Shown here: one piece after another, positions 1 through 32,000 of the stretch
How the letters are laid out: every line of letters starts with the position of its first letter
How positions within the stretch are numbered: position 1 is the first letter of the stretch
Assembly (NCBI GenBank): GCA_963692945.1
Contig: OY843585.1
Location: forward strand, 1,050,001-1,082,000
Source of the DNA: Bdellovibrionales bacterium
Lineage (GTDB): Bacteria > Bdellovibrionota > Bdellovibrionia > Bdellovibrionales > UBA1609
Reading direction: 5' to 3'
DNA length: 32,000 nucleotides
The notes under the pieces: generated by a model
What the model was told of the DNA's origin: nothing
What the model saw: only the letters and a program-made list of their open reading frames with translations
The model's database searches: none
Position numbers and translations under genes: made by a program

Positions 1-281
1 CTATAAACAGAAAGCCCTTCATTGTTTAAAATTTTTTCAAACTCTGAGCTGGCACAACATACTTTTAATTGATTTTGTTTATCTACATTTTCTAAAGTTT
101 TAGAAAAAACATCTACACCTATAGAACCTACAAAATTGAGAGAGGTTAAGTTAAAAACAATTTTTTTCTTTTTTAAGTTTGAAAAACAAAAAGAACTGAG
201 GCTATCTACACCACTTAAGTCCAAAATCCCCTCTAAATCTATAAAAAATATATCTTTATTTCTACGAATTTTTGTTTTCAT
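1..281 (-). CDS. STAS-domain protein (SpoIIAA-like anti-sigma-factor antagonist); its 3' end runs off the window
   Basis: This gene is not in the ORF track because it has no stop inside the window. My minus-strand translation from the ATG at 281-279 reads MKTKIRRNKDIFFIDLEGILDLSGVDSLSSFCFSNLKKKKIVFNLTSLNFVGSIGVDVFSKTLENVDKQNQLKVCCASSEFEKILNNEGLSVY and stays open to position 1. The pattern L-x-G-x-LD ... hydrophobic strand ... F-V-G-S-x-G ... is the STAS layout. It lies on the same strand directly downstream of cysS. Confidence 0.55.
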   Translation of the reverse strand, partial: MKTKIRRNKDIFFIDLEGILDLSGVDSLSSFCFSNLKKKKIVFNLTSLNFVGSIGVDVFSKTLENVDKQNQLKVCCASSEFEKILNNEGLSVY

Positions 282-346
282 ATATAGCTATTATAGCATA
301 AAAAAAGTGAGAAAAATAGAACCTAGACCTTATGATAGAGAATAAA

Positions 347-1834
347 TTAAATCTCTCTTGAAAAATGTTTTTTAACCTCCCAAAAGGTTCCTGTGGATGT
401 GTCTTTTATCTCAATCCCTAAATCTTCTAATTCTTTTCTTATCTTATCAGATGTTTGAAAATCCTTTTTATTCCTTGCACAACTTCGTTGTTCTAACATT
501 TTATTCACATGACTTCTAGTCAATCCTTTTTCCTTTAAAAGATAGTCATCTAGATTTTTCAAAAATTCCTTAGGAGGTTCTTGAAAAAGGGATAGCATTT
601 TTCCATATTTTTTAAAAAACAAAAGCAACTGTTCAGAACACCAAGTTTGTTCTTGAAGAGAAGTAAGTTTATCTTCTAAAAGAAAAGCAAATTGATTGAT
701 TACAGAGAAAAAAGAAGCAAAAGCTTTTGGTGTTGCAAAGTCATCATTAAAGGCATTAATAATTTCTTCCTCTGCTGTTTTAATTTTTTTTTGAAAATCC
801 GTATGCAGTTTCTTTTTTGTTGGATTGGATTCTAAAATATTTTCAGCCTTTACAAAATAAGAGTAAACTCTTGCAAGTGATGCAATAGATTGATAAATGG
901 TGGTTTGAGAAAATTGAACTTGTGAACGGTAGTGACTTGATAAAATAAGATATTTAAAAATCTCTCCCGGATATTTTTTTAAAAACTCTCTCATAGTCAT
1001 AATATTACCTAAAGATTTAGACATCTTATCCCCTGCTGTAACTATCATATTATTATGAATCCAATAACGGACATATTTTTTATTACAAATGGCTTCCGAT
1101 TGAGCTATTTCATTTTCATGATGAGGAAAAATTAAATCTGTTCCTCCACCATGAATATCAATTTCTTGACCTAAAAATTTATGTATCATGGCTGTGCATT
1201 CAATATGCCATCCTGGACGTCCTTTTCCCCAAGGACTATCCCAAGACCAATTTTCTTCAGGTTTGCTTTTTTTCCATAAGCTAAAATCTAAAGGGTCTTT
1301 CTTTTTTTTGTTTACATCTACTCTCGCTCCAACTAAAAGATCTTTTATATTTCTCCCACTTAAATAACCATAGTCTTTAAAAGAACGAACAGAATAAAAA
1401 ACATCTCCATCTGCTTCATAGGCTATCCCAAGTTGAATGAGACTATCAATAAGAGTGATTATTTCATGAATAGTTTCTGTGGCTTTAGGATTTGCGGTAT
1501 GAGGTCTTAGTTTAAGATCTTTAAAGTCTTTCTCAAATTCTTGGATGTATTTTTTGGAAATCTTATCTGGTGACTCATTTTCCTTTTTAGAGCGGTTTAA
1601 GATTTTATCGTCAATATCTGTAAAATTATAAATCAATTTCACTTTATAATCTAAAAACTCCAACCAATTTCTAAGAAAATTGTAAAAAACAGCTCCTCTA
1701 AAGTTTCCAATGTGCAAATAATCATAAACTGTAGGACCACAGCAATATATTTTTACAAAAGGAGAATCAATAGGGATAAACTCCTTTTTCTTTCTCTCTG
1801 CTGTGTCATAAATTTTAAGTACCGATTTTATCAT
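347..1834 (-). CDS. cysS: cysteine--tRNA ligase
   Basis: 495 aa. It has the class I aaRS HIGH-type motif (CGPTVYDYLHIGNFRG) and a KMSKS motif (KMSKSLGN). WHIECTAM and HGGGTDLIFPHHENE are characteristic of CysRS. Confidence 0.95.
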   Translation of the reverse strand: MIKSVLKIYDTAERKKKEFIPIDSPFVKIYCCGPTVYDYLHIGNFRGAVFYNFLRNWLEFLDYKVKLIYNFTDIDDKILNRSKKENESPDKISKKYIQEFEKDFKDLKLRPHTANPKATETIHEIITLIDSLIQLGIAYEADGDVFYSVRSFKDYGYLSGRNIKDLLVGARVDVNKKKKDPLDFSLWKKSKPEENWSWDSPWGKGRPGWHIECTAMIHKFLGQEIDIHGGGTDLIFPHHENEIAQSEAICNKKYVRYWIHNNMIVTAGDKMSKSLGNIMTMREFLKKYPGEIFKYLILSSHYRSQVQFSQTTIYQSIASLARVYSYFVKAENILESNPTKKKLHTDFQKKIKTAEEEIINAFNDDFATPKAFASFFSVINQFAFLLEDKLTSLQEQTWCSEQLLLFFKKYGKMLSLFQEPPKEFLKNLDDYLLKEKGLTRSHVNKMLEQRSCARNKKDFQTSDKIRKELEDLGIEIKDTSTGTFWEVKKHFSREI

Positions 1835-2064
1835 TTTCCATCATCTCCAATAGCCGATACAGGACAACATTCTAAAGCCTCTTTACAATGTTCCATCTCT
1901 TCAGGTGTATGAGGTTGTTTATAAACAAAAGCATAGCCTTCTTCTTCATGAAGCTTAAAATGATTTTCTGCTGCTAAAACACAGGCATCACAATTGATAC
2001 ACTCCCTATCTACATAGAACAGTCCTGGAACATTTTCAGAGTATTTATTGTTTTTATCAGCCAT
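1831..2064 (-). CDS. small [4Fe-4S]/[3Fe-4S] ferredoxin
   Basis: 77 aa. It carries CxxCxxC (CINCDACV) plus a distal CP (ECCPVSAI), the typical single-cluster ferredoxin layout. Its stop overlaps the cysS start by 4 nt (1831-1834). Confidence 0.8.
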   Translation of the reverse strand: MADKNNKYSENVPGLFYVDRECINCDACVLAAENHFKLHEEEGYAFVYKQPHTPEEMEHCKEALECCPVSAIGDDGK

Positions 2065-2168
2065 AACAATTAAGTATCATAATGGTTATTTCTTGTATAG
2101 TTATCAAGGTAAAAAAAGCTTTCTTTTTAGAAAAAAAACATTTACTATTTTTCTAGAAAAAATTTAAA

Positions 2169-4745
2169 ATGATGAAGTTAAAAAAATACAATCCATCGGA
2201 AATAGAAACGAAGTACCAAAAGGCTTGGTTAGAAAATAACACCTATGCTTATAAGCCTGGACTAAGTAAAGAAAACAATTTTATTATAGATACAGCTCCT
2301 CCTACAATTTCAGGGTCTTTACATATTGGTCATGTTTTTAGCTACACTCAAACGGATGTTTTGGCACGCTTTCAAAGAATGCTTGGTAAAAATGTTTTTT
2401 ATCCTATGGGTTGGGATGATAATGGACTTCCTACAGAAAAAAGAATCCAAACTCTTTATGGTATTTACTGTGATCCCATGAAAAATTATGAAAAAAACTT
2501 AGTCGTAGAAAAACAAACAAAGAAAGTTCCTCTTCGCCCTGTATCCCGTAAAAATTTTTTAGAAATTTGTCATCAGCAAGTCTTAGAAGATGAAAAAAAA
2601 TATAAAAAACTATGGTCTCATATAGCCTTATCTGTTGACTGGAATCAAACTTATGAAACTATTGGGGCACATTCTCAAAAAATCTCACAAAAATCTTTTT
2701 TAGATCTTTATGAAAAAAATCTAATTGAAAATCGCTTTACCCCTGTATCATGGGATGTGAATTTTCAAACGGCAATTGCCCAAGCAGATATTGAAGATAG
2801 AGAAAGACAGGGTTTTTATCATGATATTCGTTTTGAAGTAAAGGGAGGGGGGCAATTTACGATCTCAACAACTCGCCCAGAGCTTCTAGCAGCCTGTGTT
2901 GCTGTAACAGCTCATCCAGAAGATGATCGTTATAAAAAGTTCTTTTCTAAAACAGCCATCACTCCCCTTTTTGGAGCCGAAGTTCCCATCATTCCCTCCT
3001 CTCATGCTGATCCAGAAAAAGGAACAGGTATTTTAATGATTTGCACCTTTGGAGATATGGAGGATGTTCATTTTTGGCAAAAACATTCTTTACCTTTAAA
3101 ACAAATTTTGACTTCACAAGGACGATTAAAAGAAATTTCTTTTCAAGAAGAAATTTTTAAAAGTGTAGATTCAGAAAAAGCAAAAAAGTATTACGCAACC
3201 CTTTGTGGTTTAAAAGTTTTAAAAGCAAGAACACAAATAGTTGATCTTTTAAAAGAAGAAAATGTTTTAGTTGGAGAACCAAAAGCAACCACTCAATTTG
3301 TAAAATATTATGAAAAAGGAGATCAAGCTTTAGAATTGATACCAACCAGACAATGGTTTATAAAAATTTTAGATTATAAACAAGAATTGATTGAATATGG
3401 TAAAAAAGTGATTTGGCACCCTCCTTCTTTTTATAAAAGATATGAGCAATGGGTTGAAAATTTAAATCAAGATTGGTGCATTTCTAGGCAAAGATTCTTT
3501 GGTGTGCCATTTCCTATTTGGTATCCTATCCATTCTAATTCTGAAATTGATTATAAAAATGTTCTCTTAGCTTCTCAACTTCCTACAGACCCTATGAAAA
3601 CGGCTCCTAAAGGCTATAAAGAAGAACAAAGGGATAAAGCCAATGGTTTCACAGCAACTCCTGATGTTATGGACACTTGGGCCACCTCTTCCCTAACTCC
3701 CTTCATTAGTAGTCACTGGGTTTATGATTTGAAAAGACATAACGAACTATTTCCTGCAGATTTACGCCCACAAGCTCATGAAATTATACGAACTTGGGCT
3801 TTTTATACTATTGTAAAATCTTACTTTCATACAAAATGCCCTCCATGGAAAAATATTGCTATCAGTGGTTGGGTTGTAGATCCCAATCGCTCTAAAATGA
3901 GTAAATCAAAAGGAAATATTATCACTCCTGAACAAACCATTAAAAATTATTCTGCAGATGCTGTTCGGTATTGGGCAACAAAATCTCGTTTAGGCCAAGA
4001 CACTGTCTATGAAGAGAGAATGTTTAAAACGGGTCAAAGACTAACAACAAAAATTTTTAATGCTGCAAAATTTGTAAATCTTCAAGTGGAAGATCAAAAG
4101 TTCTCTATTAGTTATTTAAAAAACAATATAAATTCTATCACTGAGCCAGTGGATCAAAGTTGGTTGGTAAAACTTGAAGTCCTAGTGGAGCAAGCAAGCT
4201 CTCATCTTAAAAATTTTGAATATTCTTTATCTCTTGATCTTATAGAAAAAACTTTTTGGATCTTTTGTGATAACTATTTAGAACTTATTAAATCTAGAAC
4301 CTATCAGCTGAAAGATAAGCCAGAAGGACTTTCAGGGCTTCTCTCTTTAGACTATAGTTTGTATTTGTTTTTAAAACTTTTTGCTCCTTATCTCCCCTAT
4401 ATTACAGAAGAGGTTTGGTCTTGGAGATATAAAGAAGAACAAAATTCTATTCATAATTCTAAATGGCCTACACCTCTTATTTCTGACAAAAAGTTCACTT
4501 CAAAAGAAACTATAGAACTTGCTTTTTCTATTTTAGAACTCATACGAAATGAAAAATCCTCTCAACAAAAAAGTCTTGCCACAGAAGTTAAAACAATTTC
4601 TATTACTATCCCCTCCAATAAAATAAAGTTATTTCAATTTTGCAAACAAGATATTCTTAAAGCAGGACATATTCCAGAAAAGGCTCTTACCATTTTAGAA
4701 TCTAAAGACAAAGAAGAAAGTTATAAAATATCTCTTACTTTATAA
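2169..4745 (+). CDS. valS: valine--tRNA ligase (appears to be the type-2, archaeal-like form)
   Basis: 858 aa. It has HIGH (SGSLHIGH) and KMSKS (KMSKSKGN) motifs and the ValRS editing-domain motif TTRPELLAACVAVTAHPEDDRY. The GWDDNGLPTE segment replaces the TDHAGIATQ segment of bacterial-type ValRS, and there is no long C-terminal coiled coil. Confidence 0.88.
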   Translation: MMKLKKYNPSEIETKYQKAWLENNTYAYKPGLSKENNFIIDTAPPTISGSLHIGHVFSYTQTDVLARFQRMLGKNVFYPMGWDDNGLPTEKRIQTLYGIYCDPMKNYEKNLVVEKQTKKVPLRPVSRKNFLEICHQQVLEDEKKYKKLWSHIALSVDWNQTYETIGAHSQKISQKSFLDLYEKNLIENRFTPVSWDVNFQTAIAQADIEDRERQGFYHDIRFEVKGGGQFTISTTRPELLAACVAVTAHPEDDRYKKFFSKTAITPLFGAEVPIIPSSHADPEKGTGILMICTFGDMEDVHFWQKHSLPLKQILTSQGRLKEISFQEEIFKSVDSEKAKKYYATLCGLKVLKARTQIVDLLKEENVLVGEPKATTQFVKYYEKGDQALELIPTRQWFIKILDYKQELIEYGKKVIWHPPSFYKRYEQWVENLNQDWCISRQRFFGVPFPIWYPIHSNSEIDYKNVLLASQLPTDPMKTAPKGYKEEQRDKANGFTATPDVMDTWATSSLTPFISSHWVYDLKRHNELFPADLRPQAHEIIRTWAFYTIVKSYFHTKCPPWKNIAISGWVVDPNRSKMSKSKGNIITPEQTIKNYSADAVRYWATKSRLGQDTVYEERMFKTGQRLTTKIFNAAKFVNLQVEDQKFSISYLKNNINSITEPVDQSWLVKLEVLVEQASSHLKNFEYSLSLDLIEKTFWIFCDNYLELIKSRTYQLKDKPEGLSGLLSLDYSLYLFLKLFAPYLPYITEEVWSWRYKEEQNSIHNSKWPTPLISDKKFTSKETIELAFSILELIRNEKSSQQKSLATEVKTISITIPSNKIKLFQFCKQDILKAGHIPEKALTILESKDKEESYKISLTL

Positions 4746-4747
4746 TT

Positions 4748-4857
4748 TTATTGATTTAATAAATAGCGTAATTTATTTTTGGATTTTATAAAAAACAAAC
4801 ACTATACACAGTAGATAATATAAAAATTAAATAAAACTCTTATTGATTTAATAAATA
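4748..4857. repeat. perfect 18-bp direct repeat TTATTGATTTAATAAATA (4748-4765 and 4840-4857)
   Basis: Both copies were read directly. They lie 92 bp apart in the convergent intergenic region between valS and the lipoprotein gene. Each copy contains the small palindrome TTATT-N5-AATAA. Confidence 0.8.
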
Positions 4858-4890
4858 TTTTTAAACTTCATTATCTTCTAAGAAATCAAA

Positions 4891-5472
4891 TCAGTTACAA
4901 GATTCTTTTAAAGAATTAACAACTTTTTTATAAGCACTGTAATAACATTTAAAGTCTCCATCATCACATGCTGATGCAGGATTATCACTCTTTGAAGGGC
5001 TGGAATCATGTTTTTTATTGGAATAATAATGTTTTATTTCATCTCTAATGGATGGATCTTTATCTTTGCTAAAAAATTCATCTGCATTTAAAGCCTTATC
5101 AATTTCATCTGCTACGGCTTCCTGTTGATCGGATGGAATATCAACATTGTTAACAATTCCACTTGTATAACCTATCTCCATAATTAATAAAAAAGCTTGT
5201 TCTGGTGGACTACAAGTATTGACAGCCTTTAAATAAGCGTCTTCAGTAGTTACTGAATCTTCTTTAATATTTTTATGACATTTTGATTCTTCATCATATA
5301 TCTTACAAAACAAAGATTTGTATTCTTTAACAAGTAAAGAAGGAATTTTTTCAGGTTTTGCATTTTGAACCAGTCTTTCCAAGCCACTAGCTATTTCAGA
5401 TTTAGTTCTTGAATCCTTATTCTTACAAGATGTTATAGTCATCGCCGTTAATAATAAAAATATAAGTTTCAT
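4891..5472 (-). CDS. Cys-rich lipoprotein of unknown function
   Basis: 193 aa. It has a signal peptide with a lipobox (LLLTAMTITSC) and six further Cys residues in the mature part. It is divergent from the TonB-dependent receptor gene. I recognised no family. Confidence 0.6.
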   Translation of the reverse strand: MKLIFLLLTAMTITSCKNKDSRTKSEIASGLERLVQNAKPEKIPSLLVKEYKSLFCKIYDEESKCHKNIKEDSVTTEDAYLKAVNTCSPPEQAFLLIMEIGYTSGIVNNVDIPSDQQEAVADEIDKALNADEFFSKDKDPSIRDEIKHYYSNKKHDSSPSKSDNPASACDDGDFKCYYSAYKKVVNSLKESCN

Positions 5473-5720
5473 AAATACTCCTTTTTGAATTGTATTTCTT
5501 ATTTCAAGATATTTGGTTAGTCTATCTATAGAGGATTTTTTGTCAATAATAAATTAAGACATAGCATCACTTAAAAAGATGTTTTAGATATTTTCAAACT
5601 AACTTATAAGATTAAAATTCATTCTTTCTAGCTAAAAAAACAACTTTTTTTATTTGTTTTTAAAAAATTTTATGCTAAGTTCTTTGCTTTAGAAAAGTGT
5701 TAAATTAAAGGGGAAAAATT

Positions 5721-8453
5721 ATGAAATTCATTCTTATGTTGGTCATTTTATTGGGTTTAAACCCTTTCTTCAGTTTTTCGGCTGAAAACAATAATGTGGA
5801 AAGAATACAGGTTACAGGGTCTCGTATTAAACGAATTAATATTGAAGGACCTTCACCCTTATTGATTTTAGATAAAGAAGATTTAGAAAATTCAGGATAC
5901 AATTCTGTAGCTGATGTTTTAAGAGATACAAATATAGCTCCTTTCGGTGTAGCTCGTGAAAGCACAGGAGGTTCTATTGCTGGTGAAGCCTTTACAGGAG
6001 TTCATGGTGCAAGTGCTCTTATTTTAATCAATGGGCGAAGAGTTATAGAAGATCCTAATGCGGAAGCCGTTGATCTTCATCTTATTCCTATATATGCCGT
6101 TGAACGAATAGAAATCATTAAAGACGGTTCTTCAGCTATTTATGGCTCTAATGCTCTAGGTGGAGTTATTAACTTTATCATGAAAGAAAATTTTTCAGGA
6201 ACAGGATACTATGGCCGTATCTCCCCTACTCTTTATCCCTTTTATAAAGGGGGTCATCGTTTAGAGGGAGCCGTCGTTTGGGGAAACACCCATCCAAGAG
6301 GGTCTGTTACAGGTGCTTTACAATTTCGTTTGAATGATAGTATTTTTGCATCAGATAGAAAATGGTCTATAGAAAATATTAGCCCTACGAGCGTTCACCC
6401 TGCTATACATTTTGAAGATAGTAGGATTTCTATTTCAGATTCTTGTCCTGTAGAAAGTAGAAAAGAAACAGAATGTTCCTATAATTTTTCAGAATACATA
6501 CATACATTGCCTCAAATTGCTCAGTTTTCTGGATACATTCAAGGAGACTATAAGTGGAAAGGAATGAATCTTTACTCTCAAATTCTATCTTCTTATAAAA
6601 GAACTTCTTACCAATACCCTCCTCAACCAGGGGCTATTCCATTAGATTCAGGACATAAATTATCTACTCATACAGGTGTTAAAGGAAGACTCATTTATCG
6701 CTTTAAAGAATCGGGGTTTAGAATGTCATTAACTGATTATCTAACAATGGATACAGCTTTTGGAGCTAAAGGTTATCTGTCTTCAAATTGGGATTGGGAT
6801 GCAAATGTAAAAATATCTGGAACCTATAAAAAAGATAATTTCTCAGGACTTCTTGTTAAAGATACAATTATAAAATTAGTCAATGAAGGAATCTATGACC
6901 CTTATAATTCAAGCCAAAGAGATTTGAGTGAGGCTATGTACAAATCTATAGATCATAATTCTTCTGTCCTTTTATCAACGGACCTCATTTTTTCTGGAAA
7001 CATAGGAGCTGTTGATACAGCTTTTGGAGTTCAACAATTCTATAAAAATTATACAGAAGAAGCAGATCCTAAAGTTAAATCTGGTAATATTTTAGGAAAT
7101 GCAGGCTCGGATGGTTCTGGATCAAGAAAAATAAGTTCTTTCTTTGGAGAAGCGACTTACTCTCCTTTTGATAGTTTTGAGATTCAATTAGCAGGTCGTG
7201 GAGATTATTATTTTGATTTAAATAGACTCGCTGAAAGCGAAAAGAATAAATCCAATGGAGTTGATGAAAGCGAAGATAATAAATCCAATGAACTCGATGA
7301 AAGCGAAGATAATAAATCCATAGGAGTTTTTACTTTTAATCCAAAAGTGGCTTTTAGATATCAACCCAGAGATTCTTTTTTATTGAGAGGTAGTATAGGA
7401 ACTTCCTTTACTGCACCTTCTTTACATAGCCTTTATGGATCAAAATCAGAAGGATTTAGTAGGGGTCTTATTGATTACATTGCTTGTTTCAATCAATTGA
7501 AAGCATCTGGAGATATTTCTGATTTACAAGAAACTCTTGTTAAAGATTTTCTTGCAGATCAACAAGAAACTATTGAGAAAAAGGATTTACCACAAGAATC
7601 AAAAACAAAATTAGAAAAACTAGTAAATGTATTTTCAAAAAGAGAATACTGTAACGACAGGCAATATCATGTTGAAATTAAAAATAATAAAAACCTAAAA
7701 GAAATAAAAGGTCTTTCTGCTTCTTTAGGCTCTGTTATTCAAATCAATGAAGATATAAGCTTCACCTTAGATGGATGGTATATCAAAACAAATGGATCTC
7801 CTGGAAATGGTATTAGTGAGGACACCATAAAAGTAGAGTTAAAAAAAGGGAAAGATTTTGTTGCTAAACAAGGAATCATTATCAATAGAGATTCAACAAA
7901 TCCATACAAACCTATATTAAATTCTAGAAGTAAGGAAGGCTTACCAGGTATAGATGCAAAAACTATAAATATGTCAAGTTCTGAAATTTCTGGCTTAGAT
8001 TTCGCTTTGTTGGCCTTCTTACCTGATATTCATTATCGTGGTGGAAATTTTTATGTAAAAGAAGAAGGGAGTGTTATTTTTTATTCTAAATCTGAAGGTT
8101 TTCCAGGAAGAGGTTTTAAAGATAACATAGGTAAATTTGGCTTGCCTCGTTGGAGAACGGCTAGCACATTAGGTTGGAAAAATAAAAACCATAACATGGC
8201 TTTCAAACTAAATAGTTTTGCTTCAGTGACAAAACTAAATAATCAATTAGAATCTTTACCTATGCATCATCGTTTGGATATATCTTATCAATGGGCTATA
8301 GACTCTAAAACCATTGTAAATGCTGGTTGGATAAACATTTTATTCAATGACCCTCCTATAGATAATACGATTAAAAACGATCCACAAATTGATGAAGATC
8401 TTTATGAAATCCGTGGCCCTCATTTTTATGTGGGATTCAAAAAACTAATATAG
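5721..8453 (+). CDS. TonB-dependent outer-membrane receptor
   Basis: 910 aa. It has a signal peptide and a TonB-box-like ERIQVTGSRIKR. Plug-domain motifs are present (LILINGRRV, ERIEIIKDGSSAIYGSNALGGVINF), followed by a long beta-barrel region. There is a good RBS (AAAGGGGA) 8 nt upstream. Confidence 0.9.
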   Translation: MKFILMLVILLGLNPFFSFSAENNNVERIQVTGSRIKRINIEGPSPLLILDKEDLENSGYNSVADVLRDTNIAPFGVARESTGGSIAGEAFTGVHGASALILINGRRVIEDPNAEAVDLHLIPIYAVERIEIIKDGSSAIYGSNALGGVINFIMKENFSGTGYYGRISPTLYPFYKGGHRLEGAVVWGNTHPRGSVTGALQFRLNDSIFASDRKWSIENISPTSVHPAIHFEDSRISISDSCPVESRKETECSYNFSEYIHTLPQIAQFSGYIQGDYKWKGMNLYSQILSSYKRTSYQYPPQPGAIPLDSGHKLSTHTGVKGRLIYRFKESGFRMSLTDYLTMDTAFGAKGYLSSNWDWDANVKISGTYKKDNFSGLLVKDTIIKLVNEGIYDPYNSSQRDLSEAMYKSIDHNSSVLLSTDLIFSGNIGAVDTAFGVQQFYKNYTEEADPKVKSGNILGNAGSDGSGSRKISSFFGEATYSPFDSFEIQLAGRGDYYFDLNRLAESEKNKSNGVDESEDNKSNELDESEDNKSIGVFTFNPKVAFRYQPRDSFLLRGSIGTSFTAPSLHSLYGSKSEGFSRGLIDYIACFNQLKASGDISDLQETLVKDFLADQQETIEKKDLPQESKTKLEKLVNVFSKREYCNDRQYHVEIKNNKNLKEIKGLSASLGSVIQINEDISFTLDGWYIKTNGSPGNGISEDTIKVELKKGKDFVAKQGIIINRDSTNPYKPILNSRSKEGLPGIDAKTINMSSSEISGLDFALLAFLPDIHYRGGNFYVKEEGSVIFYSKSEGFPGRGFKDNIGKFGLPRWRTASTLGWKNKNHNMAFKLNSFASVTKLNNQLESLPMHHRLDISYQWAIDSKTIVNAGWINILFNDPPIDNTIKNDPQIDEDLYEIRGPHFYVGFKKLI
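7233..7328 (+). repeat. 33-bp in-frame tandem repeat, about 2.9 copies, inside the receptor gene
   Basis: The copies are GAAAGCGAAAAGAATAAATCCAATGGAGTTGAT, GAAAGCGAAGATAATAAATCCAATGAACTCGAT and GAAAGCGAAGATAATAAATCCATAGGAGTT. They encode ESEKNKSNGVD / ESEDNKSNELD / ESEDNKSIGV. Confidence 0.9.
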
Positions 8454-8455
8454 AA

Positions 8456-9217
8456 ATGAAATTATTAATATTATTTTCTTTTTTCACAGTTTTTTCTTCT
8501 TCTGCTAAAAAAAAAGTTTTTGATAAAATAGTTAGTACACAAAAACAAAGTGAAAAAGAATCTATAAATTCTCAAAATAAAATCAATATCTTGGACAATG
8601 AAACTCAACAATTATTACAAGAGTATCGTCTTTCATTAAAAAAAATATACAATACTAGAAAATACAATGAACAATTGAGAGAATTTATAAAAAATCAAAA
8701 AAAAGAAATGATTTCTTTGAGAAAACAAATAGAGCAAGTTAAGGACACTAGAAAAGACATACTTCCTTTGATGTTGAGAATGTTAGATTCTTTAGAACAA
8801 TTTATAAATCTAGATACACCTTTTTTACTAGAAAAAAGAAAAGAAAGAATTGCAAAACTTAAAGAAATTATGAAGAGATCAGATATTTCTGTTAGTGAGA
8901 AATATCGTCGTCTCTTGTCAGCCTATGAAATAGAGAATGAATATGGACGAACCATCTCTGCCTACAAAGGAAAACAAGAGATTAAAGGCAAAGAGTTAAC
9001 GGTTGATTTCTTAAGGGTTGGACGTATCGCTCTTATTTATCAAAATCTCAATAAGAAGCATCTAGCTTATTGGGATAATACAGAAAAAAGTTGGAAAAAA
9101 CTTTCTAGATCTTATAAAAGTTCAATCTCTAAAGCTTTAGCTATTGCTAAAAAACAATTAGCTCCTGATCTTCTAAAAGTTCCTGTCCCTGCTCCACAAA
9201 AAGAAGTGACCCTATGA
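8456..9217 (+). CDS. DUF3450-family periplasmic protein (accessory protein of TonB2-type systems)
   Basis: 253 aa. It has a signal peptide, a coiled-coil N-terminus, and C-terminal motifs typical of DUF3450 (PLMLRML, EKYRRLLSAYEIENEYGRTISAY, VDFLRVGRIAL, APDLLKVP). Its stop overlaps the next start (ATGA at 9214-9217). Confidence 0.8.
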   Translation: MKLLILFSFFTVFSSSAKKKVFDKIVSTQKQSEKESINSQNKINILDNETQQLLQEYRLSLKKIYNTRKYNEQLREFIKNQKKEMISLRKQIEQVKDTRKDILPLMLRMLDSLEQFINLDTPFLLEKRKERIAKLKEIMKRSDISVSEKYRRLLSAYEIENEYGRTISAYKGKQEIKGKELTVDFLRVGRIALIYQNLNKKHLAYWDNTEKSWKKLSRSYKSSISKALAIAKKQLAPDLLKVPVPAPQKEVTL

Positions 9218-10557
9218 GATATTTTTTATTTATACTTTTTATTATTTCATTCTCTCCTCTTTCTTTAGGAAAAAATAAAGAAATTAAAAATTTAAGTGAT
9301 CTTCTAAAAAAAGTTCAACAAGATCAAATTGAACAAAGACCAGAACTTAAAAAGCGAGAATTGAAATTTTTAAAGAACCGTAATAAACAAAAAATCTTAT
9401 TGAATCAAATTAAATTAGAACTTAAAAAAGAAGAGTTGATTATGCTATCTTTGCAATCTCTGTTTGATAAACAAGAAAAGGAACTCTCCGATTTAGAAAG
9501 TCGTTTAACTTTAGCCGTAGGAACTTTAGGTGAATTGTTTGGAGTTGTAAAGCAAACCTCTAGAAATCTAAAAAATCAGCTAGAAGATTCTATTATTTCA
9601 GCAGAATATAAAAACAGGGAGAATTTTCCAAATCAGATGGCTCTTAGAAAAAAATTACCAATCACTTCTGAATTAGAAAAACTATGGCTACTCATTCAAC
9701 AAGAAATGACAGAAACAGGAAAAATCAGCCGATTTCAAGAGGAAGTGTTAACTCCTAATGGAGATAAAAGGACTCAAAAAATTGTTCGTATTGGAGCCTT
9801 TAATCTTATTTCTAATGGAAAATATTTAAATTATGAACCAGAGACAAAACAAATTGTAGAATTTTCAAAACAAGCCCCTCGTCGTTTTCTATCTCTTGTT
9901 GATGATTTAGAAGAAGCAAAAAAAGGATATCATCCCTTTGGAATTGACCCTTCTAGAGGATCTCTGCTTTCTCTTTTTATAAAATCCCCTAGCCTTCTTC
10001 AAAGAATTCATCAAGGAGGAATTGTTGGCTATATCATTCTTCTTCTTTTGATTTTGAGTTTGATTTTTTCAGGAGAAAGATTTTGGAGACTTAGAATACA
10101 AGATAAACTTTTAAAAGAACAAATGAATACAAATAAGATACTAGAAAATAATCCTTTAGGAGATATTAAAAAAGTTTTTGAAGAAAATAAAAATAAAGAT
10201 ATAGAAACTTTAGAGTTAAAAGTAGAAGAAGTGATTGGAAGAAAAACTTCTCACATGCAAGAAGGACTAAGTACTTTAAAAGTTTTAGCTTCTATTGCTC
10301 CTCTATTAGGTTTATTGGGAACCGTAACAGGTATGATTTCTACTTTTCAAAGTATAACTTTATTTGGAACAGGAGATCCTAAACTTATGGCTGGAGGTAT
10401 TTCTCAAGCTCTTGTAACGACTGTTTTAGGTTTAGTGGCTGCCATTCCTCTTATTTTAATTTATAATTATCTTTCAACCAAAGCACGAAGTCTCATACAG
10501 GTTTTTGAAAATGAAAGTTTAGGATTTTTATCTGAAAAAACAATACAAAAAAAATGA
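9214..10557 (+). CDS. TtpC-like large MotA/TolQ/ExbB-family proton-channel protein
   Basis: 447 aa. A long N-terminal coiled-coil/periplasmic part precedes a C-terminal MotA/ExbB channel domain (APLLGLLGTVTGMISTF ... GISQALVTTVLGL). This architecture matches TtpC of Vibrio TonB2 systems. ATGA overlaps the next gene. Confidence 0.8.
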   Translation: MRYFLFILFIISFSPLSLGKNKEIKNLSDLLKKVQQDQIEQRPELKKRELKFLKNRNKQKILLNQIKLELKKEELIMLSLQSLFDKQEKELSDLESRLTLAVGTLGELFGVVKQTSRNLKNQLEDSIISAEYKNRENFPNQMALRKKLPITSELEKLWLLIQQEMTETGKISRFQEEVLTPNGDKRTQKIVRIGAFNLISNGKYLNYEPETKQIVEFSKQAPRRFLSLVDDLEEAKKGYHPFGIDPSRGSLLSLFIKSPSLLQRIHQGGIVGYIILLLLILSLIFSGERFWRLRIQDKLLKEQMNTNKILENNPLGDIKKVFEENKNKDIETLELKVEEVIGRKTSHMQEGLSTLKVLASIAPLLGLLGTVTGMISTFQSITLFGTGDPKLMAGGISQALVTTVLGLVAAIPLILIYNYLSTKARSLIQVFENESLGFLSEKTIQKK

Positions 10558-11066
10558 TGGGTTTTTTTGAAGAAATAAATATTTTTATGGAAAAAGGAGG
10601 AACCACCTTATGGTTTATTCTCCTTACTCTTTTAGCTTTTTGGATTCTTGTTTTAGAAAGATATTATTTTTTTAAATACATTTATCCTACAAAAGAAAAA
10701 GAAAAACAAAACTCATGGTCTCAAGTTACAAATAAAGACTCTTGGTTTTCACAACAACTTCGTCAAAAATTTATTTCTGAAATCTCAAGAGAATTGAATC
10801 AGTTTTTAACAGCCATTAAAACCCTTATAGTTCTCTTTCCTCTTTTAGGACTCTTAGGCACTATAACAGGTATGATTGCTATTTTTGATATCATGTCCTT
10901 CACTGGAACTGGAAATGCAAGGCTTATGGCGAGTGGGATTTCTATGGCTGTTATTCCCACAATGGCAGGAATGGTGGCAGCTATCTCTGGGCTTTATTTT
11001 AGCAATGATTTAGAAAAAAGATCTAAAAAGAAAATAGAGTATTTTACCAAAACATTAAAGTTTTAA
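10554..11066 (+). CDS. exbB: ExbB/TolQ-family proton-channel protein
   Basis: 170 aa with three predicted TM segments and the MotA/ExbB motif FPLLGLLGTITGMIAIF ... GISMAVIPTMAGM. Confidence 0.85.
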   Translation: MMGFFEEINIFMEKGGTTLWFILLTLLAFWILVLERYYFFKYIYPTKEKEKQNSWSQVTNKDSWFSQQLRQKFISEISRELNQFLTAIKTLIVLFPLLGLLGTITGMIAIFDIMSFTGTGNARLMASGISMAVIPTMAGMVAAISGLYFSNDLEKRSKKKIEYFTKTLKF

Positions 11067-11067
11067 T

Positions 11068-11487
11068 ATGAGAAAAAGGTTTAAAAATTATCAAGAAAGC
11101 GAAGCAACTATAGAGTTAATGCCTCTATTAGATGTTGTTTTTATCCTTCTTATCTTTTTTATTGTGACCACTTCCTTTGTAAAAGAGTCTGGTATTGATG
11201 TTTTAAAACCAACAGCAAAAACAGCAGAAAAAAAAGAAAGAGCTAGTATTTTTATAGCCATCAAAGACAATGGGGAAATATGGATTCAAAAACGAAAAGT
11301 AGAGCTTGGTTCTGTTCGTGCAAACATTGAAAAACTTCACGCTGAAAGCCCTGAAGGTAGTGTTGTTATCCAAGCCGATAAAAGATCTCAAACAGGTGTT
11401 TTAATACAAGTTATGGATCAAATTCGTGCTGCTCATGTTGAAAACATTTCTGTAGCCGCTCAACCTGATGGCTTAAACTCCTTTTAA
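11068..11487 (+). CDS. exbD: ExbD/TolR-family protein
   Basis: 139 aa. It has an N-terminal TM with the typical MPLLDVVFILLIFFIVT segment (conserved Asp) and a periplasmic ExbD fold region. Confidence 0.9.
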   Translation: MRKRFKNYQESEATIELMPLLDVVFILLIFFIVTTSFVKESGIDVLKPTAKTAEKKERASIFIAIKDNGEIWIQKRKVELGSVRANIEKLHAESPEGSVVIQADKRSQTGVLIQVMDQIRAAHVENISVAAQPDGLNSF

Positions 11488-11495
11488 TTTATTCT

Positions 11496-12320
11496 ATGAA
11501 AAATTTTAAATTTTTTATAAAATTCAAAAAATCTAAGAATCAATTAGAAAATATTTTTTACACATTAAAAAATGTTCTAATTGATTTTATTAAAAAATAC
11601 TATTTTATTTTAAAATCTCACTATTTAGATTTCCTTCATAAAATTTTTAAAGGCAAGGAAGAGATTTTATATCTTTTTTTAAAAACTTATAAGAACTACA
11701 TCTACCCTATTTTAGGAGGGATTTTTTTAACTTTAACTCTATTTTATATAATGACATTACTTATTTCTCAAAAAAAATCTCTTTCAAAAATAAATACAGA
11801 TAATATTTTTATAAATTTTTTAAGTTCTAAAGAAATAGATGAGTTGAAAACAAAAGATCGCCGATTGCCTCAAAAACCAAAAGAAATTCAAACACCACCT
11901 ACAACACCCAAACTCAACACTCAACCAAACACACCTCAGAAGCCAAAATTATCTATTCCTCAACAATCTTTAAAATTACCAAAAAGTATTTTAAATAAAA
12001 ATAGTTTTTCTATTTTTGGAAATGATGCTGTTCATTCTTATGGGGATTCAGAGGTCACACCCATTGTAAGAATTGAACCCAATTATCCAAGAAAGGCAGC
12101 CATAATAGGAGCTGAAGGTTTTGTTATCTTACAGTTTGATATTACAGCCTTTGGAACAATTACAAATATCTCTATTTTGCAATCAAGCCCTCCTCAAATT
12201 TTTAACAACAGTGCTATAAGAGCTTTACAAAAATGGAAATACAAACCAAAAATTGTGAACAATAAGCCTGTTATGCAAAAAAATTTAAAGGTGCGATTAG
12301 ATTTTAAACTAGAAAAGTAA
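11496..12320 (+). CDS. tonB: TonB-family energy transducer with an atypical N-terminus
   Basis: 274 aa. It has a single TM, a Pro/Lys-rich spacer (PQKPKEIQTPPTTPKLNTQPNTPQKPKLSIPQQ), and a C-terminal TonB domain (EPNYPRKAAIIGAEGFVILQFDI ... ALQKWKYKP). Confidence 0.85.
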   Translation: MKNFKFFIKFKKSKNQLENIFYTLKNVLIDFIKKYYFILKSHYLDFLHKIFKGKEEILYLFLKTYKNYIYPILGGIFLTLTLFYIMTLLISQKKSLSKINTDNIFINFLSSKEIDELKTKDRRLPQKPKEIQTPPTTPKLNTQPNTPQKPKLSIPQQSLKLPKSILNKNSFSIFGNDAVHSYGDSEVTPIVRIEPNYPRKAAIIGAEGFVILQFDITAFGTITNISILQSSPPQIFNNSAIRALQKWKYKPKIVNNKPVMQKNLKVRLDFKLEK

Positions 12321-12349
12321 GGAAATAAGAGTATGATAAGGGAAAAACA

Positions 12350-13651
12350 ATGAAACTTTTTATTCTATTTTGTTCACTTTATGCCAACTTTTTTGTTTGG
12401 ACTGGTTTTGCAAATACCGATGCTGTAAAGGCTAGACCTATAAAAAATAATTTTACAAAAAACACTCAAGCCATATCTCGTATCAAAAAACAATCTTCAG
12501 GCTTAATTTCAGATAAAGTTTATAAATTTATGGAACGCGCTTATGACCTTGCTTCTACAAAACAATATGCTGCTGCTCTCAAAGTCCTTAAAGAACAATC
12601 TCAAAAAGATTATATTAAAAAAGGAGAGAAAGCACAAATATTAAGAACCATTGGATTTATCTATGCTCAAAAAGAAGATTACAATTCAGCTATAAAATAT
12701 TTATATAAAGCCTTAGAGACTAAAAAATTATCTTATGATCTTCATATTGGAACTTTTTTCACTATAGCACAGATTACAATAATGTTAGGAAAACACCACA
12801 ACGGGCAAAAACTTTTAGAAGAATGGTTTTCTATCACTGATAAAAATAAACCTGAAGCTTATATTCTTTATGCCATTTGCTTGTTAGAAAAAAAACAATC
12901 TAAAAAATCTTTAAAGTATGTAGAAAAAGCAATTTCTATGACCAATCAACCTCAAGAAAATTGGTTGAAATTTGCTCTTTCTTTTTATCTTAATAATGGA
13001 AATTATAAAAAAGCAAAAACTTTGTTGGAGAAGCTTGTGGCTCAATTCCCTACTCGCCCTGTCTATTGGAAACAACTTGCAGGAGTTTACATTCACTTAA
13101 ATGATAATAAAAAAGCTTTAATCACTTTAGAGCTGGCTCATAAAATGAATTATCTAAATACAGAAAGTCAGTACCTTAATTTAGTAAAACTTCTTATTGA
13201 ACAAGACATTCCTTTTCAAGCTGCTGAATTATTAAAAACCAAAATAAACAATAAGCTTTTAAAAAATAATGCAAAAAACTTAGAATTGATGGCTGATGCT
13301 TATCTTATATCTCGGGAAAGAAAAACCTCTTTATCTATTTTCTCTAAAATCTTTAATCGTTCTAGATCACAAAAACTTTATTTAAAATACGCTTATATTC
13401 TTCTTCAAGAGGAACTTTGGGTACAAGCAGAAAAAGCTTTTAAAAAATCTTTAACTCTTAAAAAAGAAGTTAATAAAATAGATAAAATTTATTTAGGTTT
13501 AGGTATTTCTTTATTTTATCAAAAAAAATATGAAAAATCTTTAAGCTCTTTTAGAAAATCTTTTGAAATAAATTCAGAACAATCTGCTGCTTTTTATTGG
13601 ATACAACATGCAGAAACAATACTCAAAGAACAATCTCAAATTAAGATATAA
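12350..13651 (+). CDS. secreted TPR-repeat protein (TPR partner of TonB2-type systems)
   Basis: 433 aa. It has a signal peptide and several 34-aa TPR-like units (for example AQILRTIGFIYAQKEDYNSAIKYLYKAL and YWKQLAGVYIHLNDNKKALITLELA). It occupies the position immediately after tonB, as in Vibrio TonB2/TonB3 clusters. Confidence 0.75.
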   Translation: MKLFILFCSLYANFFVWTGFANTDAVKARPIKNNFTKNTQAISRIKKQSSGLISDKVYKFMERAYDLASTKQYAAALKVLKEQSQKDYIKKGEKAQILRTIGFIYAQKEDYNSAIKYLYKALETKKLSYDLHIGTFFTIAQITIMLGKHHNGQKLLEEWFSITDKNKPEAYILYAICLLEKKQSKKSLKYVEKAISMTNQPQENWLKFALSFYLNNGNYKKAKTLLEKLVAQFPTRPVYWKQLAGVYIHLNDNKKALITLELAHKMNYLNTESQYLNLVKLLIEQDIPFQAAELLKTKINNKLLKNNAKNLELMADAYLISRERKTSLSIFSKIFNRSRSQKLYLKYAYILLQEELWVQAEKAFKKSLTLKKEVNKIDKIYLGLGISLFYQKKYEKSLSSFRKSFEINSEQSAAFYWIQHAETILKEQSQIKI

Positions 13652-13652
13652 A

Positions 13653-14402
13653 ATGTCTATTAAAACAAAATTAAGTGTTAACATTAATAAAATTGCTACC
13701 TTGAGGAATGCAAGAGGAAAGAACATCCCAGACCTTTTAAAAATGACTAAAATAATTATTGAAGCCGGTGCTGAAGGAATCACTATTCACCCACGTCCTG
13801 ATGAAAGACATATACGCTATGCTGATGTGATTCCATTAAAAAATCTTATTAAAAAATATAAAGATGTAGAGTTTAATATAGAGGGCTATCCTTCCAATAA
13901 ATTTTTAAAATTGATTGAGGATGTTTTACCTCATCAATGCACTTTAGTCCCCGATCCTCCTGATGTTTTAACTTCCAACGCTGGTTGGAAATTTGTAGAT
14001 AACAAAACTTTATTAAAACAAACTGTTGAAAATTTTAAAAAATTAAAGATTCGTTCCAGCTTGTTTTTAGATCCTTTTTCAATGACAGATACAGAGTGGG
14101 AGGCTTTAAAAGCCATTTCACCTGACCGTGTAGAACTCTACACAGAATCTTATGCTGAAAATTGGAACACTAAAAGAGAGAAAGAAGTGCTTTTTGAATA
14201 TAAAAAGACAGCTTCAAAAGCCTCTCAACTTAAAATTGGAATCAATGCAGGACATGATCTCAATCAAAAAAATTTAGCAAAATTTTTAGAAACTATTCCA
14301 GAAGTTAAAGAGATTTCTATCGGACAAGCTCTCATTGCTGAATCTCTAGAAGAAAGCTTAGCTTCTGTTGTTGGAAAATACCTATCTATTACAAAACTCT
14401 AG
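13653..14402 (+). CDS. pdxJ: pyridoxine 5'-phosphate synthase
   Basis: LSVNINKIATLRNARG ... GITIHPRPDERHI ... NIEGYP ... are PdxJ hallmarks. I start it at the internal ATG at 13653 (MSIKTKL), 1 nt after the TPR stop. The track start at 13608 would overlap the TPR gene by 44 nt. Confidence 0.88.
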   Translation: MSIKTKLSVNINKIATLRNARGKNIPDLLKMTKIIIEAGAEGITIHPRPDERHIRYADVIPLKNLIKKYKDVEFNIEGYPSNKFLKLIEDVLPHQCTLVPDPPDVLTSNAGWKFVDNKTLLKQTVENFKKLKIRSSLFLDPFSMTDTEWEALKAISPDRVELYTESYAENWNTKREKEVLFEYKKTASKASQLKIGINAGHDLNQKNLAKFLETIPEVKEISIGQALIAESLEESLASVVGKYLSITKL

Positions 14403-14580
14403 TTCAGTTACTTAGATATTTTCTTACTCTTATTTTAACGAGCTTTTCATCACAGGAGGGACATTCTTCAAATCTCGTGAAAATAAAAGATTTAAACATA
14501 GAGAAAAACTCTGTTCTTTTAAAGAGTCTCAAAATTGAGACACATTATAAATGAGTAAAAAACCTAACATAAAGAGTTTT
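14392..14580. mobile_element. MITE-like intergenic repeat mosaic, copy A
   Basis: It begins with CAAAACTCTAGTTCA (14392-14406), which contains the pdxJ stop codon. It includes the hairpin at 14427-14489, a degenerate copy of the 24-nt unit (CATAGAGAAAAACTCTGTTCTTTT, 14498-14521), and a 6-bp hairpin GTCTCA-AAAT-TGAGAC (14526-14541). Its right end AAAGAGTTTT (14571-14580) is only a degenerate match to the inverted terminus. Modules are shared with 19166-19447. Confidence 0.4.
14427..14489. repeat. imperfect 16-bp inverted repeat (14 of 16 pair) enclosing a 31-nt core
   Basis: The arms are CTCTTATTTTAACGAG (14427-14442) and CTCGTGAAAATAAAAG (14474-14489). The loop CTTTTCATCACAGGAGGGACATTCTTCAAAT (14443-14473) matches the loop at 19200-19230 at 24 of 31 positions. 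Confidence 0.85.
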
Positions 14581-14608
14581 AAAAAAATAGTAAAAATAAC
14601 TCAAGTTT

Positions 14609-16417
14609 TTGAAGTCATTTCCGATGATAATCAAAGATATGCCTTTTAAAAATACTTTTTTCTTTCTTCTCTTAATTTTCTCTATTTTAAGTTTTTCTGA
14701 AAATCTTGTGATGTTCCCTGAAAGCTATAATTTTATAAAAGAAAAAGCCTATTCAAAAAAAGATAAAGAATATCTTTTTGAAATGGGGAAAATACATTAC
14801 TACGGAGTGAAACATCAAGGAACAGGTGAACTTTTTATAAAACCTAATATGGCGAAATCCTTAGAAGATTTTAAAGAATCCTATGACTTGGGTTACAAAA
14901 AAGAAACAGCTCCATTTATAGCTCATATGTATTTTTATGGGACTGATGATATAAAACAAGATAAGAAAAAGGGTCTTAAGTATTATGAAGATGTCTTAAA
15001 ATATGGAAGTTCAAAAGATAAAGACGAAGCCATTAGCATTATAAATGAAAATCAAGATGAAATAAATCGTATTCAGCCAGATTTTTTTAGAACAACAGAG
15101 GGTTTACCAAAGGAACAAGATTCTTTTAATCCTACTACAACACCTAGACCTCCTACACCTCCATTTGATTCTATTATAACGACACCAATACCTGAAAGAG
15201 TGCCACAAAGCGTTCCACCAAAAAATCTATTCAGTCCTCCTCCTAGTCACATAACTAAAGAACAATTTATTGAATTTAAAAATACATTTGAACCTTACTT
15301 AGACATTCAAATAGCAAAGGCAAAAAAATTCAAAGCCTCTCTTGCTGGAGTTCCTCCAAATAATACTACAATAGCTAATTTGCAATTATGGCTCAGTCGA
15401 GTCGAGACAATTAAACGGCAATTAAATGTACCTAATCGCCTAGAAGAATACAATCGCTTAAAAGAAGAATTATTAAATTTACTCAAAACATCTCCTTTTG
15501 CAAGTATATTGAGAGGAGTTCAGGTCAATTCTTCCATAGGATCAGGAAATGGTTTTTTGTATTCTTCAAAATACGTTATTACCAATTATCATGTAATAAG
15601 TGATAAAAGTGTTAAAAAACAGGCTCAAACAGGTCAAATTATGAATATCGAATTGATAAATAACAACAAAAGAAATGTTAAGCTTATCTATTATGATTGT
15701 GACAATGATTTAGCTCTTCTTGAAGTTCAAGGAAATCCTATAACAAATGAAGATTTATTAGAACCTTCAGAGAGAACATATCTTCAGCAACTTGCAAAGT
15801 CAGGCCTTGTAACAAAGAAAGATATAAATACAATGCTTCAATCTCAGTTAGATAAAACCATTCCTCTAACCTCCAATGCCCAAAAAGGAAGTGTTGTGGA
15901 GTATTTAAAAAGTGATTTAAGTGTTATTGAATCAGGAAAAGTTATCTTCTTAAATAATCACTATGGTATTTTAAAGAATACTAATATTGTTAAGGGATAT
16001 AGTGGTGGCGGAATATTTTATCAAAATGAGCTGGCTTGCATAACTCAAGGAGGTATAACAATACAAAATTATAGGAGAATCTTATGTATTTCCTCCTCTC
16101 AAATTGAGTCCTTTATAAACAAAAGAAACCAACAACCTGAAAAATTTTGTAAGTGTAAGAATTTTCTTCTCATTTTCAAAGCGATTGAAGATTATGCAAA
16201 TAGTAAACCTCTAAGTTATGTAGTCTCAGCTAGAGATTTTCTATTACAAGCTAGTAAAGAATCTATTAAACTTATGATTAAGGCTTTTTCAGGAAAACGT
16301 ATATCTAAGACAGTAGAACGAAGGATAGAGTATACAATTAAAGTGTTAAATAGAAAAGCAAAGAAAAAAGACCCTAATCATCAAGAACCTGCAGCTAATG
16401 TATGCAGAGATTTTTAA
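14609..16417 (+). CDS. secreted Sel1-like-repeat / trypsin-like (S1 family) serine protease fusion
   Basis: 602 aa. The track start is TTG at 14609. ATG alternatives at 14624 and 14639 give MPFKNTFFFLLLIFSILSFS, a signal peptide. The N-terminal part has Sel1/TPR-like repeats (GKIHYYGVKHQG ... AHMYFYGTDDIKQDKKKGLKYYE). A Pro-rich linker follows (TTTPRPPTPPFDSIITTPIPERVPQSVPPKNLFSPPPS). The candidate catalytic triad is ITNYHVI (His), DNDLALLEV (Asp) and KGYSGGGIF (Ser). There is also a roughly 100-aa C-terminal extension. Confidence 0.7.
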   Translation: MKSFPMIIKDMPFKNTFFFLLLIFSILSFSENLVMFPESYNFIKEKAYSKKDKEYLFEMGKIHYYGVKHQGTGELFIKPNMAKSLEDFKESYDLGYKKETAPFIAHMYFYGTDDIKQDKKKGLKYYEDVLKYGSSKDKDEAISIINENQDEINRIQPDFFRTTEGLPKEQDSFNPTTTPRPPTPPFDSIITTPIPERVPQSVPPKNLFSPPPSHITKEQFIEFKNTFEPYLDIQIAKAKKFKASLAGVPPNNTTIANLQLWLSRVETIKRQLNVPNRLEEYNRLKEELLNLLKTSPFASILRGVQVNSSIGSGNGFLYSSKYVITNYHVISDKSVKKQAQTGQIMNIELINNNKRNVKLIYYDCDNDLALLEVQGNPITNEDLLEPSERTYLQQLAKSGLVTKKDINTMLQSQLDKTIPLTSNAQKGSVVEYLKSDLSVIESGKVIFLNNHYGILKNTNIVKGYSGGGIFYQNELACITQGGITIQNYRRILCISSSQIESFINKRNQQPEKFCKCKNFLLIFKAIEDYANSKPLSYVVSARDFLLQASKESIKLMIKAFSGKRISKTVERRIEYTIKVLNRKAKKKDPNHQEPAANVCRDF

Positions 16418-16440
16418 AACAAAGGATATGAATTATGAAA

Positions 16441-16495
16441 AAAAAATTTACTTCTTTTACAAAAATTGATAGGTTAAAAATATTATGAAATACAT
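16441..16495 (+). repeat. 55-bp leader duplication, copy 1 (partner at 17053-17107, 54 of 55 identical)
   Basis: The sequence AAAAAATTTACTTCTTTTACAAAA(A/T)TTGATAGGTTAAAAATATTATGAAATACAT covers 44 bp upstream plus the first 11 nt of the ankyrin lipoprotein gene. Confidence 0.95.
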
Positions 16496-17027
16496 GTTAT
16501 TTATTTTTATATTTACTGGAAGCTTATTTCAATTTTCTTGTAAAGAAGATGAAGAGATAAATGCTAATAGTCCTTTTAAAACATTAGAAGAAGCTCAAAA
16601 ACACCTTGAAACCAATAGAAAGTATGAAATGGTTAAAGGTTGCAAGGTGATAGCACAAGGACCCGCCAATGTTATGCCATTCATTAACTTTGATCCAATA
16701 AATAAGCTGTTTGAAGATAATGATGATTACTTAACAATACCTGATGATCTTGTGAGGTCTATCGTATTTGAAGATGTAGTAGCTGTAAAATGTCTTCTCG
16801 GCACAAGCTATGATCCTAATACGAGAAGTATTTCAATATTATCATCAGCAATACCACATTCAGCTCTTCATTGGGCTGTTTCTAAAAATAACCCTGAAAT
16901 CGTGAAACTTCTGGCAGAAGCAGGAGCAGATGTGAATGAGAGACATGAAGATGGAATTAATTATTTGCTGTTTTTTGCTGAGGGAGAGGTAAAAGAAATC
17001 CTTAAAGCTCATGGAGCTATAGAATAG
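16485..17027 (+). CDS. ankyrin-repeat lipoprotein
   Basis: 180 aa with a lipobox (SLFQFSC). The C-terminal half has ANK consensus (SALHWAVSKNNPEIVKLLAEAGADVNERHEDGINYLLF ... ILKAHGA), giving about 2-3 repeats. Confidence 0.75.
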   Translation: MKYMLFIFIFTGSLFQFSCKEDEEINANSPFKTLEEAQKHLETNRKYEMVKGCKVIAQGPANVMPFINFDPINKLFEDNDDYLTIPDDLVRSIVFEDVVAVKCLLGTSYDPNTRSISILSSAIPHSALHWAVSKNNPEIVKLLAEAGADVNERHEDGINYLLFFAEGEVKEILKAHGAIE

Positions 17028-17052
17028 AATCTAAATATTTTTTTATAAATTC

Positions 17053-17107
17053 AAAAAATTTACTTCTTTTACAAAATTTGATAGGTTAAAAATATTATGA
17101 AATACAT
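17053..17107 (+). repeat. 55-bp leader duplication, copy 2
   Basis: See 16441-16495. The same upstream region and first codons (MKY) are present here. Confidence 0.95.
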
Positions 17108-17198
17108 TTTATTTGTTGCTTTACTTTTTCAACTCTCTTGTAGAGAAAATAAGAAAACAACTGATGATAATCTTTTAAAAGAACTAGAGTTTTGTTAA
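17097..17198 (+). pseudogene. 33-codon lipoprotein-leader ORF, probably a truncated paralogue of the ankyrin lipoprotein gene
   Basis: My translation is MKYILFVALLFQLSCRENKKTTDDNLLKELEFC*. The leader is similar to MKYMLFIFIFTGSLFQFSCKEDEE of the upstream gene. The ORF ends inside the motif AACTAGAGTTTTG and overlaps the stop of the convergent nuclease gene by 4 nt. It could instead be a genuine mini-lipoprotein. Confidence 0.35.
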
Positions 17199-18091
17199 CT
17201 TGCTTTAGGTAATTTTTTCTCTAATTTTAAAATATTTTTATTTATAGATCTATAGAGCAAAGCAATATTTTTCTTGAAAAATCTCTGTTGAGCAGGATAA
17301 GTTTCTGAATCATAAATATCTTTAAATTCTTTACATATACCAATTCGTTCTTTATCCCAAATTTCAAATCCTTTTAGAAAGCCATTTCTTACATCTTTTT
17401 TTAAAAGATTTAGTAATTTCATATCCTGTTTTTTAGTTTTATCTCTAACATTCCACCATATTCCTATACGAGGACGATCCGTAGCTCTAAATGCTGTGAA
17501 CCAAGAAAACTCTTTAGAGGGTGTAATATGTATGCAATTGTTTGCATTATGTTTTATATAAAAATTATTTCCAAATTCTTTTATTAATTTATTAAAAAAA
17601 AATTTATTTTTAGTTTTTTTACTAGACCAATTTGATGGATGACAAGTGACTTTAAATCTAGGGAGAGTATTAGATTGACCTATTTGAAATTTCTCTACCT
17701 GTACACCAAAAAACTCTATTCCTGACCCATGTTGATTAAGCCAATCTATAACTTGTCTATGTTCCAGTGTTATTTCATTAAATAACCATACAGCTGTTCG
17801 AGCTGATGATTTGATGGCATAAGTTAAAACTTGCCCTAAGTGTTTATGATCTGTTTTTTCCAATTGATTTTCAATGATGACTTCACTCCCATTACTTTGA
17901 TCAATAGCGAATAAATCTACTTTATAAGAACCTATTGGTTTTTCTGTTTGAATATCTCCTAAATTTTTACCGATAGACTTTCCTAAATAATTTAGATTTT
18001 TTGGTTTTGATAACCATTTGGAAAAATCAGTTTCCTTTTCCCATTCTTTTCTTAAAGAAATCTCTTTTATTTTACCATATTTTTTAGACAT
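17195..18091 (-). CDS. PD-(D/E)xK nuclease-fold protein with a DUF4268-like C-terminal region
   Basis: 298 aa. The N-terminal half carries the motif string E-x-D-F-x-x-WL ... VDLFAID ... VIIENQLEKTDHKHLGQVLTYA ... VWL ... EH ... DWLN ... FFGV. I recognise this string from the restriction-endonuclease-like family usually annotated as DUF4268-containing. There is no signal peptide. Confidence 0.55.
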   Translation of the reverse strand: MSKKYGKIKEISLRKEWEKETDFSKWLSKPKNLNYLGKSIGKNLGDIQTEKPIGSYKVDLFAIDQSNGSEVIIENQLEKTDHKHLGQVLTYAIKSSARTAVWLFNEITLEHRQVIDWLNQHGSGIEFFGVQVEKFQIGQSNTLPRFKVTCHPSNWSSKKTKNKFFFNKLIKEFGNNFYIKHNANNCIHITPSKEFSWFTAFRATDRPRIGIWWNVRDKTKKQDMKLLNLLKKDVRNGFLKGFEIWDKERIGICKEFKDIYDSETYPAQQRFFKKNIALLYRSINKNILKLEKKLPKAS

Positions 18092-18187
18092 ATTTTATCC
18101 TTTTCTTATGAACTCTATCGGTTTTGTTTTGAAAAAGATTAACAAAATCTTTATTGCAAAAAATAAAAATTCTTCTAGAATGAAAGA

Positions 18188-18913
18188 ATGTCTGTTGAAA
18201 TTATTCAAATACCCGTATGGGAAGATAACTATATCTATCTTCTTCATGAAAATATTTCACATAAAACAGCTGTGATTGATCCAGCAGAAGCCTTTGCTGT
18301 GAATGATTACTTAAAAAAGAAAAATTGGAATCTTGATTTTATCTTCAATACCCATCACCATCCTGACCATATAGGAGGTAACCTTCAACTTAAAAAGAAA
18401 TGGGGATGTAAAATTTATGGCTATAAAGAAGATGCTCATAGAATATCAGGTATTGACAAGCATCTTGAAGACGAAGAAGTTTTTTCTTTTGGTTCTGTTG
18501 ATTTTAAAGTGCTATTTGTTCCAGGACACACCTTAGGTCATATTGCCTATTGGTCTGAAACAGAAAATATTCTATTTTGCGGAGATTGTCTTTTTGCTAT
18601 GGGCTGTGGAAGACTTTTTGAAGGAACACCAAAGCAAATGTTTTCCAGCTTATCTAAAATCAAACAACTGCATCCAAAAACCCTTATTTATTGTGCCCAT
18701 GAATACAGCTTAAAAAACGCTCAATTTGCTCTCACAATCAACCCAGAAAATCCCTCCCTGAAAGAAAGAGCAAAAAAAATAGGACAATTCAGAAAGAAAG
18801 ATAAGCCCACAGTCCCATTCACTCTTCAAGAAGAACTTCTGACAAACCCCTTTTTAAGAGCCAAAACGACTGAAGAGTTTGCCAAACTTCGCTCTCTTAG
18901 AGATGAATTTTAA
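18188..18913 (+). CDS. gloB: hydroxyacylglutathione hydrolase (glyoxalase II)
   Basis: 241 aa. It has the metallo-beta-lactamase motif THHHPDHIGG, later His/Asp ligands (VPGHTLGH, CGDCLF, AHEY), and a C-terminal NPFLR segment typical of GloB. Confidence 0.88.
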   Translation: MSVEIIQIPVWEDNYIYLLHENISHKTAVIDPAEAFAVNDYLKKKNWNLDFIFNTHHHPDHIGGNLQLKKKWGCKIYGYKEDAHRISGIDKHLEDEEVFSFGSVDFKVLFVPGHTLGHIAYWSETENILFCGDCLFAMGCGRLFEGTPKQMFSSLSKIKQLHPKTLIYCAHEYSLKNAQFALTINPENPSLKERAKKIGQFRKKDKPTVPFTLQEELLTNPFLRAKTTEEFAKLRSLRDEF

Positions 18914-18967
18914 AAAAATCCATTTTTTTATAGACCTGAATACACTTTTTCGTATAAAAAAGCTCTT

Positions 18968-19147
18968 ATGGCAAAGAAAAAAGGTATAAAAATTATCACT
19001 TTAGAATGCACAGAGGCTCGTAAAGAAGGCAAACCACCTTCTCGTTATACAACTACAAAAAACAGCCAAGAACATCCAGAAAGACTAAAAAAGAAAAAAT
19101 ACAATCCTTTTTTAAATCGTCACACTTTACATCAAGAAATAAAATAA
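18968..19147 (+). CDS. rpmG: 50S ribosomal protein L33
   Basis: This gene is not in the ORF track because it is only 59 aa. My translation is [59 protein letters not shown]. The segments I-x-L-x-C-T ... YTT-x-KN ... ERL-x-x-KKY-x-P ... H ... H-x-E-x-K are the L33 signature. Confidence 0.88.
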
Positions 19148-19179
19148 ATTTACAAAACTCTTTTTCAAAACTCTAGTGT

Positions 19180-19250
19180 TATCCCTCCTTGTTTTCTGAC
19201 CTTTCATCGTAAAAGGGACACTCTTCAAGTTCAGAAAACAAGGAGGGATA
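19180..19250. repeat. perfect 20-bp inverted repeat with a 31-nt spacer
   Basis: TATCCCTCCTTGTTTTCTGA (19180-19199) and TCAGAAAACAAGGAGGGATA (19231-19250) are exact reverse complements. The spacer is CCTTTCATCGTAAAAGGGACACTCTTCAAGT. Confidence 0.95.
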
Positions 19251-19256
19251 TTCATA

Positions 19257-19333
19257 GAGAAAACCTACTGGTTTTCGCATGAGGAAAACTACTGGTTTTC
19301 GCAGGAGGAAAACTACGGTTTTTCGCATGAGGA
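19257..19333. repeat. 24-bp tandem repeat, 3.2 copies, each unit containing its own hairpin
   Basis: The units are GAGAAAACCTACTGGTTTTCGCAT, GAGGAAAACTACTGGTTTTCGCAG and GAGGAAAACTACGGTTTTTCGCAT, followed by a partial GAGGA. The unit-internal stem is GAAAACC/GGTTTTC around TACT. An identical solo copy of unit 1 lies at 19393-19416. Confidence 0.95.
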
Positions 19334-19539
19334 TCTTTGTTTTTCAAATCTCGTTAAAATAAGAATTACTTAACAGGCTTATATTTGAACTAGAGAAAAC
19401 CTACTGGTTTTCGCATATAAGTCTTTGATGTTTGAACTAGAGTTTTGGAAATATTCTTAGAGAAAAAAAGATGATTTAATCTATTAAAGATTTTCTATAT
19501 TTCTAGACAACTTAAATATTAAATTTTAATATAAAATCT

Positions 19540-20364
19540 ATGACTTATTTTATAAACTCTCTCAAATGGGAATATTTAAAACACTCTCAATCTATCAAAA
19601 TATTTTTAATAAAAAATATAACCTACAAATTTAATTTTTTTCTTATGATGATTATTCCTGTCTCTGTTTTCTTTTTTATAAAATACAATTTATGGGTTTC
19701 TATCTATGAAATCAATTCCGTAGAAATTATAAAAGGTTATACTTTATCAAAAATGATTAAATATCAATTTGGCATTTTCCTCCTTGATCTATTTGTTCGT
19801 TCTCATTTTTTTAGTCAAAATCTTTCAACAGATATTCGTTTAGGAAAAATCTCTTCCTTTATCCTCTACCCTTTTCATTTTATAAATTATCAACTCTCTC
19901 AATTTATTGCTAATAAATTTTTACAACTCCTTATAGGATCAACAGCTATTCTTACTGCTTTATTATTTAAAGTTATAGAAATTGATAGTTTTTCTGTATT
20001 TATTTATTTCTTACTTTTTGTAATAATAACAAGTATCTTTTGGTTTTTCATTCAAACTATTATAGGTCTTTTTGCCTTTTGGATAGATGAAACTTGGAGT
20101 TTAAATGTTTCCTTCCGATTTATAACTGCTTTTTTATCTGGAGCTTTTATTCCTTTAGATCTTTATCCTGAGCTCTTAAAAAATATATTGATATGGACTC
20201 CTTTTCCCTATTTAGTTTATTTTCCTGTAAAAATACTAATGGGAGATGAAGTCCCTATTCTTTTTTGTGTCTCTATTCTCAGTGTGTGGACTTTGATTTT
20301 AATATTTATAGCTCTATGGGCTTGGAAGAAAGGTTTAAAACTCTATACAGGGGCAGGCATTTAA
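19540..20364 (+). CDS. ABC-2 family (DUF990-like) transporter permease
   Basis: 274 aa, highly hydrophobic, with about 6 predicted TM segments. A paralogous permease and an ABC ATPase follow it. Confidence 0.7.
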   Translation: MTYFINSLKWEYLKHSQSIKIFLIKNITYKFNFFLMMIIPVSVFFFIKYNLWVSIYEINSVEIIKGYTLSKMIKYQFGIFLLDLFVRSHFFSQNLSTDIRLGKISSFILYPFHFINYQLSQFIANKFLQLLIGSTAILTALLFKVIEIDSFSVFIYFLLFVIITSIFWFFIQTIIGLFAFWIDETWSLNVSFRFITAFLSGAFIPLDLYPELLKNILIWTPFPYLVYFPVKILMGDEVPILFCVSILSVWTLILIFIALWAWKKGLKLYTGAGI

Positions 20365-20365
20365 A

Positions 20366-21139
20366 TTGAATAAGTATTTTTCTATTTATAAAGAATATTT
20401 TAAAACAAGCTTAAGTGAGGTTATAAGTTTTAGACTTAACTTTTCCCTGCAAGTTATTATGAATATATGTTTTTTAGGAACCTTCTTTTTTACTGCAAGT
20501 TTTATTTTTAACTATATAGAATATATAGGTTTTTGGAATAAAATAGAGTTTTTCTTTTTTCTCTCTTTTCTTTTTATGTTGGATCAGATTCATTATGTGG
20601 CTTTTAGTCATAATTTTTGGCAATTTAGTGAAGATGTCCGTTTAGGGAATTTTGATTTTCATCTACTTAAACCTGTCTCTAGCTTATTTATTGTTTTTAC
20701 TCGCGAGTTAGCTATTTCTGGTTTAGTAACTATAGTTTTTTCCTTTATCTTATTTGTTTATTTTGGCTGGAAGATTGATTTAACAATCCTTTCGTGGCTT
20801 AGTTTGCCCTTATGTCTCTTTGTATCTCTATTTCTTCTATTAGGTATTGAAGTGTTAATTTCTATATTTAACTTTATCACTATAGAGGGGGCTGGTATCA
20901 ATCAAACTAGAATACAGCTTCAACAACTTTGTAGATGGCCTGACTTTATCTATAAAAATCCTGTCCGACTTTTTATGATTCCTGCTTTAGCTATCACTTC
21001 TTTTCCTGTAAGGTTTTTATTAGATAATAGCTATTGGTCTTGGTTTGCTTTTATGATTATAGGAACTCTTATTTTATGGATTTTTATTTATTGGCTATGG
21101 TTAAAATCTATTAAACTTTATGAATCCTCATCTAGTTAA
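20366..21139 (+). CDS. ABC-2 family (DUF990-like) transporter permease, second subunit
   Basis: 257 aa, multi-TM. It uses a TTG start at 20366, 1 nt after the previous stop. The first in-frame ATG is about 30 codons downstream. Confidence 0.7.
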   Translation: MNKYFSIYKEYFKTSLSEVISFRLNFSLQVIMNICFLGTFFFTASFIFNYIEYIGFWNKIEFFFFLSFLFMLDQIHYVAFSHNFWQFSEDVRLGNFDFHLLKPVSSLFIVFTRELAISGLVTIVFSFILFVYFGWKIDLTILSWLSLPLCLFVSLFLLLGIEVLISIFNFITIEGAGINQTRIQLQQLCRWPDFIYKNPVRLFMIPALAITSFPVRFLLDNSYWSWFAFMIIGTLILWIFIYWLWLKSIKLYESSSS

Positions 21140-21201
21140 GAACTCTAGTAAAATAGTAGAAAATAAATTGACTTTCAATCTATAAAATTTAATCTAATAA
21201 A

Positions 21202-22197
21202 ATGCTCAAATGTGAAAATCTTTCTAGAGAATTTAAAATCTACAATAAACCCCCTGGGTTAAAAGCTTCTATTAAGTCTTTCTTTAATCGTAGTTATTAT
21301 ATCAATAAAGCTGTATCAAATTTTAATTTGGATATAAATCATTCTGGCTTGATCGGTCTATTAGGACCCAATGGTTCAGGGAAAACAACTTTAATGAAAA
21401 TGTTTACAGGAATCATTATCCCCTCTTCAGGGACAGTCCAAGTTTTAGGAGAAACACCTAGTCATAGAAAAAATCATTTTAAAAAAAGCATTAGCTTGGT
21501 TATGGGACAAAAATCTCAACTTTGGTGGGATATACCTGTTATGGATTCTTTTCTTCTTTTTCAAAAATATTATGAAATTGAAGAATCTCAATTTAAAAAA
21601 AGAGTTAATGATCTAGGAGAAAGATTAGATACAATAAAGTTTTTTAATATTCCTGTTCGTAAACTTTCTCTTGGAGAAAGAATGAAAATGGAACTCATGG
21701 CATGTCTTCTTCATGAACCAAAAGTTATTTTCTTAGATGAACCAACTATTGGTTTAGATATAAGCTCTCAAAAAAATGTAAGACAATTTTTAAAAGATTA
21801 TTATCAAGAAAAAAAACCACTTATCATTTTAACCTCTCATTATATGGCCGATGTAGAAGCTCTTTGTGAAAAAATTGTTCTTATTATTAAAGGTGAGAAA
21901 AAATTTGATGGAAGTATAGAGGGATTTAAGAAAAATTTTAAAAAAGAAAAATCAATTGTTTTTAACTTTCAACAAGCCATCAAACTATCTAATGATAAAG
22001 ATTGGCTAACTCCTTTTCCTCATGAATGGAATAGCTATAAAACTCAATTAAAAATCCGTGTTCCTGAAAAAGAAATGAAAGAAATCACTATCAAGGTTTT
22101 AAATCACTTTCCTGTATCTGATTTTCATACAGAAAAAGTAAGTATAGAGGAAATTATGGATAAGGTTTCTTCTAATCCTAATCTCTTACATCAATAA
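21202..22197 (+). CDS. ABC transporter ATP-binding protein
   Basis: 331 aa. It has Walker A (GLLGPNGSGKTT), a Q-loop, the ABC signature LSLGERMKM, Walker B (VIFLDEPTIGLD) and an H-loop (LTSHYM). There is also a roughly 100-aa C-terminal extension. Confidence 0.9.
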   Translation: MLKCENLSREFKIYNKPPGLKASIKSFFNRSYYINKAVSNFNLDINHSGLIGLLGPNGSGKTTLMKMFTGIIIPSSGTVQVLGETPSHRKNHFKKSISLVMGQKSQLWWDIPVMDSFLLFQKYYEIEESQFKKRVNDLGERLDTIKFFNIPVRKLSLGERMKMELMACLLHEPKVIFLDEPTIGLDISSQKNVRQFLKDYYQEKKPLIILTSHYMADVEALCEKIVLIIKGEKKFDGSIEGFKKNFKKEKSIVFNFQQAIKLSNDKDWLTPFPHEWNSYKTQLKIRVPEKEMKEITIKVLNHFPVSDFHTEKVSIEEIMDKVSSNPNLLHQ

Positions 22198-22250
22198 AAC
22201 TTTTGTATTGTTCATTTGAAAACAATAGAGTGGTGTAAAAAATTAGGGAA

Positions 22251-22326
22251 AATAGATAAAAAAAAAGCCCTTGGTTGCCGTCCCCAACCCCGAGAGGTTA
22301 AGTAGGCTTCCTTGGACTATCTATTA
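22251..22326. other. isolated GC-rich structured island; possible convergent terminator or small RNA
   Basis: AATAGATA (22251-22258) and TATCTATT (22319-22326) are inverted repeats. They enclose an A8 run plus GCCCTTGGTTGCCGTCCCCAACCCCGAGAGGTTAAGTAGGCTTCCTTGGAC. This is the only GC-rich patch in any intergenic region of the window. Internal pairings include GGTTG/CAACC and GTCC/GGAC. On the minus strand it is followed by a U-run. Confidence 0.25.
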
Positions 22327-22515
22327 TATTAACACAATCTTGAAAAAAGTCAAATAATTTTTTAAAAAAAGGACAATTAGCTTAAAAGCTTTATTTTATA
22401 GGCTTTCTAGAAGATTAAAAAAAGAATTTTTATAAAAGCGTGATTTATTTAATAATTTAAAATGACTTTTTAGGCTTTAATTTTGGTGTGTACTAAAGAA
22501 CTCTAGGTAATCAAT

Positions 22516-22875
22516 CTAGTTATTTTTAATATGTACTGGTTTAAATTTATCACTACATTCAAAAAATGAATTCAAAGCATCTCTATTTTCTTTAGTTTTT
22601 GGAAATTCTACAGACATAATTTGAGTTTTTTCCCAAAAAAGGACAGTTAGTTGTTCATAAACCTGGACTTCAATTATGTCATTATTTTCATATATAGTAC
22701 TAATTTGTTTTCCAGGTATCTGCCAAAGACCTTCCTTTCCCCATCTAAAAACATAGGAAGATATAGTTTTTGGTTTGTGTAGCATAAGATTACAACCTTT
22801 TTTGTAATAAATCCCCTGTTCTGCAAAAGAAATTACAGGTTGAGTAAGAAAAAGTAAAAGCACTAGGTATTTCAT
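22516..22875 (-). CDS. small secreted protein of unknown function
   Basis: 119 aa with a signal peptide (MKYLVLLLFLTQPVISFAEQ). I recognised no family. Confidence 0.45.
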   Translation of the reverse strand: MKYLVLLLFLTQPVISFAEQGIYYKKGCNLMLHKPKTISSYVFRWGKEGLWQIPGKQISTIYENNDIIEVQVYEQLTVLFWEKTQIMSVEFPKTKENRDALNSFFECSDKFKPVHIKNN

Positions 22876-22926
22876 AATTTTTTAATTTTTAGTATTTTTT
22901 TTCAATATAGTCAAATATATTCTTTT

Positions 22927-22990
22927 AAAAGTAGTATTAAACTCATAAAAAGTCCTTTAAAAATAGTACTAAACTCATAAAAGACCTTTA
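22927..22990. repeat. adjacent imperfect direct repeats of about 32 bp, upstream of the 119-aa gene
   Basis: AAAAGTAGTATTAAACTCATAAAAAGTCCTTTA (22927-22959) is followed at once by AAAATAGTACTAAACTCATAAAAGACCTTTA (22960-22990). Confidence 0.85.
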
Positions 22991-23005
22991 TTTATAGAGA
23001 TTTCA

Positions 23006-23740
23006 TCACTTCCATTTAATAACAATCGGAGGATTTGTATGTTGATATCTATGATTCAAATTGGAAGCATTTATAAAAGTAGTTTTACCTTTTTTAACTT
23101 TACCATAACCTTCATGAATATGACCAAAAGCATGAACTTTAGGCTCCACTTCTTTCACTTTTTTAAATAACTCTTTACAACCTGTTTTTAGACCTTCTTG
23201 ATTTTTATCTAAAACACCATGGGGTGGTCCATGTGTTATTAAAAGATCTGTATCTAATGGAATCATATCCCAATGTCTTTTTATCTCTTCCCCTCTTTCT
23301 CTATTGAAAGCCCAATTTAAAAACTCAGGCTGAATAGGAGAACCCCAAATTTTGATTTTTTCAATCTCTACACCTGAATCATTGAGATAAATAGCTCCGG
23401 AGGAAGTTATCATTTCCTTAGCCTGAAAGGCTCTTTCATCTTCAAAAGGCCTGTCATGATTGCCAGCAATAACAATTTTGTATTTATGAGGTAAGGCCTT
23501 TACAAAATCAGCAAAATTTTGAACATCTGATAATTCTCCCCTAGGACACATATCTCCACAAAAAATAAACAAATCAGCATCAGGGACATCCACTTCATAA
23601 TGTTTTCCATGTGTATCAGAAACAAATACAATCGTTAGAGTGGAAGACTTTTTTTCCTTAGAGTTTTTGTTTTTATCTCCATCAGAGTGACTTAAAAAAA
23701 CCATAAATACTCCTAACCATAATAAATTTTTAATATGCAT
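23006..23740 (-). CDS. secreted calcineurin-like metallophosphoesterase
   Basis: 244 aa. It has a signal peptide and then the MPP motifs VSDTHG, CGDM, AGNHD and GHIHEGYG. It starts 5 nt after the crotonase stop on the same strand. Confidence 0.85.
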   Translation of the reverse strand: MHIKNLLWLGVFMVFLSHSDGDKNKNSKEKKSSTLTIVFVSDTHGKHYEVDVPDADLFIFCGDMCPRGELSDVQNFADFVKALPHKYKIVIAGNHDRPFEDERAFQAKEMITSSGAIYLNDSGVEIEKIKIWGSPIQPEFLNWAFNRERGEEIKRHWDMIPLDTDLLITHGPPHGVLDKNQEGLKTGCKELFKKVKEVEPKVHAFGHIHEGYGKVKKGKTTFINASNLNHRYQHTNPPIVIKWK

Positions 23741-23745
23741 TACCC

Positions 23746-24525
23746 TTACAACCCTTTAAAATTGGCTTTTCTCTTGCTGATAAAAGCCTCTATACCTTCT
23801 CTAGAATCTTCATAATTAAAAAGGTCTCCAAATTCTTTGGCTTCTAACTCCAACCCTTTATCTATAGAAAAATCTCGGCTTTGATGAATGAGTTTTTTAG
23901 ATTTACTTATAGCTATAGGAGCTCTACTTTTAATTGTTTGAGCCATAGACTCAGCCGTTTTAAGTAGATCTTTTTTATCAACCACCTTATTTGCTAAACC
24001 CATTTCAAAAGCTTCTTTTGCTGTGTAAAAATCTCCTGTAAAAATCATTTCTTTCGCCCTATATAAACCAACAGAACGACTAAGCCTTTGAGTTCCTCCA
24101 AAAGCAGGCAATAAAGATAAAGATACTTCAGGTAAACCTATTTTAGTTTTTGTTTCCATAATTAAAATATCACAAGATAAAGCCAGTTCTAATCCTCCAC
24201 CAAGAGCAAACCCTTGAATAACAGCAATAACAGGAAAAGGTAAATCTTCTATAAGAGAGAAAACCCTTTGTCCTTTTTGCGAAAACCTTTTAGCATCTTC
24301 AGGTGTTAAGGAAGACATCTCTTTGATATCTGCACCAGCGACAAAAGCCTTATCTCCTGCCCCTTGAACAATCAAAACCCTAATCTGTTTGGTATCTAAA
24401 GTTTTAACAAATGATTCTATCTCATCTAAAACTTTTACATTAAGAGCATTTAAAGCTTTAGCTCGGGAAATCGTTAAATATCCCACTTGTTCTTTTATTT
24501 CAAATTGAAGAGTATCAAAAACCAA
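23746..24525 (-). CDS. short-chain enoyl-CoA hydratase (crotonase; methacrylyl-CoA hydratase by context)
   Basis: 259 aa with the crotonase fold motifs KAFVAGADIKEM, GFALGGGLELALSCD and GLPEVSLSLLPAFGGTQRL. Confidence 0.88.
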   Translation of the reverse strand: MVFDTLQFEIKEQVGYLTISRAKALNALNVKVLDEIESFVKTLDTKQIRVLIVQGAGDKAFVAGADIKEMSSLTPEDAKRFSQKGQRVFSLIEDLPFPVIAVIQGFALGGGLELALSCDILIMETKTKIGLPEVSLSLLPAFGGTQRLSRSVGLYRAKEMIFTGDFYTAKEAFEMGLANKVVDKKDLLKTAESMAQTIKSRAPIAISKSKKLIHQSRDFSIDKGLELEAKEFGDLFNYEDSREGIEAFISKRKANFKGL

Positions 24526-24694
24526 TTTTATCTCCTCACTAAGATGTACTTAAATTAGAATAAAATTTCAACTTAATTTATATAGAAATCTTATAATGAG
24601 GGCTTACTTTCTTAATTTAAAACAAAAACACATGTTTCTTAAGTGATACTATTCTTTAATCATCTAAAGAATGAAATTGAAGTTTTTTATAAAT

Positions 24695-25594
24695 TTAATT
24701 TTTATTGACTTTTTTTAGTTCTTGGAAAATATGAGAAAAATCTTTTTGATCAAATCCTTTTTCAAAATGTTCTTTATACATTTGATAAACTCTAGTTCCC
24801 AATTCTGCTTTTTGCCCAGTCTTTTTGATAGAGTTAAAAGCTAAACTTAAATCCTTTAACATAAGTTTAACAGAAAATCCTCCTTCATAATCACGAGAAG
24901 AAGGCACATTATCCATAAGATTAGGATAAGGATTGTATTTTTCTAAAGACCAATTATTACCTGAACTCGCTTTTAGAATTTCATTCAGTTTTTTAGGATC
25001 TAAACCTAAGGATTCTCCAAGAGCAAAAGCTTCGGAAGTTCCTATCATATGAATTGCAAGAAGCATATTATTACAAATTTTTACAGATTGTCCATCACTT
25101 GCTCCACCAGCATGAAAAATATTTTTCCCCATAATAGAAAAAAAGAATGTGGCTTCTTCTAAATCTTTAGCATCCCCTCCTACCATGAAGGTCAAAGTTC
25201 CTGCCATTGCCCCTGCTGTTCCTCCAGAAACAGGAGCACATAAAAGACGAAGATTTCTTTTTTGAGATTCCTTATAAAGATCTGAACAAGTCTCAGGGTC
25301 TGCTGTGCTACAATCAATAATTAAAGTTTTATCTGATAAAAGATCAAATAGTTTTTCTTTTTCTAAATAAAGTTTTTTCATTTCAGGACTGCCAGGCAAC
25401 ATAGAAATAACCACACTCACTTTAGAAGCTATCTCTTCTAAATGAGCACACCATTGACCTCCTGCCTTTTCAAAGTCTTGTTTGTTTGTTGTCAGTAAAT
25501 CAAACCCGTAAACTTGTAAATTTTTTTTTAAAAGATTGTGAGCCATAGGATAGCCCATATTTCCTAAACCTATAAATAAAACACTTTTATTCAC
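24695..25594 (-). CDS. mmsB: 3-hydroxyisobutyrate dehydrogenase
   Basis: 299 aa. It has an N-terminal Rossmann motif (FIGLGNMGYPMAHNL), the GGTAGA and KICNNMLLA segments typical of the HIBADH family, and valine-operon context. Confidence 0.85.
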   Translation of the reverse strand: MNKSVLFIGLGNMGYPMAHNLLKKNLQVYGFDLLTTNKQDFEKAGGQWCAHLEEIASKVSVVISMLPGSPEMKKLYLEKEKLFDLLSDKTLIIDCSTADPETCSDLYKESQKRNLRLLCAPVSGGTAGAMAGTLTFMVGGDAKDLEEATFFFSIMGKNIFHAGGASDGQSVKICNNMLLAIHMIGTSEAFALGESLGLDPKKLNEILKASSGNNWSLEKYNPYPNLMDNVPSSRDYEGGFSVKLMLKDLSLAFNSIKKTGQKAELGTRVYQMYKEHFEKGFDQKDFSHIFQELKKVNKN

Positions 25595-25603
25595 AGTTAT
25601 ATA

Positions 25604-26722
25604 TTACAAGTTGTCCAAAGGATTTGTCCATCCTGATAAGCTTTTAAAATGTTCTTGAATCCAAGAATTTTTTAATTTTTTAACATGATCTGGATTCCAA
25701 ATAGGAGCACCTGTTTTATCAATGAGTAAAGCTCTCACGCCTTCTTGAAAATCAAAATGACGAGCATGTTGCATAGCCATAATAAGCTCCATTTTAAAAA
25801 CTTCTTTTAAACTTAAGTTTTCTCCTCTTTTCAATTGTTCACAAATAACACCTCCAGAAGAGGGGGAACCTTTAAGAAAAGTTTCTTTATTTTTTAACCA
25901 TTTTTTATCTTCTAGTTTTGTAGTCTTAAACTTTTCATAAATAACTTGTATGTTTTTAGACTCAACCAATTGATAAATTTCATCTCTGTATTTTTTGAGC
26001 CAGTTTTCTTGATCTAAAGAAAATGATTTTTCTTCTTGAAAGTCTTTTATTTTTTTATCAAACTCCTCTTTTCCTGCAAAAGAAAGAGAAAGTAAAAAAT
26101 CAAAAACTTCTTGTTTGTGTAAATCTTTAAAAGCCAGTTGTGAAAAATTTAAGAAAAGAGCTTCGGCTCCATTAAATCGGCAAGCTGTTAAAGCTAAATA
26201 GAAACCAAGATTTTTTTCTAATTGACTTAAAAAATAACTTCCTCCTACGTCAGGAAATAATCCTATAGAAATTTCAGGCATGGAAAACAAACTACTTTCT
26301 GTAACAATGGAGTGAGAAGCAGCTACAAAAAGTCCTAACCCACCTCCCATAACAATTCCATTCCCCCAGAGAACAATAGGTTTTGGATAAGTATGCATTA
26401 AATAATTCATTCTATACTCATTCTCAAAAAAAGATTGAACAAATAAACCGGGGTCTTTATTTTGTTTTCTACAATTTACAATTCCATAAAAAAGTTGTTT
26501 AACATCTCCGCCAGCACAAAAAGCTCTCTCTCCTTCTCCATGTATAAAGACAAGAGAAATATTTGGATTTTCTTTCCATTTTTCTAAATGATTTTTTAAA
26601 TCTAAAATCATATCTGAAGTTAAAGCATTAAAGGCTTTAGGGTTAGCCAGCTTCACTTCAGCTACAAAAGATCCATCGGATTTTTTATGTTCTTTAAATA
26701 AAATTTTATTTGTCTGTTCCAT
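25604..26722 (-). CDS. 3-hydroxyisobutyryl-CoA hydrolase (ECH_2 family)
   Basis: 372 aa. It is crotonase-like with a long C-terminal domain: FCAGGDV, GIVMGGGLGL, MPEISIGLFPDVGGSYFL. Confidence 0.82.
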   Translation of the reverse strand: MEQTNKILFKEHKKSDGSFVAEVKLANPKAFNALTSDMILDLKNHLEKWKENPNISLVFIHGEGERAFCAGGDVKQLFYGIVNCRKQNKDPGLFVQSFFENEYRMNYLMHTYPKPIVLWGNGIVMGGGLGLFVAASHSIVTESSLFSMPEISIGLFPDVGGSYFLSQLEKNLGFYLALTACRFNGAEALFLNFSQLAFKDLHKQEVFDFLLSLSFAGKEEFDKKIKDFQEEKSFSLDQENWLKKYRDEIYQLVESKNIQVIYEKFKTTKLEDKKWLKNKETFLKGSPSSGGVICEQLKRGENLSLKEVFKMELIMAMQHARHFDFQEGVRALLIDKTGAPIWNPDHVKKLKNSWIQEHFKSLSGWTNPLDNL

Positions 26723-26737
26723 AATTTATATAAGTTA

Positions 26738-27895
26738 TTAAGAAAACACCAAACTATTCTCTTCTAAAACTCCACGAGAAATTATCAATCTCATAATTTC
26801 ATTTGTTCCCTCTAAAATCTGATGAACTCTTGCATCTCTCATCAATCTTTCCAAAGGATATTCATGAGTGTAACCATAACCTCCATGTATTTGTATCGCT
26901 TCATTGCACACTTGAAAACATAAGTCTGTTGCTAATCTCTTAGCCATAGCACAATAAAGGGCTGCTTGAGAATCTTTTTGATCCAATTTAAAAGCAGCTA
27001 ATCTAATCATTTGCCTTGCTGCCGTAACCTCTGTAACCATATCTGCAATTTTAAATCTCAAAGATTGAAATTGAGATAAAGTTTTTCCAAACTGCTCTCT
27101 TTCTTTCATATACTTTTGACTGTGTTCCACAGCTCCTTGAGCTGCCCCTACAGAACAAATACCAATATTAACCCTTCCACCATTCAAACCCTGCATAGCT
27201 ATTTTAAAACCTTCTCCTATCTGTCCTAAAAGATTTTCTTTAGGAATTTCTACATGATCTAAATTTATGATTCGTGTGGGTTGAGAATTCCATCCCATCT
27301 TTTTTTCATTTTCTCCAAAACTGATTCCTTGACTATCAGAAGGCACAACAAAACTAGAAATACCTTTAGGTCCAGATTCCCCTGTTCTTGCCATTACAAC
27401 TAAAATCTCTGTATCACCAGCACCAGATACAAAAGCCTTCGTGCCGTTTAAAATCCATTTAGAACCTTTTTGTGTAGCCGAAGCTTTTAAACTGGCTGCA
27501 TCAGAACCTGACCAAGGTTCTGTTAAACAATAAGAAGATAAATGCTCTCCACTTGCCAACTTAGGTACAAATTCTTTCCGAGTCTTTTCTGATCCAAACT
27601 GATCAATCATCCAAGCCGTCATATTGTGAATGGAAATATAAGCCGTAGTAGAGGGACAGGCTGTAGCCAGTTCCTCAAAAATAAGTGTGGTGTCTAAGCG
27701 AGAACAAGACAATCCTCCTACATCTTCTTTTAAATAAAGACCACAAAATCCCATTTCTGCTGATTTTTTAATAACCTCTTTAGGGAAAATTTTTTCAGCA
27801 TCCCATTTGGCTGCATGAGGTGCAAACTCCTTATTTGCAAAATCTCTGGCTAAGATTTGAAAAGATTTTTGTTCATCCGTTAAATTAAAATTCAT
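26738..27895 (-). CDS. acyl-CoA dehydrogenase (isobutyryl-CoA dehydrogenase by context)
   Basis: 385 aa with the ACAD signatures CLTEPWSGSDAASL and QIHGGYGYTHEYPLERLMRDARVHQILEGTNEI. Confidence 0.88.
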   Translation of the reverse strand: MNFNLTDEQKSFQILARDFANKEFAPHAAKWDAEKIFPKEVIKKSAEMGFCGLYLKEDVGGLSCSRLDTTLIFEELATACPSTTAYISIHNMTAWMIDQFGSEKTRKEFVPKLASGEHLSSYCLTEPWSGSDAASLKASATQKGSKWILNGTKAFVSGAGDTEILVVMARTGESGPKGISSFVVPSDSQGISFGENEKKMGWNSQPTRIINLDHVEIPKENLLGQIGEGFKIAMQGLNGGRVNIGICSVGAAQGAVEHSQKYMKEREQFGKTLSQFQSLRFKIADMVTEVTAARQMIRLAAFKLDQKDSQAALYCAMAKRLATDLCFQVCNEAIQIHGGYGYTHEYPLERLMRDARVHQILEGTNEIMRLIISRGVLEENSLVFS

Positions 27896-27897
27896 AG

Positions 27898-29388
27898 CTA
27901 ACTTATATTGATAGTCATATTAGGGGATTCTTTTTTCTCTTTAACCCAACGAGATATGACGGTTTTGGTTTCTGTGTAAAAACGAACAGCTTGTTTTCCA
28001 TAAGCATGGAGGTCTCCTAAAAAAGACCCTTTCCAACCTGTAAAAGAGAAAAAAGGTAAAGGCACAGGAATAGGAATATTAATTCCTACCTGACCCACTT
28101 CCACTTCATGTTGAAATTGACGAGCCGCTACTCCCGATTTTGTAAAAATAGAAGTTCCATTTCCAAAAGGATTTTGGTTGATTAGACTTAAGGCTTCATC
28201 TAAATTTTTAACTCTCATACATAAAAGCACAGGTCCAAAAATCTCCTCTTTATAAATCTTCATTTCAGGAGTCACCTTATCAAATAAAGTAGCTCCTACA
28301 AAATTTCCTTTTTGCCACTTTTTAGACTTATATGTGGATCCATCTAAAAGCATTTCAGCCCCTTCTGTTTTGCCAGATTGAATCAAAGATAAAACTCGCT
28401 CCTTAGCTGGAACACTAATTAAAGGACCAAAGTCACTTTCTTTATCTTTCCAACTACCAGGCTTTAAAGCCGATAAAGACTCTTTTAAATCTTTTATCCA
28501 ATCCCCTGCTTCGGCTACAAAAACCCCTACACTGATGGCCATACATCTTTGCCCTGCAGCACCACAAGACGCCCCTGCTAAATGACGAAGCACCTCTTTT
28601 TTATCTGCATCAGGCATTATAACCATATGATTTTTTGCCCCTGCAAAAGCTTGGACTCTTTTTAAATGTTGAGTTCCTTTACGATAAACATGTTTTGCAA
28701 CAGGAGCTGAACCCACAAAAGAACAAGCTTTTATATCAGGATGCTCTATCAAATAATCAACTTGTTGCTTACCTCCATGAATAATATTTAAAATAGCCTT
28801 TGGGAAACCAACTTTTTGAAATAACTCTGCAAGTTTATTGACCGTCATGGGATCATGTTCTGAAGGTTTTAAAATAAAAGCATTCCCACAAGCAATAGCT
28901 AAAGGAAACATCCAAAGAGGTATCATTGCTGGAAAATTAAAAGGTGTAATACCTAAGCAAACTCCTAAAGGCTGTAGATAAGAGTGTGTATCAATAGAAC
29001 GAGAAACATTTTCCACAGTCTCACCCATCATAAGTGAAGATATATTACAAGCTTGCTCAACAACTTCTATACCTCGCCAAACATCTCCTTTAGCATCTTC
29101 AAAAGTTTTTCCGTTTTCTGCACTTAAAATTTTAGCAATAGAATCTTGATTTTCTTTTAGAAGTCTTTGGTACTCAAAAAACAATCGTCCTCGCTCTGGA
29201 ATAGGAACTTCTTTCCATTCTAAAAAAGCAGATTTCGCTTTTTGAACGGCCTGATCCATTTCCTGTTTAGTAGCATAAGGAACATAAGATAAAACTTCTT
29301 GAGTAGAAGGATCTAAAACTTCTTTTTTTTCAGAAGATGAACTAGATACAAACTCTCCATCAATAAAAAGGGCTACATCTTTAACCAT
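27898..29388 (-). CDS. mmsA: methylmalonate-semialdehyde dehydrogenase (CoA-acylating)
   Basis: 496 aa in the ALDH superfamily. It has the catalytic Cys context [26 protein letters not shown], and EEIFGPVL. Confidence 0.9.
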
Positions 29389-29460
29389 AATTCTAAAAAA
29401 GTGTAATAAAAATTAAATATAAAATCAATTAAAATTCTTTTTCATTTTTGAGTAGATTTA

Positions 29461-30993
29461 TTAAGATTCAGGTTCAGAAACAGAAGTAGTAGTAGAATCT
29501 CTTTTTGCAACAGATAGGTTATCTTCTAATACCTGTTTTAGACATTCTTGATTTTCTGAAGAACTTTGACTTTCTTTAAAAAATCCACATGTTTCAATTT
29601 GAGATTCATTCAAACTAAAAAACAATTGAATCCCTTCAGAACGTTCAAATGTCTTAGAAGAGTCATTAGCCCCTTTAACAATATTCAATCCTAGTTTTTT
29701 GAGAAGAGATTCAGAGGGAACAATATTGAGAGGCAATCTTATATCATATCTTCGTGTATAATCTGGATACCATTGATTTAAAAGTGGAGACTCTAAAATA
29801 TAATTCATAAAATCTAAAAACTCAATAAAAGAATAATCTAATTCTGATTGTAAGTTAACAGAGCCAAAAAAGTTTTTTTCTAGTTCTGCAGACTCTGATA
29901 GTGATGCCATAATTCCTTTTTTTCTATCTTTAAACTTTTCTCCTAATCTATCAGATAATTTATAAAGATTACTTTTCTTACTCTCAGATAAAAAAGAAGT
30001 TTCTTTAGATATAATATTGTATTCTTTAAAACCATCGTTTGAAAGATCAAGAAAATAAAATAAGGCTTCTTGATAATCCTTTTGATTTAAAATACTTTTT
30101 TTAAGATCCTTCTTGTTTTGAGATTCATTAAAAACTTTATCTGCATCTTTATTGGACCAGTTAGAGTTTTGGACCATCTCTTGACCCTCTCCCTCATTCT
30201 CTTCCGCTTTCAACATCTCTTGACCCTCTCCCTCATTCTCTTCCGCTTTCAACATCTCTTCATATCTGACTGATAGAGAACCCGTACTATAAAATATAAA
30301 ACCATAAGGGCTTATAGATATATTTCTAGCACCTAAAAGCATATATCTAGCACAACCGTCACCACAAAAACCTAATATCTGTAAATCTACTTTTTTCTCT
30401 TTAAAATATTCACCTAAAGCCATAGCTACTTCTACATCAATTCCACTAAAAATATTAAGACCAACTTCTTTAATATTATTTTTTTCTAAAGCTTTATCAA
30501 GTGCTTTTATCACTTGAGCTGGGTTCTCTTCAGACTTAGAAATCTCTAAAGTCGTATAGTCTTTAGACCCATTTTTTAACATAAACTGTATAGATTCACT
30601 TTGGTTATAGAGTAGGACGGTAGCCAGTTTTTCAGGCAAGTTTTCCAACTGGTTAAAAATATAATTTTCTAAAGATTTTATATAGTTGGTAGGCATTGAA
30701 TACATTATAGTGAAAATAATTTGAGGATTTAAAGTTTGAAGAGATATATCTCTTATAAACTGATCAGACATAGGTGTATCGTTTTTAAACCATGAAGATT
30801 TTAGTAAGGCCTTATCAACTAGATCTTCAACCATTTGATTGGTTTCCTCAAAACTCATTTGCTTTGCATCTTTTATAACTTGCTCGCTAGGATTTTGTTT
30901 GGTTTTTTTGTAGGATTCTGGTTCAGAAAAAGCCATTCCAGAAATGAAGATAGTGGTTAAAAGAACAACACGAATGATAAAATTAAAAATCAC
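29461..30993 (-). CDS. secreted protein of unknown function carrying an internal tandem duplication
   Basis: 510 aa with a signal peptide (VVLLTTIFISGMAFSEP). I recognised no confident family. See the findings for a speculative ClpP/S49-like core. Confidence 0.6.
   Translation of the reverse strand: MIFNFIIRVVLLTTIFISGMAFSEPESYKKTKQNPSEQVIKDAKQMSFEETNQMVEDLVDKALLKSSWFKNDTPMSDQFIRDISLQTLNPQIIFTIMYSMPTNYIKSLENYIFNQLENLPEKLATVLLYNQSESIQFMLKNGSKDYTTLEISKSEENPAQVIKALDKALEKNNIKEVGLNIFSGIDVEVAMALGEYFKEKKVDLQILGFCGDGCARYMLLGARNISISPYGFIFYSTGSLSVRYEEMLKAEENEGEGQEMLKAEENEGEGQEMVQNSNWSNKDADKVFNESQNKKDLKKSILNQKDYQEALFYFLDLSNDGFKEYNIISKETSFLSESKKSNLYKLSDRLGEKFKDRKKGIMASLSESAELEKNFFGSVNLQSELDYSFIEFLDFMNYILESPLLNQWYPDYTRRYDIRLPLNIVPSESLLKKLGLNIVKGANDSSKTFERSEGIQLFFSLNESQIETCGFFKESQSSSENQECLKQVLEDNLSVAKRDSTTTSVSEPES
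30175..30252. repeat. perfect 39-bp tandem duplication inside the 510-aa gene
   Basis: CATCTCTTGACCCTCTCCCTCATTCTCTTCCGCTTTCAA occurs at 30175-30213 and again at 30214-30252, followed by a partial third start CATCTCTT. It encodes EMLKAEENEGEGQ twice. Confidence 0.97.
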
Positions 30994-31200
30994 ATAAACC
31001 CCAAGATGTTAAAATTAACTATCTCTTATATTATTACCTGTTGTATATTATTTACTTATTAAAAAAACAATACATTGTGTAAAAAACAGACTTAATTCTT
31101 GATAAATCAGACCTACCCCCCTCTCTTCCATTAGATTTGATTATATAAGAAATAAGATTGATCTGGATTTTAGAAAATGGAAAATAATTTTTAACTTCAT

Positions 31201-32000
31201 TCATCTACCAGAAATAGATAATTCAGGCACTAAGAAAGAGGGAACTTTAAAAGAGCCATTGTAATAAAGGCTATCTTTTGCAACCCTCAAAATATTAGAA
31301 AAGATATCTATCAAATTTCCAGAAACTGTAAACTGACAAATGGCTTGAGCTTCTCCTCTGTTCCATAAAAAACCTTCTGACTCAATAGAAAAATTTCCAG
31401 AAACAGGATTATAACCTGCCAAACCTTTTAAAAAATCAATCACGATAACTTGAGGGTATTCCTTTAAAAGATCATCAAAAGAGCTCGTCCCTTCTTTCAT
31501 AATTGTATTTGTAGGAGCTACGACAACCATTCCATCAGCAGATCTAGAAGCTTTAGCCGTGTGAAGTGTTTTTAAAAATCTCGCTGTAAAAGAATTGGTC
31601 AAATAATTTTTAATAACTCCCTCCTCTACAAGAGTTGTTTTTTGAGAAGAAAAACCTTCCTCATCAAAAGGGGTTGAATTGAATCCCCAAGAGACAAAAG
31701 GATCATCATATAAGCTAAAAGAAGAAGATAATTTTTTCTTATTTAAAGAATCTTTTAAAAGAGATAACTGTTCGTAAATTGTTTTTCCATTTAAATGGTT
31801 TAATAATAAAGAAACCAATGTCGCCGCAGCTTGACCCGATTGAAAAATAACAGGATAACAGTTTGTCTTTGGTATAGAAAAGTTAAGTTTTTTTAAAGAT
31901 TTAGAGGCTGATTCCTGACCTATTTTCTCAAAATCAACAGATTTATAATTTCTGGAAGTTCTATGAGACATGCCCTGAGATCTCTGATCTTTATCAATAG
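31201..32000 (-). CDS. TldD/PmbA-family metallopeptidase, C-terminal part (5' end beyond the window)
   Basis: The reading frame stays open upstream of the track's ATG (31971) to the window edge. The C-terminal segments GFSSQKTTLVEEGVIKNYL ... AGYNPVSGNFSIESEGFLWNRGE ... are typical of PmbA/TldD. Confidence 0.78.
   Translation of the reverse strand, partial: IDKDQRSQGMSHRTSRNYKSVDFEKIGQESASKSLKKLNFSIPKTNCYPVIFQSGQAAATLVSLLLNHLNGKTIYEQLSLLKDSLNKKKLSSSFSLYDDPFVSWGFNSTPFDEEGFSSQKTTLVEEGVIKNYLTNSFTARFLKTLHTAKASRSADGMVVVAPTNTIMKEGTSSFDDLLKEYPQVIVIDFLKGLAGYNPVSGNFSIESEGFLWNRGEAQAICQFTVSGNLIDIFSNILRVAKDSLYYNGSFKVPSFLVPELSISGR

Follow-up and report, generated by a model that had tools for sequence, protein, structure and literature searches.

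Typical MITEs have conserved inverted ends and an interior that drifts, and co-transcribed Correia hairpins are targets of RNase III. REP families conserve the sequence of their stem together with a 5' GTAG, REPINs occur with RAYT transposases, and attC hairpins are conserved in their basal R''/R' boxes and not in their apex. Streptococcal BOX repeats are modular (A-Bn-C), nest into each other and form families that swap end modules; like the BOX-type repeats of S. suis, they include families that keep middle modules and swap others (PMC3049150).

Here we describe two hairpins, A and B, in a 32-kb window (the whole stretch of DNA that was analysed). We see about an even chance that both are one internal module of a small non-coding mosaic repeat with inverted ends, MITE-like and with a BOX-like modular layout, which would occupy two intergenic hot spots flanking HAGH-rpmG and fall into two hairpin subfamilies.

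Two hairpins with a common apex

Hairpin A lies directly downstream of pdxJ (Pfam PdxJ, E 9.5e-75) and hairpin B directly downstream of rpmG (L33, E 1.1e-17). A preliminary description had reported cores of equal length at the apex of two hairpins with unrelated stem sequences, and this was borne out by our alignments. The two 31-nt cores are identical at 24 of 31 positions (alignment score 17, against 2.9 ± 1.5 for shuffles), the arms of hairpin A pair at 14 of 16 positions, and those of hairpin B form a perfect 20-bp stem. The alignments of the A arms with the B arms are at chance level (p 0.40 and 0.52). Unlike the arms, the outer flanks of the two hairpins are alike (p about 0.005), and both copies share the conserved base CTCTA/TAGAG. 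Conservation along the hairpins therefore follows a conserved-variable-conserved-variable-conserved pattern, and by these flank, arm and core alignments the constant apex on variable, paired stems is a real pattern. The two cores also exceed chance by the sequence pattern TTTCATC-N6-GGGACA-N-TCTTCAA, whose sole matches in the window are cores A and B (0.03 expected); the pattern proposed earlier, with a gap of N8, has no match in the window, the true gap being N6.

On its own, hairpin A folds weakly (RNA z -1.2, DNA z -2.3) and hairpin B very strongly (z -7.5; -41 kcal/mol). No curated RNA family in Rfam 15 matched the hairpins at gathering score, and the matches below threshold were generic hairpin (miRNA) models only. 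The earlier statement that no U-run follows the stems is right for the plus strand, where the hairpins are followed by A-runs and A-rich tracts, not U-rich ones; on the minus strand it fails, since TTTTG follows the outer CTCTA/TAGAG helix there.

On the minus strand the core can extend the helix by seven further pairs and two tandem G.A steps, leaving a 7-nt loop. The predicted inner fold is the same in cores A and B and is found on the minus strand only. These seven inner pairs, which lie outside the original claim of the preliminary description, are 100% paired in the two copies with two compensatory changes and one one-sided change, compared to 43-64% in slid controls. Over 23 pairs, 97.8% are paired on the minus strand versus 89.1% on the plus strand, and the four extra cells are all G.U. 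With just two sequences the shuffle control for the inner pairs (121/500) is without power, and the support that two copies lend to this predicted pairing is anecdotal. We also dropped a strand assignment from folding energies, because the minus-plus values of -1.3 and -1.5 kcal/mol do not stand out from the genome background (-0.57 ± 5.2).

Inverted ends, repeated units and insertion sites

A 15-nt sequence, CAAAACTCTAGTTCA, has three matches with at most one mismatch in the window, where 0.02 are expected. Together with one 12/15 copy, these matches form two inverted pairs, 14392/17194 and 19166/19447 (Table 1). The first pair has TTA on both sides (14389-14391 and after the inverted copy; about 4% by chance), and no direct repeat suggestive of a target duplication was evident around the second. 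The second pair bounds element B, which measures 282 bp and as a whole folds with paired ends (z -6.8), its right end pairing with 19166-19177. Element A starts at 14392. Its end could lie near 14581 or at the inverted repeat at 17194, and with the more distant end it would include the protease gene and the ankyrin gene as cargo. Its left terminal repeat replaces the last codons of pdxJ, which ends otherwise in relatives, and supplies the stop codon (14400-14402). The inverted copy at 17180-17194 cuts a truncated paralog of the Ank-lipoprotein gene (17097-17198). We also considered the hairpin as a separate element that had nested into CTCTAGAG and duplicated TA or TAG at this target, and rejected this because the termini were inconsistent between A and B. 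The 15-nt inverted repeats had been overlooked in the preliminary description, as had the common outer flanks, the 24-nt units and the internal pairing of what was taken to be a loop.

Table 1. Positions of the hairpins, terminal repeats and shared modules in the window
Feature	Position	Strand	Basis
Left terminal inverted repeat CAAAACTCTAGTTCA, exact; TTA before	14392..14406	+	15-mer scan
Hairpin A left arm CTCTTATTTTAACGAG	14427..14442	+	sequence, folding
Core A, 31 nt, apex of hairpin A; minus-strand reading AUUUGAAGAAUGUCCCUCCUGUGAUGAAAAG	14443..14473	+	pattern scan, folding
Hairpin A right arm CTCGTGAAAATAAAAG	14474..14489	+	sequence
Junction CATAGAGAAAA, then one degenerate R-like unit	14497..14525	+	sequence comparison
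Degenerate right-end-like motif AAAGAGTTTTA, 8/11 to CTAGAGTTTTG; possible right end of a 190-bp element A	14571..14581	-	weak
Inverted terminal-repeat copy, 14/15; TTA next, possible 3-bp target duplication with 14389-14391	17180..17194	-	15-mer scan
Partial repeat copy CAAAACTCT ahead of element B left end	19153..19161	+	sequence comparison
Element B left terminal repeat CAAAACTCTAGT, 12/15	19166..19177	+	sequence comparison
Hairpin B left arm TATCCCTCCTTGTTTTCTGA	19180..19199	+	sequence, folding
Core B, 31 nt, 24/31 identical to core A	19200..19230	+	pattern scan, folding
Hairpin B right arm, perfect complement of left arm	19231..19250	+	sequence, folding
Three tandem 24-nt R units, GAGAAAACCTACTGGTTTTCGCAT and variants	19257..19328	+	repeat search
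Truncated inverted second A-type hairpin end	19343..19396	-	sequence comparison
Fourth R unit	19393..19416	+	repeat search
Element B right terminal inverted repeat, exact 15-mer	19433..19447	-	15-mer scan

Between hairpin and right end, the two loci have in common the junction CATAGAGAAAA and 24-nt mini-hairpin units (R units), of which A has one degenerate copy and B has three plus one. Each of the three tandem units contains a 6-7-bp mini-hairpin, GAAAACC/GGTTTTC, and the fourth, with its preceding TAG, is identical over 26 nt to 19255-19280. The A-type fragment inside element B joins the final 7 nt of the core to an arm that matches the A left arm at 14/14 positions, a spacer and a terminal-repeat-like GAACTAGAG. 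Its stretch TTCAAATCTCGTTAAAATAAG (19343-19363) is identical at 20 of 21 positions to the right arm of A plus the 3' end of the core. As had been noticed before, it matches the complement of the A left arm better (15/16) than A's own right arm does (14/16). Relative to the sibling copy at 19350-19363, the A right arm carries two uncompensated changes, and by this sequence comparison hairpin A appears to be decaying without compensation. The sharing of tracts between the loci is patchy (12-26 nt). The shuffling of modules proposed in the preliminary description is supported, the modules being common to both loci and yet rearranged, with the truncated inverted A-type copy within locus B. Its exclusion of a simple duplication also stands.

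In all, two full copies, one truncated fragment and one solo end are visible in the window. A covariance model built from the two hairpins found no further copy in the window and eight related loci (about 126 kb). The pattern TTCATC-N6-GGGACA-N-TCTTCAA had four matches in a genome contig collection, four in metagenome contigs and none in viral contigs, and we rejected these eight as further copies: the surrounding DNA is unrelated (GC 37-58%) and no hairpins flank them. Element B had no blastn match among plasmids and phages, and its ORFs have neither homologues nor a conserved frame; likewise, no conserved reading frame runs across the core. The 32-kb window has no transposase and no IS with these ends. 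Recombinase genes, including those for integrases and Y1 transposases, are also absent from it.

Relatives with 74-76% identical PdxJ conserve the gene order. In the closest of them the gap between pdxJ and HAGH is 56-60 bp with no trace of the element, and the distance from rpmG to the ABC-2 gene is 62 bp in lineage L010 and about 130 bp in L009. Nucleotide homology to the relatives breaks from 14360 to 18127 and from 19165 to 19496/19517, both insertion sites are empty in L009 and L010, and the element is absent from the related lineages L012, L015 and L016. Judged by these alignments, both loci are lineage-specific insertions among the relatives compared. The hairpins had been tied to pdxJ and rpmG, and they do lie immediately 3' of both plus-strand genes, but within insertions that the closest relatives lack; since pdxJ and rpmG end without the element there, the hairpins do not belong to these 3' ends as such.

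Hairpin A lies where a 3.7-kb accessory island has its left edge. A trypsin-like protease and an ankyrin lipoprotein are encoded in this island, along with a PDC-S11 candidate defence gene, and in L015 and L012 the pdxJ/HAGH junction holds other genes. L015 has hairpin repeats at this position 3' of pdxJ too, arranged in a different mosaic. These have only the 12-mer GAGCTTTTCATC in common with the element (local-alignment z 3.7-4.4), and as nhmmer was not significant in either direction we claim no homology. A check for inversions, suggested in the preliminary description, found the HAGH-rpmG block between the loci inverted in two related lineages, L012 and L016. Both lack the element, so the observation is suggestive but unlinked to it, and no inverted repeats were found at the L012 breakpoints.

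A proposed mosaic repeat and its alternatives

A non-coding repeat with inverted ends that is inserted at two spots looks like mosaic repeat DNA and not like a terminator. In the mosaic-repeat reading the modules would run from the 15-nt terminal inverted repeat through the long hairpin with the 31-nt core at its apex, the junction (C)ATAGAGAAAA and the 24-nt mini-hairpin units to the inverted terminal repeat. The stems of A and B would differ because they belong to different subfamilies of the hairpin module, the A-type subfamily having its second, truncated copy within B. A transposase coded elsewhere in the genome may mobilise the element in trans. Pairing of the arms might be kept because the element depends on single-strand folding, or through template switching between the arms, and the constant apex would be the part that is read sequence-specifically. 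Transcribed together with pdxJ or rpmG, the 20-bp duplex could stabilise the 3' end or be processed by RNase III, and would not serve for intrinsic termination. In favour of this reading we count the insertions, the inverted ends, the modules shared beyond the core, the nested A-type copy, the decay of the A right arm, the fold of element B, the lack of an Rfam match and of a reading frame across the core, the BOX precedent and the other hairpin mosaic in L015. Against it stand the few copies, the lack of a transposase or matching IS in the window, the absence of an evident target duplication at element B and the weak right end of element A at 14571-14581. An interior hairpin whose apex and outer flanks are kept while its stems vary also counts against it, since simple selfish decay would not predict this.

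That the hairpins are plus-strand terminators or insulators of pdxJ and rpmG, as had been suggested from their position immediately 3' of these genes, is very unlikely, even with the high stability of hairpin B. A terminator scan returned 0 sites at both loci, the tracts that follow on the plus strand are A-rich, the relatives' pdxJ and rpmG end without hairpins, and a canonical GC-rich stem with U9 elsewhere in the window shows the form of a host terminator. A short minus-strand peptide coded by the core has the least to recommend it and we consider it highly improbable. Minus-strand ORFs of 42 and 49 aa do span the cores, and in one frame they read FEECPSCDEK and LEECPFYDER, that is EECPxxDE[KR] in both copies. 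We nevertheless rejected the coding reading because the only common start, the ATG of CTCTATG, enters core A and core B in different frames; in addition, the residues coded by the stems would be unrelated, and the protein database held no candidate sharing the required words with the 49-aa ORF.

Three alternatives carry more weight, though each is improbable. One, which we hold unlikely, has the minus strand give rise to a small RNA or a structured RNA motif. Its long helix would carry at the apex a conserved domain bound by a protein and built from a pair of tandem G.A steps, a short helix and the 7-nt loop UCCCUYY, rich in C. CUCUA/UAGAG would close the helix, UUUUG would follow, and the stems would co-vary freely because only their pairing matters. 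The alternation of conserved and variable segments, the fuller pairing on the minus strand, the inner pairs with their compensatory changes, the equal inner fold of both copies and the U4 after the outer helix are in line with this. However, they come from two sequences only, the energy difference between the strands does not leave the background, no minus-strand promoter adjoins hairpin A in a promoter scan, the decay of hairpin A is uncompensated, and Rfam gave no match. Moreover, both copies are recent insertions missing in relatives and one copy is truncated, which is unusual for a functional RNA gene. A little less probable still is a structure-specific DNA site, like attC or the ends of IS200/IS605-type elements, in which folded single-stranded DNA with any stem is recognised by its base and apex, and which brings accessory genes into the pdxJ/HAGH hot spot or rearranges the block. 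The conserved CTCTA/TAGAG base and apex on free stems do resemble shape recognition, the hairpins fold well as DNA, and the island edge, the differing genes at the junction and the inverted HAGH-rpmG block fit such a site. Against it, the window holds no recombinase, hairpin B lacks the R''/R' boxes, pdxJ and rpmG belong to the core genes, keep their synteny and are no cassettes, the lineages with the inversion have no copy of the element, and single-stranded DNA transposons are not characterised by inverted 15-nt ends. A local, non-mobile origin is the most doubtful of the three; here short-tract gene conversion or template switching between nearby quasi-palindromes would have produced the likeness, and intrastrand correction would have kept the arms complementary. 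The loci are only 4.8 kb apart, no other copy was seen in the collections and loci scanned, the B stem is perfect as expected after quasi-palindrome correction, and the common tracts form a patchwork; yet clean inverted 15-mers limit both segments, these are whole insertions relative to the relatives, and the end motif recurs at a third site (17180-17194) inside an unrelated gene.

The mosaic-repeat reading, if right, would add an undescribed family of small mosaic repeats in a little-studied lineage related to Bdellovibrionales with a small, AT-rich genome. It would also affect annotation, the element having rewritten the C-terminus and stop codon of pdxJ and enlarged the rpmG 3' region about sixfold, and would place an element at the edge of a variable island with a candidate defence gene. 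That apex and base are kept and the stems are not may reflect subfamily history or selection on the folded single strand, and such selection could indicate a new structure-specific recognition system. Taken to its end, the hairpin would be a shape-read nucleic-acid signal with a constant apical domain and base and an arbitrary stem sequence, recognised as single-stranded RNA or DNA by a dedicated protein. This could be a new class of structure-specific mobile or recombination site, or of RNA motif, that delimits accessory-gene hot spots in Bdellovibrionales-like bacteria with small genomes, a proposal that we hold unlikely. From the predicted fold, its apical domain could be a tandem G.A / A-U / tandem G.A stack with a 3-bp helix and the minus-strand UCCCUYY loop.

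Comparison with described systems

With attC sites the element shares hairpins 3' of genes, a shape that is kept while the stem is largely free, and an association with accessory genes; its hairpins differ in lying beside core genes without intI. We rejected membership: near-matches to R'' (RYYYAAC) and R' (GTTRRRY) occur in A (TTTTAAC, GTGAAAA) and none in B, and the window has no integrase. Intrinsic terminators were set aside as well, with no terminator-like site at either locus and UUUUG on the minus strand only. Like REP/BIME, REPIN and the neisserial intergenic mosaic elements, the element is a hairpin-forming mosaic of short palindromic modules in either orientation, 3' of genes. In contrast to REP and REPIN sequences, it varies in its stems. 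Unrelated stems in A and B, the lack of a GTAG-type motif and the absence of a RAYT/Y1 transposase gene from the window speak against membership.

The resemblance to MITEs such as Correia/NEMIS of Neisseria and to MICs is broader. The element is short, AT-rich, non-coding and strongly folded, has terminal inverted repeats, varies in presence among relatives with empty orthologous sites, and by insertion at a gene end can change a C-terminus, here that of pdxJ. The segment 14392-17194 resembles a MIC in its inverted ends, TTA flanks and passenger genes. Unlike in Correia elements and MICs, the conserved region includes the interior (apex and flanks) and not the ends only. By analogy with the Correia hairpins, an RNase III effect is plausible here.

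The relation to BOX is an analogy of architecture only, and kinship in sequence is not expected. The distinctive module here, a long hairpin whose apex is conserved while its stems are particular to each subfamily, is not described for BOX. Like BOX (boxA-boxB(n)-boxC), the element is short, non-coding and intergenic, has end modules that pair, is prone to nesting, has families in which middle modules are kept and others exchanged, and carries a variable number of short tandem middle units between its hairpin and end modules, here the 24-nt R units (x1 and x3+1).

Cores and stems of the two hairpins

Hairpins had been described from the sequence 3' of pdxJ (hairpin A) and 3' of rpmG (hairpin B), and reading of the sequence confirmed all of their coordinates (see the table) as well as both gene identities. 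As claimed, the two 31-nt cores at the hairpin apices are identical at 24 of 31 positions. The cores aligned with a score of 17, against 2.9 ± 1.5 for shuffles, whereas the A and B arms aligned at chance level (p 0.40 and 0.52). Since the cores exceed shuffles and the arms do not, the statement that the same core is carried on unrelated stems is correct. The search pattern proposed for the core, with an N8 gap, was miscounted and gave 0 matches; corrected to N6, it matches exactly the two core sites, where 0.03 matches are expected. Hairpin B is very stable (-41.2 kcal/mol as RNA, z -7.5), and hairpin A is marginal (z -1.2 as RNA, -2.3 as DNA).

Coordinates of hairpins, genes and partial copies in the window
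Feature	Position	Strand	Remarks
Hairpin A	arms 14427-14442 and 14474-14489 around 14443-14473		14/16 pairs
Hairpin B	arms 19180-19199 and 19231-19250 around 19200-19230		perfect 20-bp stem
Second A-type copy, truncated, inverted	19343-19396		within locus B
15-mer copy	17180-17194	-	cuts second ankyrin-lipoprotein paralog after 28 codons
Ankyrin lipoprotein ORF and cut paralog	16485-17027 and 17097-17198		
PDC-S11-like gene	17195-18091	-	298 aa; PADLOC candidate single-gene defence family PDC-S11, E 8.6e-61

On the minus strand, the same inner fold is predicted for both cores. It would start with three stem-extending pairs, among them a U-A of copy A that is C-G in B, pass through two G.A/A.G steps separated by an A-U pair into three further pairs, two of which differ between the copies (A-U in A but G-C in B; U.G in A but U-A in B), and end in a 7-nt apical loop, UCCCUYY. 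The inner pairs are formed in 7/7 cases in both copies, compared with 43-64% in slid controls, and when all 23 pairs are counted, pairing reaches 97.8% on the minus strand and 89.1% on the plus strand, a gap made up of four G.U cells. These values are suggestive of inner pairing, but weakly so, because two sequences leave the shuffle control powerless (121/500) and because the minus-strand energy advantage of 1.3-1.5 kcal/mol falls inside the genomic background (-0.57 ± 5.2).

Past the outer helix, the minus strand reads UUUUG and the plus strand has A-runs. With A-runs behind the hairpins and a terminator scan that found nothing at either locus, a plus-strand terminator is effectively excluded. 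A peptide encoded by the core is effectively excluded as well, and a search of the minus-strand ORF against a protein database found nothing. The form that a terminator takes in this genome is exemplified at 22262-22325 (-), where a GC-rich hairpin followed by U9 stands in intergenic DNA of otherwise 30% GC that cannot be aligned to relatives. This hairpin, for which Rfam has no match, resembles a canonical intrinsic terminator or a small-RNA 3' end.

Scans of DNA collections for the core pattern returned chance matches only, in unrelated coding DNA. A covariance model of the hairpin found no further copy in the window or in eight related loci, and neither the plasmid and phage collections nor Rfam gave a match. 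Two further repeats of the window lie within ORFs: a perfect 39-nt tandem duplication (13 codons; 30175-30252) in a 510-aa minus-strand ORF (29461-30993) with no Pfam match, and three in-frame 33-nt repeats, 79-83% identical (7221-7328), in a 910-aa ORF (5721-8453) that is probably a TonB-dependent receptor, judged by synteny with the related locus L009.

Insertions, terminal repeats and modules

The window is a bacterial chromosome segment of 30% GC, and the named PdxJ homologues come from Bdellovibrionales and Oligoflexia MAGs. The closest relatives compared, loci L009 and L010 (PdxJ identity 74-76%), keep the gene order TonB/ExbBD - TPR - pdxJ - HAGH - rpmG - ABC-2 - ABC-2 - ABC ATPase. Their pdxJ-HAGH spacing is 56-60 bp, and rpmG is separated from the ABC-2 gene by 62 bp in L010 and about 130 bp in L009. 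Homology to these relatives (blastn) breaks from 14360 to 18127 and again from 19165 to 19496/19517. Because the breaks span both loci and the relatives' spacers are short, both hairpins lie inside lineage-specific insertions; parts of the elements were looked for in L009 and L010 and found in neither. The insertion after rpmG is non-coding, measures ~300 bp and holds hairpin B. Besides hairpin A, the 3.7-kb insertion after pdxJ contains genes for a trypsin-like protease and an ankyrin lipoprotein, a truncated paralog of this lipoprotein and the PDC-S11-like gene on the minus strand. The protease lies next to hairpin A, and a paralog of 68% identity exists in the same genome. The PDC-S11-like gene is missing from the closest relatives, and its stop codon directly adjoins the inverted end motif at 17194; its product has no Pfam match and a weak NucS-like PD-(D/E)xK stretch. 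Two more stretches cannot be aligned to relatives (4745-5647 and 22205-23008), and the window therefore carries at least four lineage-specific insertions. Both contain a small orphan ORF (of 193 aa and 119 aa) whose N-terminus resembles that of a lipoprotein or a signal sequence and which matches no family.

The 15-mer CAAAACTCTAGTTCA occurs at 14392 (+, exact), 17194 (-, 14/15) and 19447 (-, exact), where 0.02 occurrences are expected, and a 12/15 copy lies at 19166 (+). Arranged as two inverted pairs, these end copies delimit the segments 14392-17194 and 19166-19447. At 14392 the repeat has replaced the final codons of pdxJ and provides its stop codon, and the C-terminus of PdxJ is different in relatives. 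TTA stands on both sides of the 14392-17194 segment (~4% chance expectation), possibly as a 3-bp target duplication; element B has no direct flanking repeat of this kind. Within the 14392-17194 segment, a 74-nt stretch covering promoter and signal peptide of the ankyrin lipoprotein gene is duplicated (16441-16514 and 17053-17126; 91% identical).

The two loci share their modules. In both, the hairpin comes after the left end (20 nt on in A, 2 nt on in B), an outer CTCTA/TAGAG helix closes it, and the junction CATAGAGAAAA, identical at the two loci, comes next. Behind the junction stand 24-nt R units, GAGAAAACCTACTGGTTTTCGCAT, each a mini-hairpin, of which A has one degenerate unit and B three in tandem and a fourth. 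Nested within locus B, the second A-type copy comprises the final 7 nt of the core, then an arm that matches the left arm of A at 14/14 positions, a spacer and GAACTAGAG. One copy is decaying, and relative to this sibling the right arm of A has two pair-breaking changes that are uncompensated. Folded whole, element B pairs its ends (z -6.8) and element A is unremarkable (z -1.7). Chance is excluded as the source of the likeness by the core statistics, the shared flanks, the terminal repeats and this third, partial copy.

The two junctions in other lineages

The junction downstream of pdxJ is a hot spot: L012 has a 162-aa gene there and L015 an Asp/Arg hydroxylase gene and an unknown gene, and in L009 and L010 the junction is empty. 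In L015, a metagenome contig, 730 bp after pdxJ (939-1671) are filled with a different hairpin-repeat mosaic of four tandem 35-nt units and three ~122-nt hairpins. The outer stem of these hairpins is conserved while the inner hairpin is swapped, and 3/3 are more stable, by 3-15 kcal/mol, when folded on the strand opposite to pdxJ. Their nhmmer profile also matches L013 at 17282-17342 (E 5e-5). We take this as evidence that hairpin mosaics are habitual in this group. The likeness of the L015 repeats to the window core amounts to one 12-mer and is not significant by nhmmer, and homology is not claimed.

The rpmG 3' region of L009 (11783-11830) has a small palindromic repeat of its own, AGATCTGGGAGATCT, present twice, and a canonical terminator. 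The intergenic region 3' of rpmG gathers different hairpin repeats in different lineages. L012 (10001-12700) and L016 (1844-3900) show an inversion of the intervening HAGH-rpmG block with respect to pdxJ and the ABC-2 genes; its breakpoints fall in the two intergenic regions where the window has elements A and B. Since neither L012 nor L016 has an element copy or inverted repeats at the breakpoints, the link between inversion and element is only positional.

Nature of the elements

The best-supported reading is that the A and B elements are a non-autonomous, MITE-like mosaic repeat with a BOX-like modular layout, in which an end module with the hairpin would be followed by variable tandem middle units and another end module. 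There may be two subfamilies, differing in their hairpin stems. Mobilisation would take place in trans, the arms may remain complementary because the element must fold as a single strand or by template switching between them, and the elements could affect the pdxJ or rpmG transcripts. The preliminary description had seen a real feature correctly and was right in part in interpreting it: modules do appear to have moved between loci, but its suggestion of terminators did not hold.

What a MITE-like or BOX-like repeat does not explain well is an interior hairpin in which apex and base are conserved and the stems are not. For this reason two other readings stay alive, that the hairpin is a structured RNA of the minus strand or that it is a structure-specific site on single-stranded DNA; conservation of apex and base with free variation of the stems speaks for either. 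It is unlikely that the conserved apex marks a new signal read by its shape; if true, this would be considerably more interesting. As a MITE-like mosaic repeat, the hairpin element is most likely a new family within a known type of element. Its closest functional analogies are presumably Correia-type MITEs and mobile insertion cassettes. The closest documented architecture is that of the streptococcal BOX elements, which likewise nest and whose families exchange end modules (PMC3049150).

Follow-up and report, generated by a model that had tools for sequence, protein, structure and literature searches.

What kind of sequence lies between rpmG and the ABC-2 transporter operon in this genome? 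We analysed a 32-kb stretch of DNA (hereafter the window; GC 30.5%), in which Pfam places gloB at 18188–18913, rpmG at 18968–19147 and the start of a three-gene ABC-2 operon at 19540, in agreement with the labels rpmG and ABC-2 operon assigned in an earlier note on this locus. [quoted passage not shown] On balance, we judge it probable that the block is a selfish, non-coding mosaic, composed of a small, lineage-private, MITE-like family of palindromic repeats together with an internal module amplified by slippage. As to the host, the closest GloB homologues bearing a name come from MAGs labelled Bdellovibrionales or Oligoflexia.

A strongly self-pairing, non-coding block follows rpmG

The block is genuine, strongly self-pairing, non-coding DNA, and every feature that the earlier note had listed for it was found at the position given there. 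Its borders are formed by exact 12-nt inverted ends, as had been described: CAAAACTCTAGT occupies 19166–19177 on the plus strand, and 19436–19447 is its exact reverse complement (that is, CAAAACTCTAGT on the minus strand, with CAAAACTCTAGTTC over 19434–19447). The pairing of these ends can be extended to 16 nt with one mismatch (19162–19177 with 19436–19451). Inside the left end, the perfect 20-bp inverted repeat reported at 19180–19250 is present, with arms at 19180–19199 and 19231–19250 and a 31-nt loop, and the resulting hairpin is lengthened by an outer CTCTA/TAGAG stem.

Next to this hairpin lies a plus-strand tandem array at 19257–19333 (its start can be placed at 19257 or 19259, its end at 19333), with 3.1 copies of a 24-nt hairpin unit of consensus GAAAACTACTGGTTTTCGCATGAG. 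The array had been recognised correctly, whereas the proposal that each unit folds as GAAAACC-TACT-GGTTTTC did not hold: the perfect 7-bp GAAAACC/GGTTTTC stem is confined to unit 1 and to a solo unit, and in the variant units 2 and 3 the stem is imperfect or only 6 bp long. The solo unit (19393–19416, plus strand) is indeed the same as unit 1, with an identity that extends over 26 nt (19255–19280 and 19391–19416). It is flanked by a direct repeat of 12–15 nt, TTTGAACTAGAG, at 19381–19395 and 19428–19442.

The limits of 19166–19447 first given for the block are sound as far as the ends themselves are concerned, but repeated material continues beyond both. On the left, the spacer directly 3′ of the rpmG stop (19148–19165, plus strand) contains part of a further copy of the end motif, ACAAAACTCT, and holds one half of a 13-nt × 2 tandem repeat at 19149–19174; this same spacer aligns to the native post-rpmG sequence of relatives, for instance to TAAAAATCTTTTTT in locus L007. 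Outside the right end, ATATTCTTAGAGAAAA at 19451–19466 (plus strand) is a 94% copy of 19248–19263, the 3′ end of the element termed E2 below, so the mosaic runs past the coordinates originally assigned to it.

Predicted folding, scored against shuffled sequences, reached −103.6 kcal/mol on the plus strand (z = −8.2) and −92.1 kcal/mol on the minus strand (z = −8.55). In 200 dinucleotide shuffles of the 392-nt spacer, no inverted repeat as long as 20 bp and no direct repeat as long as 26 nt appeared. The 12-nt inverted ends alone are not significant, because the longest exact inverted repeat in the shuffled AT-rich spacer has a mean of 10 nt and a maximum of 18; their weight derives instead from the same 12–14-mer occurring exactly again at 14392 (plus strand) and 17194 (minus strand). 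Coding capacity, on the other hand, there is none. Two minus-strand ORFs of 49 aa and 42 aa had no homologues among 5.8 billion and 1.84 billion proteins, with the 49-aa ORF itself absent from the protein database and that search therefore silent on other copies.

The end motif recurs in a small family of elements

Within the 32-kb window, CAAAACTCTAGT occurs exactly four times, as two inverted pairs. One pair, 19166(+)/19447(−), marks the block borders; the other, 14392(+)/17194(−), encloses a 2.8-kb segment with a protease and an ankyrin gene. When up to two mismatches were allowed in the 14-mer, we observed six occurrences against 0.58 expected by chance. A search for further copies, as the earlier note had proposed, was thus positive in the window, at 14392 and 17194, and negative in GTDB representative genomes, JGI metagenomes and relatives.

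The four ends represent three to four partial copies, as counted in the 32-kb window. E1 (14392–14510, plus strand; nhmmer E = 1.6e-30 with a profile made from E1 and E2) sits at the 3′ end of pdxJ: the stop codon TAG of this gene falls inside the E1 end motif, its last three codons and stop come from E1, and its final codons are unlike those of relatives. E2 (19166–19265, plus strand; E = 2.9e-25) is arranged as end motif, 5′ arm, conserved loop TTTCATC..GGGACACTCTTCAA, 3′ arm and CATAGAGAAAAC. By blastn, MAFFT and nhmmer, E1 and E2 are homologous over their whole length; the end, the loop TTTCATC..GGGACAYTCTTCAA and the closing CATAGAGAAAA are kept, and the arms are more diverged. E3 (19340–19395; E = 0.044) is a partial second copy that belongs to the E1 subtype, with an arm of E1 rather than E2 type: its TTCAAATCTCGTTAAAATAA matches E1 14464–14486 at 91%, it matches E1 14397–14446 in inverted orientation at 74.5%, and its end reads GAACTAGAG. 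E4 (17135–17194, minus strand), likewise partial, combines the exact end motif CAAAACTCTAGTTC with 5′-arm and loop-like sequence; its similarity to E2 goes beyond the end motif, with a score that 0 of 500 shuffles reached. It adjoins the stop of a DUF4268 gene; on the opposite strand, a truncated lipoprotein ORF of 33 aa overlaps it. The 24-nt module is usually found 3′ of C(A)TAGAG, and E1 carries a degenerate version of it.

Taken together, these copies suggest a basic element of ~100–120 nt, which would start with the end motif (TTW)CAAAACTCTAG, continue with a long hairpin—imperfect or perfect—with the conserved loop TTTCATC..GGGACAYTCTTCAA, and finish with a closing C(A)TAGAG and a short hairpin module of the GAAAAC(C) type. 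The rpmG–ABC2 spacer would then comprise a full E2 on the plus strand and a rearranged E3 of the other subtype in the opposite orientation, and it is this opposite orientation that makes the outer ends resemble terminal inverted repeats. Between and within the copies, the 24-nt module would have been amplified by slipped-strand or hairpin-mediated duplication, comparable to the boxB modules discussed below. We infer that the family is mobile; copies may have spread by transposition, catalysed by an enzyme presumably encoded elsewhere in the genome. The 32-kb window contains no transposase or recombinase gene. The block would have no dedicated cellular function. It probably forms part of the rpmG 3′ UTR, where its stem-loops may incidentally block RNA decay or read-through.

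Of the three readings put forward earlier, the possibly nested MITE is the one favoured here, by the insertion, the repeated ends and the presence of two copies plus module, although neither a target-site duplication nor a transposase was seen. Specifically, no direct repeat flanks the 19166/19447 boundaries in any register, and the flanks of 14392/17194 offer only a possible TTA (14389–91 and 17195–97). Given the nested or mosaic structure, the missing duplication is not decisive. All visible copies fall within 5 kb (14.4–19.5 kb), and the remaining 27 kb of the window contain no further copy, so local duplication or rearrangement, as opposed to genome-wide transposition, could be the source of the clustered copies. 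Between the E1 and E2 hairpins, nine base pairs differ in sequence but are preserved as pairs, and 12 are disrupted; two sequences are too few for a conclusion on covariation. Still, the preserved ends and loop and the diverged but pairing arms hint, across the two full copies, at a constraint on structure for which a purely neutral parasite would have no need.

The block is absent from related loci

To place the block in context, we compared six related loci found via GloB homologues (67–82% identity), namely L006, L007, L010, L011, L013 and L014, which stem from different species, not strains. Comparison of the region downstream of rpmG—another check recommended in the earlier note—showed the block to be absent from the orthologous sites in all six. 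Four relatives (L006, L007, L010 and L014) share the rpmG–ABC2 gene order, with gaps of ~60–170 nt (~133 nt in L006, 62 nt in L007 and ~60–170 nt in L010 and L014) compared to 392 nt here. Relatives still align on both sides of the block, just 3′ of the rpmG stop and over the ~60 nt that precede the ABC2 start; the short gap in relatives and these alignable flanks mark the block as an insertion. CAAAACTCTAGT has 0 occurrences in their syntenic loci, and the E1+E2 nhmmer profile returned nothing from ~120 kb of their sequence. A conserved, promoter-like region of the ABC2 operon extends over ~19480–19539, and the block is located upstream of it.

In wider collections, the pattern of the 24-nt unit had five single matches among GTDB representative genomes, in unrelated, GC-richer taxa and at approximately the estimated chance rate, and the arm pattern had two matches in JGI metagenomes, with similarity limited to the pattern itself. 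Three IMG/VR scans yielded nothing or chance matches, and plasmid and phage sequences searched by blastn contained nothing similar.

The same relatives revealed a second insertion. In L006, L007, L011 and L014, pdxJ and gloB are adjacent or overlapping; here they are 3.7 kb apart. The 3.7-kb insert contains E1, genes for a trypsin-like protease and an ankyrin-repeat lipoprotein, the truncated lipoprotein ORF overlapped by E4, and the DUF4268 gene, and the 2.8-kb segment between 14392 and 17194 sits within this insertion, which relatives lack. The 298-aa minus-strand gene belongs to DUF4268, a widespread family with a NucS-like nuclease N-terminus; as a candidate for the mobilising enzyme it was dropped, for its family is widespread and has no tie to the repeat of the block.

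These junctions also vary among the relatives themselves: L010 has two extra genes 3′ of pdxJ, L011 a 6.7-kb TPR/ankyrin island 3′ of rpmG, and L013 an inversion. Moreover, L010 (1021–1154) and L011 (11005–11079) carry mosaic or tandem repeats of their own, unrelated to those of the block, at the same junctions, arguing that private repeats are a habit of this lineage. A shared 23–24-nt tandem array after rpmG was considered and rejected, since L011 has such an array, L006 has one weakly, L007, L010, L013 and L014 have none, and the units are unrelated. From their sequences, we therefore treat the arrays after rpmG in relatives as apparent hot-spot behaviour and not as a conserved feature.

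RNA and protein-binding functions are improbable

Could the block, or part of it, instead act as a functional RNA, either as a 3′ UTR stabiliser or terminator substitute for rpmG or as an sRNA whose GGA motifs titrate a CsrA-like protein? We regard this as improbable. The predicted structure is very stable on both strands, and the GGA cluster pointed out earlier is real: seven of the eight GGA motifs fall within 19216–19333, where ~1.3 are expected (~5-fold enrichment). Across the whole block, however, eight motifs in 323 nt amount to only ~2-fold over the window average, and the enrichment is a by-product of the repeated unit and of one hairpin arm. Judging from the sequence and the minimum free energy fold, an alternative pairing of neighbouring units (GUUUUC with the next GAAAAC) would place GCAUGAG or GCAGGAG in 7-nt loops with GGA at the edge. 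In addition, an intrinsic terminator of rpmG is detectable in L006 and not here.

Other observations speak against an RNA function. The whole window had no Rfam match at the gathering score, and relaxing the E-value to 10 for 18900–19600 produced 23 matches, all to generic hairpins (miRNA precursors) far below threshold and none to a Csr/Rsm family. A consensus scan of 19148–19540 for promoters and terminators gave nothing above shuffled expectation and no terminator, although a consensus scan is a weak test for this organism. The feature is missing in the six relatives, which argues against a conserved regulator, and a 20-bp stem without mismatches, like a duplicate identical over 26 nt, suggests recent DNA events rather than a long-maintained RNA. 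As for the sponge proposed in the earlier note, nothing positive emerged: only ~3 GGA could be loop-exposed, at loop edges, and part of each motif is in a stem. The block does share with CsrB/RsmZ the presence of several GGA between or beside short hairpins over ~120 nt; it differs from them in having no Rfam Csr/Rsm match, no promoter or terminator of its own, few loop-exposed GGA and no conservation in relatives. The block is best read as a common type of genomic parasite in bacteria, not as a new RNA regulator.

Least probable of all, in our estimation, is that the 18-nt palindromes GAAAACC-TACT-GGTTTTC (GAAAACCTACTGGTTTTC) serve a dimeric DNA-binding protein as putative operators or as a site resembling a centromere or iterons. 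There are four near-identical 7-4-7 palindromes, GAAAAC and GTTTTC are ~20-fold enriched in the block (nine hexamers), and the array lies ~200 nt upstream of the ABC-2 operon. Yet the adjacent genes are rpmG, gloB and the ABC-2 genes, with none for a regulator, replication or partition; such sites are missing from relatives that have this operon; and a period of 24 nt does not keep the repeats in helical phase. The palindromes also belong to a repeat family that is present after pdxJ as well, with a degenerate unit there, and in GTDB representative genomes the unit pattern stays at chance level. Hence, the iteron or operator array suggested earlier likewise found nothing in its favour in the gene neighbourhood, the period or the relatives.

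Likeness to known repeat families

For the MITE-like mosaic, several described systems provide points of comparison. The block has terminal inverted repeats (12 nt exact, 15/16 nt extended), which may be just the ends of two opposite copies; it is also small, AT-rich, non-coding and strongly base-paired, and it shows presence/absence at orthologous sites. MITEs generate target-site duplications (PMC3049150), and for the block none was found. By analogy, its architecture is closest to that of pneumococcal BOX, and the published hallmarks of MITEs appear to fit except for the target-site duplication (PMC3049150, PMC10969869).

BOX of Streptococcus pneumoniae (boxA–boxB(n)–boxC) is a modular, presumed MITE whose length varies by gain or loss of internal modules (PMC3049150). 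Like the block, it is a composite intergenic repeat with terminal modules that pair with one another, self-folding tandem internal modules and a strong predicted structure; E2 and E3 around the 3.1 tandem units and the solo unit reproduce this layout in architecture only, not by homology. Unlike BOX, with which it shares no sequence similarity and which occurs in a different phylum, the block has a 24-nt unit and terminal parts that are themselves long hairpins. BOX exceeds 100 copies per genome, compared to the three to four clustered copies visible in the 32-kb window.

Correia elements (CREE) of Neisseria, ERIC, RUP and Nezha are small, AT-rich, non-coding and highly base-paired; they carry terminal inverted repeats and often share a transcript with neighbouring genes (PMC3049150, PMC10969869). 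The block resembles them in being small, AT-rich, paired, and present or absent between related genomes. Correia elements possess 26-bp inverted repeats, whereas those of the block measure 12–17 nt and come with no visible target duplication; the target duplicated by Correia elements is TA. Furthermore, no parental insertion sequence is known for the block, and tandem internal modules are untypical of Correia or ERIC.

Rickettsia palindromic elements (RPEs), of ~100–150 nt, populate small AT-rich genomes and can insert into coding sequence (PMC10969869). The overlap of E1 with the pdxJ 3′ end and of E4 with a small ORF is RPE-like, but RPEs lie in frame inside genes and are translated, whereas the elements here are found at gene ends and have no sequence relationship to RPEs. 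Finally, REP, BIME and REPIN sequences are, similarly, extragenic palindromes at gene 3′ ends that form mosaics and inverted pairs folding into long hairpins. REPs start with a conserved GTAG-type tetranucleotide and are recognised by a RAYT transposase. They are short and G+C-rich; by contrast, the hairpins here are AT-rich, keep the loop rather than the stem, and have no RAYT gene in the window.

Inverted pairs, cargo and possible recombination

The paired arrangement of the ends also accommodates a different explanation, in which a recombinase specific for a structure or a site would act on the CAAAACTCTAG-ended hairpin modules, much as others act on attC, pdif or att, and would assemble variable islands at the 3′ ends of genes; the block would then be an empty or collapsed pair. 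Recombination sites bracketing cargo are the main rival to the transposed mosaic, albeit an unlikely one. Consistent with such sites, the two inverted pairs enclose DNA missing in relatives (protease and ankyrin genes for 14392/17194, the unit array for 19166/19447), and both junctions are also hot spots of rearrangement among the relatives. Of the four element ends, three overlap the stop codon of the gene that reads into them or are 0–18 nt away from it (pdxJ, DUF4268 and rpmG), and ends and loop are kept as the arms vary yet pair. The native sequence at the sites of relatives is weakly like the end motif, although this resemblance is short, AT-rich and may be due to chance. On the other side, the window encodes no integrase, Xer-like or other recombinase; inspected by eye, the end motif has neither the Xer 11-6-11 architecture nor the attC RYYYAAC/GTTRRRY boxes; and the L011 island is not bounded by comparable repeats.

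Two specific assignments were rejected. An integron attC does not fit, as the flanks CAAAAC...GAAAAC are not complementary boxes, both orientations occur and the window contains no integrase. A CRISPR array does not fit either, the units being head-to-tail and without spacers.

A bolder proposal, which we rate as quite unlikely, holds that the CAAAACTCTAG-ended hairpins are the ends of an undescribed mobilisation system that would read the folded hairpin and its conserved loop, insert at or into stop-codon regions, and carry cargo within an inverted pair. The cargo here may be the trypsin-like protease and the ankyrin-repeat lipoprotein, with the block after rpmG as an 'empty' pair. Such a system may likewise be the source of the variable islands at pdxJ|gloB and rpmG|ABC2 in this small-genome, ankyrin-rich Bdellovibrionota-like lineage.

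If the selfish mosaic is the true nature of the block, it adds one more private small-repeat family, and its value is practical. The repeat marks recent genome plasticity in an uncultured, AT-rich lineage with an apparently small genome (source contig, 1.56 Mb), it cautions annotators against ORF or sRNA calls in the block, and its variable number of 24-nt units is a possible strain-typing marker. Its importance would grow should the inverted pairs turn out to mobilise effector-like genes (protease, ankyrin), or should a structure-specific enzyme direct the elements to stop-codon regions, and the bracketing of cargo and the stop-codon association would assume a larger meaning if they were systematic across the full genome.

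The inserted DNA has the same base composition as its surroundings. Its ankyrin genes, our one indication as to lifestyle, suggest that the organism is host-associated.

A conserved hairpin at window 22240-22345

On the minus strand at window 22240-22345, a GC-rich hairpin of ~57 nt is followed by a U-run (AGUCCAAGGAAGCC...GGCAACCAAGGGCUUUUUUUUU) and preceded by TTGACT...TATAAT-like boxes. Conservation amounts to 70-76% in two of the related loci retrieved through GloB homologues, L007 and L010; the L007 counterpart occupies the syntenic position, and that of L010 lies at another position and in another orientation, upstream of gloB (L010 2977-3088). RNAalifold predicted 18 pairs for this hairpin, three of which carry compensatory changes. 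Comparison with Rfam, tRNAs and tmRNA returned no match. We regard it as a candidate small RNA or conserved terminator module.

The gap between the ABC ATPase and metallophosphatase genes (window 22198-23005) spans 809 nt, as compared with 243-340 nt in L006 and L007. Inside it are a minus-strand ORF of 119 aa (22516-22875), without a Pfam match, and a tandem repeat of 32 nt x 2.1 (22924-22990).

An insertion between pdxJ and gloB

A 3.7-kb insertion separates pdxJ from gloB (window 14392-18126) and is not present in L006, L007, L011 and L014. It comprises genes for a trypsin-like protease (14609-16417) and an ankyrin-repeat lipoprotein (16485-17027), a truncated lipoprotein ORF of 33 aa, and a minus-strand DUF4268/NucS-like gene (17195-18091); near its right border lies a degenerate sequence resembling the terminal motif of the element copies (GAACTCTATCGGTTTTG, 18110-18126). 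Within this insertion, we observed a 59-nt direct duplication (16441-16499 and 17053-17111; 96.6% identity), which takes in the first codons of the ankyrin lipoprotein gene together with the sequence upstream of them. The 33-aa ORF starts with the second copy of this duplication and runs into E4, a partial copy of the MITE-like palindromic repeat family.

Repeats in related loci and elsewhere in the window

Short tandem units immediately 3′ of the rpmG stop codon were also found in two relatives, namely at L011 11005-11079 (23 nt x 3.3, AATAAACCTAACCTCTTTTAAGG) and at L006 10960-11005 (two copies of AGATCTGGGAGAT, spaced 23 nt); none occurred at this site in L007, L010, L013 and L014. The units of L011, L006 and the window are mutually unrelated in sequence.

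L010 has a mosaic repeat family of its own, which occurs downstream of pdxJ and again where the contig ends (1021-1620 and 12211-12331). Its 35-nt repeat (3.8 copies) and 43-nt repeat (2.8 copies) have TTTTTATC[CT]CTACT..AAGAT.AAAA in common, and the family additionally includes two ~110-nt modules. In L011, 101-nt and 65-nt inverted repeats (14082-14250 and 15132-15301; ~90% complementary) flank an ankyrin-repeat gene within a 6.7-kb TPR/ankyrin island after rpmG, and could represent an invertible or duplicated promoter region. L015, a more distant relative, carries an intergenic pentanucleotide microsatellite (GCTCT, ~11 copies; ~11020-11070).

Two further repeats of the window lie within reading frames: a perfect tandem repeat of 39 nt x 2.2 (30175-30260) inside a minus-strand ORF of 510 aa lacking a Pfam match (29461-30993), and an in-frame repeat of 33 nt x 2.9 (7232-7328) in the TonB-dependent receptor gene.
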